Shown: positions 1-64,000 of the stretch, one piece after another
Layout: the number at the start of each line of letters is the position of its first letter
Position numbering within the stretch: position 1 is the first letter of the stretch
Source: Trichodelitschia bisporula
Lineage: Eukaryota
Length of the DNA stretch: 64,000 nucleotides
Direction of reading: 5' to 3'
Assembly: GCA_010356995.1 (NCBI GenBank)
Contig: ML996687.1
Location: forward strand, 1,427,803 to 1,491,802
Notes under the pieces: generated by a model
What the model saw: the letters and a program-made list of their open reading frames with translations, nothing else
Databases searched by the model: none
Told to the model about the DNA's origin: nothing
Position numbers and translations under genes: made by a program

Positions 1-2750
1 TTAATCAACACCTCCTCAGCCGCTCCACGACGCGGCCGCTTCGCCCCCTCTTCATCATCCGCATCAAGAATGGCCTCGAGCATGTAAATCGCCGTACGAT
101 ATGACAATTCTCCACCCTCGAGATCCTCATTCATGAGCTCATTCACCGCCGCACTCCGGCTCATCTCCAAAGCGCGATCATACATCAGCTTCTCCGCCGT
201 GACTCCCGTCGTCAAGTTGATATTCTCCGCACTGCCCGCGCCACTAGCACTCCCAACGCTCAGTGCCGCACTCGACCCACTCGCCGCCCCGTTCGGATGA
301 TTGCTCGGATGGCCCGGGTGGTCCAGCGGGAGGCGCTTCTGTGCCGCAACCAGCCGACGGCCGACAAAATCGCTCTTCTCGAGGCAGTCATTGAAGCGAT
401 TGCGCGACCACTGCACAATGCTATTGATCTTCGGCGCGACGCTGGCGGCGCCGCTACGCGCGGGTAGTGAGCGCGGCGCGGCACCGAGGACTTCGCCGCG
501 GTTCTTGTGGCCCCACCAGGCGCCTGCGACGTCGATGATTTTGGCTAATATGGCGAGGGACTTGACATATAGTACGAGCGCTTCTTCTGCGATCGTGACA
601 ACCATGTCGACGGTGAGATCATCTTCCTCGCCTTCTTCCGAGCCTGCTGGATCGGCATCCGATGCGATGCGCTTGGCGCCACCGATGCCGAGACCCGCCG
701 GCCGCGAGGGGATGAGTTGCTGGTATTTGACTTCGGCGAAGCCCCAGACTACGTCACTCCGGGTAGCCAAGTCCTCGATCACCATCGCGGTACGTGAATC
801 TTCGTCACGTGATTCGAGGGTACGGCCGCCGTCTCCGATCATGAGAATACTGCTCTGAGCCGCAGTCGGATACGTAGGAAAGGCGCCATATCCCTGAGGA
901 GGCGAGAGACCCTTGCCGGACGGCGGAGAGAAGCCCATCCCAAAGAGACGGAAGTTGGCCATGTTCAAAGCTTTGCTGATAGCGGACGTGGCCGACGTTG
1001 GGCTCTTACCATACCGCCGGTCGTACGAGCCACCACGCTGGTGTAGAGGTGTCTGCCGAGGAGCAATCTGGACAGCGCGGGTTTGACTCTGGGGCGCAGT
1101 GGTAGAAAGCGGTATGCCCTGTGCGGTGGCGCGACGAATCATGGCCCCCGTCTGTGCAGATGAAGGCGGTTCCCGGTACGCTCCATGGATCTGAGGCGAG
1201 TGAGCCAGCTCATCGGCAAAGGCATTCACTTCTACCTGGCGCTTCTCGACCAACACGTACTCCTGGTCCAGGACATCCTGGGCGGCACGGTTACGGGCTT
1301 CCCGCCGAGCGGTATCGTCACGGTCGCCTTTCTCCTTTAGCACCGAGGAAGAAGGCGACTTGCGGCGGCTGCCAGCGCGCTCCATGGCAACGGGGCGTTC
1401 CTGTTGGCGTGCTGGGGCCGTGGCAACTGAGGGCAGTGTGGGGCGGCGCTCAAGACGCGTTTGCATCTCGTCCGCGGGAAGGGAAGTAGTCCGGTCGACA
1501 GGAGGTGTTTTCGAGACGGTTGTCATCTGGCGGGAGGAAGGCCGCGATGTGGGAGTTCTACGGTCCGCTTCATCGTCCTGTGAATGATCCGACGGACGAG
1601 GCTTATTCCGAGACGCAAGATTGTACTGCAGAGTGGGCTCGGCTGGCCGGTCCTCGCCGACCAGTCCCGGAATGTCGTCCCGCATAACCGCATGTTCGAA
1701 GAAAGATTCGTAGGATATCCGCTCTGCCGGGTTCTTCTTGAGCAGGGCGCGGATGAGCTTCTTCATGCCATCGCTGATGACAAGCCCTTCCACGAACTTT
1801 ATCCTGTCCTCGTTCTTTTCTATCCGCCGGAGAAGCTCGATGTGATTGTTAGCGCGGAATGGCGGCTTCCCGACCATCATCTCGTGGAGGACAGTCCCGA
1901 CGGACCACAGATCGGCCTTTGCATCGTACTTCTCGTAGCGGAGGATCTCCGGAGCCATGTACAGCGGTGATCCGCACAGCGTCTCAGCAAGTGCTAAGCT
2001 GGGCAAGAAACGGGCGAATCCGAAGTCAGCAATCTTCAGCATCGGCAGCGACGGGATTCCGGCCGGCGGCTCCGTGGTTGAATCATCCACCATGACGGGC
2101 GTCCGGTCGGCCTTGTGCTTCTCGTACCACAGCCGGGATGGCACCAGAAGCAGATTTTGAGGTTTGATGTCACGATGCAGGAAGCTACGGGAGCGGATCC
2201 ACTGTAGGGCGCTGGCGATCTGCTTGAGAAAGTGACGTACCACGACTTCGTTGAGGCCGCCGACTTCAGGATTAGGGTATTTAACAAGCATATCCTTTGT
2301 CGCCTCGTGGTCTTTGAGCGTGGAGCGCTTCTTGATGAAGTTGGAAAGGTCTCCAAGCTCGCAGTATTCCATGACAAGGTGTACCTGCGTCGGGCCCTCC
2401 CGGCAGTCGAACAAGGCCACAATATGGGGGTGATGCAGAGACCTGAGGATCTTGACCTCTGCATCTAGGTTGTCCTTGAGCTTCTTGCTCAGCTTCGTGA
2501 CGTTTACGGATTTGATGGCGACGAGGGAGCCATGGCTCTGAAGACGGTCAGTCATACGGCCGGCGTTGGCGGTGAGAGCAGCAGCAGCGGCCTCGCCACC
2601 AGCAACACTCACGCTGTGAACACCGCGGAACACGCTGGCGAAGCTGCCCTTCCCGATTTCATTTAATCGCCTATAGTCTCCGATTATGACAGCGGGTTCG
2701 GCCGGGGGTGGCGGACGTCGCAGCGACGACGAGGGCGTACGAGACTCCAT
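1..2750 (-). CDS. ATG1: Autophagy serine/threonine protein kinase Atg1 (3' end runs off the window)
   Basis: ATG at 2750. Exon 1 encodes IGKGSFASV; intron 2612-2538 (GTGAGT..CTGAC..CAG); then VAIK, HRDIKPQN, DFG, CGSPLYMAPE. Near base 1 the C-terminal region reads EKLMYDRALEMSRSAAVNEL, typical of fungal Atg1. Absent from the ORF track because there is no stop inside the window. Confidence 0.95.
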   Translation of the reverse strand, partial: MESRTPSSSLRRPPPPAEPAVIIGDYRRLNEIGKGSFASVFRGVHSVSVAGGEAAAAALTANAGRMTDRLQSHGSLVAIKSVNVTKLSKKLKDNLDAEVKILRSLHHPHIVALFDCREGPTQVHLVMEYCELGDLSNFIKKRSTLKDHEATKDMLVKYPNPEVGGLNEVVVRHFLKQIASALQWIRSRSFLHRDIKPQNLLLVPSRLWYEKHKADRTPVMVDDSTTEPPAGIPSLPMLKIADFGFARFLPSLALAETLCGSPLYMAPEILRYEKYDAKADLWSVGTVLHEMMVGKPPFRANNHIELLRRIEKNEDRIKFVEGLVISDGMKKLIRALLKKNPAERISYESFFEHAVMRDDIPGLVGEDRPAEPTLQYNLASRNKPRPSDHSQDDEADRRTPTSRPSSRQMTTVSKTPPVDRTTSLPADEMQTRLERRPTLPSVATAPARQQERPVAMERAGSRRKSPSSSVLKEKGDRDDTARREARNRAAQDVLDQEYVLVEKRQVEVNAFADELAHSPQIHGAYREPPSSAQTGAMIRRATAQGIPLSTTAPQSQTRAVQIAPRQTPLHQRGGSYDRRYGKSPTSATSAISKALNMANFRLFGMGFSPPSGKGLSPPQGYGAFPTYPTAAQSSILMIGDGGRTLESRDEDSRTAMVIEDLATRSDVVWGFAEVKYQQLIPSRPAGLGIGGAKRIASDADPAGSEEGEEDDLTVDMVVTIAEEALVLYVKSLAILAKIIDVAGAWWGHKNRGEVLGAAPRSLPARSGAASVAPKINSIVQWSRNRFNDCLEKSDFVGRRLVAAQKRLPLDHPGHPSNHPNGAASGSSAALSVGSASGAGSAENINLTTGVTAEKLMYDRALEMSRSAAVNELMNEDLEGGELSYRTAIYMLEAILDADDEEGAKRPRRGAAEEVLI

Positions 2751-5235
2751 TGTAGCGTGTGCCTCCCTCTCTCAGCTTCTCCCTCCTCGTCTACCAGCGA
2801 AATTGCGGATACAGCGACGGAGTGAGAGTGTTGCACATCGGCTGGGGAAGTATGGAGGCGGTGTGGGGAGTGCAAGGTGGTTGTTGGGGGGAGGAGGTGT
2901 GGAGGTTATGGTCGTGTGGAGTGGAGTGGAGTGGAGGTGAAGCTGGGGGGTGGCGGGAGCTACAACCACGGACTACGGGCTCATGCGCGAGCTTGGTGAG
3001 TTGTCGACGCCGGAGGTGCAGCTACTGCTACTCGAGCCGCAGGTCAAGGCAACGAATGACCGAGGACACAAAGGAAGGATACGTGGGAGGGCGATTGAGG
3101 AGTGCCTGTGCCTGCAGTCGGAGGTGAATGGGTTAGGATGAGAGGTCGGCGGGGCGGAGATGGATGAGAGAGGGGAGGGTTGAATGTGGTTGGGGTTGCT
3201 GGGGGGTTGGTGGATGATGAGGGGTGCTCAAGAGATGGAGTGCTAGATGGAGGGGAGACAGTCCAGGGTCAAGAGTACAGCTGTAGCCAGGGAAGAAGAG
3301 CAACAAGAGAGGAAAGAGAAGAGGAGGATAGGTTCGCCCGGTTCTTGTTGCTTTCGAAGAAAAGAGGTTATGGTTGATGGAAGAGTGTGTGAACGTGGAG
3401 ACTTTCGACGAAAGAACTGAGGACCCGCTGGCTGACTCTCTCACTCACCACTTCGCACTGTCACCGTTCGCTCGCTGAGCTCTGGCTGATAACTGGATAA
3501 AGCGCCACCCCATTCGCGATAGGCGGTCTAGGGCCGTTTTGGGGAGATGGATGACTGTAGTTGACTGGAGACACTCGTTAAAAACGTCCCAAACCAGGAC
3601 GAAGGCTGCCTAATGCAGGGCAATTACTGCGTACTCGGGGAGTCACTGGATCTACCTCGTAGGGTAGAACTAGGGTGTCTTGCACGAGGAGCAACAGGAT
3701 GATTGACGAGATGCTGACCTGAACCTCCCTAGCCACGCGTGCGTTGCAGCTGTTTCTTGACTAAAATGCAAGCCACGAAGCGACATCAGCTGCCAGATCC
3801 ATTGGAAGAAGAAAATGGAAAATGGGAATAGCGGCATAGCGGCATAGCGGCATCAAGTGAGCCGTCGACACCTGCAACCCCGTGAGGCTCATTGCAAACG
3901 GGGAGGCGGAAGAGGAGAAAAGGCTCAACCATAACCACAACCCCATCCCATCACCACCCATCACCACAAGCCGCCACTCACACAGCCGACAACCGGCAGC
4001 CTCCCTCGCACAGCATAAAGATTGAAAGGTGCCGTAAGAGACAAACTCATGAAGCCCATGGGTAAGATGCCCACACCTCCCCGCCCTCCACCACCACCAG
4101 CACCCCGTGCCCGGCATCCCAACCATCTCGCACCAACGAACCCCCAGCACATCACGCGTGTCCCCCCCACGAATCAGCCCTCAGCAACGCATCTGAAACG
4201 CCCATCCATTCGACGCAGCACCGCAGCCGCGCATCGCGGTATCGCTGTCCCCTCCAGGCCCCCGCAGGCCGCAGTCCACAGTGTCCGCCTGTTCCTCTCT
4301 CACCCACCGGTAAAAATGAGCCTTCGTAATATACGCCCCACCCCTCTTCGTATCACCATCCCCTCTACTCCCCGCCCTGCCATCACCAAAACGGCCCGCC
4401 CACCCCCGCAAGCTGCGATAGGCGGGAGCCCCGCGGCATCGCGCCAGGCTAACCCATAATCGCCAGCCCAACCGCAACACCAGCGTTGCACTGCAAGGTT
4501 GGCGATAGCCTTGATAACAGGAGCTTGCTCCGCGGCCTTACTCTACGGCCTCGAGCTTGCTTTCGCTGATAGCTCCGCATGGCACAACCCCAGCTCAACC
4601 ACCGGTCTCGCTGCCAGCACCAGCCACCCGCACCGCCAATCCCGATACAGCCCGGCGATCACCACGGCTGACAATGCACGCCGCGCTTGAGGCCACGCCG
4701 GGAGGAGCACGTTTCACACCCGATTAGACGCTCTGTGCCCCGGCTGGGAGATAGCAGATCGCGAATAGCGCCGCGGCATTACAGTGCTAGTAACGTGTGG
4801 GAATGCATCCGTACTACGGTACACAATAGCATATAGCACCGCCTTAGGGCACCGGCGGAGCATCCTCCGCTGACCGATGTGGCTTTTTGTACGTACACCA
4901 GCTGCCCGTCCGTCCACGATACTGATCGTCCATCGATGAGAGGCGCGCGGCAAGCAAGCCTCGTCGTCACGCGCCGAGGCTCCGGCTGAGAGGGCAGAGC
5001 CTCATTCCCTGATTTAAGGCGAGGTCGCAGTCTGGGAATACTGGGTTGGCGGAGTGAAATGAGGCGTAAGGCCATGGGATTCGCGCCGCTTGGCCTCATA
5101 CGGGTATCGGCGAATGTGATCTCGCCGTGCGGCCGATGGAAATAAGAACCGTCAGATGAAAGGAATGAAGGCACGAGGAACGCGCAAGGCGCGCAGACCA
5201 TCAGCCTGCGCATCACCCTCCGTTCCTGAGACACA

Positions 5236-5336
5236 TCAAGGGCTGATCGAAAAAGTCACGTCCACCCCGGCGACATGACCGCTGCCAAATTTTGGTGAAG
5301 GTAGGACCTGACTTTTTCGGGTACCGTAGCCCTTGA
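5236..5336. mobile_element. Palindromic ~100-bp dispersed element (MITE-like), copy 1
   Basis: Arms TCAAGGGCT..GAAAAAGTCA..GTCC and GGAC..TGACTTTTTC..AGCCCTTGA are complementary. Aligns, including the central loop, with 30539-30635 and 59897-59984. Mobility is inferred. Confidence 0.75.
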
Positions 5337-5805
5337 CCCTCTCACAAAGCAAAAGGCAACCTCCCACGCGCGCCCTTCCAAAGACTCCGCGAACACCACC
5401 CGCTCGCCGCATTGCGTGCTCAATTCCCCCCCCATCGCATTATCAGGTACACGTACCAACGCACGTTGCGTACTACGTAACATACTGTGGTATGGTGTCG
5501 GCCGTTCCAAGCAAGCACACACCATAGCGACAGCCTATGACGCAACCGAGCCTCCGTTCCTGACGCGGCCCCAGCTGGCGAGCGGAAGCGGCTGCTGCAG
5601 GGCCCGCAGGTGCAGCGCGTGGGGCGGCGCGCGCTTCCCAGCCGCGCGCTAAATACGAGGCGTAACTCACCACGTAGGACCAGACTTGTGGTTATCACGA
5701 CCATAGGGTTCGAGTCCTGACTAAGGAAGCTCTCTCGGGTATTCCATAGCATTACGGCGCCATGCAGCGCATTGATATCGTCCTCTCCACCCCCACCACG
5801 GCCAC

Positions 5806-8585
5806 CTACACCCTCACCCCCCTAACCAACAACCACAACACAACCGGCACGACAACATTATCATTCCCCCCCGTAAGCACCGCCTCCATGAAACTCGCTC
5901 CACACGCCGCAACCCCCATCCTCCCTAGAACACCCAACCCAGACTTCCCCTCCTCCACCCATCCTCCCGCCCTAACCCACCACCACCCCGCCCCCAGCCC
6001 GATCACCACAGCCAGAGCAAACGCCGCACTCCCCTCAAGACTCTTCCCCCCCACCCAAGGCCACTTCCTCCGTCCCACGCGGCGGCCCACAAGACTCGCC
6101 GCCGCATCGCCCAAGCCCACGCACACCACGCCCGCTATCAACCCAAGATCCCTCCCCCTAACCTCCCATTCATCCCACGCCCCCTCCCCCACACCCCATT
6201 CCCGTCCCGCGAGCGAAAGCCAGACAGGCACCGCACACCCAACCAGCAAAAAAATATGACTCACAACCACCGGCCCCCTCCAGTCCCGGCCATCCGTATA
6301 CGGCGCCAGGAAGCGGGCGAGGGGCTTCGCGATCGGCGGGAGCGTGCTGGCACGGAGCAAATCGAGCAGTAGGAAAAGCACCAGCACGGCCCCAAGCGCC
6401 AAGCTCACGAACGCAGGGTCGATATAAGTGGTGGGGAGTAGCAGCGCAACAACCGTCCCATGGAACACCTTCCTCCTCGTATCAACCTCCACACGGGACG
6501 CGAGGCGCGTCACAATCCCCAGTGCCGCCGCGACAACGAGTATAAAATACCCACACATCCACAAGCGCGTCGTCCCCGCCCCGATCTCCTGACGGTACTG
6601 CTCGACCCACCCCCCCTCAACCTGCGTCTCCGCGTCCGGCAAAGGCGGCAAGGCGATCCACCCCCTAAGCCCGTGGTTAAACACCCAGAACCTGAACCCC
6701 CGGATATTGCCCAGAAAATACCCGATGAGCCAGCCGATCGGCTCGGCCCCACCCAGCGCACTCCTTTGAATAACCCATCTCGCCGGGCCGAGCGCAATAA
6801 GTCCCATGACCGCGTACACGTACACCGCGTACAGTACTTTCCTCCGCGTCGCTTGCGCGGGCGTAAGCACCAGGAGCGGGTTACCGCGGCGCCGCCGGCC
6901 CGTGCCCTCTTTCCCTTCCACGCGCACAGCCCCGGACGCGGGCATCGTGTGCCGCCTCCGTCTGCCCCCTGGGCCCTCGCCAAACACCGGCGGCAGCGCA
7001 TGCATGATCTCACTCCCCAGTCTACGCAGACTGGGCCTTGGCCTCCTCCGGCCCTCTTCGTCGTCGTCCGCGTCACTCTCCACGACCGGGCGCTTGCTCG
7101 GGCCCGTGCTGGCACGCGCGCGCCGGACGCCGTTCGCTAGCACGGCGAGGAAGAGTTGTCGCAGCCGCACCACTTGGCCTGCGCGGCGGAAGCGCCAGCG
7201 CGGAATGCGGGAGAGGGCGACGGCGGCGTGGAGCGCGGGCCCGGCGAGCAGGGTGAGGAGTAGGGCGGCGGGGATGAGGAGAGTGCTTAGGATGGTCGTT
7301 GGGGGGGTTGTAGCGAAGAGGGTAAGGTTAATGAGGGCGGTGGAGGTGAGGGCGAGTTCGGCGGGGAGGAGCGAAGTTGATGTTAGGGAGTGGAGGAAGG
7401 GGGTTAAAGAGGCGTGGAGGGGGTGGAGGAGGGTTAGGGTTTCGAGTGAGGGAGATGTGGGTGGTGTTTTAAGGGCATAAGGTGTTGGAGCGGAGATTTT
7501 GCTGAAGGTGTCGGTGTGAGCGGAGAGGATGGCTGGGAGGGTTGAGAGGAGCCAGTGTAGGTAGTAGCTTCCGTTCGCTGAATTCCAGGACCCGGGGATG
7601 AGTGCCGGTGGCAGTGCTGCGAGGCCGAGCACTATGTTCGCGAGGAGCGGTTCGGGGAATGTCCGGTGCAGCGAGAGCGCGACGAAGATGGGTAGGCAGA
7701 GCGGGTATATCAACGGCGCAGGATCAAAGACCGCAGGGACACGGATCGCGGCGCTCAGTCTCCTCGCTGCAGTACGCTTCCACGCATACGCAACCAAGCG
7801 AACGGGATATAGGAGACATAGCCCGACAACAATAGCGCCCGCGATGCGCAGCTCTGCTACACCGGTCAGCCCCTTCAACCCCAGATACGAAAGCACATAC
7901 CTCTCCCCCAAACCCCAACCCCCGCCTCGCGCACAACCAACCCGCCCACAAACCCCACAAGCGCAACCTCACACAGCCTCCGCACAACCTCCGCCCTCCG
8001 CCGCACCCTCCACCTTTCCTCCCCTTCATCCTCACTCAACGCCGTCGGCGTAAGCAGTGGGCTGACCCCTGTCCCAACGCCCTTCCCCGCATCTTGCGCA
8101 TCCCTCAGCCCCTTCCTCGGCCGCATAGCCGGCGCCGGGAGTGCGCGCACCAAACCCGTAAAACTATGTGCCGACCCGGGGCCAGAGGCATACCCTTGCG
8201 CACACGCCGACGCATACCCCGAGCCATAACCTCCAGGATTCAAATCGAAGCTCTCGTCATCCGCCTCCGTGCCCGATTCGCTAGGACTAAGCGCGCGTGT
8301 GCGGGTTGTGGGTAGTGGAGAGGGTTGGGGGCGCGAAGTGGGGAGGGTGAGGCGCTCGCCGTGCTTGCGGCGGTGGTAGAGCTGGGGTTTGCGGTCGGGG
8401 AGCGGAGTAGGGTCGGAGGACGTTGCCGGGGCGGGATATGCTGGATCTGCTTCCATCGTTGTAGCTTTTTGATGTCCTCTGGTCGTGAGTTCTGTATTCG
8501 GCGCGTTGCCTGCGTCCATGGCGGTGGAGGTGCCTTCAGCAAGGTCCCCTTGTGCATTCGAAGTGGGTAGCTGCGGCGGGACCAT
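5806..8585 (-). CDS. SEC59: Dolichol kinase (CTP transferase family)
   Basis: Multi-TM ORF with DTRRKVFHG, HIFLLVGCAVP, GDAAASLVGR, KSLEGS and DNVVVP. The N-terminal exon (SESGTEADDE) joins via intron 7900-7854 (GTATGT..CTGAC..CAG; a TAG acceptor 3 nt earlier is also in frame). Start codon uncertain. Confidence 0.9.
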
Positions 8586-9022
8586 TGCGCGCGGGCATTT
8601 CGCGTTCTGAGAGGATTGGTCGGGTGGTGTGATGTGTACGGATGTAGTGAGAGTTGAAAGAAAGTGTTTGCTGTTGCCGTGCAATGTAGTTCTTCACATG
8701 TGCTGATCTCGGGATCTGTCTCCTTGCTGGCATTCGTTGGGCGGGCGTTAAAAGTTCAAGCCACAGTGGCCCCGACCCTGGATGCTCAGCCCTGTGGAGC
8801 CGGGAGCGGTGACGTACTCGTAGGCATTGGGGGAAGCTCGGGCTAGCTTAGCAGAGCTAAAAAGACCAAAAGCGAACAAACCAAGAGCAGCAATAAATTG
8901 GCACATGCAGCAAGAAAGGGCGCATCAGAAGAGATCTTTTCACAAGAACGGTGGTATTTTGTACGGAGCGTCTATACACAGCTCGGCAGAGCTAATATAG
9001 GCACAATCCCCTAGCACAGCAT

Positions 9023-12000
9023 CTACTCCAGATACCCCTTCTTCTTCAACCACTGCTTCAAATCCTCCCCATCCCGCTCCACCCACTGCGACTTTGCGCG
9101 AATAGCATCCAAGCTCTGTGCCAAGCTCTGATCAAAGCCCTTCGTGCTACGCTCATTAAAGAACGCCTTGATCTGGTCAGAATGCTCGGGTCGCGTGAAC
9201 CCGCTCGTGCATAGCGATACCACCGTGCCCAGCATCGTCAGACCAGGGGGAAGCTTCTTCTCCAACGCCGCCCAGTTCTCCGTCATCCACTTCCATAGCG
9301 CCTCAATGCCCTCACGATGCGCTCGCAGTCCGCTCATCGGGAGGTAGATGTCCTGGCCCTTGACCTCGTCGCTCAGAGGCAGAGAGAGCGTGCGCTGGAT
9401 CAGCTCTGGGTCGTTAGCCCGGCCGATAGCGCGCAGCGCCGTGTTGCGCTCGTCGCTGGTGGCAGCAGTGCGGTACTCGTTGAGGATGACCTCGTACTAG
9501 GCAGTCGGTTAGCACAGCATTAGATACAAACTGAAGAAAACACATACCTCCTCCTTTCCGCCATGCGTCAGCGCAATGGCATACACGGAGCTCCGCAGGT
9601 TCGGATGGATAGCCGACTTGTCGCCCTTTTTAAGACCCGCAAACATGTCAAACGCCGCCTTCTTGACGGTCTCGTCACCCGCCAACCCGGCGTGGACGAA
9701 CAGCAGAGACTTGAACTGCTGCTCAATATGGCCATCCGACTCCTTGAACGTCCAGCCCAGCTCGTGCACCTTAGCACTGCTGAGGTCCAGCTGGAACTTA
9801 CGCAGCGCTGCCTTGATCTTTGGGTCCTCGAAGTACCATGCACTGCGCACCGCGGACACACGGCCAAGGACCTCATCCCAGACGACGTACTCAGGCTCCG
9901 AGGTGAAGCCCTCCAGTAGAGAGAGAATGCCTGAGGTTTTCTGGTAGCCTGAAGCCGCAAGCGCACCGGCATCAGCGATCATGCCGGCGCGGTCCTCCAC
10001 CGAAAGTAGGCCCTTCTTGGCCGCCTCGCCGAGCTTCTGCAGGCGCTCGGGGCTGTACGATGTGCGGTAAATACCAGCGTGATCGGCGTTGAGCTTGTAG
10101 AAGTCAAGGGGGACCTTGAAGCTGTCCTCACGCGTCGCGAGCGTCAGGTCCTCGTTGATACCATCCTTAGTGCGCAGGCCCAGGAAGACCGGAAACAGCG
10201 TCTCGTCCTCCTCGGGTTTGACGTCACCGGTACGCAGGAAGCGGTTCTGCTTAACGTGAATCGTCGAGTTCTTCTCGTCCTCTGTGACCGTCACGACGGG
10301 GTAGCCGACGTTCTTGGTCCAGACGTCCATGACCTCCTCGACATTCTTACCGCTAGCGTCACTCAGAGCGGCCCATAGATCACCCGTCTGCGTGTTGCCG
10401 AAGGCGTGCTTCTTCAAGTAGCGCCGAATGCCCTCCATGAATGTCTCCTCGCCAAGGTACTTAGAAATCATGCGCAGTACGCACGAACCCTTGGAGTATG
10501 AGATGGCGTCGAAAATCTGATTGATCTCGTCGGCGCGCTTGACCGGCACCTCAATCGGGTGGCTGCTACGCAGCGAGTCCAGTGCCAGGGCGCTCTGTAG
10601 GTTGTCCGTGACGTAGCCCTCCCAGACGCGCCACTCCGGGTAGAACTCGTTGCAGGAATACCACGACATCCAGGTTGCGAAGCCTTCGTTGAGCCACAGC
10701 CCATCCCAAAAGTCCATGGTGACCAGGTTACCGAACCACTGGTGCGCCAGCTCATGCTGCACCACCTCGGCAACGCGCTGCTTCGTGCTGGCGCCGCTGG
10801 TCTGCTCGTCAAACAGTAGGTCGACTACACGGTACGTAATGAGGCCCCAGTTCTCCATGGCACCCGCGCTGAAGTCTGGAATAGCTACCATGTCCATCTT
10901 AGGCAACGGGAACTCGCTGTTGAACTTTTTCTCGTAAAACTCAAGAGTGCGGGCCGCCAGGTCAAGCGAGAAGCGTCCATGCTCGATATCACGGTCGGGC
11001 GTCGCGTACACACGCACCGGCACGCGGAACGCATCCGTCTCGATGACGTTGAGCTCGCCGACGATGAAGGCAAGCAGGTACGTCGACATGAGAGGCGTCT
11101 CGCGGAATGTCACAGCCTTCTTGGTGCCAACCTCCTTCTCCTCGACGGCGTCCATGTTGCTCAGGCACGTTAGGCTTTTGTCGGCAATGAGCGTGATAGT
11201 GAATTTGGCCTTCAGCGCCGGCTCGTCGAAGCACGGGAAGGCGCGGCGCGCATCCGTCGGCTCCATTTGTGTCGTCGCCATATAACCCGTCGATCCGTCA
11301 GCCTTCTTGTACGACGACCGGTAGAAGCCCGCCATGCTGTCATTGAGAGTGCCGGTGAACTTTTGCACGAGCTTCGCCTTGGTACCCGCCGGGATGGTCT
11401 CAGCAAAGCTAATCTTCGTGGTCTGCGAATCCTTGTCGTAAGTCAGCGACGGCGAGGCCGAAACAACAGTATCCCCCGCATGGACGGCCGTGGAGTGGAT
11501 CTTAAGGCCGATTGAGTTGAGGGATATGGAGTTTGTATCTTCGACGACGTCGAGGCTAGGACATTAGCTAGGTCTCAAGCTAGGAGTATCACCATACTCA
11601 ATAACTACCTCGCCTTCGTACTCGAACGTCGACAGGTTCGGCTCCAGCGTCAGGTGGTAGTGCAACGGTTTAACGTTCTTGGGTAGCACCTCGCGGCCCA
11701 TGCTCACGTCCACGCTAGCCGCGGGAGCCTCGTCGATGTGGCGGCACATGGTGCGCTGGTACGAGCAAGCACGCGTGTGAATTTTTGGATTTAGGAGGTT
11801 GGTTTTGGCGCGGCGAGAGGTTGGAGGTTGAAGGGAGGAGGAGACGTTGGAGGGGGAGGACGGGTGGGGTACGCAGGGCACATATTCGCGGGTGCCCCAG
11901 TTAAGCGCCGACGCGGCTAAGGCGCGGGAGCGGGCGCTGAAATAATGGCGGCCAGTCGCCGCCCGTCCCACCAAACATGGCGATTGTCTTCGGCAAGCCG

Positions 12001-12070
12001 ACACAGGCAGGAGATTGAAGCCGCCTGCCGCATTGGCGACTGATCGCCTAGCCGGGGCGAAGAAGCGCAT
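9023..12070 (-). CDS. APE2: M1 family zinc aminopeptidase (Ape2/Aap1-like)
   Basis: GAMEN and HELAH..E motifs. Introns 11597-11556 (42 nt) and 9547-9497 (51 nt) restore the frame. Second in-frame ATG (MCRH..) at about 11749. Confidence 0.93.
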
Positions 12071-13638
12071 TCCTCTTGATGCTTATCTGGCAGGGACGTA
12101 TCTGTGACTTCTGGCAGGTGAGCTGGAGACCTTGTGGTGGCTCAATGGCGCGCGCTCTACCCCGTTTGCGAGCTTTTGCCAGGAACCAGGGACGAAACTT
12201 TGCTCGGAGCATGCGGCCGGCCGGACATTTTTCCGCCCTAAGGCTACGAGTATGGTGGTCGCAGTGTGAGGGAGAGGATCACGAAATATTCCAGCACGCT
12301 TCTCTTCGCTTGGATGAGGCTTTCCGTCGTCAAAGTTGTTTTCTCTACCCTTTTGCAGCGGCACAGCCTTCCTGCCTACTTCAGTTGAGGATAGCCGATG
12401 CATGCAGAGCCTAGAACTAAGGTTAGTTCTAGTCGATGGATTTGGGGGCGCAGCACTCGTGTTCGCGGGCAGGGTACGACATCAGGGGTAAGCTGCCATA
12501 CTTAATAGGCGAACTTGATGCATTTACGGAGGTAGGCAGCCTGATGTGCAGACGAACTCCCTTCTCCTGAGCTGTGAAAATAGGAGTGCTGCGAACACGG
12601 CGACGTTCGTTGAAATCAGCCTCCTGTGCGGCTGCATCGCCCAAAACGGACGTCACACCTCATCTCAGCAGTGGCTACACAGGCAGCTTATGTCCCCGAT
12701 AACTGACGACGTCTTTGGCATATATTCCATCAAATTATGGTCGTGCAGCTTTTTTCGCTTGCTACCGTTCCTCATCTATATATATAGTCTTCCTCGATCC
12801 TTCACTCCGGCTCCTGCACCGTGCACATGTCAAACAGGCTGTAAGGCGGCGCAACCAGAATGTCCGAGCAGGCCACGCCATAACAAGCAATATTGGCAAA
12901 TGACGTGCGGGGTCCAAGCGTCGCGGATGTTTTTGTTCCTGAATTCCGCCCTAGAGATACCTAGGAATCGTGAGCATTCCCATACTAGGTACCGTATACG
13001 TAGTAAACAAACAAAGCAATGAGCAGTGCGGGGCAACTGAAGCTTTTGGTGCCACACCATCAAGGTGCCGAGGAGCATCATGTTCGCCGAAGTGAGTGGT
13101 TCCATTGGCATTATTAAGAGAGTCAGTCGGAAAAGCAGCGCAAGAAGGCTTGCAGTCCCGGTCTCGTGCACCAGTCTTGGCTCCAGTGGGGTTGGTCCAA
13201 AACTACGCGCTAAACCTTGACAGGACGGCTGGGAGCAAGGAACCCCCTGTTCCCATCGCCTTACCTTGCTCTTTTCGTCTGATCTCTTTCTCTCTCTCCG
13301 TCCTGTCTTGACTCCGCTGTCTCTCTCTTCTCCTCTCCCTTCATTCTTGGCCCGTATCGCTCGCTCACCAACATCTCGACCATCTTCTTTTCCCTCCTCT
13401 CGCCACACCTCACCTTCGCTACCACTCCCATTCACCCTCGCTTACCACTCCGGGCCAGCAACTCCCCACCCCTCCCCACCCGTTCCCCACAGCCCGGTAT
13501 TCTCCCTCGCTATGCGGTAGCCGATCACGTCCGCTTTGCTCCCCCGCGAGCACTACCCCAAAACCTACCACTCGCTACCAATCCCCCGCTCCAACATCAA
13601 CACCAACGATCCGCAGCCATCCGGCAAACACCAGGCTG

Positions 13639-14497
13639 ATGTCCCCCAGGGTCACCAGCGGGGCTTCCCCGCTCTCCGCCATACTCCTGCTCCTCTCTAC
13701 GTTGACCCTCATACCTACCGCGACCGCCCAGGCAGTTATCGACCAGTCTAAACTACCGTCGTGCGCAGCCTCGTGTCAACTGCTGAACGCCGCACAATCA
13801 CTTTGTGTCCCACCGTCCGCGCCCGTGACGGGCCAAACCACATACCAGACATGCTTCTGCAACTCCAATTACCTCACCCCGTTTAAGACGACGCCCAATG
13901 GTGTCTGCGACTCCGAATGCTCCTCCGCCTCGGACCGCACCGCCATCCAGCAGTGGTTTCTGGGTCTATGCAACGGCGGCGCGGTCGTGACTCCGAGTAG
14001 CACAGACTCAGCAGCGGCCTCAACATCAACATCATCTTCGCCCAAGACACCCAAGGCCCCAACTTGGTCCGCCCCTCCGCCCCCTCTCCTATACCCCACT
14101 AACACCCCACAGGATATCCACTCATGCCCGTTGGGTAGCAATGGTAGTAGTCCTCTTAGTCGCCGCAATCGTAGCCATAATACTCGGTGTCTGGCTCCGG
14201 CGCCGCCACCGCCGCAAACACGACGTCACGAACTCGATGCTCGGCCCCGCCGATGCAGCTTCCGCGCTCCGCAATCGCCACCCTGACGCGCCGAGCGTAG
14301 GACACCCCCACCCGAACGTCATGATGAGCGGGGCGCGGGGACCAACACCGATGGCGGAGGCAACGCCGTATGGCCAGCCTGCGCCACAGGAGCAGCACTC
14401 CGGGGGCGTGACGGGAATTCTTGGCCGTGCAGGGTCGAGGTTGCAGAAGAAGGCGAGTCGTGGGAAGAGTATGAGGAGTCAGCGGAGTAATCGGTGA
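13639..14497 (+). CDS. Type I membrane protein with signal peptide and 8-Cys CFEM-like ectodomain
   Basis: Signal peptide, 8 Cys, S/T stalk. Intron 14067-14112 (GTCCGC..CTAAC..CAG) joins to a TM helix WVAMVVVLLVAAIVAIILGVWL followed by RRRHRRK. Confidence 0.82.
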
Positions 14498-15520
14498 TAA
14501 ACGACTGGGCGGCGGTTGTCTAATGTCCGACTTTTTGGAGAGGACGATTTTATAGGTGTGTGGTGTACATCATAGCCGATCTGTGGCTGAAACGGCTGAT
14601 TTTGCGTCATTTCTCTTTTGCGCGTGTCGTTTTTACGGGAGTCTTGGGCATGCGGATCCCGGTTTTGGACAGCGCGTTGGATCAGGTGGGCATGGTTTTG
14701 GACATTGGAAAGCGTCCTGGGAGGCAAAATAGTACAGTCTTTGCATGGAGATGGTGTCGTTTAAGGTTGTAAGGGGTTCCTGACGAGATGGAAGATAGGA
14801 GTGATATATTGACGGAGTGTGCGCTCACCTCCGGCTAGGCCACTACGCCTTATTTTAGTGTTGAATAGCATCTCGCCGCTGCATGCTCGCCGCGGCGGTC
14901 TGGTTTTTACGTTGTATTATGCCTGAGAATGGACCGGTCTCACAGGCAGCGAACAACTGGATCATAAGGTACGTAGCTCCTATTACTCTATCTAACACGT
15001 AGGCGTACCTCGCTAACCGGTACTTTAACACCGTAGCAATGGTGATACACGTCTTTGCTGCTGCTTCGCCCGAATATCTTCGTTGCATTGGCACTTACTG
15101 GCGCCCGAGATTCTCTCCCACATTGAAATGTGCACAATTCGAGTGCCGCACTCCACCAGCTGCTTGGAATGCGCTCGGATAGACACGAAGTATTCAGTCG
15201 GCTACATCGATCTCGGTGGTATACGACGACGAGAGGGGGCAAGCGAAGCAAGCGGCAAACGAAGATGTGGACGAATCGCCGGCGATGATGGTGTGTGATA
15301 ACGCCGGGAGAACTTGCGACTGTCCCGTACAAGTTGATTTGGAAGGTCCAACTGGCAGTCCCCTCGTACCTGCCCTTCTGCCCTTCAAATGCCAGTATGC
15401 CAAGGATAGATGTACTCCATGTACTCCAGGTGGTCGCAGCGGGTGCCAGCAGACCTCATTCCCACGCAGGCCTCCAGTCACTACCAAAATTGCAGACGCA
15501 GACGTAGCCCTTTCGCCTCG

Positions 15521-16640
15521 ATGTATCAATTCATCAGAACCCTCCTTGTCATGTGCGCCGTCGGTCTGGCCGCCAGTCTTCCTCAACCGAAGCATGCCAC
15601 AGCTTCCTTACAGATATACCCCGATACAAATCTAGTCCATGCGAGAATCCCGGATTCCAGTGGTTACTCCCCTAGCCCCTTGGGTCTCCCCTCGGTCTTC
15701 CGCGCCAAAATCCACAAAGTTCGACAAGCGAAGAGCCAGCCTCCGGAATGGCAAGACAACGTTTGCCGCGGGCGTAAACTCATCTCTATCATGAAGGCGG
15801 CGACTTTGGAGGAAGCAGCAGCGAGCAACGGCGGTAGAGACCTTTCGACCCCCTGGAAGGATATAAATGATGAGACCCTCACCAAGTACGGCTGGACGCT
15901 CAGGGAGCAGCGCATGGGAACTGAGGTCGCCGGAGTCGGAGAACGGAAGCTCCAAAGTGATCTAGGCATCCAGGGCGTGTCTCCCATGGGTCTTATCGCG
16001 CACCATAACAACCCCTGGACAGATGATGCGGGAGTCAAGCGAAAGGTTCGTCATCCATTATATGCTCCTTAGGTTTCGGTTTAACTGATCGCTCTGTGTT
16101 TAGGAAACCTATGGCATTTACCAAGACATCTTCAACCCTGCATTCGGACTGATTGTCGCGGTAATCATCGAAGGCCCATCGTACAGAGCCGAGGAATACG
16201 GACTTTCGCAGAGTAACGTCCCTCCTCTCAAGCAATGGGCAGATTTTGCACACCTCCTCTGGATCCGCCAATGCGAAGCTAAGGGCGTTGACCCTAAGGG
16301 ACTGCGCTACGTCATTCAAGAAAACATTGAAAACGAAGAGACAGTTGCACTCATGAACTGGGCCGTGTATTCCACTGGCCAGAAATTTCGAGGATGGAAA
16401 GACCGCGGTCCGATTTACTTCTCCGCGGATAGCGACGAAGGCGCTGCTCTCATCGGATCGGCTAACGGCCGTGGGACGGCGTGGCTCCTTGCGCAGCATA
16501 AGGACACTCTCGGCCACAAGACGATCACAAGGGTTGCCGTTTTCCTTACCGACGTGGACGGGGACAAGGACTACAGGTCGTACTCGAGCAAGATGGAGGA
16601 CATCCAGATCAACGCGCTGTACATCATCGAAAACGTGTAA
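15521..16640 (+). CDS. Secreted protein of unknown function
   Basis: Signal-like start MYQFIRTLLVMCAVGLAASLP. Intron 16046-16103 (GTTCGT..CTGAT..TAG) fuses ORFs 15410-16072 and 16353-16640 into one continuous globular-looking frame. Confidence 0.8.
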
Positions 16641-17929
16641 ACCGGAGACATATCTCGACCGCCTACGTCCGGGAAGAGCTGCAGTCTCGTCCATGTCCGT
16701 GGGACCGACTTCAAGATTGACCCGCAAGACATTGGGCAGTTGGTTTGACACATGAACAGGGTAGAAATACAGTATCGTTTCGATCTTCCGAGACGTGTGT
16801 TCGAGCTCACTTGCACGCTGAAATACAGAGATATTAAAACGTGTCTCCGTCCTATCTTTTTACTGCTTCATCTCTCCAAGCCCCCATTCTTCCTTTGATG
16901 CATCCTTTTCCCTTCTTGTCTCTCCATTTGATTGCTGGCAGTGTGATATAGTGCAATGGCATGTACCGATGGGAAGGCCGGATTGGCCGGGTCTTTTCCT
17001 ACTTCGTCAGGTTTCCAAGGCAAGGCATGCCATAGCAGCAACACCATGCTTCTTCTTCTCCTTTTCCTTCTCCACGACTCTCTTCTATTTCTTCTCGCAG
17101 TTGAATCAAGTCTCGCTCTGAGGCTTCCTCCATAACCGTGTTTACATAGGTCACACAACAGTCTCGCCTTCGAGCTCCAGCCTCCGCCGAACCCCTCATC
17201 TGAACCGCAGGCAAACGACGGCGAGTCCGACAACCGTTCGCCAAAACCAGCTCTGAAACCTCTTGCGATGAAAGCCTCGGTGCGAAGCGGCGTGTTCTCG
17301 TTATGCAGGTGCAAAGATCAGAGTTGATTATGTCCTTTGGTAACGCCTCATGACCGAAGCGGTTCTCGTAGGGTCCGGCTATGAAAATACCTGAGGCGGA
17401 ACACCGTGCTCCGAAGGCAGAGATTTGGCTTTACAACAACATGTTGCCTCCTAAACAGTTGTTGTGGACATCGGTTATGATCTCCAAGACCAAGTATCCC
17501 GTCTCGAGTGCAAGGGGATAACTCCTTGGGTTTGCGGCGACAAACGCGGAAGCTGACTTTTCCGACCAGTCAGCCAAGTGGAGTTTTACACAGAGCCAGC
17601 AACCTGTCGAAGGATTTTGCGCTCTTGCCAATACTACCGTGATATTCTGCCTTGGCACTCTCGTGGCAACTATCTCCAACGGCGCCTTCCACATGCGGAT
17701 CAAGTCGCGCCGCCGCATTTTTTTCTTTCCACCGTAGCCAATACGAGCCCCTCTCGGGCTCCTATTTTCGACAATCTGGGAGCTGCCAGCAAAATGCAAC
17801 ACCCCAAACATGCTCTTTTCTTCAGCAAGGCCCCCATATCAGCAAAGTCAAAAAAGCACACTCCTTCAACCATGTAAGTTATCGTTCTCATCACTCTAAA
17901 GTTTCGTTTGTTGAAACATCCTCAGCACC

Positions 17930-18265
17930 ATGCCATTGCCACCCTTCGTGTCGTGGAACCAGTTAAAGACTGTATTCCTCCTCGCCGAGGACGTGGGCGA
18001 TGTTCTTCAGACTCTCGAGCCCTCCCAAGACGTTGAACTCCTGTGGACTACCTTCAACGAGCTTCGCGTGGCCATCCTTGAGCGCGCGGAGGCTTACCTC
18101 TATCGCAACATTGGTGACGCCAACGACACCCTTGACCAGCGCTGGTTTCTCCTGGAGAATTTCTGTCGCGAGCGGCAAGTGCGCGACGGGCTCACCCAAC
18201 TGGCGGAGGCGGTGCTTAGCGGACCTTCCGGTGTGGGACAGATGGGGGCGGGTACTGGGCTGTAG
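17930..18265 (+). CDS. Small orphan, probably helical protein (111 aa)
   Basis: CACC-ATG context, C/G-ending codons and amphipathic sequence. Possible upstream intron 17874-17925 (GTAAGT..CAG). Confidence 0.45.
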   Translation: MPLPPFVSWNQLKTVFLLAEDVGDVLQTLEPSQDVELLWTTFNELRVAILERAEAYLYRNIGDANDTLDQRWFLLENFCRERQVRDGLTQLAEAVLSGPSGVGQMGAGTGL

Positions 18266-20284
18266 TGGCTCGCACGATGGGCTCAAGTGCGATGGCAGTG
18301 AATGGGTGTTTACGGCCAACGGCACGCTTTGTCGGATGGGCTCCGCTTTATCTTGTGGTGTGCACTCGCGCCTGGACATTCCAACCTCATGTTATTGATC
18401 TGAATAATGGTCATACCTGCTAGTCTGTCTCTCAATCAAGAGTGTTCAATAGGCTCCCATCCGTGTTCGTTGACTAGGTGATTCAATGGACTGATACCAC
18501 GACATATGAGACAGCGCATGATAGAGACATCACTTTCTCAACGTCTTAAAACGTGATCTCTGTATTTCGTTCACCGGGAGCGAACATCTTTCAAGAGATG
18601 TGAAAAGACGAACTCCTCACAGCCAGAAAGATCGTCACTACTCTGTTGGGCACAATGCTAAGCGCCAGGTCGGCTGGATGCTCGCCTACTAAGCGAGATT
18701 CCCCATCCGCATTCGGTTGAGATTCGGATTTGTTATCAAGCTCGAATACATCGTTCAAGTCGCAAGCCTCTTCCAGAAAACTTTTCCTTCGGTCAAGTCG
18801 AAAATGATTTAAAATCCACAAATAATGATGTGAAGTCACGTGGAGGGGCAAGGCCGGAGACCTCGTGGCTGCCTCCGTCAGAGAAAGGTGTCTCCCCGAC
18901 ATCACGATCTCTTTCATCTTTCCGACCGACTTCTGAGAACTCACCGAGTTCAACAGCGATTTCAACACCGTTTTATAAAGGTCGCACTGTCTCAGCTTCT
19001 AAAAGTATGAAAAGGCTCGCCAGACCTCCTTGAATCACCTCGTTTGCATTCTCCTCCGCTCCCATACTTTAACTCAGTGAGTCCCGTTTACGATCTCCAT
19101 TCAGGCTTCTTACACTTGAGGCAGTTACTCATCAATTGATGCTTGGGCGATTGCTGCACTGCGAATATTTCTCGGCTTGCATCATCACTCGCGGTTCACT
19201 CCTTCCACCTGTCACCCAGGGTGTGCCACCTCCTCGAGAACCTTGCCTATCTTCCCTGCGTATACATATTGACAACGTCCACACATTCTTCTTCTCCTCT
19301 TCCTCCACTGCTTCTAATAACCTTTGTCATATTCATATATCATGCTAGTATATGTCTTCTGTCGGCTCCGGTCGGCGCCAAGTCCCAGGTCGGAGTATGC
19401 GAGCTGGGACTATCGAACTGCAGGTCTCTCGCGGCAGCAAATTCGATGCCGGGTGAAACGCCGTTGGCTCGGTTTCCAGCGCCGCCTTGTTTGCCCGAGC
19501 GTCTCTGGTAAGTTGCTCTATCCACTTCGAGCTTTGCTCACCCCAACGCAGACTCGGAGGGTGCTGGAAAGACCTGCCTGCTCATTTCGTGTACTACGGA
19601 CAAGTTCCCAAGCGAAGATGTTCCGTTGAGACGCTGGAATACCAACATGTGTATATATTCCGGTAGGCATCTCTCGTAAGTACTCTCACATCGACTCGGG
19701 CTGCTCCTTACCTCTAAGCAGGCAAGCCCGGCAGTACTCGTGATGAGATCTCCTATATGGCCATCCACCGGTAGGAGAAGCAGACGCTAGCCGTGATTTA
19801 TTAGTGAGTGCTGATGCACTTGAAGCTGGAGAGCAAGCTGATGATCCTGCGACCAGTGATGCAAGTGAGCCACTGTTAGAGAATGCTCACGAACTCGATA
19901 TTGTTTGTGAAGCTACCCTTCCACTAGTAAGGACGGTGTGGGAGCCTGCGATTCCGTATATGCCTGAGATTCTATAAGCATCTCTCACATTGAGCGAACG
20001 GGTGCTCTACCACTCACAGCACTTACTATCGTGCTAGGCCTCAGTGATGGAGCTATAACACGTCCATCGGCTTCCGAAACTCACGAACCTCGAGCGACCT
20101 CACAATATCGGGAGCCTATCGAGTTTATATATCCTGGAGTACCCCCTCCAACGAACTTTTTCATCACCGCTCTCGAGCTATCTGCTAAAAACCTTGAAGC
20201 ACTAGCCCCTTCCAGCTCGCGCTTCGGAGGCTTTTTGATCTGATAGCATTTTTCTTCTCTCCTATAAACTTCTTCTTCGCTGAG

Positions 20285-21274
20285 ATGGCTCCCCGCCGTC
20301 CCACTAAGAAGCGGGTTGCTGCTAAGCACTGCATGGCGGCGACAGTGATAAACCATCCCCCGAAACGTCGCCGGACCAACGCCGAGGGCGCTTCCGAGCG
20401 GGTCCACACCCCGGAGTCGCATGAAGACCTCCTGACTTCACTGGAGCCGGAGCCGCTGCCAACGATCCGGCACAACCCAGATTCGTGGGCCTGGATGGAC
20501 GAGGCAACTCTGGAGAGGCATGTGGAGGCGCTGGATAGATATCCGGAGCAGCCAATGTTTATTCCGGATCCTTTCCTCATACCACCGATCCGGAGGTCAC
20601 TGGCCCGGAGGGCACCGTTCCACGCGGACGATGCCGCCACCCCGGATACGATGGAGGTCGATCCGCTCACCCCGGCTCCCGCCGAGTCGCCCGGCACACC
20701 CTCCGGGACAATGGATGTGGACGACACGGCCTCCTCCGACAACGAAGAGCTCATGTCGGACACCGAGGAAGTCCCCCCGGCCTGGCGCGTCCCTAGGCTC
20801 CGGGCCCCGCCCGCCACCATATCCGAGTGGATTTTCGGCCGCCCCTCGGCTCGCAGTAGCCCACCTCCGGCTACGATCGATCCGGTGGTGCTCTCCCGTC
20901 CCGCGGTAACGTGGGAGCCCGCGCAGCTCGAGTGTCGGTTCCCGCCAGCGGGCACCTTTAGTGTCACGCCGCCAACGAGCGAGGGACGCCGGGGTGCGAT
21001 CGCGGAGGGCATGAGGCCACGTCCGGCTCCGGCTGGAAGCTTGAGACCCGCGACGCGGCCAGGTCCTGCGCCTGGGCCTGCGCCGACGGCTGGGGCACCC
21101 GCACCTGCACCGGCGGGTAGAGGCATCACACCAGCTTCCGGGACATTCTCGGTTACGCCAGGAACTGGGCGTTTCCTTGAGCCCGGCAGCTCCTCTAGGC
21201 CTGCCCCAGCGCCAACAGATATCTGGTCTCCTAGGTCAGAGTCCACCGAGCCAGAAGATTCCGACTCCGACTAA
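20285..21274 (+). CDS. Orphan Pro-rich protein with basic NLS-like N-terminus (329 aa)
   Basis: ATG-initiated ORF with PRRPTKKR/PPKRRR. Peptide GTFSVTP is repeated at 20951 and 21140 with different synonymous codons. CTATAAA lies just upstream. Confidence 0.5.
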   Translation: MAPRRPTKKRVAAKHCMAATVINHPPKRRRTNAEGASERVHTPESHEDLLTSLEPEPLPTIRHNPDSWAWMDEATLERHVEALDRYPEQPMFIPDPFLIPPIRRSLARRAPFHADDAATPDTMEVDPLTPAPAESPGTPSGTMDVDDTASSDNEELMSDTEEVPPAWRVPRLRAPPATISEWIFGRPSARSSPPPATIDPVVLSRPAVTWEPAQLECRFPPAGTFSVTPPTSEGRRGAIAEGMRPRPAPAGSLRPATRPGPAPGPAPTAGAPAPAPAGRGITPASGTFSVTPGTGRFLEPGSSSRPAPAPTDIWSPRSESTEPEDSDSD

Positions 21275-22201
21275 CACGGTCGCAGGTGGACTCAGCGCGG
21301 GATTCGCTGGACGATCGGCCGCCAAAGGGGTTGCGCTGGGAGGACTGCTAGGGACGAGCGGGATGCTAATCCTGCTGGTCAGGCGTCTTCTAGTGCGACC
21401 TCCCCTAAATGTAATCTCACGATCACGGGAAGGGGCAGGGGCTGGCTCCTCCGGCGTTTTTTCAGCGGCTAGGATCTCGGGATCGGGCTGAGCGCGGGAC
21501 AGGGCACGGGGTGTAGAGTGTGATCTAGAAATAAAAAAACAATAAGACGACCTGATTACCAAATGATGTATCTGCTGTGAAACTGACTTATAAAGGTGAC
21601 ATTGTGACTCAAGACGGTGAAATCGCCATTCCCGACCCCACTGATGATAAAAGTGAAAGGCATCAGGTGCAAGATGGTCGCGCACATATCCCTCTAACAG
21701 AGAGTAGTTCTGGTAAGCTAAACAATATAGGAGTACATGACAGACAATGTAACGATCAGCTTGCCTGCCGAGAACTCCCTCTCGACTCCTCTTCAAGAAA
21801 GACCTCTCGTCCGGTCACGCAGCCTTGGCGTCTTGGCAGCCTTATACCTAACCCACCAGTCAAAGAATCGACTCCCCAACTCGACTGTCCCACAACCCCA
21901 CGCTAACATCTCTCACCACCAGCTTCACCAGCTTCAACACATCACACAATGAACGTAGATCCCATAACTACATACCCTTCCCACCATAAACCCCCCAAAT
22001 GCCCCCCCCAAAAAGCATCCATTACAAATACATCACACATAAGCCCCCCACCCGTTCCCCCAACCACACCAACAAAAACCCTACATACAAGCCTTTAAAA
22101 AAAAAAAACCCCGGGGTATATAATAAACGCGCCTCACCAAAATCCCAAGATCCCCTCCCCAGCCCCTTCTATCCCCTCCTCAGTCCACCCCCTCCCCACA
22201 T

Positions 22202-24218
22202 TTACTTCCTCTCAAACCCCGGCCCCCCAACCCTCTGCCCAACAAGCCCAACCCCAACCCCCATCATACTACTCTCCCTCCGATTCTTCTTCCCCGCCCC
22301 AGCACCGCCCCCTCCACCACTAACAACAACCTCCCCCCCCGCACCAACATACACACTACTATTCCGATTACTCCTTCCCCCGGCACGGGGCTGCTCCACC
22401 GTGAGTCCGCCCGCATATCCCTGCGAAGGAGGCGTCCCCCCCGCAAGAGCATTCAGACTAGCGAATGCATCGCCCGGGCCTCCTCCGCCGGTCGAGGCTT
22501 GCGCGAGGGGACGCGGGTACGTCCCATCAGCCGCCAAGTACGGTGTCTGGTACACACTTTGCTGTTGTTGCTGCGCCTGTTCGCGCTGGGCCTGCGCCTG
22601 TTCCCGCTCGCGCAACTCGCGTTGCTCGCGCGCCTGCTCACGCTGCTGCGGCGGGGGATACACACTCCCCGGCAGCCCGAGGCCCGCCCCTCCCCCGCCC
22701 ATCGTATGCCCACCCATACCCATCCCACCTCCCATACCGCCCGGCCCTCGTCCCGGCCCAATCCCGCCACTATAACTCGCCGACTGACCCTGACCCTGGG
22801 CTTGCGCCTGAGCAGCATACAACGGTTGAAAGCCCGGGAGGCTATTCGAGAATCCAGGCGTGTACAGCGGGGTAGGCAAATCCGAGAACATTTGGTGGCG
22901 GGGAGAGCGGATTGCGTCGCTTGCTTGGAGGTTATTTTGCGCTTGTTGGGCGAATTGGGGGTCGCCGGTGACTGGGGGGCCGAAGATGGAGGCGTAGTCC
23001 GTGAGGAAGAGTTGGATTAAGGGCGCGGGGATGTTGAGCGTGGGGGCGAAGACGATTGCGACTAGACCGGTTAGCTGGGTGGGGCTACAAGATGGGAGTT
23101 AGGGGACTTACCATTCCGCACATTCATCTTATTAACATCCGCATGGTCCGCCACATCCGCCAGGTACTCACACAAAAAGCTCAACAACTCCGCATTCGCA
23201 CGGGGCAGGCGATGCACCAGCGCATTAAACGCGGCAACCTTGCGGGCCCGATCATCCACATCCAGCACCTTCAAAAAATCCAAATGTAACTCCCTTGTCA
23301 GCACGCTAGCAGGCAGTTCGCGCAGATACAGCTTCAGCAACGACGCCACGGCATGCACGTCGTAGTACTCGCCGTCGAGCAGGCGGACATCGCCCTCAGC
23401 ATTGAAGCGCTCGCGCAGCGCCTTGATTACGTTCTGCGAGCCGCTGAGGCGGAAAATGCCCTCTTCGCTGATAGCCATGCGCGCTTGCAGGTACTCGATG
23501 CAGCGGAAGACGACGGCGGGGAGGTAAGCCTCCACACCTGCAGGCTGGGAAACTTCAACGGCTTCGAGGAGGGGGATGCCGAAAACAGTCCTATTTGTGG
23601 CCGGGCGTCGGAAGTCGGAAGATACGGAGCCGATGCTTTGACCATATATTTGCCCGGGAGCCAGGTCGCTCGAGCTGCGCCCGCGGAAGCCGAAGATGGA
23701 GCGCTTCTTTTCTTTTGCGGGGGTTTTGTTGCCCCATAGACCGGCGTCTTGGATCACGGTGCCGTTCGTCGGGCCCGAGATGACGATGTGGCCAGACGAG
23801 CCTTGCTCACGGTGGCGCGCACCGTTGAGGTTTGGTGAACCCATGGCTCGCTCCTTGTACAACGGCCCACGCACAGGAGTGTCACCCGGAACCGTCTCCT
23901 CGTAGCTCATACCCGGTACATAAACCTCCTCCGGCTCGGGTGTCTGCATCGTGCGCTGCGTGGGCCGCTCCTTGAGATCCCGAGAACCGGCCGAGTTCGG
24001 CCCTGAGCCGACCTTCTGGTCCTGCTTGCCCTCGTGGATGTCGACGTACTGCAGCAAAGCTTCGACCCAAGCATCGCGCTCGACGTCGCTTTCCGCGCAA
24101 AGCACGTGGCGGACAAGCGCATTCGAGTCCTTGCGCTTGGGCTCGAGAATCAAAAACGCATGCCGGTACTGATTGTCGTTCTCTTCGTCTTGGCCAACCG
24201 GAGACCCACTCTGCTGGC

Positions 24219-24253
<35 letters not shown>

Positions 24254-27200
24254 CTCTGCTTGCCAATCTGCGCCTTGAAAAGCTTAATCGTCCCAATCTG
24301 CGGTCCGCCCATACTGTCGTAGTAGCGCAGCTCCGGCCCATCAAGAATGAAATACCGCGCCTTCCACCCGCCGAAATTCTTGCCCCGCTTCGTCAGGTAC
24401 CCCTCACGACGCGGCTTCGACGACGGTGAAGACGACGCCACGGCAGGGATGACACCGGCAGGCGCCACCTCAGCCGGCGCAGTCAAGTCCTCTTCCGCGC
24501 CCATGACGCCTGTGGAGAAGAACTCGCAAACCACGAGCGCTGCCTTTTCCGTCAGCGGTGTGTCGAGAAGCATGTCAAAGTAGGCATCTAGAGCGGCGCG
24601 ACGCGCGTCAATCTTGGCGGGAGCATGGCCGGCGAACAGGTTCCTGTCCGGGAGCTTGGCGTCAAACTGGCAAAGGTTCTTCACCTGCTGGTGCAGCGCA
24701 GCCAGTGCGATAGTTGTCTTCTCAAGGCGCCACAGCTGGCGACTATCTGAGCGCGCATAGATACCAAGCAGGAACACCGGGTCGTCTTCGATATTTTGCA
24801 GGAGGATGCTGTTACGCGACGGCCGCAACCGCGATGAAAACACCTTGACGTCGATGACCGGGAGTGCGTTCGGCGGCAGCAGTAGTCCGGGATACAGCTC
24901 CGACGCCAATCCGCGAAACACCTTCTCGTCCGCAGGCGAATCCGTAAACCGCCCACTCGGCGGCGTACCATCGGGTGATAGGCGCAGTGAATCGGTTGCG
25001 GGTGTGTTCTTCTCGCTACTCGACGCACTACGCGCATGCAAGACCTCGGGCGTCTCGCGAGGGGCCGAAAACAGCGGTGCAGGCATGACAGACGGCGAAG
25101 CCATGAATCCCAAGCCCTGCGCCTGAGGCGGAATCATCGGCGAAAGTGGCGGCGAGGCAATTGTATGAGTCTTCGGAAGACGCGGAGAGGGTGCACCGAA
25201 CGGTCGATCGCCGGGACGAGGACTCACCGGCAGACCGGGACTGCGCAGCGGGCTGGTGCCTGGGTTGCGGAGGATGACGGTCGACGTGATGGACGATTCA
25301 GAGCCAATTGGGCTGAGGAGCGAGCCGAAGGATGGCGGTGGCCGGGACTGGCGGGGTGGAGGCGCAGTAACCTCGGGCTCCTTGATCTCGGGTTGGTCCT
25401 GGAAGACAGGTGGTATGGTAGGTGATGCCGGCGGCTTGCTCTTGCTCTTCTTCGACTTTTTAGATGCGCTCCGTGCCTCTTCTCGCTGAGCGGCGATAAT
25501 CTCACGCGCGCGCTCGTCCGCTTCACGGGTGCGTCGTCGGCCGCGGGCGAGTTCGTCTTCCTCGAGTGTCTCGGCGATGGGGTCAACAGTCTGCTGCTGC
25601 TGCAGCGGCGGCGAGCGGGTAGGCTGCGACAAATTCAGCGGAGCAGGGGCGTTCTTGCGCGGAGTCTGGCGGTTACGCGGGCTGAAGTTGCCAGTATTAC
25701 TGACGGGAGTGGCCTCGATGACAGCGACGGAGGGTGGAGCGGTAAGAGCCGTCGGTGTGGCCAGCGGAGGTGAGACGGGTGAGACAGGCGACACGGGACT
25801 AGGAGCGATTTCTACAATCTGGGTCTTGAGGTCGGATGTTTCGAGGCGCATTGCATTGACGCGGTTCGGATCGCCTGGCGTTACCGAGCGCTCCCGCGAG
25901 ACGCTAGTAGTGGTAATGGGCGACACGCCATGGCTCGACTCGGGGTGGGACGCGGAACCAGTGTCCGTCTGGATTGGCGAGGGTGTTGGTTTTGGCGGGT
26001 CCGGCGACTCGCGCGTCTCCGGCGTTGCGGCGGGTGCCACATTCTTTGTCTGTTCCTTCTTCGACGCCTCGGCCGGTCTCGACGTTGCGGGGGATGCGCT
26101 GTGGTCGCGATCCAGCACCGAGTCCGGCCGCGTAACAGCCGCATTCGACTTTTCAGCAATCTGCTCCTTCAGTTTCCTCCGATATCGATCCTTCTCTTTT
26201 AATGCGCGTTCCAAGTCTTTATTCAGCCCTAGTATCATGGTCCGTTGCTTCTCCACCAACCGCCACAGCTGGGCATTATGCGAGTCGGCAGTCTGCTTAT
26301 CCCTCCAGACCTTCTGCAGCGCCGCCTCGACGCTCCCCGCCGCAGCAATCAGGCCCGCGACATCCCCGCTGCCGTCTTTGTTCCCCGCCGGCGTTGACCG
26401 CGCCGACTGCGACGCATTCGACGAGATGGACGACACGGCGGAGTCGATGGACGGATTGCGCGGCGGCATGACGGGGCGCGGATCGGCGCGACTGGGCAGC
26501 ATGGCATACGCGGGCGACGAAGGCGGCGAGAACCCGAGGCCGGGGAAGAGACTCGAGGGCGCAGAGACGTTGCGCAGCTGCTGCGAGTGCGACTTGAGAT
26601 CGGGAGGCGATGCAGGGCCACTGCTGCTGTTGGTGCTGCCGGCTAAATGATTAGGATTGTGGAAGTTGGGACTATGTGGACTCGTGCGTGCGCTGGTATC
26701 GTAGCCAAGCAGGGCGTCGAGGCGTTCGCGCGGCGAGCGGGGTCCTTCGAGGGTAGCGGCGTGAAAGACGAGCGGGGAGAAGGAGGGGGAGAGGGGAGAA
26801 TAGAGGGCAGCGTCGGTGCGCCCGTAAAGCTTTGTTGTATGCGTAGTAGGCGCGGCGGCGGAGGTGTTGATGCCGAGACTGCTGGTGTTGGCGGAGTGGG
26901 AGAGGGGATTTGGCCGTTTGCGACGCGAAGGATCGGAGGCGGATGGAGGTGAGGGGAAGAAGTTCGGTGAGACGGCTGCGGCACCGGACCCGGCTTCTCT
27001 CAGAGCGCGGATGCTGTCCGCGAGCGTGGAGGCGGATTTGGAGGGGCGGAGGACGGAGGAGGGGGAGGGAGTTGAGGGAGACGGTGATGCTGACGATGGT
27101 GATAGGACATGAGACGAGAGGTATGAGGAGCTGTGTGCGTAGGGTGGTGGTTGTTGAGAGTGGAGAGTCTGTGCCTGTGCCTGTGCCTGTGCCTGCGCCT

Positions 27201-27429
27201 GTGCCTGTGCCTGTGCCTGTGTCTGAGCGTATGCCTGTCGCTGGGAGTGGTGATCAGCTGGTGGTTGGGCTGATGCAGCAACAGCTGCTGCTTGAGCCAG
27301 TGTCGGCGCTGGTACTGCTGGTGGTGGTCCTGTGGGTGGTGCTGGTGCTGGTACTGGTTGTGCTGTTGGTGCTGCTATTGCTCCTCCAACTGGTGCTGAG
27401 GCGCCAGTTGGGCCAGTCGTTTGCGACAT
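22202..27429 (-). CDS. RhoGAP with coiled coil, PX-like and PH domains (Bem3-like)
   Basis: PH domain EGYLTKRGKNFGGWKARYF; RhoGAP EEGIFRLSG, VASLLKLYLRELP, NKMNVRNVAIVFAPTL formed across intron 23111-23062 (GTAAGT..CTAAC..TAG). First ATG at 27429. Confidence 0.92.
24220..24252 (-). repeat. (CAG)11 poly-Gln tract inside the PH domain of the RhoGAP
   Basis: Eleven CTG triplets on the + strand. Confidence 0.95.
27169..27228 (-). repeat. Hexanucleotide (GCACAG)n repeat encoding a (Gln-Ala)n tract
   Basis: About 10 CTGTGC-type units on the + strand. Confidence 0.9.
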
Positions 27430-29146
27430 GGGTTGGGCGGGCGGGGAGGGGGGGGGGGTGTTGGCCTTGTGGTCCTGTGTTTCCCTTGTCTGGGATTGGG
27501 GATAGACAACTCTTGCGGCCCTGCAAGAGATCTCTCTCCCTTCCAACCCACTACTCTCACCCTCACACAAATCACACAATTCTCTTTCTCTTTCTCTTTC
27601 TGCCCTAGGGCCGGTCCTGTTCCACCAGTCCCGTTTGTCTTGTCCTGGTCCTGTCTCCGTGCCTGTTCCTTGTGCCTTATCCGGACCCAGTCCTGTCCTT
27701 TCAAATGATCTTCTTTCTCTTTCTCTGTGCCTTCTTCTCTCCTCTCACTCGGTTTCCTGCTCTGCTGTACCCACGGACACCCCAGTTCTTCGTGTCTGAT
27801 TGCTGCGACGGGTTTGGCGACTGGCCGCGTCGCAGGGCGTGTCAAGGCACGGGAGGCATGGGCTGAGAGGTCACCGGGGGTGGATCAAGCAGCGGGCGGG
27901 AAGGAGAGGGGGGATTGCGATTGCACGATTGTTTCGTCCGGAATCCGCGAAGAAAAATTGGAGAAGGAAGAAAAAGGCAGATGGCGACGTGTTAGGGTTT
28001 TGAGGTGAGATGCGAATGGGATGCAAGAGATGCAAGATGGGCCTACGAAAGTGAAAGTGGAGACGAGATGCTTGATTGCTGCACTCTGGCTCTCTGTCCC
28101 ATCTCGGCCATTCAGCCCAAAGGCTTGCTCTTTTGCAGGGGCGCTTAATGAGCTGGGGGGGATGGAGTGGTGGAGGGAGAGCAGACTGGGGGGAAAGGGA
28201 TAATGGTAATTGTGGTGTGCAACAGCTTCAATTCCTGCTCGACAATCAAACACACTTTGATCTACTTCATCCCCGGCCTGTTCACTCTGCTGTCACGATT
28301 ATCGACCGTTTTTTTTTTTTTTGGTGAGTTTCGTCACATTTTCTCCTCCCGACGCCATGATGAACCATCACCACCATCTCCGCCATCACCATCACCTCCG
28401 CACTCCACAAACCTTCACCTCCCCCAAACAAGACACAGGTGAAACCTCCCTCGTGCCCATCGATGGGCGCCAACCACACTTTCTCATTGGCCCACCTGCA
28501 AGATGAAGGCTTCTGCGCCTGCCGTACCCTCCCTTCCACGCCGGTCAGTTCACGAAGCACATCACAGCGTCTTCGTACGGGCCGCAAACACCTGGGAATC
28601 CCAAATAAACCCTCACCTGCAAACACCCAACATCCCCCAACCCCCTCACAGCTCACCTCCTCCCCCCCATCATCATCACCCAAAAACCCCACAACGTCCC
28701 CTCCAGCCGACATCCTCTCATCAAGCAATTGGCCAATCCTCGCCAACGCCGCCTCCTCCACACCCCCTCCCGCGCCCTGCCCGCCAAAACTGAGGAACCT
28801 GACAAATCCCCGCATCGCAAACCACCCCAATCGGGTCATCCTCCTCCCCCCATCTCCATTTGCCCGCATGGCATGGCCAGCATGCAGCATGCAGGCGAAA
28901 GACAGACCAGACCAGGCCAGACCGAGCCATCCACACCAATGCAGCATCTCAGGTACCAGCAGCAATCAGCGCAAGGGTCCATCGAATAAACCTCCGCGTT
29001 CGGAGCATGACGGTCCCGCGTGCACGATACTCCTCGGCTGGCCGTGAGCCGAGCAACGTGCACCGCGCTCACACATCCATATACATCAACCGTCGCCTTA
29101 CCACCAGCTAGACGAAACTTATCTGCCACACCCGCACCCGCTGACG

Positions 29147-29181
29147 CCCCCCCCCCCCCCCCGCCCCCCCCCCCCCCCCCC
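29147..29181. repeat. Poly-C tract C16-G-C18 (G-quadruplex-capable on the minus strand)
   Basis: Directly visible homopolymer; its length may be imprecise in the assembly. Confidence 0.9.
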
Positions 29182-30538
29182 AACTCCAGTGCGAAGTAAA
29201 TAGCCCAAGCAAGAGATATACAGCCCCAACCTATATTACCCGCAGCTTTGCGCGCGGGCTCGCAGCGGCGCCGGCCCCCCTGGCGTGTGCGTCTTCATTT
29301 CCGCATGCGCCGCGCGGGGGTGTCGTCTACGCGGGCCAGAGGGAGTGGCGGGAGGGCTGTGAGCCTCGTGATGGTTGCAGATGCAATTAAGCATAATAGG
29401 TCCGAAATAGGCGGTTCACTGACCGCTGTACTAGAGATAGCAAGACGTCGGCCGTCTTCGGTGCCATGTACATCCGTAAGATGCAACCTGTCAAAATCGC
29501 CTGCTCAAACAGCATCGCGACCCGCGCCCCCTGCGTACTGACTCGGAACTTTTACGCCAGGGATGCGGGCTCCCGCAGCCGCGCCCGCGCCCGCGCGGCT
29601 GCGGGTTCGGGGACGTCTGACGACGGTGAATGTATACTGAGGTATGCCGCGAACCGAAGTCATGTAAAACCACTGCAGGCAACCCTCGAGGACATCGAGC
29701 CTGAACCCACCGCCGTCATCGCGGCCCACTCCCACGCGCGAACCCGAGTCTAGTTCTAGCGAGGGTCGATGACGGACGTCAGTCCGCGCACTCGAGCCCG
29801 ACGCCTGCGCTGCAAACGGCCTTATTCCTTAAATCCTCCGCCCCCGCGAATGCCGTGTAACGTGCCATAAATATCCGGTTAGTTGGACTTTGTGCGATGG
29901 CGGGAGGGAGACGCGCGGTTGTTTCAACCATGAGGCGAGCGTGCGGTCCGGTTGGACGGCGGCGACGGTGGAGGCGTGCAGCGCGGGTATGGCGTGGAGG
30001 ATGGTTGTGGTGCTGGTTTTGAGATTTGCTGTGCGGGATGCAGGGCGGTTGTGATGCTGTAGAAGCGGAGGAGGTTCGTAGCTTGATGAAAATAGTGTAT
30101 TTTACGTCGTTCCTCGATGTCAGTTTGGTGTTGGTGCAGGATAAGGCTGTAAGGCCAGATGTCTTGGCGTTTTATATCAGCCTCACCTCAACTGCCATTC
30201 CCACGATGTGAAGAACCGAAACAAGAGATGATGTCTCTTCGCCGTTGTTATGATTTGAGGATGAGCACCCATAGGTCTTACATCAGCTGATATTATGGCA
30301 AACCGTCTTCGTGAGCAGTTGATGGAATTGAAGTATGTATGGCTGTAGGCTTATGCTATGGCAACGACTGCTGAGTGAAAGTGTTTCGAAAGACGAAGAA
30401 CAAGAAGAGGTGAGCGGCGGAGCCGCTCGAGACCATAAATGCCGGCTGTGCTGGTGTGCTGCCATAGGCTCCTTCCTTAGATAAGAATGCTCCTTCCCTG
30501 TATCTACATCATGTCTCGCCGAAGTAGCAAGCCCACCG

Positions 30539-30635
30539 CGGAGGGCTAATCGAAAAAGTCATGTCCCTACCCGCCGAGAGACCTCTGCCAAAATTCAGGT
30601 GGAGGGGCGGCATGACTTTTTCTGGTAGCCCTTGA
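30539..30635. mobile_element. Palindromic ~100-bp dispersed element, copy 2
   Basis: AGGGCTAATCGAAAAAGTCATGTCC..GGCATGACTTTTTCTGGTAGCCCTTGA. Similar to 5236-5336 along its whole length. Confidence 0.75.
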
Positions 30636-30864
30636 TCTTACTCAGCCAGTCCGCGGTCTGCTGCTGGTCTCTCCCAGTAGCACACGTCAGAAGTTGTGGA
30701 TATATAGAAGGCAGATAGACATGCGTAGACAGCTCTAGACCCGAAGGCCATGCTGCTATCACACGGAGCATCATCACTTGTACTCCAGCACACACATTAG
30801 GGGCAAATTTAATCCCATATTCATCCACCATCTCACCTCCCACCTATCCGAACCAACCCAACAC

Positions 30865-33344
30865 CTACATCATAAACCCCCCCTTATTAAACCCATCATC
30901 CTTCTTCCCCCCCCTTGTCGGCTTCTGCTGCGCCGCCTCATGCTTCCTCAACTCCTCCGGCACCCTCGAAATACTACTCTTCGACAGCATCTGCTTCAAA
31001 TCATACAACACATCCGTGTCCTCATTGCCGAGGAACGTAATCGACACACCACTCTTCCCCGCACGACCGGTACGACCAATGCGATGCGTGTACTGCTCGA
31101 TATTCGTCGCCATATTGAAGTTGACCACCAAGCTCACATCCGAAACATCGATACCGCGCCCAGCTAGGTCAGTGGCAACGAGCACATCCGCCTTCTTAGC
31201 ACGCAAGTCGGCGAGCGCCTCCTCGCGCTGGTCCTGCGTCTTGCTCCCGTGCAGCGTTACGGCCCGGAAGCCCATGTGTCGGATGTCCCGCGCCACGGCA
31301 TCGCAGTTCCGCTTGATGTTCACGAAGACAATGATCGGCGGGCCGAATTCGCGGCTCTGCAGTATCTCGCCCAGCCTCTTCTTGCGCTTGTCCTCGCCGG
31401 ACACAAACTCGACCCGCTGCTCCACCGTCTCCACCGCCTCGCCGACATTGCCAATGGTGACTATCGCCGGGCGGCGGAGGTACTTCCGCGCGATGCGCTC
31501 AACGGCGGACGGCATGGTGGCCGTGTACATCATAGTCTGGCGATAACGATCCTTCCCGCCAAGATGGCGCATCATAGCCGCCGCATTCTCCGCGTCCTCG
31601 GAGTCCGGCTTCTCGTTCTGCACCGGCAGCGCATCGAGGATTTTATTCACCTGCTCTTCGAAACCCATGTCGATCATCCGGTCCGCCTCGTCCATAATCA
31701 CGTAGCAGCACTGTCCGAGGACAAGCACACGCCGCTCGATACAATCTACGAGACGCCCGGGCGTCGCGATGACGATTTCGGCCCCGTCGCGCATTTGGTA
31801 GGATTGTTCTTCGATGCTGTGCCCGCCGACGATGGACACGCAGGTAAAGCCCAGCGGGGTCGCGAAGCGCTTGGCCTCGGCCTCGATCTGCTGCGCCAGT
31901 TCGCGGGTCGGGGCCAGGATAATAGCGTACGGGCCGTCGTTCTTCGTGAACTCGTTAAGCGGGTCAAGGTCCTGAATATAAACCAGCAACGGGAGCAAAA
32001 ACGCCGCCGTTTTACCCGACCCAGTGACTGCAATACCAATAAGATCCCGGCTTTGCAGCGCGATCGGGATGGCCGCACGCTGAATTGGCGTCGGCTCGTT
32101 GTATCCGACCGAGTAGACGATGTCGAGCAAGCGCTTGGGGAGTTTGGATTCCTGCCACGAGCGCATGGGATTTGGGATCGAGCCGCCCTTGGTGCTGATG
32201 TTGAAGTCCTCCTTGAAAATGCGCCAGTCGCGCTCGAGCATGTTCTCCAGCGGCTTAACGCTCCAGTGCTGGTCGAGCTGGGTGCGCCGACTCGTCGCCT
32301 TGCGCGCGCGCTCCATCTCCAGCATTTCGCGCGCACGGCTCGAGCCAGCCTCGTGATCGCGCTCCTCCAGCGCCTTGGCGTACTCAATCGCCCTATCCTC
32401 ACTCTCGCCAAACCCGCCCAGTTTCCCGCGGCCGAAGAACCCCGCCTCGACGCGGGCTTTGTAGATCGGATTGTAATCCACACTCGTGTCCTCCTCTACA
32501 TTCCACTCGAAATTGAACTTCTTCTCCGTGGTTCGTCGCCGCTTTTTCTTCGCTGAAAAGGTGCTCACGGTCTGGTCGGCCCCCATGTATCGCTGGCGGA
32601 TCAGCGTCGCCTCCGTGTCCTCTGCCCCACGCTTCGCCCCCTGCGTGATGTTTGGACCTGTAATCGCGACGGCTTTAGGTGGTGGAGGCGGCATCATGTC
32701 GTACCCGCGGTTGTGCTGTTCCCGCTGTCCGCGCATCGACGACGGCCCAGTGGGCACGTCGCGGTCGCGCTGGCTGCGCGGACCTGTCGGTATATCGCGC
32801 CTCGACGAACCTCGCTCATCTGGGTACCGCGTGTGGACATTCCTGATCGTGCCATTGGGGAGCACGCCGTTGGACTGCGGCGGGGGCGGGGGGGCAGAGG
32901 CGGTGGCTGTAGCGGTGGCACGTTTCTGGGCCTCGACTTCCTTTGCGCGTTTCTCAAGTGCAAGTCTTTCTCGCTCCGCTTTGGAGAGGAATTTAGGCTG
33001 TTATGTGTCAGTACGGGGATCGGGACTAGAGGCGTGAACGGGACGTTGAGAACGGCGGGTGGGCATACCTTTTTCGCGGCTTCGTCGGCCTCGCGCTTCT
33101 TCTTTAGCAGATCTTCGATGCTGAGGGGTGTCTTCTTTGGCGCTGTGTTCCAGCCTCGTTTCTTAGGTGGTGCGGGAGCATCGTCTGGCGGAGGAGGGGG
33201 GGCGTCTGATGATGGGGGGGGTGCGGGTGGGAGGTCTGAGGGCGGCGGAGGAGGGAGTGGGTCTGAAGGCGGAGGAGGGAGGGCATCTGGCGGGGGAGGA
33301 GGGGGGGTCGAGCCGTTTAGGCCGTTGCTGTGATGGCCGTTCAT
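30865..33344 (-). CDS. PRP28: Pre-mRNA splicing DEAD-box helicase Prp28
   Basis: Motifs TGSGKT, PTRELA, DEAD, HRIGRTGRAG, plus Prp28-type KFNFEW and RDWRIFKEDFNI. Intron 33068-32998 gives K|PKFLSKAERE. Confidence 0.96.
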
Positions 33345-33791
33345 GGTGACAGGCTGTGGATGGCGATGTTCGGAGTTGGTGGTTGCGGAAGTTCACCGCG
33401 CGAGAGCCGCGCAGAAGGCCAAGACTAGCGACAGGCGCGCCCAATCACGGGACTTTGGGGGGCAAGCATTTGATCGCTCGATATATGTGCGACTGAAACG
33501 CAATTTTGTGGCAAGGACGATGGTTAGCACTCAGAGACTTGAGAGGAACTGATCTTGATCGATTGTTCAGCACATGGGCTTCTGTCTTTTGTACAATGCC
33601 TTTTACATGCCCTTCATCCTCACCGATTCGTCCTTTTCGACTCGTCCTCGTCCTCATCCTCACCGATCCACCATCTAAACAGGCCAGACACTCTTCAGAG
33701 GTCCCATAATAACGCCAGAAATGCCCTCCCATGCAATAAGCCAAAGCCTCCATCCCTACGCAGGCCGCACACGCCGTCTTGTCCCCAGTGT

Positions 33792-34374
33792 TTACTTCGG
33801 CCACTTCTTCCAACCACGCCCATGCCCTCTCTGCCCACACGTTAGCCTCATTCCCTCCCCTCCCTAATGTCAGCAAACATACCTGCTCCCACTGCTCGAC
33901 CATCTTCTCCATGCCCAGCATAGCCTGCCTCCTCTTCTCCAACCTCCCTTTCAGCGTCCTCTCCCATGCCTTTCCCTTGACCCTCTGCCCCACGCCAGTC
34001 CCCCGCACCTTAAGCCCCTCCTCCTTAACCGCATCTCTCACAAAAGACTGCTTCTTGCTGAACGGGAGCAACTCCTCAACCCCATGACCGCGCGCCAACT
34101 TGCACAGCTCTGCCTGCCGACGCAGGGACACCATCGGCGGGCGCCACTTCCCCGTAACCGGGTTCCGCCACGGCAAGAAGGGATTATAAGTCGGATTCGT
34201 CAGCGGCGACGCCGCGAGGAACGGGTTGTTGGCGTGCGGGCTCTCAGGTGCATTGCTCGCCGCGGTCGTGGGCCTCGGCGTATTCGGCGGGAACTGCTTG
34301 AAGAAGGAGAGGAGCTGCTTGGGCAGCTTTTTCGCGAGCTGGATGTACTTTTGTGCTTCGGCGGGCGCGGCCAT
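33792..34374 (-). CDS. MRPL25: Mitochondrial large-subunit ribosomal protein mL59
   Basis: NPFLPWRNPVTGKWRPP..SLRRQAEL..KGKAWER. Intron 33882-33831 gives the C-terminus RGHGRGWKKWPK*. Confidence 0.9.
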
Positions 34375-34571
34375 GGTGTCAGTGGTGTGGTTGGCTGGTG
34401 GGGAGCTGTGGAAGAAGTTGTCGCGCGGATATCAAAATGGATTGGCCTTGGCGGTGCGGGTGGTCCAAGCTTCATCCCCAGGCAGCCCGGACACGCAGCT
34501 CGGTGCTGGGGCGGCGACGAGAGCACAACACACCGCGAAGCATCCCTCTACATCGCCGTCCATACTGCATC

Positions 34572-35335
34572 ATGGTAAGTTAATGTCCTGTATAGCTCTG
34601 GGCTTGAGTTTCTAGCTCAGAGCTCGTTGCACTCGCTCCTCCTACCCCGGGCATCAAAGCTAACCTCACACCTCCCAGTCCCTCTTCTCTATCAACGGCG
34701 GCGCCTGCGTCGCCATGGTCGGCAAAGACTGCGTCGCAATCGCCTGTGACCTGCGCCTCGGTCTCCAAGCCCTGACCGTCGCCAACAACAACCCCAAGAT
34801 CTTCCCCTACGGTGACGTGTACCTAGGCATGACCGGTCTCGCAACAGACGTCAGCACCGTCAGCGACCTGTTCCGGTACAAAGTGAACATGTACCGGCTG
34901 CGTGAGGAGCGGTCCATCAGCCCCGAGACCTTTGCGAACCTAGTCAGCTCGACGCTGTACGAGCGGCGCTTTGGCCCGTTCTTTGTTTCCCCGGTCGTGG
35001 CGGGGATTAACCATACTACCGGCAAGCCGTTTATTTGCGGGTTTGATAGTATTGGGTGTATCGATTTTGCGAAGGATTTTATTGTTAGTGGGACGGCGAG
35101 TGATCAGTTGTATGGCATGTGCGAGGGCCTGTGGGAGCCGGATCTGGTACGTTGATTCCTGGTATTTGGTGGACGAGGCTAACGACGACAGGGTCCCGAG
35201 GAGCTCTTCGAAACCGTCTCGCAAGCACTGCTCAACGCCGTGGACCGCGACGCGCTGTCCGGCTGGGGAGCGCACGTGTACATCATCGAGAAGGGCAAGG
35301 TGACAAAGCGGCTACTCAAGGGGCGGCAGGACTAG
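34572..35335 (+). CDS. PUP3: 20S proteasome subunit beta-3
   Basis: ATG-only first coding exon; introns 34575-34678 and 35147-35191; [29 protein letters not shown]. Confidence 0.96.
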
Positions 35336-35640
35336 AACCATGTCCGAGTTCTACGAGGATTGGCGGGCGTTTACGAGGCGATATGTTTAGAGAAATGCAT
35401 GCGGGAGCGCTTCACAGATAACTTCTAACTCGGGAAGGGGAAGTGCCGTCTGTTACTTACTGGGTATTATCATCGCAGCCCCGCGCCATGCTGCCGCCGA
35501 ATCCGCTATGCTACTAACTCGCAGAACTACCGCTCTAACTCAAGAGTTGAACTGAGTGGAAATGCATCTCCGCCACGCCATATGCTCCGCTAACAGCCGC
35601 GCAACATCTAACTAACTTGCATGCAGTCAAGAAAAGCTAT

Positions 35641-36608
35641 CTACATAACCATCTCCTCATCCAACCCATTCACACACCCAAGCTTCGCCTCCGGCCACGC
35701 CCGCATAGCATCGTAACCCCCCAACCTACTCTCCCCACTCCACAACCCAGTATTATACACCGGGTCCGTCCGCTGACTAGTCTCATACTCCTTCCGCGCG
35801 AGCATCTCATACCCACTCATCATATACGGCTCCGCAGCGCTCTTCTCCGGCGCCGTCGCTGGCCGCTCCACCTCCCCCGCACCCGCCAGTCCTCCCCCAC
35901 CGCTGCCAAACTCCCTCGCAGCCATCAACCGCTCATACCTCACCCGCGCCAATCCCTCCTCCCTCGCAAGCGTACTCTCCCGCCACCCCTCCGCCTCCTT
36001 GGCTAGATCATATCCACCGGCGGAAGGCGGGCTAATGCGCCATAGCTCCAGCAGCCGCAGGCGCTGCGGGCTGTCTGCGTTGCGGAAGAGGGCGATTTGG
36101 GCTGGGTAGAGTGCCATCGGGTTTATGCTGTTTTGCGTAAGCAGGGCTGCGAGCTCGGCGTCGGACATGACGGTAGGTTCGGGGGTGGGTGCGGGTTGCG
36201 GGACGAAGCGGATGGGTACCATGTGTCGCGTGGGCGTGTAGTGCGTTGAGGCGTAGTAGGTGGGTGTGGGAGCGGGGATAGGGTCAGGCAGGGAGGTAGT
36301 GAGGGCGGGAGCGACGTCTGGCGGCGGGGTAGGCGATGCGAAGGTGAGCGAGCGCGCGAAGAGCCCCGCTAGCTCGTCGTGTTGCTGCGCGGACATGGAG
36401 GATTCGGGGGACTTGGTGGTTATGCCGGTGGAGGCGGCACCGCACTATGACGTATTGGTCAGCCTCGGGAACTCTGGGTTAGGGTTTCTAGGGCATCGGT
36501 ACAACGTACATGGCTGCAGTAGTGGGTTTGGGAGAAGGCGGCGGCGGAGAAGGGGATGGGGGTTGATTCCGAGCAGGTCGTGCAGTGGGTTTGGAGGGTT
36601 GGGTGCAT
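35641..36608 (-). CDS. Uncharacterised protein with N-terminal CxxC..CxxC zinc ribbon
   Basis: Exon 1 (36608-36510) MHPTLQTHCTTC..HYCSH joins across intron 36509-36445 (GTACGT..GCTGAC..TAG) to CGAA.. and continues in frame with ORF 35641-36396. Confidence 0.78.
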
Positions 36609-37855
36609 TGTTTATGTGGTTTGGGGTGGTGCTGGGGGGTGGAGGGAGGTTTTATGACGGTGTTACGGGATAGGTTGGGGGTGGGGTTTAACGAGGAGGG
36701 GGAGAGAATGGACCGGACCGGATGGGGTGGAAAGAAGAGACAAAGAGTTTATTCGGGTCGAGAATGGTCTGGTAGTTCGCGGGGGGGGCGTTGTGCTTTA
36801 CGAGTCTTTATGGGAGGCTTTTCCTTTGGTTCTCTTCGTTCCGGTTCCCTTTGTGTGGGAAGGGGGAGATGATATGATGGAGGGGTGGGAATGATGCAGG
36901 TCCGACCAGCAACAGGCGTCCAAACAAAAAAGCAGTCAAGTGACGGTCGTGGCGTCGGAGGGATAGTAGATTTTAAGAGACCAGTCCAGTCACATCCTCT
37001 TTATCCTTCGGACAAGGCAGCAGAGCACTCAAATCATAACAAGAGCGGCGAAAAAAAAAATTGATGGATGATGAGCTGTCCTTCCTCTCTTTACCCCGCT
37101 ATAATTCTCTTTTCTCGTCCCCGTTGGGCGCCACTGCACCAACTGCCAGCAAAGTGAAACCCCAGAATATGCGCCGGGCGCTAGTCTTCGACCAGCGGGA
37201 CGTCACAGGCCAATTACGTGGCCGTAGACTGATGACTTGTCCACCGCTGGCGCGGGGTCCGTCACATCTGTGCTCTGTGACAGGTGGGTAGGAGAGAAGC
37301 AGTGTGGAGAGTGATGGGGGTGGGGGCAGTGGAATGAGGGGCGCATGATCATGTTGTGCAGAGTGTTGAGGACGCGAGAGATGTGCTTTTGATTTGCCAG
37401 TGGTGTTTTTTGCGCGGTTTTTCCACCGGAGAGCTATCATCTTTTTCTGGGGGGACGTTATCGTGCTGTGTTCTTCATTCACTTTCGCATGGTTGCCGAG
37501 TTTGGCCAACTGTTTCATGCACGATAAGTGGCGCAGTCGCCGACACTCGGAAACTCGACCGCTGCCAATCGGCGGGTGAGGGCGGGGCGGAGCGGATAGG
37601 CTTACATAAGTTGAAGAGGGTGGAGCGGAATATCCCGTCCCTCCGCTCCGCTCACCAGCCACATGAGGCGCGGTAAGCTAAACCCCATCAGGCTCGACCT
37701 GGGGAGGTGAGGCAGCTCGGACGCGTTTACAAGCTGGTTACCTACAGCTCTCGCCAACCTCACCCAAGCTCCATCACCACAACCGCGCAATTTCTCATCG
37801 TCCCACGCTCCCAACTCCCTCATCGTCCTAATACCGATCTCCCACACCCGCAATC

Positions 37856-38900
37856 ATGGTAACCCCTCCTCCTTCCCCCCCCCTCTTACCGCACACCGCT
37901 AACCCCACCAGACCTCCATAGGCACAGGCTACGACCTCTCCAACTCCGTTTTCTCCCCCGACGGCCGCAACTTCCAAGTCGAATACGCCGTCAAGGCAGT
38001 CGAGAACGGCGGGACCGCCATCGGCATCCGCTGCAAGGACGGCGTCGTGCTAGCGCTCGAGAAGCTGGTGGCCAGCAAGCTGGTGAAGCCGGGCGCGAAT
38101 AAGCGGATAGCGACCGTGGACCGGAACATGGGCGTTGTGCGTGGCCGCTTCCCCCCCTCCCATCACCCACACCGTCAGCAGTAACTGATTCTCCCCCTAG
38201 GTGTCCGCCGGCCTCCTCCCCGACGGCCGCCACTTCGTCGCCCGCGCCCGCGACGAAGCCGCCTCCTGGCGCCGGCTGTACAAGGCCCCGATCCCGACCG
38301 CCGCGCTCGCCGACCGCATGGGCAGCTACGTGCAAGCGCACACGCTGTACAGCAGCGTGCGGCCCTTCGGCGTGACTGCCATTCTGGCCGGGTGGGATAG
38401 CGAAGCCGAAGTCCCGGTCGACGGGCAGGTGGGCTATGGGCCGGCAAGCGGCGCGGGGGGCAAGAAGGAGGGTGCGACGCATGGTGGGCCGTTTCTCTAC
38501 ATGATTGAGCCGAGTGGGATGTACTGGGTGAGTAATGGGATGTGATGCGGAGAGGGGCAGGGCTAATGATGAGTAGGGTTACTATGGTGCTGCGACGGGG
38601 AAGGGGAGGCAGGCTGCTAAGTCGGAGCTTGAGAAGCTGAATCTCGCGGCGGGGAATTTGACGTTGGAGCAGGGCGTCAAGGAGGCGGCGCGGATTATCT
38701 ACGTTGCGCATGAGGACAGCAAGGATAAGGAGTTTGAGCTGGAGATGACGTGGGTTAGCTCGCTCAAAGGGCCGACCAAGGGCCGGCACGAGGAGGTACC
38801 GCGCGAGGTGCGTGAGGAGGCTGAGAAGTGGGCTAAGAAGTCGTTGGAGAGTAACGGGGAGGAGGATGAGGAGGATGAGGAGGATAAGATGGAGGAGTAG
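37856..38900 (+). CDS. PRE10: 20S proteasome subunit alpha-7
   Basis: [20 protein letters not shown]; introns 37859-37911, 38137-38200 and 38528-38576; acidic C-terminal tail. Confidence 0.96.
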
Positions 38901-39210
38901 ATGCGGAGGTTGGTGGGTGTTAGATGGGCATCGGTCTCTGGCGTGTGGGCTGTGTGTGCTTTGAGGCATCGTAGCTGCTAGATTCAATGGTAGTGTCGAT
39001 GTTCGAGCGTTGTTGCTGCACCCGAAGTCGGGGTAGCTAGTTTTAGACGACCAATGACGTCTTGATCGGCGGGTCGACCTCGGCCTCACCTAAGGACAAA
39101 GGACGGATATCGCCATTCCTCCAAACTCTACTGCATTTATATCCCCTTCACCTGGCGCATCTATAGCTGTACATCCTATTCCTATAGACATAGACCTTAC
39201 ATCCCCAACC

Positions 39211-39991
39211 ATGCCTCCACACACCATAATCCTAATCCGCCACGCCCAAGCCGAACACAACATCTCCCAAAACTACACCCTCCCCGACCCACCCCTCTCC
39301 CCTCTCGGCCTCCGCCAACTCCCCCACCTAACCCACGCCCTCCGCACCTCCCCCCTCGCTGCGCAGATCACCACCCTCCTCACCTCCCCCGCAACCCGCA
39401 CCCTCCAAACAACACAAGCCGTCCTCGCCGCCCTGCCCACGCCCCACGCCGTAACCCTCGAGCTTCGGCCAGAATGGCAAGGTACGTAGCACCTTTCCCC
39501 CCCCCCCTATTCCTTCCTTCACCAACGAGAAAGAAAACAGCGCCATGCCCTGCGACACGCCCTCCCTCGCCAGCGTGCTACGCCCGCGCTTTCCTAGCCT
39601 AGCATCTCCGCCCTGGGAGACCGATCCCTGGGCTCCGCTGATGGCGGCGGGGGAGTATACGTCTAAGACGGGACCGTGGGCGCCGGATGCAGCTGCGCTA
39701 AGGGAGCGCGCGCGGCTGGTTCTAGGGGATTTGGGCTCGAGGGAGGGGACGGTGGGCGTTGTGGCGCATCAGGGGTTTTTGCAGGTTGTGACGGGTGAGG
39801 GTGGCGGTGGGGAGGGGGTTAGGTGGGAGAATGGGGAGGGGAAGGCTTTTGGGCTTGAGGTGGGGAGTGAGAGTGACGGGAGCGTTAGGCTCGTGCCGAA
39901 AGAGGGCGGGTGGGTATTGCCGGATGCTGAGGAGGGCGGGAATCAGCCTGCTGAGAGGGAGGCGGAAGCGGCTGTGGAGGAGGTTTCGTAA
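39211..39991 (+). CDS. Histidine phosphatase / phosphoglycerate mutase-like protein
   Basis: RHAQAEHN, SPATRTLQT, VVAHQG. Intron 39482-39533 (AAG acceptor) yields WQENSAMPCDT. Confidence 0.88.
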
Positions 39992-40360
39992 GGGGGATGA
40001 TGTGATGGGAGCAACGGCTCAATACGCGCTGCAGGGCAGCTGTAAACCTGAAGATTGAAGTGAAGACAAAGAGGGAAAAAGAGTCTCTGACTCTCGACAC
40101 TTAGATACACGATGCCAAGTATCCCCCTTTGCTCCTTCCTTCTATCATGCGCTCATTACATCATGTCTCTTAGTATGCTCCTTCCTGACAGCAGTGCTCC
40201 TTCCATATCTACATCAGCCGATGATTACGCTGACTCTTCATATATACCTCTCGCTATCGGTCATGAAAGGCCGGCTTCCCCATCCATTTGCGGCGGCGTC
40301 AGCAAGGAATGAGTTCAGACCGCGTAATACTGAAATTTTATGTATCCGGCTTCGGGTGTG

Positions 40361-40597
40361 CTTGGTAACACGACCTTCGAAGTTCTCGGTTACCCGGCTC
40401 CATTTACTTGGCTTACCCGGCTCTCCAGACACTCGGTTACCCGGCTCCGTCCATGCCCGCTTACCCGGCCATATATGACTCGGTTACCCGGCTCTTCAAC
40501 ACGTCCAGTTACCCGACTCCATGTGCTCGCTTACCTGGCTTTACAAGTCCTCAGTTACCCGGCCGCGTATACACTCAGTTACCCAGCTCTCCCTCGC
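40361..40597 (+). repeat. Array 1: ten ~24-bp units with core CTCGGTTACCCGGC and variable ~9-nt spacers
   Basis: Unit lengths 22-25 nt; seven exact TTACCCG. Confidence 0.92.
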
Positions 40598-40826
40598 ATT
40601 CCGTTCGCCGGCGCGTCTAGCTGCCTCCGACAACCCAAGTTCCCACAGTGCTCAGAAAACCAGCTTCCAGATACATTCATCCCCACCAGTATCAACGCGA
40701 GCACTAGCCTTCGTAGTAGTTCTTCACTGCCGCTTTGCTAGAAATACATTGGTGAATCTCTAAACACTATTACATATCCCGTACCCAAACGCCACGCAAT
40801 GATACCCGACTCTAGCGACCAACCCC

Positions 40827-43292
40827 CTATCCCAATACCGCAGCCACTGTCCCTGCAACAGTTACCCACCACCATTGCCAGGCGCGCACTAACTCCCCTG
40901 CGTTCTTCGCCGGCTTTGCCTTGGAAGACCCAGTTCCAGCTCCAGTTCCAGAGCTTCCCCCAGAGTCTCCGCCCCCTCCAGAGCCCCAGCTCCCTCCAGG
41001 ACCCTCCGACATGTCGTTCCCTTCAGTCCCGGAACTACTTATACCGCCAGCTCCACCCTTCCCTCCACCCGCACCTCCGCCTCCCACCGCTCCGCCCTCC
41101 CTTCCTCCCCCTTGTCCTCTCCCGCCACCCTCACCGCTACTCCCACCAGCATTCGCCCCTCCAAACACTATATCCGCCAAATCTCCTCGCCCGGCACCCA
41201 CTAACATCTCCGGCGTAAGCACGACCTCGGCCACGGCCCCATCAGTCGGCCCTCCTCTCCCACTTCCTCCCCTTACACTCCCTCTCCCGCTTTGCCCGCC
41301 TGTCCCGCCACTCCCACTCTCCGTCCCGGGCCTCCCCTCTCCACCCCCTCTGGCACCGGTTCCCTCGCCCTCCACCCTGGGTCGTCCCACACCTCCCCCT
41401 CCCTCTCCGCCGCTCCCGCCCTCCGCTCCAGGGCTTCCACCTCCTCCCCCACCCCCTCCGCCGCTCCAACCCTCCGCTCCAGGCCTTGTCCCTCCCCCGT
41501 CCCCTCCGCCACTCCCGCCCTCCGCTCCAGGCCGCCCCCCTCCCCGCCCGCCAGCAACCCCCATATCCGTCCACCCAACCGTCACCCCCCTCGCCCAATC
41601 CACCGCAGTCAGCACCACGCCAGCGGTCCCTGCACTCAGCACCACGCCATTCGCCGTCACCGCCGCGCCCGACGCGAGAGTAATATCCCCACGGGGCCGC
41701 GCGCTAGGGGCCGCCGGCTCAGGCTGCGCCCTCGGACCAGGCGCCAGAGTCGGGCCCGGCCCGGGCAGCGGCACACTCCCCGGTCTAGCCTCAGGCACGT
41801 CATCAAGTCCCGGCTCGTCAGACGCCGCCAGACTCCCCACGCCAGGCGTGGGCGCTAGCGCAGACGGCAGGGCCTGCACGTCGGCAGTGCTAAAAACGCG
41901 CGGCGGGTCGACGAGGCGGAATATCGTGTTCCAGGTGCAGTCAGCCCACTCGGGCCACAGAGTAGGGATGATGTCGTTGCTCAAGGCGATGGCATAGAGG
42001 TAATGCCCGTTGTAGGCAAGCCAATCAGTCCAACTTTCGAGAGCCGGTCCCAATCCGGCGGCCTTTACCGTCTGCTGAAAGCCCCAGATGTTCTCGCCAG
42101 GGTCCCTGGGTCGTGGGGCTGTGCCCTCGTATGCGGCATTGAGCGCGCTGAAGGGCACGGGCGGCGCGAGGTCCGCAAAATTCAGCCTCTCGGGGCGCGC
42201 GTTGAAGCGCAGCGTACTGAGCGCGCTACTCGGCAGTGCAATAAGGACGTCTGTCCGCGATGCTTCCCACCGCGGGGGACCAACCCGCAATGCAATCAAC
42301 GTTGCAATGCGCACGTACGCCAGCGACGCCCACAGCGTGGTGCCCGCCGTCACGACAGAGCCCGTGCGGGGCACGGTGCGGGTTCCGGTGAGTGGCGTCG
42401 GGCTGTGGGCGCACATGTCGCGCCCAGCCACGGCGGCGGGGTCCGCGCCGAAGTGCCACACCTCCACGTCCTCGCCCCTAAGGTTGCAGCCGTACTGGCC
42501 GGGGCCGTCGAGGTTCAGGCAGAAGCGCGGGAGGGGTGCGCTGGCTGGCGAGGCGTACCACGCATCCCACTCTGCTGCCGAGACCACGGCGTCCTCGGGC
42601 GCAGCGAGGTCGCAGTTCAAGGGGTAGTTGGGCTGCAGTGAGGGCGGGGTAATCATTGTGGTGTAGACGGCTGGGATGTAGGTTGTAGGTGTGGGGAGAA
42701 TGTCCCCGGTAAAGTAGGTGAGGGTGCCGCAGGCGACGGAGGTGGAGAAGGGTGTTGGGATCCACATCGTGGAGGTTGTGTAGCACGGCTCCATCGTGTT
42801 GAGGAATGGCTCTCCAAGGTCTGGGCATGCGGGGTGGATGGATAGGGCGAGGGTGAGGGTTGTGAGCGGGACGGGTTTGACGAAGGCGGTACACTGAGTA
42901 GAAAAGGATACTACGCCGAAGCTGTCGACTGTGTCCCAATTTGTGGCATCACAGCTCGCCCCCGTTCGCCATGATACGTAGGGTGCAATGATGTCGCTAC
43001 CTGGCGCTTTGGTCCATTCGAGCCCTTCCGTTTGCCACGATACGGAGGATGCGATGATATCGCTGCCCGACCCTTTGGTGATCCATTCGGGCACTGCTGT
43101 ACTCCAGGGTTCACGATAACCAATGCTGCCATTGCCTGGCGTTTCGGCCGTCCATTCGGGCAACACTTGACCGGTCGTATTCTCGTTGCTAGTTGTGTTC
43201 TGCGGCAGGGGGTATGGCGGTATGTCCGTCGCTCGCGCCGTCACAGTGAGAACTGTGAGCAACCACATCTGTATTGGACCCAGACGAGCCAT
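40827..43292 (-). CDS. Large secreted, probably GPI-anchored cell-surface protein with Gly-rich repeats (821 aa)
   Basis: Intronless ORF with signal peptide, Cys/Trp-containing globular region, GGxRPGAEGGSGG repeats (about 41300-41550) and a hydrophobic C-terminal tail. Confidence 0.82.
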   Translation of the reverse strand: MARLGPIQMWLLTVLTVTARATDIPPYPLPQNTTSNENTTGQVLPEWTAETPGNGSIGYREPWSTAVPEWITKGSGSDIIASSVSWQTEGLEWTKAPGSDIIAPYVSWRTGASCDATNWDTVDSFGVVSFSTQCTAFVKPVPLTTLTLALSIHPACPDLGEPFLNTMEPCYTTSTMWIPTPFSTSVACGTLTYFTGDILPTPTTYIPAVYTTMITPPSLQPNYPLNCDLAAPEDAVVSAAEWDAWYASPASAPLPRFCLNLDGPGQYGCNLRGEDVEVWHFGADPAAVAGRDMCAHSPTPLTGTRTVPRTGSVVTAGTTLWASLAYVRIATLIALRVGPPRWEASRTDVLIALPSSALSTLRFNARPERLNFADLAPPVPFSALNAAYEGTAPRPRDPGENIWGFQQTVKAAGLGPALESWTDWLAYNGHYLYAIALSNDIIPTLWPEWADCTWNTIFRLVDPPRVFSTADVQALPSALAPTPGVGSLAASDEPGLDDVPEARPGSVPLPGPGPTLAPGPRAQPEPAAPSARPRGDITLASGAAVTANGVVLSAGTAGVVLTAVDWARGVTVGWTDMGVAGGRGGGRPGAEGGSGGGDGGGTRPGAEGWSGGGGGGGGGSPGAEGGSGGEGGGGVGRPRVEGEGTGARGGGEGRPGTESGSGGTGGQSGRGSVRGGSGRGGPTDGAVAEVVLTPEMLVGAGRGDLADIVFGGANAGGSSGEGGGRGQGGGREGGAVGGGGAGGGKGGAGGISSSGTEGNDMSEGPGGSWGSGGGGDSGGSSGTGAGTGSSKAKPAKNAGELVRAWQWWWVTVAGTVAAVLG

Positions 43293-43859
43293 GGCGAAAC
43301 TTTCTGCATAACGGTACAAGCAAGGCCGATAAACACGCAATAGGGCGGCAGCACAACATCGTCCATGACCGCGGCGGGCGGGTGGGCAAGGTTATAATTC
43401 GAGACGTGAACAGGGATGGGATCCTTCGTAATGAGCTTGAGTGCACAGATATTGCGCTATAAGAAGCAACGCCGGGATGGGCCGTGGACGGATCACTCAT
43501 CGGTATCTAGTCCCATGGAAGCAATTCAACGCCCAGGTTCCATTGGCGATGTCGACGGCGTGGGATCGCGAAGACGTATCGTCGCATTATCTGACTTTGT
43601 GCTGCACTAAGCACACGGATGAATGTTGAAAACATTGGGAATGGTGTGTCTGCCGACACTAGTTGACGAGACGTCAGAAAGAAAACAAAAATGAAGCAAC
43701 TTGAACTGTAAAGTGAGGTTGACGAGGGAAAGTCAACTTACAGCTGTCGTCGTCCAATTTTATCCCCAAACGTTGCCCAGGCGCTAGTTCCAGAACTAAA
43801 GTAGTGCCTTGCTCCTTCCTTCAGCCTTGCGGGCTCGGCCATCGTCACGACTTACATCA

Positions 43860-43862
<3 letters not shown>

Positions 43863-43903
<41 letters not shown>
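43863..43903. repeat. (AC)~20 microsatellite
   Basis: Directly visible. Confidence 0.98.
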
Positions 43904-43904
<1 letters not shown>

Positions 43905-44137
43905 CACCAGCATATATCACCAGCACACAGCAGCTTAACCCTCCAAAAGCGTCCATAGGTAATAAGAACCCCCCTTCTTAACCAGCGTCAACCCGTGCAA
44001 ATATATAGTCTCTTGTCCGTGCCCAATGTCCATGCCAATGCCCCATCTAACCCCACCAGAACGCAATCTCAAGGGCCTCATCACGAAAAGCCAGCCTGCA
44101 CAAACCCCACAAGCACTCGCAAATTCCCCAGTATCAA

Positions 44138-47100
44138 TCAATGCAGTGCATCCGCCTTCGCAAACTCCTGCGCCTCCTGGTACAAGTCGATAATGCAGCC
44201 CGCGGACCACGCCTGCGTCGGACACTACGTTTCATTAGCCTCCCATTCCCCACATCACGAGCCAATATCCCGGAACTCACCGAATCTCCGCAGAATGCGC
44301 CCTTCAAGTTCGTCAACTCCGTCAACCCCGCCCAGGGACTGTTATGAAGCATATCCACACACCCCTTCAGGCGCCGGGTAATCTGCTGATAGCTCTCAAC
44401 GCGCTCGGCCGGGGTCTTGCGCCTCGCAAGATCGAAGCGCAGCAGCGCGCGCAGGAAGAATCCCGTCGGCCACAGCCACTCCGGGCCCTGGTGGTAGTTG
44501 CGTCCTTTAGCTATGTGGAAGTCGTCCGAATCGTCAGAGTTGATGTAGTTAGGGCGGTAATTAAGGTCGCTCGGGTCGAGCGTCGCCATGCCAGTGGGGC
44601 CACGGAGGGCGGAGTCCGCGAGGGAGAGCGCGTACAGCGCCTTGGCCGGGTCGAACAGATCCGGCGCCACGACCATGGCGATCGGGAAGTTGGGCCGCAG
44701 TTGGTAGTCCTCGTACGGCTTGCCCGAGCGGTACAGGTCCTTGTAGATACCGCGCCGGTTCACGATCTTGCTGTCAATGTCGTAGGCGCTGTCCTCGTCC
44801 TTGCTCCGCGGGATGTAGTAACACCGCTCGAACGCGCCCTTGATCCGATCGGCCCAGTCCTTCCAGGACACGAACTGCGTCGCGCCGCCCGCACCCGCAG
44901 GCGCGTCAACGCCCTTGTACTTGTACTTTCCCTTGGCGGACAGGCCCTCGAGCCACCGCAGCGTGCTGTACAACATGCCCGTGATTTCGACAGCGGCTCC
45001 GTCGCGCGGCGTCCCCGGCACGCCCTTGGAATTCGCCTTCGCGCTCTCGCCCATCTTGTCCATCCAAGTGCCGCAGTTGAACTGGTTGCCGCCGAAGATC
45101 AGCCCATTGGTCCAGTCGACGTGCACCTCGATCTGGAAGCCCGGGTCGCTCATCTGGCTGTCCAGGTTCGGTCCCGCGTTGTACTCGCGGAACGACAGGC
45201 CCGTGGCATGCCGCTGCATGGCCTCCTGCACAACGTCCTCGATAGTTGACTCAACCGAATAAGCGCGTTTGTCATCCCACGCGAACCACTCGTCGTTGTA
45301 GGGCAGGAAGCGGCGCTTGACAGACGCCTTGAGCAGATCCAGTCCCTTGGGAGCGATCTTGGTGAAGTCCTGGATGCACTGCAGGAAGAACCAAACCGAG
45401 TCGCGCGAGTTATACCGCGGCAGCTTGCCGCTACCCAGCAGATTCGGGATCATGCCATGCTTGAGCACACTCGCAAACGCCAGGATGTGCTCCTTCGCAT
45501 CTGCATACCGCCCTGTGCAGACCAACAGCCCGCGCATCGCCAGCATGATATCGCGCCCCCAGCAGCGCGCCCAGTCGTTGGCAAAGTGCGGCAGACCCGC
45601 CGCCATACTGGGCACTAGCCGGTCCGGCCACAGCGACGCATTCGTCTGGTAGCCGACAACCTGAACGCTGACGAGGCTGAGGCCGCGCAAAAAGTCGCTT
45701 CCGCCCCTAACGTTAGCGCTCATGAGCTCCACGGCCCGGTCAACGCCCGCGCTGTACAGCGTCTGGATCACCAAAGCAAAGTACCGCGGCAGCAAGAAAT
45801 TGGGAAGCTTGCGGATCGCATTGAAGCGGTCGTGCAGCCACACTGCAACGGGCTTGAGGTTGGCCCAGCGCTCCAGCGACGCCGCACGCTCCACACGCCC
45901 GACGCAGTAGTCCAGTGCCCACTGACCCTCGCGCAGGTGCTGGCACAGCGGATGGGCAAGGTTGTTTTCGCGCACGATGTCGCGCAGCACACTCTGCCAT
46001 CCCTGAAGGCCGGCGTAGGCGAGCGACCCATGCCCGGGCACATTGTACACGCCGTCTTTGCCGCCACTCGCGTCACGCTCCTCAGGATCGCAGCGGTACA
46101 GCAAGAAGTTGAGGTCGGCAAGTTTGAGTTTGGCGCATGCCTCGCCGCCGCCACGCGTCATTAACTTGTCCACGCCCTCTGAATGCTCGGCGCCCGGGAT
46201 CCAGGTCTCGAATAGCGCGATGCTGCCAGGCGGGAAGCGCTCGCTAACTTGGATCACCGTCTCCGAGACGCACCAGTCGCACGTTACGCCGCGTAGAGCG
46301 ATCGTACGAGAAGGCAGCCCGCGCAGCACCTTGTCGTTGATAGCAGCGTTCTTTGCATCAGCGCTGGTGTCGACCTCCAGCATCCACGAGCCGAGCGCCT
46401 TCGCACGAGTACCAGGCAGACGCACAGGCGGGAAGCCTCCATTGCCGTTGCCGTAGCCAGGGAAGGCAGTATGCGCAATGAGGAAGAAGCCCTTACGCGA
46501 CTGCGGATGCACACGGTGAATGGTAATGTACTCGCGGTCGTGGTGAATGAAGGTCTCATCGTACCCATCCTTGCCCATGAGCACATGGATGGAATTGAGC
46601 AGCTTCTTGATGCCGCCAATCCCGCCCTCACCGGCCGACACCTTGAGCTCGCGGTCGGTGGAGTACGGTGATGTGTACGGCCGCTTCTCATGCACCAGCT
46701 CAATCAGGTTCGGGTAAATCTCGTCGTAGCCCATGACACTGCCCGTGGCACACGCGCACATGGCCACAAGTGCCGCATTGGGCAGCGTGTCGCGCGCGTC
46801 GCGCTTCTGTGCCGGCGTCTCGTTGTCATGTGTACAGTCGCAGAAGAGCGCGTGGACAGGGCTCTGCTTGATGCGACGGATCACCTCGCGGCGCTCGGGT
46901 TGGCCTGGATCGACGGCCGAAGAGTTAACGTGCTTCGGCTTTGCGGCGTTGGTCACCTCGTCCGTATCGAAGCTGCCGATTGGCACGCCGGCATGTCGGT
47001 GAACGAGACGGCTGAGCTCGCGCGTGTCCCATGCTTGCATGGCCTCGCGGATGAGGCAGCTGATGCCGAGCTGCCCGACGTAGACAAAGTCCATTTTCTC

Positions 47101-48910
47101 GGAGCCAGAAAACAGCTCAGCACATACCACTAGATCAGGCCGCACCGCGCGCGCCTCGTCCAGCATGTACTGGGCCAGGTGCAGCGGCGTCGAGTGGCAG
47201 TTATCGATGCGGAAGCCGGCAAAGTACTTGGCCATCAGCCGCGTGTACTTGCCGATGAAGTCCCACAGGAACGGGTTGTCTTCCGGGCCCTTGCCGTACC
47301 GGAGCTTCACGCAGTCGCCCCATACGATGACCTCACGGCGCAGGTATGCACGCGACTTCCAGCTTGCGTTGTCCTTGAGGACATCCGCCGCCCACACCCA
47401 CCCGTTATTGATCAGCTGCAACGCATTTTTTGGATGCTTCCGCGTGGTCTCGTTGTCCGGCAAGCGGGTGAAGTACGTCTCAATGAGCGGCGAGTCCTTG
47501 CTAATGGGACCGAGCTTGGGGCCGTGGTCGTCGATACGCACGTAGCGGATCCGGTTGAACAGCTGCTCCAGAATGGCGCCACAGTCGCCGTCGTACTCCT
47601 TGTACAGCTCCAGGTTCACATCGTCCAGGAGCTTTTTAACGAATTCTGTTGCCTGCGAGTCACCGCTACCCGAGTCGAACCGCCCGACAGCGCCCGTAAC
47701 AAGTGCAGCGCCGATCTTGGGATCTAGTCTGCGGCGGAATCGTTCTCCCAGTCGGTCCATACCCACCAGGCCGTTCGCCATGACCCAGTCAACGCACTGC
47801 TTAGGAGGCCACTTGTTCGCGTCGCTGAGCTCTGGGAAACGCGCATCGGGAGCCTTGCCCTGGTGCCAAGCATCAAGGACAGCCTGCAAGTCACGCTTAA
47901 TCTCCAGTACATAGTACTGCCAGAGCATGATCTTCGAAATGCCGTGCTCGCGAATGCCGGACATGACCTTGAGCAGCTCGTCCGTGTTCTTGAGGTCCGT
48001 CGGGTAGCCGAGGGACCCCATGTTGCTGCCGAACTCGAGCAGCGCATCGTCTAGGGCCAACGCACATTCCAACCAGGGAGCTGTCTGCACGCTGTAACCG
48101 GCTTCAGGATGCGCCTCGAGCCACTTGCTGTTGTTGGCCGTGTGGTTCCAAACCACGTCCGTCAGGCTGAGAATGCCGTAGTCCTTCTCCATGCGGGAGA
48201 CTAGGTCCGCAATGTCCGACTCACCGTTCGGGAAGATTTCCTTGTCGAACTGGAGCTGGTCGTAAATGCTGTACGGCGAGTTTGAGTCTCCGCGCATCAT
48301 GAGCGGCGTGAAGTGGATCATGTTGTAACCCCGCTGCGAGATGCCCGACAGGTGGTTGTTCCAGTCCTTCGGGTAGCTGCCCATAAACTTGGAGATAGCC
48401 GAACACATGGAGATGGCATCGAGGGGCAGTGGCGAGCCCTGGAGGGATAGCCTCGGGCATACATCGATGTAGTATGTCTCGGTGCGCTTCGGCGCGGGCG
48501 TCTCAACGGGCTCGGTGGAGAAGGGCGGAAGCGGCGTGTAAGTGGTGTAGAAGCCGAAAGCGCCGGCGCAGTACACGGGGATGTCGATAAGGATGGGACG
48601 GTTGAAATCTGGGGTCAATCTTGTGGGGGTGGCAAGGTCAGCGGGAGGTCCAACGAAACGCGCAAGAGACCAACTTGAACTCGCGCCACTTGTCGCGCTT
48701 GAACGTCTCGCCCTTGGCCGGCAAGTTGACCCAGAGACTGCCCTCGCGACATATCGAGCTCGTGCCCTCGATGCTGAAGCGAATGAAGTAGACGGGATCA
48801 GAGGGCGGCGGCATGTAAATGTAGGTGCCGATCACATCGGGCGATCCATCGTCCTTCAATGGTAGAATGTAGATGTTCTGAGGCGCCGGCACGGTACCCG
48901 GCGGAGCCAT
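44138..48910 (-). CDS. GDB1: Glycogen debranching enzyme
   Basis: GFRIDNCHSTP, DCTHDNE, WARCWGRD, GTWMDKMG, NYHQGPEW, TQAWS. Introns 48674-48620 (AAG acceptor) and 44280-44225. Confidence 0.96.
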
Positions 48911-49867
48911 TGTAGGTGATTTAGGGAGCGATTGCGCGCTCCGGGAGGTGACGGGAGGCTGCGAGGGGGGTTTCTGGGACATGCAGAGAAGGTGGCTGGT
49001 GGGGCTACCGAAACTCGCGACTAAGGGCGCGATGGGATACACCAGACGCTCACTTGGTCACAGTTGGCAACAATGTTGAGCAAAGAAGCGACAAGATTGA
49101 GGTGAAAGTCAAATAGGTAGTAAGAAGATGGCGAGAAAGGATGAAAGCAGGAAGACGGGGAGAATGTGGGAGGAGAGAGACGAAAGCGGCAGAGGTGGCG
49201 GGGTGATGGGGGGTTTTAACCTGCAAGGCCTTCGCTCCTGTGCCGTGTTTCCTGCAAGGCCGTGTCTGTTTACACCTGCGAGCTAGCTTTTCCTCTATCT
49301 GCAGGTGGAGATGATGCTGTAGTGGGAAGGGGATTGCCCTGGCATTAACCCCTCCTGCGTGAGCTGCTTTGCTGTTGCGCCCAGCTGGCTGAGAAGCATG
49401 GGGGAGGGGCAGGGGACCGGGAGAAAGGGCAGCCTATGACATATGCCAAGCAATGCCTGTACCTGGCAGCAGCTAGCGTACGTGGGGCAGTTGGCGCTGG
49501 CGGTGAGGGGTGAAGGGATGCAAAAGTCTTGTGGAAGATGGAAGAGGTGGAAAAGAGCGAAGCGGTGTATACAAAGCGGGAAGCTAGCAGAGGTCCAGAG
49601 CTAAAGTTTCATTACTGAAGGAGCTAGGAGCTAGGAGCTACAGCGCAGAGCTACAGCTGTAAACAGCACAGCTTCCCCGCACCGATCGCCATGCCCCTCC
49701 TCTATGTACTCTGCAGCTCTCGCCCCCGCTATCTACGCTTCAATTTCCCTGCCCAGACTCCACTTGCCAATGCACGGATAGTATGAAAGGGGGTATCGAT
49801 GTGACAATCTCCCGTAGCAAAGCAAGCGCACTCGACTCCTTCCTCCATCCATCCATGGATTCGCACT

Positions 49868-51185
49868 CTACGAGTCCTTGGGCTCAATCAATTCCGGAAT
49901 CTGCTCCGGCTTGACGTTGCCCTGCAGGATATTGTGCACAGCTGTGAAGAGCGGGAAGTCGTTCTCCATGCCACGCCCACGCAGCAGCAGATTGACCTCA
50001 ACAGCCGTCGACGTGCCCTGCAGCTTCTGCCCATTGAGCTCCAGGCGCTCAACCTCGTCAATCGACATGCAGCGCTCGATGCTCATCTTCGCACAGCGGA
50101 AGTTGCGCCCGCCCATGCAGCTCGTCACCACATCAGCTACACCGCAGCTCTCCTCCGTAAACGTCGACGTGTGCACCGTATCGCCGAAGAATGTCTTGCC
50201 GAACTTGACCATCTCCAGAATTCCAATTCGCATCACCGCCGACTTGGCATTATCACCCCATCCCAGACCGTCAACCCAGCCCGCCGCCAGCGCGATGATG
50301 TTTTTCAAAGCACCGCCGAGGGACACGCCCGCCACGTCCGACGTCATCTGCACGTGGAAGTAAGGCCGGTGGAACAGGTGGCGCACGTTCTCGTGGTTGA
50401 GAGGAGGGTAGTCGGCGGGGAGCGGAGTGAGGCGCGCAGAGCGCTTGCGCGGCTCACCGGACGGGTCGACGAGGTTGATGGTCGATGCCGACGGCGAGCC
50501 ACCATGCGGCGTGCCGATGGGGGTCGGGTGGCGCGAGTCCATGAGCGGCGGGTCGTAGGCAATGGTCGTCTCACACCACTTGCCCTGGGCGATCTCGCTC
50601 GCGATGTTGGCACCCGACAGCGCGCCGCAGTAGATCCCGAGCTTGCGGCCAATCTGCTCGCTCAGCAGGGTAACGCCGGACTCGTCGACCTCGATGCCCT
50701 TGATACACGAGATGCCGCGGGCGTAGGGGAGGATCTTGCCGTGCAGAGATTCGCAGATACGGTTGATGAACTGATGCGGCAGATTGAAGATGAGGATGGT
50801 GGAGTCCTTGACTGCGTCTGGAAGCGAAGGGTTGGCGACAACGTTGCTCGGCAGTGTGATGCCCGGCAGGTACTTGACGTTCTCGTGCAGTCTGTTGATG
50901 ATGAGGGAGAGAGGCTGCGGCGTTATGCACAGCTCCGAGCCGGCATCGAAGTGGCGGGATGTCTTCGGGATGGTCACTTGCTCCTCAAACACCCACATCT
51001 GCACCTCTTCTTCAAAGAGCTGTGGGTAGGCACGCGTGTTCTCGGCAATGACCTTGGAGATGGTAGAACCCCTTCAGCGGCGTTAGCAGCGGGCAGTGAC
51101 TGTTCGGGAATGGGAAGACAAACCAGTTGCCGGAGCCGACAATGGTGACCTTGTGACGCTTGACATGAACACCGAGCGAAGCCAT
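49868..51185 (-). CDS. GPD1: NAD-dependent glycerol-3-phosphate dehydrogenase
   Basis: [13 protein letters not shown] across intron 51124-51072 (AAG acceptor); [22 protein letters not shown]. An in-frame upstream ATG lies at 51308. Confidence 0.95.
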
Positions 51186-52090
51186 GGTGCGCGACTGTAT
51201 AAGATGAAGTTTGCGAGCTCGCGGAGGGAAGCGGAGTGTGGAGTAACGGGGAACAAACAGCGGGGAAGATGGGGAAGTGTAAAAAAAAGTGCGGGGAGCA
51301 ATTCTCATGTACTCGTGCGCGGGGGGAAAGGGGGAAGAGGGGAAGGATTGAGTAGGTAAGTAGATACGCTTTCTAACAAGTTTTTGAGAAGGCAAAAAAA
51401 CTGTTGAGAGTTCACGATAGTTGTTGGTCCTTGTGATGCCCGTACGCCGTTTGCCCTTGCTTTGTGCATGATGCGTCGTCACAAGCCACTGACGGTACTA
51501 AGCGGAAAACCGCGGGGAGCAGAGAAGAATCCTGCACCGCCACCGAGTTCCGAGGTCAGTATTCGTGGCAGTGCATAAGAGTCTGGACTCGTGACAACTG
51601 AGAAGGACTGATTGGCTTCACAGCACCAGTGTCGTTCAACGCTGGACGGACGACATATCGCGAGAGAGAAAGAGGTGAATTTTCCCATACGTCCGATGTC
51701 AAAGTATCTACCATTTCCTCATTGGGCCTTTCGAAAACCAATTGCTCGAACAGGACTCGCACGACCGATTTATAGTCCGCTTACTGATGCTCTCAACACC
51801 CGGAAAGCAACTCACACATCCCAGCAAGCTGCAGCTCTCCCTCCGTTCCCCCGCCATAACCCACATGAGCCCAAGACCCCGCCGAGCCCTCACCTAACCC
51901 CTCACCGATGCCGGGTCCACGAATTTTCAGCCCGCCACCCTGCCTACCACTCATCCCATCGCTGCTAATTGCCCGTTCACTCACCTCTCTCCCATCACCA
52001 ATTCGCCCACATCTCGTCCGTCGTCAATCTAGACCTCCTCATCCCCATCACCACCACCGCCCCCTCCACACCAACCTCACTCCCCCCACC

Positions 52091-53116
52091 ATGTCCGTCG
52101 AAGCCGCCAAACGCGCCGCCGCCCGCGCCGCCGTAGCTGCCCACTTCAGTCCCTCCTACACCTACGTCGGCATCGGTTCGGGAACAACAATAATCTACGT
52201 CGTCGACGCCATCAAAGACGCACTCGCCGCCTCCTCCCCGCGCGCCCGCCGCGCCAGCCTCGCAAAACCCACCTCCACCGCCCCCAGCATCAACCACCCG
52301 CACCTCTCCTCCAGCCCGAGCACCAGTGCCGTAGTCGCCGACTCCGAGCACGACCTGCCGCCACACCACACGATCCACTTCGTGCCCACGGGGTACCAGT
52401 CCCGACAGGTTATTCTAAAGGCGGGCCTGACGCCGACGCTGTTCGATCACCTCCCTGATGCTGTGGTGTTGGATGTGGCGTTTGATGGCGCAGATGAGGT
52501 GGATGAGGAGTTGAACTGCATTAAGGGCGGGGGTGCGTGTCTCTTCCAGGAGAAGCTCGTGGCCGAGCGGGCACGGCGCTTCGTGTGTGTCGCTGGTGCG
52601 TTCCTTCCTCACCCTTTCCCCCGTGCCTTCCTTACCAGCCCTAACCCCGCATCAGACTACCGCAAGTCCCAACCCCGCCTCCTAACCTCCTGGCCCACAA
52701 TCCCCATCGAAGTCGCCCCCATCGCCGTCTCCCCCGTCCTGCGCTCCCTAAAAGCCCTCGGTTCCCCAGACCCCATCGTCCGCCCCGGCGCGCTCGACAA
52801 ATCGGGCCCCCTGAAAACAGACCAAGACTTCTTCATCATCGACGCGCCCTTCCCGACCCTCCTGACCACCAAGGACGTATCCGCGGGCGCCAAGGGTGAT
52901 GGCAGCGATGGGAAGTGGGAAGTCCAGGCGCTGAGCCGTGCGATCAAGGCGATCACGGGCGTGTTGGAGGTAGGCCTGTTTGCTGGGAGTGATGGGGATG
53001 AGATTGCGGCGAAGGGAGGGAAGGCAGGTGGACAGAAGCCCGTGGCCGTGTATTTTGGAATGGAGGATGGGAGTGTTGTAAAGCGGACGCAGGGGGGGGA
53101 TGAGAAGCTGGCATAG
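52091..53116 (+). CDS. RKI1: Ribose-5-phosphate isomerase A
   Basis: GIGSGTT, DGADEVD, KGGGACLFQEK, VLEVGLF; intron 52596-52655. An in-frame upstream ATG lies at 51908. Confidence 0.95.
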   Translation: MSVEAAKRAAARAAVAAHFSPSYTYVGIGSGTTIIYVVDAIKDALAASSPRARRASLAKPTSTAPSINHPHLSSSPSTSAVVADSEHDLPPHHTIHFVPTGYQSRQVILKAGLTPTLFDHLPDAVVLDVAFDGADEVDEELNCIKGGGACLFQEKLVAERARRFVCVAGAFLPHPFPRAFLTSPNPASDYRKSQPRLLTSWPTIPIEVAPIAVSPVLRSLKALGSPDPIVRPGALDKSGPLKTDQDFFIIDAPFPTLLTTKDVSAGAKGDGSDGKWEVQALSRAIKAITGVLEVGLFAGSDGDEIAAKGGKAGGQKPVAVYFGMEDGSVVKRTQGGDEKLA

Positions 53117-53588
53117 GTGTGGTTGTATACCCATGAGGTCGGTACGGTTGATAGACTAGAATGGAGTTTTGGGATGCGTGGACCCGCCGGGTGGCGCATG
53201 CGACGTGCCACCGTATCTCAATCCGATCGCGACAACCGCAGGCTGACACCTTCCCCATTGAACACAAGGCTCGCACCAGCCTCGCCAAGCGCGGCACCTC
53301 ATCCGAACCTACATTGGCATCAGCATCATTAAATTCGGTACGGCACTTCATCCAAACCAGCCTCGGTGTCAGCATCATTAATCCGCTTCATTACGCGCTT
53401 GCCTACAGATCCGACGCATCGCCTCCACCTTCAGCAACGTCGCAAACAATGCCCATCAACAATGTCCATGCACATAACCTTGTCCCGATCCCCGCATCTA
53501 AAACGCAGGAAAAGAAGCAGTCACCAGCATCCTGAACCCATCCGACCCTCGCTCATTAATCATCACCTCGGTCTCTCCCACTCCCCGT

Positions 53589-54216
53589 TTACAAGGCCAC
53601 ACCGAACAAACCCCCAAGCAGCACACACACACCCACAACACCCCACTCCTTGCCCACACGCATAACCGCCGCCGCACTCTTCGCCGACGCACTCGCACTA
53701 GGGCTGCTCGTGCCAGAGGACGAACCGGTAGCGCTCGAACCCGAAGCAGACGCCGACGACGTACCGGAGGGACCCTTAATCCCCGCGGTTGCGTTCTTGC
53801 GGCCGCACAGGAAGGACTGGCAGAAGGTCTGACCGGCGAGATCGTTGGGGTGGGCGGCGGTGCACTGCGCAACCCAGTTGTCGCACTCGAGGGAGGGGAG
53901 CGTTTGCGCGTAGTCGCTGATGTTGGGCGTGTTGCCGGTCAGACAGGTGCAGGTGAAGGTGAGCTTGGTCTGGAGGGGGAGATTAGTATTTGGGGGGATG
54001 GGATGGGGTGGGGGGACGTACCGAGTCGCAGGTGTTCTCCTTCGTCTGGCCGTTGCAAACCTCGGGGCAGGTGTTCGTCTGAGCGCGGCACCACGACGCG
54101 CGCGTAGGACCGTCAACGCTGTTCGGCTCGATGTTGCAGCAGGATGTGAAGTTTGACTGGGCGGTGGTGGCACCGATGAGGGCCGCGCAGCCGACGAGGA
54201 AGGTTGAGAAGCGCAT
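53589..54216 (-). CDS. Small Cys-rich secreted, GPI-anchored protein
   Basis: Signal peptide, about 12 Cys, Ser-rich stalk and GPI-like tail; intron 54021-53970. Confidence 0.88.
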
Positions 54217-56218
54217 TGTGAGTTGTGGTATGGATAACTGGTTGCGGGGGGTTAGGTTAGAAGGATTTGGGGGGTGTGGTTTTTTTTTGGGTTCGTGAGA
54301 GGTGAGGATTGGGGATTGGGAGGGGGCGTGGAGCTGTGGTGCGCGACGGCCCGTGATAAAGAGCTTCGTTGCGCCGCAGAGCTACCGTTGCTGCTGCAGC
54401 TTGTGCCGCCAAGCCGCGTACCCAGGAGGCGGGCGAGGCGCGGGATTGGATGGGGTGGGGGGCTGGGGAATGCAGATTGGCGGCTTACCTTGGTTTTTAG
54501 AGGCGGCTGGTGGTGTGGGATGCAGAAGCTTGGTTTTTTTGTACGCTTGCTTTGCAGGAGGCGGGGGAGTGAGGAGGTAGGGAAACGTTTGGCGGGGGAG
54601 AGTGAGATGCGGGTTTGGGTGGAGATGGGGGGTGGTGGGAGAGAAGAAGAAGAACAAGAAGAATCTCGCGAACCTCGGAGTGGGGGGGGGGGAATGCAGG
54701 AACTTTATGCCACTGAACAAAAGTGGCAGAAAGCGCAAAGCGAACCGCCCGCCGGTTATCCTTCACTAGCTCCGAGAATCAAAGGCAAGGCGCATTGACT
54801 CTGGCCAGCGGAAATTGGCCCTTGCTTTGCTTGCTTGAGTCGTTCTGGGAAGCGGAAAGCGGAAAGTTGAATTGGAAGTGGAAGTTGGAGATCCGAAGCA
54901 GCAAGCGATGCCCACCCAGCAGAACGATGCAGGTTGCGCCTCTTTTTTCCTCTTCCCTCCATTTGTTTGCCATTTCTCTCCTCCTCAACAACCAGCCCTT
55001 TCTGCTTCCGTGCATGCTTATCGGCGCTGAGGCCGCGTATTGCCCCGAGCTGGCTTGCGACACTAGTCCCGTTTGTGGATAATTGCCCGCCGGCGCAACA
55101 ACAGGATGGAGTCGTCTGATCTCACGATGTTGAGGGTGCCCAGCAATAATGCGGTTCTTGAGGCTTTACAGACGCGTTGACTACGACACTTGGCCTGCCT
55201 TGCATCGGAGCACATGCGTCTCGGCATTCTCTATCCGCGGACACCTCATACTCGTACCTTTTTGTCGCCGATGGAACTGAATTGCGTTTGCCCTCCATAA
55301 CTACCCCGTGAATGTTTAATTCCATCTCAACCACCACCAAGCTCCTGCAATCTGCTCATCCGCAAGACCTCTCCTCCTCATTGAACCTTCCCACCACTCC
55401 GTCAACCTCAGTCTCTCCCTCACTCCCCGAAATCCGGTGCACATTCAGCTGACTTCATCCCCATCGCCGCCGCCCCGCCGTTCGACGCGTCGCACTCGAT
55501 CTCGAACCCCACCCACTGACGCGAATCAAGCTTTCCCGCCAAGCCCCTATCATGCACCACCATGATAGGCGCCCATGCAATTGGTCCAGGAACGCCTACC
55601 GTCGCAGCGAATGACACCCGCCTCCGCTTAACGTTGTTAAACCGCCACAGTTTGAACTTCGTCAACCGTCGCGGGTGTTGCTGGAGCCACGTCCGCTGGA
55701 ACTGCTGTTGGCTCGGCGCAGGCAGCGTACGGATGTAGAAACCGGAGTTCCACCGCTTGTCCATGTCGAGCTCCGCGCGAACAGGATACCATTGTGGCGT
55801 CAATTTGCGATGACGGCAACCGCGCGAACGGCGTCGCTATCACTAGCCCATCTCTGCGAAATTTGTGGCGCAGACCACGACGCCGGGCGTGCGCCTGTTT
55901 GTGATGTCGGCAGCGTTGCTTTGGCAGCGGCCGATCGCCGCACGTGGCTGGGAATCAAAGCACACCGCCGCCCCGCTGCATGCCTTACCATCGGGCAAAG
56001 TTCGTCCTCGCGTCGACCCGAGTTTAGCGTCTGCCGCTTCCTTTTCCGGATGTCTCTGCTCTTTTGGTTCGGGAGTTTAGCGTCCACTTCCCGCTGTTAA
56101 CGCCCGGCCCGACGCGAGCCAATCTCCCCTCCTCCGACTTCTGCGCACCCGGTCTGCATACTGTACTTCCGTATGCATGTGGGTTACGAGTCTGCGGTTT
56201 TGGAGCATCAAGTGGACA

Positions 56219-56303
56219 GCCTGGGTAGCTCAATCGGTAGAGCGTGTGACTCTTACACCAAGGGATTATCTCAAGGTCGCGGGTTCGAGCCCCGCCTCGG
56301 GCT
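56219..56303 (+). tRNA. tRNA-Lys (CTT) with 12-nt intron (56256-56267)
   Basis: Cloverleaf: acceptor GCCTGGG/CTCGGGC, A-box TAGCTCAATCGG, anticodon CTT at 56252-56254, B-box GGTTCGAGCC. The intron sits at the canonical 37/38 position. Confidence 0.88.
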
Positions 56304-57263
56304 GGAGTTGTGTGCGGTTCTCTTGATGCCTGAAAGGTCCGTTAAGGGACCGCAGCGGGTGCATGCGTGTAGCATGTGAAGTAGAGCTTTACACGACTGT
56401 CTTTTTTTTGCAGTTTTGAGGCAATTGCAGGGGAGTCAGTGACGACTGGGGAAGTGAGAAAGTTGCTGATGGAGTCGAGGACGTACGCTTTAAGGATCTT
56501 TCTGTGGGCGAAGAGTGTTAAGTAGAGAATGTGCTCACGAATTTTGCAGATTTTGCTCCTTCCATTTTGACCTCTGAGTGACGTCAGTTCTGTCCCGCGG
56601 CCACGCATTTGAATTCTCACTTCGCCTCTCATGAATAAACTCAATGCCTCTACTTCTTGTTCATGAAGGGTAGGGGGGTACTGAGGTTGAACCGGCACGT
56701 CAGCCTACGCTTCGAGACGCTATATACCCACGATACACGCAGCCCATGGCGCCTACACTGCGTGAAGCTGGTAATCGCACCATCCATCCCGCTTGGTTTA
56801 TTTTGAGAAAAGTTTCTTCTCGTACGAGAGCTCGTCATCCGCACAGTTATCCGAGGTCTCCCAGTACTTAGGGCGAGCAGAGCCGACGAAGAATGGAGCA
56901 AAACACCGAGCATGATGTGAACTTAAGGAAGGGGCATTGGTGTCCCTGGAAGGAACTTTCTTACTGAGGAAGTGACATATGGCAAGACTGGAAGGAACGC
57001 TGGGTAAGCTCGGAAGGAGCATACGTAGCAAGCATGATAAGTAGACTTGACTACCCTGCCGCTCACCTTTTTTGTTCTTTGTCGTCGATTTTACTCTCAA
57101 TCATGCACTTGTTTTGCACACGAGCCGCAGTGACGCTTCCATGTGAGGATTTTATGACCAGCTGTCTCCAGCTGCAAATCAACCCTCACAGCGGGTCACT
57201 TCTTCCTCCTAGTCCTCATGTGGCATAGAAGCGGGATTCCCACGCCGTCTCGATCATCACGAC

Positions 57264-57507
57264 TGCCCGGGAAGTCGGGTAACCGTCTACTTTCACAGCT
57301 GAGTACTAAAGCGCTTTTAAAGCCGGACAACTGACCACTGCTAGAGATCGGGTAACCGAGACCATCCAGAAGCCGTCCTGCCGCATCGTCGGGAAACGGG
57401 ATGACCGAGCAGATACGGGGGCCGGGTAACCTAGTTCTTCCAGGATCGGGTAACTGAGTCCGTACGGAACCGGGTGATACGAACCCGTCCAAAGCCAGGC
57501 AACCAGC
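57264..57507 (-). repeat. Array 2: ten ~24-bp units of the same CTCGGTTACCCG family, inverted relative to array 1
   Basis: CGGGTAAC occurs at 57276, 57349, 57423 and 57447, with more degenerate units in 24-25 nt register. Confidence 0.85.
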
Positions 57508-57530
57508 CATCCCTCTTCGCCGCTCGCCCT

Positions 57531-59038
57531 CTACTTCTGAATCACATAAAACCCACCAACCTCGACCAACAACGCACTCACCGCCGCGAAACTCCCAAGC
57601 CACCCCACGAGCGGCCCAATCACCAGCCCCAACAAGCAATGCCGCACCACCGTTCCCCACGGCAGACCCGCATCATAATCCTGTACAAGCACCCCCCATG
57701 CCATTCCCGCGAGACTGAACCCGTTCTCAAGACACAGCATCAGCAACAGCCACCAGGGCAAGCGGCGCGGCCCACCCGAGGCCAGAAAATAGAGCCGTCT
57801 GTAGCCGTTAGCTCGCGGCGAGATAAAGGAGGGAGGAAGTACAAAAGTCCTTCAGCCAGTCCCCAAGCCCACGTCAGGATATACACCCGCGCGCACACCT
57901 CGCCCATGCTCCACAGCCCCGCCGCCCAGCGCCGACGCTGGCGCACGAAATCCGCTAGGCTGGTGGGAGGCTGCTCCCGCGCGATGGCGGGGATCCAGCC
58001 TAGCTTGTAGCCGCGCTTCTGGGCTTCAACACCAAACCAATAGTCCTCGGCCAAACAGCCGGTCTCCCACCCTATCTCGCACTCCGCCCCGCCCCGGACA
58101 AGCAACCAACTCCCATGCAAGCCCCACACGCTGCGCCCCGCCCATACGCATTGCCAACTGTACCGGCCCCAGTCCTCGCCTGCCCTGGCGCAGTCTGCTA
58201 CAGTCCATAGCGACGACGACCAGTGCGCGTACGCGTTGTATTGCAGCACACCCTGCGCCATGTCGACCTCACCCCGGGCCGCGACCGCGCGTGCCGCCGC
58301 CAGCGCGTGGGCGTCCAGTACCGTTTCTTCGTCGAGGTGTAGGATCCAGTCGTCCGCGCCGGGTCGGGTGACGGAGAGGAAGAAGGAAAGTGCACGGGCT
58401 TTGTGCTGCGCAACAGGGGGGAGGTAGGTGTCCGGGATGACGTGGAGGGTTATGTACGGGTGGGAGGTGAGCGCGTGGAAGCGCCCCGTTGTACCCGGTT
58501 CCGTCACGATGTGCAGTTCCGCGGGGAGGATGGATGATTGAGCTGCTGAGAGGGACGGGAGGAGCGCGGCGACGGAGCGGTGCACGGCACTGGCATTGCG
58601 CCCGCGCGTGACGAGGCAGAGGAGGAGGCGTGGGGGTGGTTCCGCTGGCTTCTCGGTCGGAGTACACTTTTCGGCCGGGCCGGACTTCGTGGCTAGAGGC
58701 TGCCCCGCGACCTCCAGGTTCAGCGGTAGGAGTAAGCAAGCACAGTTCACCCAGCCCAACCAGCGGGCGGGCACGATGGCGGCGAGCAGGAGGACGATAT
58801 CGAGGCGTGATGCTGGGATGGGCGTGCCGAGGTGCGGGAGGGCGTAGGTGAGCAGCGTGATGAGCGTGGCGAGGGTCAGGATGAAGGGTCGGAGGTAGCG
58901 TGCTGCGAGGTTGAGAGTGGCCTGCGTGTCGAAGGGTTTGCGGGGCGTGTCGTAGACGGTGCGGCAGAGCGTGGGCTTGCGTCTGCGGCGGGGGATGGTG
59001 AGGCCGGGGGCGGGGAGGTAGAGAATGGAGGTGAGCAT
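57531..59038 (-). CDS. GT2 glycosyltransferase, egghead/BRE-3 (beta-1,4-mannosyltransferase)-like
   Basis: KARAL, WILHLDEET, LAEDYWF, QRRRW. Intron 57842-57799 joins a TM C-terminus ending FYVIQK*. Confidence 0.85.
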
Positions 59039-59628
59039 TGTAATGGAGGGAGGGAACTGTGGGGGGAAAGCAGCGGAGCACGAAGGCTGCTGGGTCCCGA
59101 GTGGTGATACTTATTCGCTGGCGGTGCAGACTCGAGAGATGCATGTCTCGATACTGCATGTCTTATTTGGCGGCGGCGATCGCGGATCGGCAGAGGGGAG
59201 ATGGCTCCGAGACCGAGACTGCGGCCTGCATGTGTATTAGCAGAATGCATCCCGATAAGTCGCCGGGAATACATGGCCTCGATTGAAAGAGACAGTCGAG
59301 TGCAGAGTTGAGGTCGAAGCCTTGCGTCGGCGTAGTCCAGCCAGCCAAGGGGGCTAGCCTTGCGACGAAGTGCCCAGCAAAATCCATGGGAGGCATCCCC
59401 GGTCGGCATATCTGATCGCAGCCACCAATCACAGCATTCGCCCAGCATCACCACCAGATCCAAAGATCCAACATGCAGATCCATCACGCGCCGATCCTCA
59501 AGCGCCGATCCTCGATTCGATTCATCTACTTTTTTTTTACCGTCCAAAATCAGAGCACCCAGCATATAGCATATTCATACAACGAAGCTTACAAGGCATA
59601 CACAAGCAAACAAGCAACACATGCACCT

Positions 59629-61052
59629 CTACCCCCGCTGCCCCCTCGCCTTCGCCTTCCGCCGCCGAACCTCGGCGTTGGCATTCGGCGCCGCCGCACC
59701 ATCTAGCGCCGCGTCCTCCTCGTCTTCAGGCACGTCCGCGTACACCGGCTCCTCCACGTTCTGGCCGAGCAGGCGGCCGACGGTGCTGCGGTACATGAGG
59801 CCGGGTAGCTTGAACAGCACGGTGTCGCGGATGGTCGGCTGAGAGATTTCGTTTTCCTGATCCGCGTTAGCATAATCCTTTACATGGTCCTATGGTTCAA
59901 GGGCTCCCGAAAATGCCATGTCGCCTCAACCCTGCCAGACTCTTGCAGGAGGGGGATGACATGACCTTTTCAGGTCGCTCTTGGCGGTACGTACATCAAG
60001 CAGAAACTCATGCGTCTGCCCATCCTGCGTCTCCTCCTCGAGGAACACATTCCCAACGCTGTCCACAATGAGCACCTTCCCGTTCTGCGCAGTGACGCGC
60101 TTCTTCGCGCCCTGCGGTCCGGTAGCAGGGGCCTCGGTCTCGACGGGCGTGCTGCTGCCCTCTTTCTTCGCCGCCGCTGACTTGCGCGGGTTCTTGGCGG
60201 CCTTGCGGCTCTCGCGCTCCTGCAGGCGCTTCTGCCGGCGATTCCACGCAACCGCCTCGCCCTCGCTCGCCGGCGGGGTGTCGTAGCCCGTCGCAGCTGC
60301 AGAGGTAGCGTCGACGCCCGGGATACCCGCAATGCCGCTCTCGTCGCCCCACGCCATGCGGCGCGCATTGCGGATATACGCAGACACAAACGAGCGCTGA
60401 CGGCGCCAGGAAACGTACAGCGCCGCATAATGCGCCACACCGCCCATGACCACAACGAGCCCGATCAGCACACTCCCAATCCCCGGGCGGAAACGCTCAT
60501 AATAATACCCCGTGCCGCGCCAAGCCGGAAACCCATGCTTGAGAAAGTAATCATAGCGCTCCCTATTCTCGCCGCGGAGCACATTGGCCACGGCGCTGAG
60601 GCGCGCGTACCTATCTTCGGCGGCCTTGTGGGCGGCGGCAATTTCGCGTTGGGTGGGTTTCTTGTGCACGATGGGTTTGCCGGTAGGTTTTTGGCCGGGG
60701 GGAGGTTTACCGTAGTTGGCGATGAAGGATTGGCGGGCTTTGTCTGGGTGCAGGCGGGCGGAGAGACGCCGGTAGGCGCGGTTTATGTCGTCTTGCGATG
60801 CGGAGGGCGGGACGCCGATGAAGGTGTAGAAGGTGCTGTTTGGGCCCTGGTCGGCTTTGAGGGCGTCGTTGAGTTGGAAGATTTCGTGGTCTGGGAGGGG
60901 GGGGAGGGTTAGCTGACGAATCTACAATGGCACACCTACAATTGCACCGGGGTACAGTCGAGGACACGAAGTGACGTACCTTCTTTGGTCCACGCAGCCG
61001 TGAACGAGGTGAAGAACACCAGAACGGCGGTGAGAAAGGCCAGGGACTTCAT
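59629..61052 (-). CDS. ER membrane DnaJ-domain protein (Erj5-like)
   Basis: Signal peptide, WTKEDHEIF, HPD motif, RERYDYFLKHGFPAWRGTGYYY, TM helix; introns 60979-60891 and 59994-59857. Confidence 0.92.
59897..59984. mobile_element. Palindromic dispersed element, copy 3, inside DnaJ intron 2
   Basis: TCAAGGGCTCCCGAAAATGCCATGTC..GACATGACCTTTTCAGGTCGCTCTTG; about 42-bp imperfect stem. Confidence 0.72.
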
Positions 61053-62055
61053 CTTGACGGCTTCTGGCGACGGCTCTTCTCAACGGGTTCTCCTTCTCTT
61101 TCCCTGCCGAATTGCGGTTCCTGTGATCCGCAGCGGGGTTGGTGGGAAAGTCAAGAAAGGCTGTGAGCAAAGCAGAGAGCAGAGAATGGCAAACTAGAGG
61201 AGTGGTTTATGCAGGACCGGGCGAACTTGAGGCTGTCTGTACGTGGGTCGACGTGGCAGCAACAGCTGGAAGACCAATGGGAAGAGTGCAGATGGTGAGA
61301 CTTTAGACCATAGCGTCTTGTATAAAGCGGAGGCGGGGTGGAAGGGAAGAGGACAGGTTTATGTGAGGAGCAGCTCTTCTCGTCCTTGTTGGTGACGAAG
61401 TGATGATGAGCTGACAAGAGAAGGGGGAGAAGTTTTTATTCTCCTCTCCTTTCAACTCAATCAATTTTGAAGTCGACACGGGGAAGAAGATATTGCGGTG
61501 TTGGCGCGCACAAGTTCCAACGCCAAAAAGCCTCTCTCACTCTCCCCCCCCCTCCCGTTGCCCCCGTCCCGACTCCGCTTGACACTTGACGAACAGGGGG
61601 CAAAAGTGTTGGCTCAGCTGAAAGAAGAGAGCGCGAGAGAGACAGAAAGGCAGAAAGTGGAAGCCTAACCATCCTTCTTTTCTCTACAAAACCTTTGCAA
61701 CAACATCAGCTGCACAATTCCCCTTCGTCGACTTCATTCAAGGATCCATCACTTCGACATCGCCTTATCTTTCATTTTCTACTCCTTCTCCTCTACGTGC
61801 TCTCATTATCCAACACTCTAAGGTTCGTAGCTCATTCTGTGCACTTCTCTCCCCCAAACAAGCAACGTTGCCAGTTGGACCAACACTATCCATCTATCTC
61901 TGGCACCTACACCGTCTCGTCTCGTCCAAAGGCTAATCAGGAAGCACCTACCAACAGTTTTCCGCCCAAAAGTTCGCCACCAACAGCTTCCATCCGTCCA
62001 CTATAATAACCCTACACCCCACCCAGCTCCCTGCACTCCTTCTCACATCCCGGCA

Positions 62056-62589
62056 ATGCCTCCGTCGGTGAACATACCCATCGAGGCGCTGACCTCGCGC
62101 TTCAACCTGTCGGGCCGCTTCGAGAATGTGCGGTCAACATCCCTGGCGACGCGCTTCGCCAACCTGCGTCCGATCAGCGAGTTCTTCGACTTCAAGCGGT
62201 TGTCGAAGCCGCAGAACTTTGGCGAGGCTCAGTCACGCGTCAACTACAACCTCGGATACTTCTCCAGCAACTATGCGGCTGTGTTCGTGATGCTCAGCAT
62301 CTACAGCTTGCTGACGAACCTGACGCTGCTGTTTGTCATCTTCCTCGTGGTCGGCGGCATGTGGGGCATCGGAAAACTCGGCGGTCAGGACCTCGACATC
62401 ATGGGGTTCCGTGCCACAACCTCGCAGCTCTACACGGGTCTGCTATGCGTCGCCATTCCGCTCACCTTCATCTCCTCACCCTTCACAACCCTGCTGTGGC
62501 TCATTGGCGCGAGCGGCGTGACCATCATCGGCCACGCATCCTTCATGGACAAGCCCATCGAGTCAGCTTTTTCCGAGGAGGCGGTCTAG
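62056..62589 (+). CDS. YIP3: PRA1 family / prenylated Rab acceptor
   Basis: LRPISEFFD..RVNYNLGYFSSNY, hydrophobic hairpins, GHASFMDKPIE. A 5'-UTR intron at 61823-61957 is possible. Confidence 0.93.
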   Translation: MPPSVNIPIEALTSRFNLSGRFENVRSTSLATRFANLRPISEFFDFKRLSKPQNFGEAQSRVNYNLGYFSSNYAAVFVMLSIYSLLTNLTLLFVIFLVVGGMWGIGKLGGQDLDIMGFRATTSQLYTGLLCVAIPLTFISSPFTTLLWLIGASGVTIIGHASFMDKPIESAFSEEAV

Positions 62590-62615
62590 GTGGTCGGCCG
62601 CGAACTCCACAATAT

Positions 62616-63818
62616 ATGCCCCAATGGGGAAGACCACCGGGGCGCGCGGGGGGGAGGAGTCGAGAGGAGCGAGAGCGATGGGCTGCGCAGCAGGCCCGGT
62701 GGGACGGCGCGCGCTTCGAGGAGGTGACGAGCGAAGACGAAGAGGTGGACCAGGAGGAGATTATGGGGGCGAACGGCGTTCTTTCATTGACTTCCAAGCC
62801 GCATTATGTTTCAGACGAGTTATTTTTCAACGACGGCGACTCCAGATACCCGCGCCGTCGCCGCGACCCTCCTCCCGCCGAGGCACAACTCGCCTACGGC
62901 GAGTACTACAGTTCGGACGAACACGACGACGACGACCCGCGCAGGAGCAGCGCCGGCCGCCGGAATGACGACCACGCGGCCTTTCTCCGCGCCCGCGCCC
63001 TGCACCGCATCGACCGCGCCAAAGCTCAGGGAAAAGGCATGGTCACACTCACCCACGACGAGCTCGAGGCCCTCCGCGGCGGCGCACCCTCGGCACCTTC
63101 CGCACCCCCAGCACTACCATCCCAGGCCCCAGCACCACCGAGCCCGGCCCGCGCCTCCAGCAGCCGCTCCCGCGAGCGCTCTCGCGAGCCTGTACGCGTC
63201 AAGGGCGCACGACGGCCGAGCCTCCTGGCGCCAGCTAAGACGCGCAGTAGCAAGACCGCACCGACGAGCAAGCGCAAGGACTCGGGCGAGAGCGCGCACT
63301 CGGCGTCGGCGCCTTCGAGAGCGCTGACCCCCGTGCAGCCGGCGTATTCTGCGCGGCGGCCTATTGGGTCGGCAGACTCGTCGCCGCGGGCGAGTCGGAT
63401 CCCGTCGGACGCGAGTGCTCGTGCACCTGTGTACCCGTCCCCGCCTGATGTCCGCCCGACATCGAGCAGCTCACGCGCGTCGTCCCGGCCGATTGATTCA
63501 GATTCGGATCATGTTATGCGTGGGAGTCCGGGGGCGTGGCCGGAGCGAGAGTATGCGTATGGCGTGCGGCAGGGGGATGTGGTGTATTCGAGTGTGTACC
63601 GGAGGCCGCCGCCTGCGAACCGCGCGCCGCATTCGGATCCTATCATCGGTGGGAGTGGGCTGGCGAATGAGTATGAGGTTAGTAGCTTTGGGTCGGAGGA
63701 TGGGTCGGATAAGCAAGGGCGTGTGCGGGAGGACAAGACGTCTGGTGGTGATAAAAGCAAGAGACGCGAGCGGGAACGGGAGCGCGACGTGCCCAAAGCA
63801 AGACGACGGCGGCATTGA
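62616..63818 (+). CDS. Uncharacterised low-complexity protein (400 aa) directly behind YIP3
   Basis: Long ORF with coding-like codon bias and a helical core ALHRIDRAKAQGKGMVTLTHDELEAL. ATG at 62616 (weak context) or 62763. Confidence 0.78.
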   Translation: MPQWGRPPGRAGGRSREERERWAAQQARWDGARFEEVTSEDEEVDQEEIMGANGVLSLTSKPHYVSDELFFNDGDSRYPRRRRDPPPAEAQLAYGEYYSSDEHDDDDPRRSSAGRRNDDHAAFLRARALHRIDRAKAQGKGMVTLTHDELEALRGGAPSAPSAPPALPSQAPAPPSPARASSSRSRERSREPVRVKGARRPSLLAPAKTRSSKTAPTSKRKDSGESAHSASAPSRALTPVQPAYSARRPIGSADSSPRASRIPSDASARAPVYPSPPDVRPTSSSSRASSRPIDSDSDHVMRGSPGAWPEREYAYGVRQGDVVYSSVYRRPPPANRAPHSDPIIGGSGLANEYEVSSFGSEDGSDKQGRVREDKTSGGDKSKRRERERERDVPKARRRRH

Positions 63819-64000
63819 CAAGACAATGGGATCTGGAATTGCAGGGTTTGGTGTAGTCCTTTTTACTCTCTACTGTGCCTGGGAATAGACTTGTGTGCTT
63901 CTTCTTCTCCCTTTTCTGGTGGATAGGAGCAATGCATCCGCTAGTATTTCTTTATTCTTCTTTGTTCTAGTGTATAAAAAGCGTGGTGTTGTACGGGATC

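Follow-up and report, generated by a model that had tools for sequence, protein, structure and literature searches.

The palindromic elements and their surroundings

The window, a stretch of 64,000 nucleotides of Trichodelitschia bisporula DNA (contig ML996687.1, positions 1,427,803 to 1,491,802), contains three related palindromes, two of them between genes and one in an intron. Their features, as obtained from alignment, folding and predicted splice signals, are as follows.

5236..5336 (+), copy 1, probable decayed MITE of the 96-bp subfamily A, intergenic (alignment and folding)
5236..5263 (+), left TIR of copy 1, family motif CCAAGGGCY-N4-GAAAAAGTCRTG, 34 bits
5304..5336 (-), right TIR of copy 1, lengthened by a 5-nt insertion
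30539..30635 (+), copy 2, probable decayed 97-bp MITE of the 96-bp subfamily A, intergenic
59897..59984 (+), copy 3, 88 bp (87-bp length class), more decayed than copies 1 and 2, intronic
59858..59994 (-), predicted intron around copy 3, in a DnaJ-domain gene, with 5' and 3' splice sites and a branch point

The first-pass annotation had placed three stem-loop palindromes of one family at these positions, and all three are present there. In single-copy nhmmer searches within the window each copy found the others (copy 1 against copy 2, E=4e-10; copy 3 against copy 2, E=8e-5; copy 3 against copy 1, E=0.014), and a profile made from the three gave no fourth match at E<0.5 in the window. For the score of the left TIR of copy 1, the reversed-sequence control returned nothing at 12 bits. 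Each copy had negative folding z-scores on both strands (copies 1, 2 and 3: -5.1, -4.4 and -2.5 on the + strand; -5.4, -2.9 and -2.8 on the - strand); they fold on either strand because they are DNA palindromes. The 5-nt insertion described for the right arm of copy 1 was seen as well. The terminus, previously given as TCAAGGG, is CCAAGGG in the family, and copy 3 (88 bp) fits every subfamily consensus poorly. The common + orientation holds for the three window copies but not beyond them: with copy 2 as query, 17 full-length loci were found in the genome, 9 on the + and 8 on the - strand, and the shared orientation in the window is chance.

Copy 1 lies 470 bp from the stop of the SEC59-like ORF 5806-7968(-), and copy 2 lies 230 bp from the stop of ORF 30865-33000(-), both distances as annotated. 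The product of the latter is a DEAD-box/DDX23 protein (Pfam), which fits the name PRP28. The name SEC59 stands in part: the C-terminus of ORF 5806-7968(-) resembles dolichol kinase SEC59, on a motif that we take to be typical of this kinase, and the ORF has no Pfam match. The intron around copy 3 was read from predicted splice signals, and a DnaJ domain (Pfam) is found in ORF 59926-60921(-).

Two further features of the window were recorded. An Rfam tRNA match (53 bits, 85 nt) at 56219-56303 (+), perhaps intron-containing, was missed by ARAGORN in bacterial mode. A motif around TTACCCGG occurs in tandem at 40357-40590 and inverted at 57418-57458 (families D17, I11 and I14); it is unrelated to the TIR described here.

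A dispersed family in the host genome

The host assembly comprises 25.8 Mb in 44 contigs. The signature of the family is a 28-bp TIR common to all paired copies, and three patterns of this TIR gave 112, 150 and 49 matches in the genome against 0, 1 and 0 in reversed controls. The loci examined were part of these matches together with 20 arbitrary 10-kb stretches. A weight-matrix scan of the fetched loci yielded 139 paired elements (60-200 bp) and 28 unpaired TIRs; 8 of the 139 were dropped for shared flanks, leaving 131 distinct copies, in keeping with the earlier suggestion that the family might be high-copy. Six loci in the 200-kb sample correspond to about 770 copies genome-wide (95% range 280-1,700). 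The copies avoid long stop-free frames (250 or more codons), which contained 5 of the 131 copies against 252 of 600 random windows.

Average divergence from the subfamily consensus is 12-22%, no copy being closer than 5%, so the family is old. Clustering gave nine clusters of 3-25 copies, each with a narrow range of lengths. Short (84-140 bp), non-coding, bounded by a 28-bp TIR, dispersed and divided into subfamilies of uniform size, the elements have the properties by which MITEs are recognised. An old, non-autonomous MITE family, as the first-pass annotation had proposed, agrees with the 112 TIR matches against none in the control, with the divergence, with a target duplication at the level of the family, and with a transposase-bearing element elsewhere that has the same TIR (see below). 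It is quite probable that the three palindromes of the window are decayed non-autonomous DNA transposons (MITEs), of apparent Tc1-type parentage and with a GG-N-CC target. The family is ordinary as a class, unusual in its target and possibly unusual in the spacing of its lengths.

Target site and duplication

The aligned flanks showed a symmetric target, A-n-G-G-N-C-C-n-T, with G/C at 69% at positions +/-1 and 52% at +/-2, and A/T at 45% at +/-4. TA flanks were rare (1 left and 7 right among 131 copies), and neither a 5-bp GGNCC nor a 2-bp duplication left a signal in the aligned flanks. The centre base, which can be any base, matched between the two sides in 67 of the 108 copies with well-kept ends (27 expected); 23 of the 131 copies were dropped from this test as poorly ended, and other cut-offs dropped 7 and 59. 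Positions +/-1 co-varied between the inner and the outer copy (Fisher p=6e-5, with comparable results at the other two cut-offs) and positions +/-2 did not (p=0.61). With the centre duplicated and +/-1 but not +/-2 co-varying, a 3-bp GNC duplication is favoured: the target was probably cut with a 3-nt stagger, and the element proper would be CAAGGG...CCCTTG.

Two counts run counter to GNC. C occurs more often at the inner than at the outer position (165 against 148 of 216 half-sites, an excess for which the search patterns partly select), and doubly non-consensus sites were identical in 13 of 28 cases (p=0.10; 0.01-0.02 at two other cut-offs). A duplication of the centre base alone, by 1 bp, nevertheless seems rather unlikely. 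No empty orthologous site was seen, and the duplication is therefore deduced from old copies only. The earlier remark that there was no clear target duplication is right for the window, where none of the three copies keeps a clean one, and does not extend to the family, which overall does.

On the 3-bp reading, the enzyme would cut its target with a 3-nt stagger and so duplicate GNC, and an element end together with its duplication would rebuild GG-N-CC, that is, a new target. At four loci two elements lie back to back with one base between them, perhaps because the rebuilt GG-N-CC offered a target.

L099:2398-2654, back-to-back elements, one-base gap
L230:1873-2131, back-to-back elements, one-base gap
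L206:2313-2315, back-to-back elements, one-base gap
L052:2473-2475, back-to-back elements, one-base gap

Elements with the same TIR in a metagenome

A scan of metagenome sequences with the TIR gave four contigs. The search for an autonomous element with the same termini, which the first-pass annotation had recommended, led to a 1,672-bp element from another fungus (L131:684-2355) with a damaged Tc1-like transposase. Its 39-nt arms are 95% complementary, its composition is of the RIP type, and its junctions read GGT/CC...GG/TCC, i.e. GG-T-CC on both sides. The minus strand contains one long frame with 29 internal stops, a weak DDE_3 match (E=0.006) and weak HTH matches. An exhaustive protein search found 812 relatives of this frame, among them strong full-length matches (best E=3e-46) and one protein named as a Tc1-like transposase; a word-index search with the damaged frame found nothing. 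The frame takes about 1.33 of the 1.67 kb between the near-perfect TIRs, which leaves no other coding room in the element. The frame is not a nested insert: the inner 31-nt inverted repeat of L131 lacks flanking TA, and the deletion points of L128 (see below) lie elsewhere.

A second element (L128:3448-3732, 285 bp) is an internal deletion of this same element, with junctions GGC/CC...GG/CCC; its deletion breaks inside the start of the frame, off any inner element boundary. The apparent link between the MITE family and a transposase runs through one damaged full-size element, L131. In the prokaryote and viral collections the TIR pattern gave 3 and 1 solo matches, with neither a partner TIR nor a transposase, and these were treated as chance.

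A second RIP-damaged Tc1-like element (L130:189-2230, 2.04 kb) was also noted, with different, 72-nt inverted arms. It adjoins the right end of a family-type element, and its own ends are GG-A-CC and GG-T-CC, so that the centre base is inverted and not duplicated.

A candidate transposase gene in the host genome

The host genome gave one DDE_3 match, and three other queries reached the same ORF (here the C4 ORF).

G000:C4:1481857-1483002 (= L132:754-1899), Tc1-like ORF, 381 aa, intact, single-copy

Its matches to DDE_3 (E=1e-5) and HTH_Tnp_Tc3_2 (E=4e-4) are both under the curated cut-off. The catalytic spacing, counted by hand, is DD34E, compared with mostly 37-39 in its relatives, and the ORF bears no RIP signature. 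Dothideomycetes and other ascomycetes contain 57 relatives that are 25-50% identical to it; no intact relatives of the transposase were found in viral contigs or prokaryote genomes, and no transposase relics besides the C4 ORF in the fetched loci of the host. The transposase family shares the motifs KCxAC, FSDEVHF and EEDGD, and among solved structures its profile came nearest to the Sleeping Beauty transposase (SB100X, E=3e-31).

A decayed MITE of the 129-bp class begins 110 bp past the stop of the C4 ORF. A TIR-like site lies 190 bp before its start, with a score of 7.4 bits (12 such sites per 399,000 null positions), and neither candidate pair of ends around the ORF showed a duplication. 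The ORF and the L131 frame are 22% identical over 134 residues, and the two proteins fall in different subclades in a tree of the proteins collected here; the C4 ORF is therefore a candidate parent. We see even chances that it is the stranded parent of the MITEs or a kept relative of that parent.

Two runs from one sample cover the C4 ORF as a separate contig. These runs are RNA by guess; their contigs are spliced at the introns of the neighbouring genes. They do not cover the flanking MITE, which says nothing either way. As an observation in its own right, the ORF is intact, single-copy and matched by RNA-type contigs, but the ends around it are decayed; it is possible that it is a domesticated transposase.

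Alternatives to the probable Tc1-like MITE family

The first-pass annotation had also allowed for a dispersed structured RNA. That the palindromes are such RNAs, or cis-regulatory hairpins kept by selection on the fold, fits the strong folds of the window copies and the double changes in the arms, of which there were 80 against about 42 by chance (about twofold), with 49 of the 80 keeping the pairing (36 of the 131 copies fitted no consensus and were dropped). The excess could, however, stem from homogenisation of the founder TIRs or from arm-to-arm repair, and 38 of the 49 compensated changes fall at TIR positions that had been scored as differing from one subfamily to another. Among the 24 copies of the largest tight subfamily there were 9 double changes against 6.1 expected, 3 of them compensated. 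Single changes compatible with G-U pairing were equally frequent on both strands (144 and 144), so the covariation check gave no strand-specific signal for RNA structure in the arms; RNAalifold found no consensus pair in a 27-row alignment, and the Rfam scan of the window returned the tRNA only and no match on the three copies. Given also the mixed orientation, and a target duplication and a transposase-bearing relative that only a transposon explains, we consider a selected RNA fold very improbable.

A different enzyme might have moved the elements, with the Tc1-like frames as passengers or neighbours: a tyrosine recombinase (Crypton- or Starship-like) acting at a GG-N-CC core, or an enzyme of the PIF/Harbinger group with a 3-bp duplication. 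The core is indeed palindromic, without TA and of odd length, and the element ends rebuild the target. Against this, the Tc1-like frame of L131 leaves no space between the TIRs for another coding sequence, the deletion in L128 starts within the frame and not at the boundary of an inner element, and a family copy abuts the sole Tc1-like ORF found in the host genome. Overall, a mover of another kind appears improbable, and a MITE family with a Tc1-like parent is the preferred reading. The tyrosine recombinase was dropped as a candidate, the sole full-size element, L131, encoding a DDE protein.

Length classes

Counted with the outer C and G included, the lengths of the 139 copies fell into six groups: 84-90 bp (67 copies), 94-102 (40), 105-112 (11), 115-117 (3), 127-132 (16) and 137-140 (2). 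The gaps between them (91-93, 103-104, 113-114, 118-126 and 133-136 bp) were empty. The peaks, at about 87, 96, 109, 117, 129 and 138 bp, are some 10.5 bp apart; the best period was 10.6 bp, and a ladder fit gave 10.3 bp per step. Subfamily consensus lengths obtained from clustering were 87, 96, 109 and 129 bp. These consensuses are homologous: they have an inner motif in common, around which indels of 9, 22 and 20 bp separate them, and in one of the steps some 21 bp beside the TIR are duplicated. The steps are uneven, with 9 bp from 87 to 96 and 13 bp from 96 to 109.

As copies inherit their length class, the effective sample is 4-6 lengths. With the period fixed at 10.5 bp, the class-level p was 0.03-0.04 for the four well-supported classes and 0.003-0.009 once the two rare classes (117 and 138) were counted too; letting the period vary gave 0.04. 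The null range for this test was set after the data had been seen, and the periodicity is suggestive only.

Since the elements are shorter than the DNA persistence length of about 150 bp, both TIRs might enter one transpososome only when in helical phase, and only lengths near whole helical turns (83-85, 94, 107, 115, 127 and 136 bp, duplication excluded) would then have been amplified. We lean slightly towards helical phasing as the cause of the ladder. The competing view, to which we give somewhat less than an even chance, is one of historical accident, in which a few founder subfamilies of the same Tc1-like parent acquired chance indels and kept their lengths. Only four distinct lengths are well supported, with p=0.03-0.04; the subfamilies are homologous, so that same-length pairs (two at 87 and two at 96 bp) are not independent; and the step of about 21 bp beside the TIR could reflect local repeat structure. 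An accident would, on the other hand, have to bring the three well-supported indels (9, 22 and 20 bp) near one or two helical turns and place the rare 115-117 and 137-140-bp copies on the same ladder of 10.3 bp per step, and 10.5 bp is the physical expectation, with a precedent in the IESs of Paramecium (PMC3464196). Phasing of the two TIRs on the helix thus stays the slightly preferred explanation.

Comparison with known systems

Within the Tc1 family, mimp (the MITE of impala) and Guest are natural points of comparison. Tc1 and impala carry an A-rich core some 12-15 bp in from the end, and so do the Trichodelitschia MITEs. Duplications of 3 bp occur among ITm members, namely Tc4/Tc5 (TNA), TBE1 (TNT) and Zator (TWA), and in the PHIS groups NuwaI, NuwaII and Pangu. 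The present family would resemble all of these in that the duplication, probably of 3 bp and so odd in length, has a palindromic target around it; theirs, however, start with T, C or A around W or N in an AT-rich context, whereas here the sequence would be G-N-C.

Duplication of TA is a trait given for the IS630/Tc1/mariner group, whose Tc1 family includes impala (DD37E) and Sleeping Beauty (PMC7325037, PMC5630946). Members of that family have a single ORF of 350-470 aa with an HTH region and a DD34-38E domain, TIRs of about 30 bp and a size of 1.3-1.7 kb (PMC7325037, PMC5630946), and the coding elements described here are built alike. The C4 ORF has the features of a Tc1 protein, i.e. a DDE_3-type transposase domain, a DD(34-38)E spacing and an N-terminal HTH. 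Unlike in canonical Tc1, the target is GG-N-CC, as in both complete metagenome elements, the ends are C(C)AAGGG, and TA is not what is duplicated; for this last reason we do not class the family as canonical Tc1, although it behaves as a Tc1/mariner MITE would. The motifs KCxAC, FSDEVHF and EEDGD are absent from the portion of the PMC7325037 supplement covered here.

The MITEs EFT-3m to EFT-30m of Epichloe festucae are ancient, 60-90% alike and present in hundreds of copies, with subfamilies that share the TIR only and parents destroyed by RIP; EFT-25m and EFT-29m are 81-83 bp long with TIRs of 24-25 bp (PMC3227409). The Trichodelitschia family is likewise short, ancient, numerous and bounded by TIRs. 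The EFT families duplicate TA, AT, TWY, or 8 or 9 bp (Table 2 of PMC3227409) and not GNC or 1 bp, and are set apart by this description; the sections of that paper used here contain no length ladder. In Paramecium, 45,000 IESs are excised in each generation by a domesticated piggyBac enzyme; IES lengths below 150 bp peak every 10 bp or so, which Arnaiz et al. ascribed to a DNA-loop constraint on a transpososome-like complex, citing helical-twist experiments on IS50 and IS1 (PMC3464196). The MITEs share with these IESs an origin in transposons, a size below 150 bp and length peaks about every 10 bp; their ladder differs in that it would reflect selection on the amplification of selfish subfamilies, and in being drawn from 4-6 lengths.

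A literature search, with most subscription journals and Repbase Reports outside it, found no relevant paper on the TIR string (among the matches listed), on a non-TA target of a fungal Tc1 element or on a GNC/3-bp or 1-bp duplication, nor, again with most subscription journals outside it, on length periodicity in MITEs or on hupfer. The parts of PMC5751038 and PMC5576322 at hand contain nothing on a GG-N-CC target. What appears new here is the GG-N-CC target with duplication of its centre and, suggestively, the clustering of lengths; the family is set apart from the published ones compared above by their descriptions.

The boldest reading, which we advance as tentative, is that a widespread but undescribed clade of ascomycete Tc1-like transposases (KCxAC/FSDEVHF) no longer follows the TA rule and instead duplicates GNC in GG-N-CC, that its MITEs amount to a helical-twist experiment of nature in which only those of about 8, 9, 10, 11, 12 and 13 turns were amplified, and that one intact, transcribed transposase gene remains. 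If so, a Tc1-like enzyme with a preference for GC-rich sites would demonstrate how the choice of target and the stagger of the cut can shift inside the group, and it would explain how such MITEs escape finders keyed to TA or TWA flanks. Duplication of TA limits the insertion of Sleeping Beauty-type vectors, and a GC-rich preference could widen the toolbox. The ladder, if real, would be genomic evidence that end-to-end looping limits the amplification of miniature elements; bacterial IS elements have been shown to be under this constraint, and for the IESs of ciliates it has been deduced. Should neither the target nor the lengths hold, what is left is an ordinary fossil MITE family.

Longer and paired elements

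Longer copies, of about 300-315 bp, also occur in the host genome (L206:1999-2313 and L052:1869-2166). They carry this TIR, their left junctions read GG-N-CC, and no coding relic was found in them; related ends occur at L109:2501, L196:1999 and L060:1525. Besides the back-to-back elements, further pairs lie 17-75 bp apart at L002, L007, L008, L011, L045, L053, L055 and L114. The spacer between the pair members is an identical 43 bp in L002 and L008, and such pairs may have moved or been copied as one unit. Six copies of 86-88 bp on several contigs (L153, L162, L212, L215, L216 and L218) have common flanks on both sides and were therefore multiplied inside a larger repeat.

Follow-up and report, generated by a model that had tools for sequence, protein, structure and literature searches.

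Dispersed head-to-tail arrays of a Reb1-type site in the filamentous fungus Trichodelitschia bisporula as candidate chromosomal barriers

The closest described counterparts of the arrays reported here are found in yeast subtelomeres and in ribosomal DNA. The subtelomeric STR/STAR elements of Saccharomyces cerevisiae (repeats of the X element) carry five to eight Reb1 consensus sites and, in the accessible parts of two papers, are suggested to restrict silencing and to terminate transcripts (PMC9531808, PMC3060084). The rDNA terminators, Ter2/Ter3 with Reb1 in Schizosaccharomyces pombe and the Sal boxes with TTF-1 in mammals, are polar blocks to polymerase and forks, and Reb1 can loop two Ter sites, according to the portion of a review available to us (PMC5368702). 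In budding yeast, Reb1 also acts as a Pol II roadblock behind genes or cryptic units, as described in the accessible sections of PMC5052057, and in S. pombe, Sap1 guides Tf1/Tf2 integration at fork barriers (same portion of PMC5368702).

Here, we describe a genome-wide class of about thirty head-to-tail arrays in T. bisporula that differ in period and spacers, but keep one core. A member of this class, array 1, lies in the window, that is, the whole 64-kb stretch of DNA that was analysed, on contig C1 (1427803-1491802) of a 25.8-Mb assembly with 44 contigs; spliced housekeeping genes and the kinship of the encoded proteins identify the source as a filamentous ascomycete. As stated in the initial annotation of this DNA, array 1 is flanked by convergent genes, the stops of which are located at 39991 (+) and 40827 (-):

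39211..39991, + strand: histidine-phosphatase-superfamily gene (Pfam His_Phos_1, E 1.4e-11), 3' end toward array 1
40003..40216, + strand: solo LTR of 214 bp with TG...CA ends, 149 bp 5' of array 1 and on the same strand
40361..40597, + strand: array 1, nine good units and one decayed unit, head-to-tail, period 22-25 bp
40827..43292, - strand: ORF of 821 aa, no known family, convergent, stop 230 bp from array 1

Similar to STR/STAR elements, as far as the accessible texts describe these, several Reb1-type sites are clustered near chromosome-end-like DNA and are homologous between ends. Unlike STR/STAR elements, the Trichodelitschia sites are strictly periodic, arranged head-to-tail and border TE/NLR-rich DNA; about 22 internal clusters have other periods, and no assembled telomere repeat lies nearby. 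Array 1 is internal and therefore not an STR/STAR member. With the Ter and Sal-box arrays, the class appears to share tandem same-strand sites and the protein family, but its members, which are putative barriers, are dispersed among Pol II genes rather than placed in rDNA, and array 1 does not belong to this group either. The core and a position behind a gene or cryptic unit are likewise found at yeast roadblocks; however, these are mostly single sites without preferred orientation in the accessible sections cited above, whereas Trichodelitschia sites are in excess only in arrays. As in Sap1-guided integration, LTRs adjoin the putative sites of a barrier protein, although the protein is a different one, only 5 of 24 clusters have an LTR and most LTR copies lie without an array.

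CRISPR and TIGR arrays also alternate a constant with a variable part, which they combine with acquired spacers, a structured repeat and a linked effector. The CRISPR likeness pointed out in the initial annotation extends to this pattern and is otherwise superficial: the spacers of array 1 measure 9-15 nt and are mutually related, its RNA shows no stable fold (no better than shuffles, z +1.06), it has no Rfam match, the class comprises many periods, and none of the 30 window ORFs scanned by Pfam is a CRISPR/TIGR effector gene. Its consensus core, the constraint on that core and the presence of an orthologue would instead place array 1 among Reb1-bound barriers. What appears to be new, beside the known STR/STAR and Ter/Sal-box arrays, is the dispersal of Reb1-site arrays in a filamentous fungus. 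No description of such arrays in filamentous fungi was found in the main texts of the mostly open-access literature, and a preprint on four plant-pathogenic fungi, in its accessible part, cites Reb1 by analogy only (10.1101/2021.04.16.439968).

The units of array 1 are built around a Reb1-type core, (G/C)TTACCCGG, starting at positions 40390, 40413, 40437, 40461, 40484, 40509, 40531, 40555 and 40579 (core-to-core spacings of 23, 24, 24, 23, 25, 22, 24 and 24); the tenth, decayed unit is located at 40366. A repeat with a kept core and a variable remainder had been read from the letters, and this is borne out by gapped pairwise alignment of the nine good units, in which the 7-nt core shows 15 substitutions at 252 positions (6%) compared to 189 at 552 (34%) elsewhere, while gap positions fall into the core in one of 96 cases and outside it in 95. 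In 200,000 redistributions, the best 9-column block was never as conserved as that of array 1, with the units anchored on the core in a way that favours this outcome. The proposed core of about 15 nt turned out to be too long, as the strictly conserved block spans about 9 nt and its 5' flank, CTCRG, is present in only six to eight of the nine units. Similarly, a loose alternation of spacer types is detectable, but weak (lag-2 score -0.86, lag-1 -2.0, lag-3 -0.33). The count of seven exact TTACCCG in the array is correct; four of these read GTTACCCGG, and the 64-kb window holds only four further exact copies outside arrays 1 and 2 (array 2 is introduced below).

The 401-bp stretch with array 1 is single-copy in the genome, and the 14-nt unit pattern is confined to array 1 genome-wide (four matches). 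Together with spacers and flanks that differ between loci, the single-copy stretch speaks against an origin as subterminal repeats of one element. A decayed octapeptide repeat, also suggested initially, can be set aside as well: the ORF of 133 codons that runs through array 1 has no Pfam match, and the cores fall in frames 2, 2, 1, 1, 1, 0, 1, 2, 2 and 2 and thus in three frames.

Of the two flanking genes, the phosphatase gene has one intron near 39479-39530, as indicated by spliced contig joints, and uses two 3' splice sites (39531, 39539). An extra C at window position 39496, within a C run of this intron, on a DNA contig of run X1 is possibly an assembly slip or an allele. The 821-aa orphan has a hydrophobic N-terminus and a Gly/Ser-rich tail; it is without a Pfam match, and its Atlas matches all score below 0.9 and belong to Ascomycota clusters without names. 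Contigs of runs X3 and X4, which represent one RNA-like sample from one study (assembled contigs with spliced joints, not recorded as RNA), cover this ORF in part. Summed over the listed contig pieces, X3/X4 depth is 422/330 in the bin containing array 1 (39928-40591), 5.5/1.2 in the following bin (40592-41255) and 14.6/5.8 in the bin containing array 2 (57192-57855); LTR copies inflate the first of these values, and we count the depths neither for nor against termination. Elsewhere in the window, 53600-55100 (-) holds a spliced short-exon unit without a long ORF (joints 53969-54022 and 54237-54489), and a 105-bp sequence is about 75% alike at three places (window 5239-5344, window 30542-30644 and L015:1292-1395).

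A genome-wide scan for the clustered core, as proposed in the initial annotation, revealed 85 matches for same-strand TTACCCG pairs with 2-32 bases between sites, compared to 15 for the reversed word; at 22-26 bp spacing, the difference was 15 versus 0. The 85 matches collapse to 47 clusters, 35 of which have 16-26 bp spacing. This corresponds to 1.36 clusters per Mb, about 7-fold above the 0.20 per Mb obtained for matched 7-mers (a mean over 3,297 similarly frequent words, taken in 547 kb, rather than a genome-wide rank). Pair spacings comprise 5 matches at 9-15 bp, 66 at 16-26 bp and 14 at 27-39 bp, several of the last group being doubled periods. Both the period (16, 17, 18, 19, 20, 21 or 23-24 bp) and the spacers are specific to the locus, and the exact sites within clusters lie on the same strand in 146 cases versus 4 on the opposite strand, about 94 of the 146 by construction. 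Single GTTACCCGG sites, in turn, are not enriched genome-wide (202 versus 175 for one control word), placing the signal in the clustering, and relaxing the pattern to TTAYCYG brought little gain beyond chance (96 versus 42). At several loci, clusters are found between convergent genes, which is at most suggestive of an enrichment there.

The contig ends are a preferred location. Of the 47 clusters, 14 are found no more than 10 kb from a contig end, where 1.6 would be expected, and 13 of the 14 are directed outward (p=0.002), the exception being C24:330k, which is directed inward. The STR sites of yeast, in contrast, point inward. A 19-bp period occurs in 12 of the 13 outward arrays, and contig ends account for all 23 matches of this spacing; with this unit in common, the end arrays represent one family and not 13 independent events. 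Their 5' flanks are common to none of the 13, whereas 3' flanks are common to 11, and the shared 3' flank begins 43-234 bp from the array centre in ten end arrays. Located 5' are core genes (COG3, RTC, LAA1, peptidase M28, HAD hydrolase, kinase), while short repeats and DUF676/NB-ARC/TPR or PNP_UDP genes follow 3', these neighbours varying between sites. The end arrays are located at the transition between unique genes and LTR/NLR-rich DNA, and in 8 of 11 ends the observed/expected CpG ratio 3' of the array drops to 0.92 or less (two ends with N runs were dropped). The C11:921k cluster is a counter-example, having an NLR-type gene 5' instead of 3'. No (TTAGGG)2 telomere repeat was found in 20 contig-end stretches, and none of the three (TTAGGG)3 runs in the genome is terminal; the contig ends may be unassembled. 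Their repeat-rich domains may be subtelomeres, centromeres or islands, and the end arrays may be sequence-encoded chromosome boundaries.

Two further observations concern the same regions. A DUF676 + NB-ARC + TPR segment of 1-2.5 kb, 85-90% alike, recurs at many contig ends and is interrupted by short nested repeats (L081, L082, L083, L086, L089, L090, L093, L095). A link to Starship elements was considered and rejected, as no DUF3435 captain was present among 144 ORFs of at least 190 aa near 31 clusters (stubs could escape this threshold) and no 5S gene in the 14 contig-end stretches scanned.

Judged by homology, the genome encodes a Reb1 orthologue, L101 on contig C5. Among 16 Myb matches in the genome, it has S. 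pombe Reb1 as best PDB match (5eyb, E 4.8e-16), and related proteins carry the names REB1 or RNA polymerase I enhancer binding protein; the Pfam Reb1_MybAD profile matched nothing anywhere, controls included, and is uninformative. The lineages of S. cerevisiae and S. pombe bracket the filamentous ascomycetes, and the core of array 1 fits the Reb1 consensus known from both yeasts. Reb1 of S. cerevisiae binds TTACCCG(G) in the accessible sections of PMC5052057, in agreement with the initial reading of TTACCCG as the budding-yeast Reb1 site, and the S. pombe co-crystal, in the accessible part of PMC8970589, has a GGGTAA core with a domain that winds round two DNA turns. The mostly open-access literature held nothing on which sites Reb1 of a filamentous fungus prefers, and rDNA, which would be a positive control for termination, was not found in a strict first look (LSU rRNA without a match in the assembly). 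A two-Myb-repeat protein (L112/L114, C17 581k) presumably resembles the telomere-binding Tay1/Teb1 type.

We propose that the arrays are homotypic head-to-tail sites for a fungal Reb1/TTF1-type Myb protein. Each array would have grown by local tandem duplication, with spacers drifting and cores being kept thereafter. A period of 16-26 bp would provide space for one protein per unit, because Reb1 wraps two DNA turns, and a protein-loaded array could form a nucleosome-poor, protein-coated barrier that stops polymerase II, forks or heterochromatin. Most simply, array 1 would halt read-through of the phosphatase gene or LTR-derived transcripts before the convergent gene is reached; it may also stall forks. 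The 13 contig-end arrays would work in the same manner and demarcate core genes from repeat-rich DNA. That the array is bound by protein and under constraint we consider highly probable, and that this protein is Reb1 still likely; for a barrier as the main role, we estimate a probability of roughly 55%. The multi-site array for a Reb1-type Myb protein put forward initially is thereby strengthened by the orthologue and by the recurrence of the same core in arrays with unrelated spacers, while its function as terminator or insulator stays putative.

The most serious competitor is binding by another factor, such as a replication-origin, centromere, transposon/Starship or other Myb protein, with the Reb1-site match being coincidental or secondary. 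Such a factor would be compatible with the lacking enrichment of single sites, with the common 19-bp unit of end arrays that adjoin mobile DNA, with the further Myb proteins encoded in the genome and with repeat-rich ends that could be subtelomere, centromere or island. However, the invariant block coincides exactly with the Reb1 core and the genome contains an orthologue, and the captain and 5S scans reported above as well as the site-to-site variation of the 3' neighbours of end arrays speak against it. Overall, we regard this explanation as unlikely.

The arrays could also be neutral minisatellites, in which the core seeds slippage or escapes mutation and which persist, free of selection, wherever they are harmless. 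Each array having its own period is minisatellite-like, and unrelated metagenome contigs frequently carry perfect TTACCCGG minisatellites: scanning for triple TTACCCGG yielded at least 119 stretches, mostly near-perfect minisatellites among the matches viewed by eye, and no fungal counterpart was identified among the stretches listed. A single metagenome stretch with variable spacers (L230, 603 bp) is too short to place. Moreover, Reb1, once bound, changes how its site is damaged and repaired, according to the accessible part of PMC8970589, and this could bias mutation without selection. On the other side, cores are kept while spacers drift. Since the other arrays had been found via the core itself, we assessed its constraint in three ways. 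Interior units showed core mismatches at 7 of 266 positions versus 90 of 435 in spacers; after removal of the two ascertained exact units per array, 7 of 98 core positions were mismatched (p=0.001); and in arrays extended by spacer likeness alone, a procedure that admits false end units, the figures were 107/427 (25%) for the core versus 229/694 (33%) (p=0.005). The core is hence better kept than the spacers both in array 1 and in the other arrays; the outcome named initially as refuting a binding array, equal conservation of core and spacers, did not occur, which adds to the support for the initial reading. The missing excess below 16 bp, the 7-fold enrichment over matched words and the placement and polarity at contig ends further argue against neutral minisatellites, which we deem improbable.

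The solo LTR next to array 1 had been missed in the initial annotation, as had array 2. It belongs to an old, dispersed family of about 215 bp with 79-86% identity (40 scored of 187 candidates) and eight copies in the 264 kb inspected. In at least 14 of 29 copies, the 5-bp flanks agree at four or five bases, a duplication count that is a floor given that several 5' ends were mis-called; the copy at 40003-40216 has no matching target-site duplication. No full-length element was identified for the family; the genome contains ten integrase-domain matches. Of 24 internal clusters, 5 have a solo LTR no more than 300 bp away, compared to seven other copies in 486 kb (p 0.0006-0.005, allowing for insertion confined to intergenic DNA), and all five LTRs lie on the array strand, four of them on the 5' side. 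As 28 of 30 aligned LTR copies are without a TTACCCG cluster, the array is not part of the LTR element; the DNA between LTR and array is not shared between loci.

LTR adjacency would also be expected if Reb1 arrays were chiefly open chromatin, that is, upstream activating or nucleosome-free platforms, with the barrier look and the LTRs following from insertion into attractive, open DNA. In the same line, the C5:1123k and C3:1573k arrays lie on the promoter side of an identified neighbour gene, and Reb1 sites are enriched in nucleosome-free regions in the accessible text of PMC9531808. Array 1, however, is flanked by stop codons on both sides and no promoter is apparent, and a promoter role would leave the outward polarity at contig ends unexplained, rendering open chromatin as the chief function quite improbable.

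Array 2 and its surroundings provide a second locus within the window:

56913..57146, - strand: diverged solo LTR, 130 bp 3' of array 2 and on the same strand
57276..57483, - strand: array 2, decayed, 24-bp period, four exact cores
57531..59038, - strand: family-2 glycosyltransferase gene (Pfam Glyco_trans_2_3, E 5.5e-26), 5' end not fixed

The stop of the glycosyltransferase gene (intron joint 57798-57843) is about 50 bp ahead of array 2. The LTR beside the array is 66% identical over 111 bp to a copy in L017 of the 40003-40216 family, and a second copy of this diverged type adjoins the C19:180.3k cluster. About 600 bp from the same LTR lies an intron-containing tRNA gene (56219-56303, +; Rfam RF00005), the anticodon of which reads CTT by eye; ARAGORN reported no tRNA in the window.

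Array 2 faces array 1 at a distance of 17 kb. The two are alike (62% over about 125 bp) and, compared to 34 other internal clusters, match each other best (rank 1 of 34 in either direction). Further facing pairs are C3 1573.5k/1590.7k, C19 163.4k/180.3k and C1 538.4k/552.1k, although two facing pairs rest on two-site clusters. Three pairs within 20 kb are 16.9-17.2 kb apart (P=0.003 under random placement, chosen after the fact), the fourth about 13.5 kb, and the intervals contain ordinary genes where these were identified. Partner ranks by spacer likeness are 1/1, 5/8, 30/31 and 1/7 of 34 for the four pairs, meaning that partner spacers are alike only in the window pair and partly in C1 538k/552k. 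A general facing-pair rule was rejected, as only 1 of 10 further arrays checked had a facing partner. Separately, C11 carries two same-strand clusters 18.0 kb apart (921.9k and 939.9k), so that all four neighbour cluster pairs below 20 kb, the three facing ones and this one, span 16.9-18.0 kb; a 5S rRNA gene (L272:2511-2629) is located a few hundred bases 5' of the 921.9k cluster.

A mobile-element remnant (the interior of an LTR retrotransposon or the inverted termini of a 17-kb element), a decayed peptide repeat or a small-RNA array is very improbable and largely refuted: arrays 1 and 2 are related and inverted, the five adjacent LTRs share the array strand, the LTR of array 1 lacks a target-site duplication and an ORF is open across the array, but nearly all aligned LTR copies are free of clusters, LTR-to-array DNA is unshared, the 17 kb between the arrays contain housekeeping genes and lie on single long DNA contigs of even depth, and the reading frames, Rfam result and folding score given above fit neither a peptide nor an RNA.

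For the Reb1 barrier, some evidence points in the opposite direction. Single sites are not enriched, unlike what is seen for a general promoter factor, and two clusters lie on promoter sides. In the accessible parts of the yeast literature, Pol II roadblocks have no preferred Reb1 site orientation (PMC5052057), orientation dependence is only partial (PMC9531808), Reb1 does not significantly obstruct forks at subtelomeres according to a review (PMC5368702), and it is not an enhancer blocker (PMC4551913). A more far-reaching version, which we consider doubtful, would be a polar boundary code, in which Reb1 would work almost only in arrays born by recurrent duplication, fence off TE/NLR DNA, direct LTR insertion to flanking DNA and establish loops or fork traps of 13-17 kb between facing pairs, similar to convergent CTCF sites of animals.

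To our knowledge, how core genes are sharply separated from repeat-rich, fast-evolving compartments in filamentous fungi is an open question, and few cis-elements are known for it. Should binding fail, the finding would reduce to an unusual class of minisatellites. As it stands, the arrays combine a named candidate protein and a short site with a fixed orientation at 13 parallel borders, plus internal copies that can be manipulated, and would represent recurrent birth of binding sites by tandem duplication, at differing periods above a 16-bp floor.

Follow-up and report, generated by a model that had tools for sequence, protein, structure and literature searches.

Among fungal repeats, mimp and Guest are examples of MITEs or foldback elements, and hairpins of pre-miRNA-like size occur in mirtrons and fungal milRNA precursors. 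Work by van der Burgt et al. in 2012 is said to have dealt with introner-like elements (ILEs). General features of MITEs are outlined in PMC5172404, and the ILEs of the Dothideomycetes described in PMC4457414 are whole introns that are repeated and newly gained. In S. cerevisiae, zipper stems in long introns, for example in RPS17B, shorten the structural branch-point distance, and mutants showed that the pairing matters (PMC2536676).

Here, we compared with these systems an 86-nt hairpin in the second intron of an Erj5-like DnaJ gene of Trichodelitschia bisporula, which lies in a DNA stretch of 64,000 nucleotides (the window). The features discussed are collected in Table 1. We consider it reasonably probable that an 86-nt MITE-like repeat inserted in an old intron of 52 nt, that the enlarged intron is precisely spliced, and that the element is a neutral passenger.

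Table 1 Positions of the DnaJ gene, the repeat copies and neighbouring features in the window
Feature	Positions	Strand	Size or location	Basis or remarks
Atg1-like kinase with MIT domains	3-2771	-		Pfam
Copy B of the repeat	5237-5335		99 nt	Palindrome scan, profile, covariance model
Donor-like GTGAGA	5340-5345	-	4 nt before copy B; start 10 nt before palindrome	Candidate site
Copy C of the repeat	30539-30634		96 nt	Palindrome scan, profile, covariance model
Donor-like GTAAGA	30636-30641	-	1 nt before copy C; start 7 nt before palindrome	Candidate site
DDX23/Prp28-like DEAD-box helicase	30868-33000	-		Pfam
Family-2 glycosyltransferase	57743-59110	-		Pfam
DnaJ gene, exon 3	59629-59856	-	75 aa plus stop	
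DnaJ gene (Erj5-like), intron 2	59857-59994	-	138 nt, phase 0	RNA-like joint 59856/59995
Branch motif CTAAC, intron 2	59866-59870	-	Intron positions 125-129	27 nt after hairpin, 10 nt from 3' splice site
Copy A of the repeat, 86-nt hairpin	59898-59983		Intron positions 12-97	Folding; HMM match from B and C only; match of covariance model R1
5' splice site GTACGT, intron 2	59989-59994	-	5 nt before hairpin	
DnaJ gene, exon 2	59995-60890	-		J domain with HPD, transmembrane stretch, conserved ...VDSVGNV...EFLLD end
DnaJ gene, intron 1	60891-60979	-	89 nt	Unstructured, z +0.53; spliced in RNA-like runs
DnaJ gene, exon 1	60980-61052	-		Start codon and signal-like N-terminus

The DnaJ gene consists of three exons on the minus strand, which sum to exactly 398 codons. 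Exon 2 was 100% identical in translation to a 398-aa protein (P0003) with the source name 'DnaJ domain protein [Trichodelitschia bisporula]', and it encodes a DnaJ domain (PF00226, E 1.7e-10); relatives of the protein are annotated as Erj5, a J-protein of the ER. Four public runs cover the locus: X3 and X4, taken as RNA and coming from one sample, and two DNA runs. Their contigs were compared over positions 44001-64000 of the window, and the repeat copies B and C lie outside that range. Results showed that contigs of X3 and X4 join 59856 to 59995, omitting exactly the 138 bases of intron 2, and that contigs of the two DNA runs have no joint at this intron, nor at the other introns. The signals of the intron are GTACGT...CTAAC...CAG, an internal AG of the hairpin was not used as a splice site, and read-through would lead to a stop after 23 codons. 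The splice sites that a first-pass annotation of this DNA had assumed are thus correct, and its length of 138 nt for the intron is confirmed both by the RNA-like joint and by the exon sum that matches P0003. A 14-nt tandem repeat in 2.5 copies (GATCCTCAAGCGCC, 59478-59513) closely follows the DnaJ coding sequence at its 3' end.

Besides intron 2, ten further joints with GT..AG or CT..AC ends were present in the X3 and X4 contigs. The RNA-supported introns in 44001-64000 (n = 10) measured 44, 52, 52, 55, 56, 60, 89, 122/135, 138 and 251 nt. The earlier statement that most introns here are 42-75 nt long held for six of these ten, but the 138-nt intron, long as it is, was not the longest. That rank belongs to a 251-nt intron (54238-54488, minus strand), moderately structured over its first ~160 nt (z -2.53) and C-rich and unstructured in the last third, where there is an A9 run. 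In the plus-strand gene adjacent to the DnaJ gene, alternative 3' splice sites give introns of 122 nt (61823-61944) and 135 nt (61823-61957); X3 and X4 both contained the 135-nt form, and the 122-nt form was confined to X4.

The age and usual length of the intron position were read from 79 metagenome loci encoding protein relatives, of which 60 hold the exon 2/3 junction and 58 were resolvable. An intron was present at the identical phase-0 site, after ...E-x-L-L-D, in 44 of the 58. The junction was without an intron in 14 loci, and the contig ended inside the intron in 2. Four of the 14 intron-less loci are short contigs with an unbroken match, which may be transcripts, and the other ten are contigs of 2-747 kb. 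The same intron pattern was visible in ORF-called proteins of the relatives, which read through as LLDV(S/C)... These results indicate that the position of DnaJ intron 2 is old; as 14 of 58 relatives lack the intron, it could conceivably have been lost and then regained in this lineage.

Forty distinct orthologous introns ranged from 48 to 103 nt (median 55.5, mode 52, seven of them exactly 52 nt), and DnaJ intron 2 was longer than all of them. Taking the 86-nt hairpin out of the 138 nt leaves 11 + 41 = 52 nt, the modal length among the relatives, in agreement with the earlier remark that the remainder is a typical intron length. The orthologous introns were unstructured, with a mean z of +0.23, energies of 0 to -13.9 kcal/mol and 1 of 40 at z <= -2. 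A comparison of orthologous introns had been proposed with the expectation of about 50 nt and no element, and introns of this kind were indeed found, but in relatives that are 45-66% identical in protein, with no close sister species among them. One orthologous intron of 57 nt (locus L003) was alone of the 40 in having a notably low energy (-13.2 kcal/mol, z -3.84, 0 of 100 shuffles).

In RNA sense (59983-59898) the hairpin was predicted to form one stem-loop with 33 pairs (18 G-C, 11 A-U and 4 G-U), and the first-pass description of about 33 of 42 positions paired, several as G-U, was accurate. Its folding energy was -37.8 kcal/mol, with z -3.19 and 2 of 200 shuffles folding as well, so the comparison with shuffled sequence came out in favour of the fold. 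The plus strand reached the same -37.8 kcal/mol (z -3.93, 0 of 200 shuffles as good), and the whole intron reached -46.7 kcal/mol (z -2.30, 5 of 200). In a pre-mRNA context of 258 nt, which includes 60 nt from each flanking exon, 30 of the 33 hairpin pairs had a probability above 0.5 and the mean pair probability was 0.89; on this folding model the hairpin very probably forms in the pre-mRNA. Raw energy as a test was discarded for its poor discrimination in this G+C-rich window (59% G+C): 251 (plus) and 332 (minus) of 12783 windows of 86 nt folded at -37.8 kcal/mol or below, which places the hairpin in the 2.0-2.6% tail. The fold by itself is not overwhelming evidence. The strongest 86-nt folds of the window were found at 29521-29606 (-56.7 kcal/mol) and 42326-42411 (-55.1 kcal/mol).

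The palindrome score is likewise not overwhelming by itself. Scored as an ungapped Watson-Crick palindrome it reached 14, a score attained at 4 of 127754 axes, compared with a mean of 0.57 per shuffled window. Three of the four axes scoring at least 14, at 59940, 5283.5 and 30587, correspond to copies A, B and C of one repeat family. A palindrome near axis 42548 (score 16) is unrelated to this family and lies inside a long minus-strand ORF. Copy B follows the stop of a minus-strand ORF of 720 aa at a distance of ~470 nt downstream and lies in DNA without recognised coding sequence; copy C is found 231 nt downstream of the stop codon of the minus-strand DDX23/Prp28-like helicase ORF, and it too overlaps no recognised coding sequence. 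The copies have common termini (CAAGGGCT...AGCCCTTG, with the left end of copy C diverged), and A, B and C share the arms CGAAAA(A)GTCAYGTC / GACATGAC(T/C)TTTTC and the loop motif CTGCCA. All three have the same orientation.

When B and C alone were used to build an nhmmer profile, it retrieved copy A with an envelope of exactly 59898-59983 (E 9.5e-6). The match covers profile positions 4-100 of 101, and the next, unrelated match had E 1.5. Identities over ungapped columns were 65/83 (A-B), 68/82 (A-C) and 77/92 (B-C), that is, 78-84%. The consensus of the three copies has 32 pairs, and a covariance model built from them (R1) matched copy A, gave no further copy at E <5 in the window, and had no match at E up to 10 in the loci of the 79 relatives (193,907 bases). 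Judged by sequence similarity, the hairpin belongs to a palindromic family that is repeated in the window. A blastn-short search with the element had returned just matches of 8-15 nt; the family emerged from the palindrome scan instead.

Alignment of the flanks of A, B and C gave no homology past the palindrome, and the 11 nt before and 41 nt after copy A could not be aligned to the flanks of B and C. An apparent match between the upstream flank of B and the end of the DnaJ exon was dismissed as chance. No target-site duplication was present in the flanks of the three copies, and no direct repeat of 2-8 nt was found across the element ends; such a duplication may have decayed. In one contig of X2, a DNA run, the match to the DnaJ locus begins at 59960 and continues rightwards; the letters before it, at least 255 of them, are unlike the locus, are absent from the window and by eye resemble the inner part of copy C. 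This contig is a hint of a fourth copy at another place in the genome, perhaps one that shares the donor-side flank of A. In the literature that we consulted, no description of this repeat was found for T. bisporula, and the main text of the genome paper (PMC7082219) contains no occurrence of 'MITE', 'transposable' or 'intron'.

In several respects the family resembles MITEs and foldback repeats. The copies are short (86-99 nt) and non-coding, form an inverted repeat over their whole length and share termini; they have diverged, and they lie in non-coding DNA near genes, one of them inside an intron with which it is removed. Unlike in MITEs, a target-site duplication was not found at the three copies; moreover, just these three copies and the hint of one more were seen, the three within the 64-kb window, and all have the same orientation beside a donor-like motif. 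On its sequence features the element is best described as MITE-like. We use this term rather than MITE because no target-site duplication was found, no autonomous partner is known and the copies counted are those of the 64-kb window.

The match of the B and C profile, the shared intron position and the 52-nt remainder argue together for an insertion into a typical intron. The first-pass proposal of an insertion is well supported by the sister copies B and C, by the end of homology at the hairpin ends, by the 44 of 58 relatives with the intron, and by the length of the remainder; the two sister copies in particular strengthen this reading at the level of sequence. A copy of the palindromic repeat, which three copies within the window suggest to be mobile, would have landed by transposition between positions 11 and 12 of the 52-nt intron, five bases behind the donor hexamer. 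Since the insertion would have left the splice signals of the old intron untouched (GTACGT at the donor, CTAAC at the branch site, CAG at the acceptor), the spliceosome still removes the enlarged intron exactly. The repeat would fold to a long hairpin and bring the donor-to-branch path from ~127 nt back to ~42 nt. We infer that the element is neutral because unstructured introns of similar length are also spliced in T. bisporula. What counts against a random insertion is that each of the three copies follows, at a distance of 1-5 nt, a donor-like hexamer on the same strand.

This adjacency raises the question of an introner-like origin. The locus agrees with ILEs in its host class, Dothideomycetes, and in having an intron that is longer than usual, strongly structured by prediction and repeated in sequence. 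It differs in that an ILE is the whole intron, newly gained. Here the repeat takes up intron positions 12-97 of 138 and leaves the splice signals outside, most relatives have an intron at this position too, and two of the three copies are found away from recognised coding sequence. As to the near-identity expected of ILE copies, identity here was 78-84%, and B and C are outside recognised coding sequence. Judged by its sequence, the repeat lacks two features that define ILEs, as it is not a whole intron and its position is not new, and the view of the first-pass annotation that this is an insertion instead of an introner-like whole intron stands on the same two observations. Nevertheless, the repeat could be an introner-like mobile intron that brings or targets a 5' splice site, with B and C also introns and the DnaJ intron rebuilt by it, which we regard as quite improbable. 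In its favour, every copy is preceded in minus sense by a GTRNGN motif: the real donor GTACGT, which starts 11 nt before the palindrome, at A, GTGAGA at B and GTAAGA at C. With GT[AG]AG occurring at a frequency of 0.00178 per position and strand, the chance for B and C both to have one within a span of 7 positions is ~1.6e-4, a value not corrected for having chosen the side and strand. Further, the 3' arms of B and C contain TGAC, then a T-run, then YAG, the X2 contig hints at a further copy that may share the donor-side flank, and ILEs can land where other species have regular introns (PMC4457414). Against it, homology among the copies ends at the palindrome, the splice signals that the DnaJ intron uses lie outside the repeat while its internal AG is unused, 44 of 58 relatives share the intron position, and removal of the repeat leaves exactly the modal 52 nt. 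The motifs beside B and C may mark UTR or non-coding introns, may reflect an element that carries or targets donors, or may be due to chance. A broader idea is that the palindromic family is an intron-associated mobile element carrying or homing to 5' splice sites, a hairpin 'introner' of a little-studied Dothideomycete order that enlarges introns and perhaps founds new ones. It would explain the GTRNGN motif 1-5 nt before all copies, their single orientation and the branch-like TGAC, T-run and YAG in the arms of B and C, and we hold it to be unlikely. As regards copy A, plain insertion into an intron already in place is better supported than a donor-linked origin.

Plain insertion leaves the question of whether the fold contributes to splicing. 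The hairpin might be functionally required, with zipping restoring a donor-branch path of ~42 nt for efficient splicing and selection keeping the stem. The predicted stability of the hairpin in its pre-mRNA context agrees with this, and branch motifs start at positions 32-46 in six short introns, a range that includes the 42 nt left after subtraction (128 - 86). As with the yeast zipper stems, pairing between the donor and the branch site would shorten the path from ~127 to ~42 nt; in yeast, however, the pairing matters, and here it would be a by-product of a palindromic repeat, while neighbouring long introns manage without it. The 135/122-nt intron at 61823-61957/61944, with its branch motif at 111, is spliced without structure (z +0.42 and +1.07), as is intron 1 of the DnaJ gene itself (89 nt) in the same runs. 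The 251-nt intron is also spliced. The length needs no rescue, because the unstructured 135/122-nt and 89-nt introns are also spliced. Nor is there any indication of selection on RNA structure: both strands of the element fold at the same energy, with no sign of strand-specific selection, a compensatory change (both sides altered, pair kept) was seen in just 1 of 32 pairs, and several pairs are broken in copy A. We therefore rate a required hairpin as rather unlikely, and the neutral passenger is ranked above a tolerance that depends on structure. The first-pass explanation that the insertion is tolerated because folding restores the distance is plausible as regards the ~42-nt path, but such folding is not needed. 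It is very improbable that the hairpin is instead a small-RNA precursor (milRNA or mirtron-like) released from the spliced intron. An imperfect hairpin of 86 nt with 33 pairs has the size of a pre-miRNA and sits in a short intron, as in mirtrons, and plants offer a precedent for repeat-derived hairpins becoming small-RNA genes (PMC3086885). Unlike a mirtron, however, it does not span the intron end to end; it is one of several decaying repeat copies in which no conserved arm stands out, and Rfam 15 gave no match at gathering score, nor at E up to 1, in 59840-60010. That the palindrome arose by chance or locally, unrelated to other loci, is hardly credible. An ungapped score of 14 is expected 0.57 times per shuffled 64-kb window and the raw energy is only in the 2-2.6% tail, but the independent profile of B and C finds the hairpin end to end (E 9.5e-6), which contradicts this explanation.

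Insertion of the repeat into an old intron makes the long DnaJ intron 2 a tidy but ordinary case. It offers a worked example of how short fungal introns grow, in which a repeat drops in, the old splice signals stay and exact removal persists. For annotators, the repeat family could be masked or modelled in the T. bisporula genome. If copies were systematically tied to donor sites, the family would bear on where fungal introner-type elements come from and how they target genes.

Elsewhere in the window, the sole Rfam match was a tRNA gene of 85 nt on the plus strand (56219-56303, 53 bits), which may hold an intron; ARAGORN did not call a tRNA at these positions. DNA contigs of both DNA runs break at this gene, with several differing loose ends at 56216-56304, as for a multi-copy gene or an adjacent repeat.

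Follow-up and report, generated by a model that had tools for sequence, protein, structure and literature searches.

We found that the YIP3 locus of Trichodelitschia bisporula is best explained as one gene whose single mRNA would yield two proteins through a pseudoknot-stimulated -1 ribosomal frameshift at the heptamer U UUU UCC, a mechanism that we infer for this organism with a probability of roughly 90%. The observations come from the window (the whole 64,000-nt stretch of DNA analysed here) and from related loci, and concern the anatomy of the locus, its conservation, covariation in its RNA and spliced contigs that cross the YIP3 stop codon unchanged. In the proposed mechanism, most ribosomes would translate the 177-aa Yip3/PRA1 protein and terminate at 62587-62589, while a minority would slip one base back at 62568-62574, pass the stop in the -1 frame and continue through a 415-codon tail to a long form of 587 aa. 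Most likely this would be a single slip in which the P-site tRNA-Phe on Phe172 (UUU) re-pairs on U UU, and the stimulator would be a pseudoknot composed of a bulged stem 1 (62577-62608) and a stem 2 (62589-62595 with 62632-62638). The stimulatory role of stem 2, slippage in the P site only, and the shifting itself with its efficiency in this organism are putative parts of this scheme. The locus is most likely the orthologue of Podospora anserina YIP3 (PaYIP3, Pa_1_8470), a recoded gene and not a bicistronic one, and a literature search on the bicistronic reading gave nothing. The preliminary description had put the locus forward as a new candidate, but it is a recoding gene already published (PMC3777964). 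The mechanism, the site and their clade-wide conservation have been known since 2013 (PMC3777964) and were reviewed in 2016, when the PaYIP3 frameshift was described again (PMC5009743); the sole new detail seems to be that the RNA knot reaches further than the piece tested in 2013.

The YIP3/PRA1 coding sequence of the short form occupies 62056..62589 on the forward strand and encodes a protein of 177 aa and 19.5 kDa (Pfam PF03208, E = 5.6e-43), with one match in the organism's own genome. Its stop codon at 62587-62589 is followed by the next same-strand ATG at 62616, 26 nt past the stop, which opens a 400-codon ORF ending at 63818; the ORF coordinates thus agree with the spacing first described (stop at 62589, ATG at 62616, 26 nt apart, 400 codons). 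The second ORF lies in the -1 frame relative to YIP3. This frame had been described as free of stops from 62007 to 63818, and it is indeed open from 62010, but a TAA occupies 62007-62009 just before. A ribosome reading through the YIP3 stop in frame 0 would meet another stop after 45 codons; the earlier remark was that read-through misses the second frame. Counted from the slip site, the -1-frame extension covers 62571..63818 on the forward strand (415 codons), is rich in R, S, P and A, of low complexity and with short conserved motifs, and would bring the long form to a predicted 64.4 kDa. Pfam contained no family for the window's tail or for the database protein P0004, and gave one sub-threshold YL1 match for P0134. 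Openness of the -1 frame over the full length of YIP3 was considered as a signal in its own right and rejected as chance, since 311 of 5000 synonymous permutations of the YIP3 coding sequence show it, in line with the caveat already attached to it. Among 53 distinct related loci, the -1 frame was open for at least 500 nt upstream of the stop in only three, the window's included, and in 29 it was interrupted no more than 40 nt from the YIP3 stop.

In P. anserina, Malagnac et al. described in 2013 a -1 frameshift at U UUU UCC in PaYIP3, with a pseudoknot 2 nt downstream of the slip site whose stem 1 carries a 3-nt bulge (PMC3777964). The two loci are alike in having a 19.5 kDa PRA1 ORF and a longer, domain-less 3' ORF in the -1 frame that overlaps the end of the 5' ORF. 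They further share the heptamer U UUU UCC, a stem 1 that starts after 2 nt, the 3-nt bulge and a 5' UTR intron, and the long forms are of similar mass, 64.4 kDa (predicted) in the window versus 61.6 kDa for PaYIP3. According to the text of the same paper, the frameshift is conserved throughout Pezizomycotina, with Capnodiales and Ophiostomatales carrying +1 variants, only a small stem-loop was predicted for the Capnodiales example, and the long form alone failed to complement the deletion in P. anserina (PMC3777964).

Relatives were obtained from a metagenome scan, in which the best 80 of 92 loci encoding a YIP3 relative were kept, so that the sample leans to close relatives; together with the window's own locus this gave 81 loci, numbered with L. 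The YIP3 stop was reached in 77 of the 81, 60 loci were distinct over 120 nt, and 57 distinct full-length 99-nt segments were available. Frames were counted in the 53 distinct loci whose sequence continues for 300 nt or more beyond the YIP3 stop. The frame that remained open past the stop for 150 or more codons, or until the contig ended, was -1 in 51/53, frame 0 in 1/53 and +1 in 1/53. Conservation of the relative frame, which the preliminary description had proposed to check, was therefore found in these fungal relatives, with the -1 frame long-open in 51 of 53. A tail profile, built from 96 proteins that were nearly all stand-alone tails and included the window's own ORF, matched the -1 frame of 46 loci and the +1 frame of one (L065), and did not match the remaining 6 of the 53. 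Five tail homologues in other Ascomycota were detected among 8000 scored candidates (E = 3e-21 to 5e-12), and the window's tail gave a weak direct match to that of Podospora appendiculata (30 aa, 53%, E = 2e-4). The P. anserina tail was not among the 120 of 177 proteins listed. One locus, L076 (644-742), encodes a YIP3 relative with no slip site, stem or tail, which would represent either a loss or a fungus outside the clade.

The slip site U UUU UCC lies at 62568..62574 on the forward strand, within GCT TTT TCC (62566-62574), and comprises the codons of Phe172 and Ser173 plus the preceding U; it is identical to the PaYIP3 heptamer. Of the 60 distinct loci, 57 carry GCT TTT TCN. Over its last eight codons YIP3 is synonymously frozen, while codons further upstream vary freely: GCT was used for Ala in 58/59 loci and TTT for Phe in 59/60, compared with 20% of Ala and 31% of Phe codons elsewhere in YIP3, and GCG (54/59) and GTC (60/60) were similarly fixed. 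A TGA in the -1 frame precedes the YIP3 stop in 15 of 53 loci, with 25 nt separating the ends of the two codons, and therefore confines entry into the -1 frame to these last eight codons. The heptamer does not fit the canonical X XXY YYZ pattern for tandem slippage; the T-run that had been doubted early on is the published slip site (PMC3777964). Viral -1 sites, in contrast, combine a canonical X XXY YYZ with a 5-9 nt spacer (PMC3777964), and the comparison with them implies no homology. A slip by the P-site tRNA alone, the mechanism favoured by the authors of the 2013 study (PMC3777964), fits the sequence of one locus, L073 (1264-1362), which has T TTT GGC at the slip site and keeps stem 1 and a homologous -1 tail (E = 6.6e-8), because its A-site tRNA could not re-pair there. 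A search of the organism's own genome for a second slip-plus-stem motif found none (1 match at no more than one mismatch, and 2 for the control pattern).

Downstream of the heptamer, the RNAalifold consensus contained a stem 1 on the forward strand at 62577..62608, consisting of a lower part (62577-62580/62605-62608), an upper part (62581-62584/62598-62601) and a 3-nt bulge (62602-62604), and its loop contains the YIP3 stop. The lower part starts 2 nt and the upper part 6 nt after the heptamer. Upper stem 1 was 100% paired with three G-C to A-U changes, and the pair flanking it was A-U in 21, G-C in 19 and unpaired in 15 loci (n = 55). Between the window (GCGG/CCGC) and P. anserina (GTGG/CCAC; PMC3777964) upper stem 1 shows a compensatory change. 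The pseudoknot stem 2 (62589..62638, forward strand) joins the loop strand 62589-62595 to 62632-62638, 43-49 nt past the YIP3 stop, with 7 Watson-Crick pairs in the window. A possible stem 3 (CCCC/GGGG, 62619..62629, forward strand) would lie between stem 1 and the 3' strand of stem 2; it is tentative, with 92.5% of cells paired and little real covariation, and it is missing in one clade of loci. SARS coronavirus pseudoknots are H-type knots with a third stem in the loop (PMC1110908, PMC3575852), and given the tentative stem 3 this is a possible likeness only.

Covariation was evaluated in alignment A1, which comprised 55 loci and omitted L021 (insertion) and L076 (no element). RNAalifold returned stem 1 only for these 55 loci. 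When the pseudoknot of stem 1, far stem 2 and stem 3 was named explicitly, 93% of cells were paired and the covariation was 0.135, which 0 of 500 shuffles equalled and slid controls (at most 0.057) did not approach; the shuffling takes no account of relatedness, and the sequences tested are those from which the structure was derived. Far stem 2 alone gave a covariation of 0.217 against at most 0.123 for slid controls, a count distorted by L072, L074 and L081, which are mis-registered by one column. Stem 2 was also re-anchored on its motif by script, a procedure by which the core pairs are partly paired by construction, and tested in 56 loci (L021 included, only L076 lost). Of the two informative outer pairs, one held in 51/56 loci (G-C 30, G-U 13, A-U 7, C-G 1) and the other in 54/56 (U-A 50, C-G 3, U-G 1). 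On the 56-locus tree, C-G is found in two places apart from each other and A-U in several; because only 22 of 52 inner branches of this tree have good support, leaving most of it unresolved, the numbers of independent compensatory changes are rough. The partner strand shifts with insertions and deletions while pairing is kept, lying at +40, +42, +43, +46 or +49 past the stop, at +64 in L021 and, doubtfully, at +34 in L073. The shift in L021 (1183-1300) is associated with 21 in-frame nt inserted downstream of stem 1 and ahead of the stem 2 strand; 7/7 pairs are kept, and on visual inspection the inserted stretch can form a longer hairpin.

The same pairing was recovered with no alignment. In 56/56 loci the stem 1 loop paired better with the stretch from +36 to +60 than with that up to +35, with mean pairing energies of -12.8 (far) versus -4.9 kcal/mol (near), the near stretch being shorter (13-16 versus 25 nt). 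The far stretch also beat every 25-nt control window downstream in its own locus in 46/56 cases (control mean -6.2, n = 648). The two stem 2 strands are also coding sequence in the -1 frame, and their conservation therefore reflects protein constraint in addition to structure. Two other pairings were evaluated and rejected: a near stem 2 within the first 35 nt, which was our guess at the published pairing and may differ from the one drawn by the authors (73% paired, covariation 0.086, lower than three of six slid controls), and a kissing-loop in which a hairpin GCCCC/GGGGC encloses the stem 2 strand (81% paired versus 92.5% for the small hairpin, with a register that shifts between loci). Folded with ViennaRNA, in which pseudoknots are not possible, the window's element was no better than its shuffles (z = -0.39 to 0.04 and -0.89, -0.54), and Rfam over 61500-64000 found nothing at the element and one sub-threshold match elsewhere (E = 0.12). 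Eight loci (L061, L069, L071, L072, L074, L079, L080 and L081) have a different loop and linker and no CCCC/GGGG hairpin; their -1 tails match the profile weakly or not at all, and their slip site and both stems are kept.

These pairings incline us to the view that the true stimulator is longer than published, in that the loop forms 6-7 bp with a strand that lies 40-64 nt beyond the stop, and often a third hairpin sits between them. According to the 2013 paper the PaYIP3 reporter inserts carry the pseudoknot, and they extend to +35 past the stop (PMC3777964), whereas stem 2 in the window ends at +49. In most loci the stem 2 strand lies at +43, eight nt beyond the end of the published insert. 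The stem 2 described here probably differs from the one in the published drawing. The P. anserina insert (35 nt past the stop) aligns gap-free with L049, in which the far strand is at +43. Furthermore, database models from several Sordariomycetes start with M-G-K-T-I or T-I-E-A, which is the peptide of the stem 2 strand in another frame, and these peptides give indirect support to the presence of that strand in Sordariomycetes. In the openly accessible literature that was searched, YIP3 together with a pseudoknot was found in PMC3777964 only.

The published reporter of the PaYIP3 signal gave 1% shifting in yeast, its pseudoknot did not stimulate the IBV slip site, and a trans-acting factor was proposed (PMC3777964). 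The 1% may be explained by an insert that ended at +35, before the stem 2 strand as placed from the relatives. If the longer stimulator is right, the 1% efficiency, the failure with IBV and the proposed trans-acting factor would be truncation artefacts, and the refined pseudoknot would be a cheap account of the low efficiency left unresolved in the text of PMC3777964. Native shifting might then occur at a far greater rate, and melting of the lower stem inside the ribosome would leave a spacer of 6 nt, a normal length.

The longer knot would also bear on the +1 variants. In Capnodiales and Ophiostomatales, YIP3 has the same gene and tail with the tail in the +1 frame (PMC3777964), whereas the window is of the -1 type. 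L065 (675-773) is of the +1 type, with TCT TTC TCC and its tail in the +1 frame (E = 1.4e-30). It has lost lower stem 1 and kept upper stem 1 and the far stem 2 (7/7 paired, one G-U). Its frame, its UUUCU and a C-terminus like those of P0010 and P0015 suggest that L065 belongs to the Capnodiales/Ophiostomatales +1 group. Stem 2 is kept even in this locus, and if the longer stimulator is right, a single conserved knot in a cellular gene would underlie shifting in the -1 as well as the +1 direction.

The preliminary description offered four options for the locus. A frameshift fusion, the published mechanism (PMC3777964), was upheld, while reinitiation, alternative splicing and an internal promoter fell as conserved mechanisms; these three are unsupported because the ATG is present in only 22/47 loci, a structured RNA straddles the stop, and there is no splice joint at the junction. 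Among them reinitiation fares best, though we consider it very unlikely: after termination, ribosomes would restart at 62616 or at a near-cognate codon and produce a free 400-aa protein, alone or beside the fusion. The RNA element contains the ATG at 62616..62618 (forward strand), which had been flagged for its closeness to the stop (26 nt), and in some viruses stop-restart can be driven by structured RNA. The position could be placed in 47 of 60 loci (13 of 60 could not be placed), where the codon was ATG in 22, GTG in 15, TTG, ACG and GGG in 2 each, and TCG, TAC, GCG and CCC in 1 each. ATG or a near-cognate GTG, TTG or ACG was thus available in 41/47 relatives, but no usable start was found in 6/47, and P. 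anserina has TCG where the window has ATG (PMC3777964). Among the loci the first in-frame ATG lies up to 632 nt downstream, behind conserved motifs of the tail. Reinitiation also leaves the frozen U UUU and the fixed -1 frame unexplained, and the wild-type P. anserina allele gave an 88 kDa GFP fusion band by western blot (PMC3777964). Hence reinitiation may be a minor extra where an ATG exists, and is ruled out as the conserved route.

Frameshifting was further compared with joining of YIP3 and the tail in frame by alternative splicing or editing, which we rate as more improbable still. Contigs came from X1 and X2, two runs of one sample whose RNA status is a guess; they contain spliced RNA, because three introns with canonical ends are absent from them. 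One is the 5' UTR intron of YIP3 (GT..AG, 61823..61957, forward strand), whose joints occur in X1 and X2 contigs. Two acceptors, 61944 and 61957, lie 13 nt apart and both were seen in contigs; there is no ATG within 61600-62055. An X1 contig without the 5' UTR intron spans 61956-62637 across the YIP3 stop, and the next covers 62608-63998. In the X1 and X2 contigs of this sample, which drop rare variants, the junction showed no joint, indel or other letter, although three other introns nearby are visible; this indicates that unspliced and unedited RNA crosses the YIP3 stop. The crossing contigs do not prove a single transcript, because one also spans the divergent DnaJ gene. In P. anserina, 12 cDNAs were unspliced and unedited at the junction (PMC3777964). 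The splicing option gains from databases that hold 242 long PRA1 proteins with the tail (311-2000 aa, E of at most 1e-20), but among the matches listed the fusion junctions differ from model to model, like bridges drawn by gene finders. Two separate genes with a second promoter inside YIP3 is the least probable option, for though an ATG opens the second ORF here and annotations often present it as stand-alone, the fixed -1 frame, the unconserved ATG, the RNA structure across the stop and the contigs crossing it all stand against it.

A single frameshifted gene has consequences for annotation, since databases either bridge it with inconsistent invented introns or split it in two. The long PRA1 models (P0008-P0127, 120 of 242 listed) join YIP3 to the tail at many different points, which is consistent with invented introns. 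Tail-only models often carry the name prenylated Rab acceptor 1. The top tail clusters in the ESM Atlas (0.85, 0.84) were auto-named prenylated Rab acceptor 1 as well; they are below the reliability mark, the name probably comes from fused models, and we rejected this assignment. Protein-extending programmed -1 frameshifting is rare among non-retroviral cellular genes of eukaryotes.

Head-to-head with YIP3, a gene with a DnaJ domain (PF00226, E = 1.7e-10) occupies about 59509-61036 on the minus strand, and from the contigs its introns at about 59856-59993 and 60891-60979 have been removed by splicing. Of 30 related loci that extend 2.5 kb or more upstream (not de-duplicated), 29 had a DnaJ match, which in L072, L074 and L081 lies downstream of YIP3 instead.
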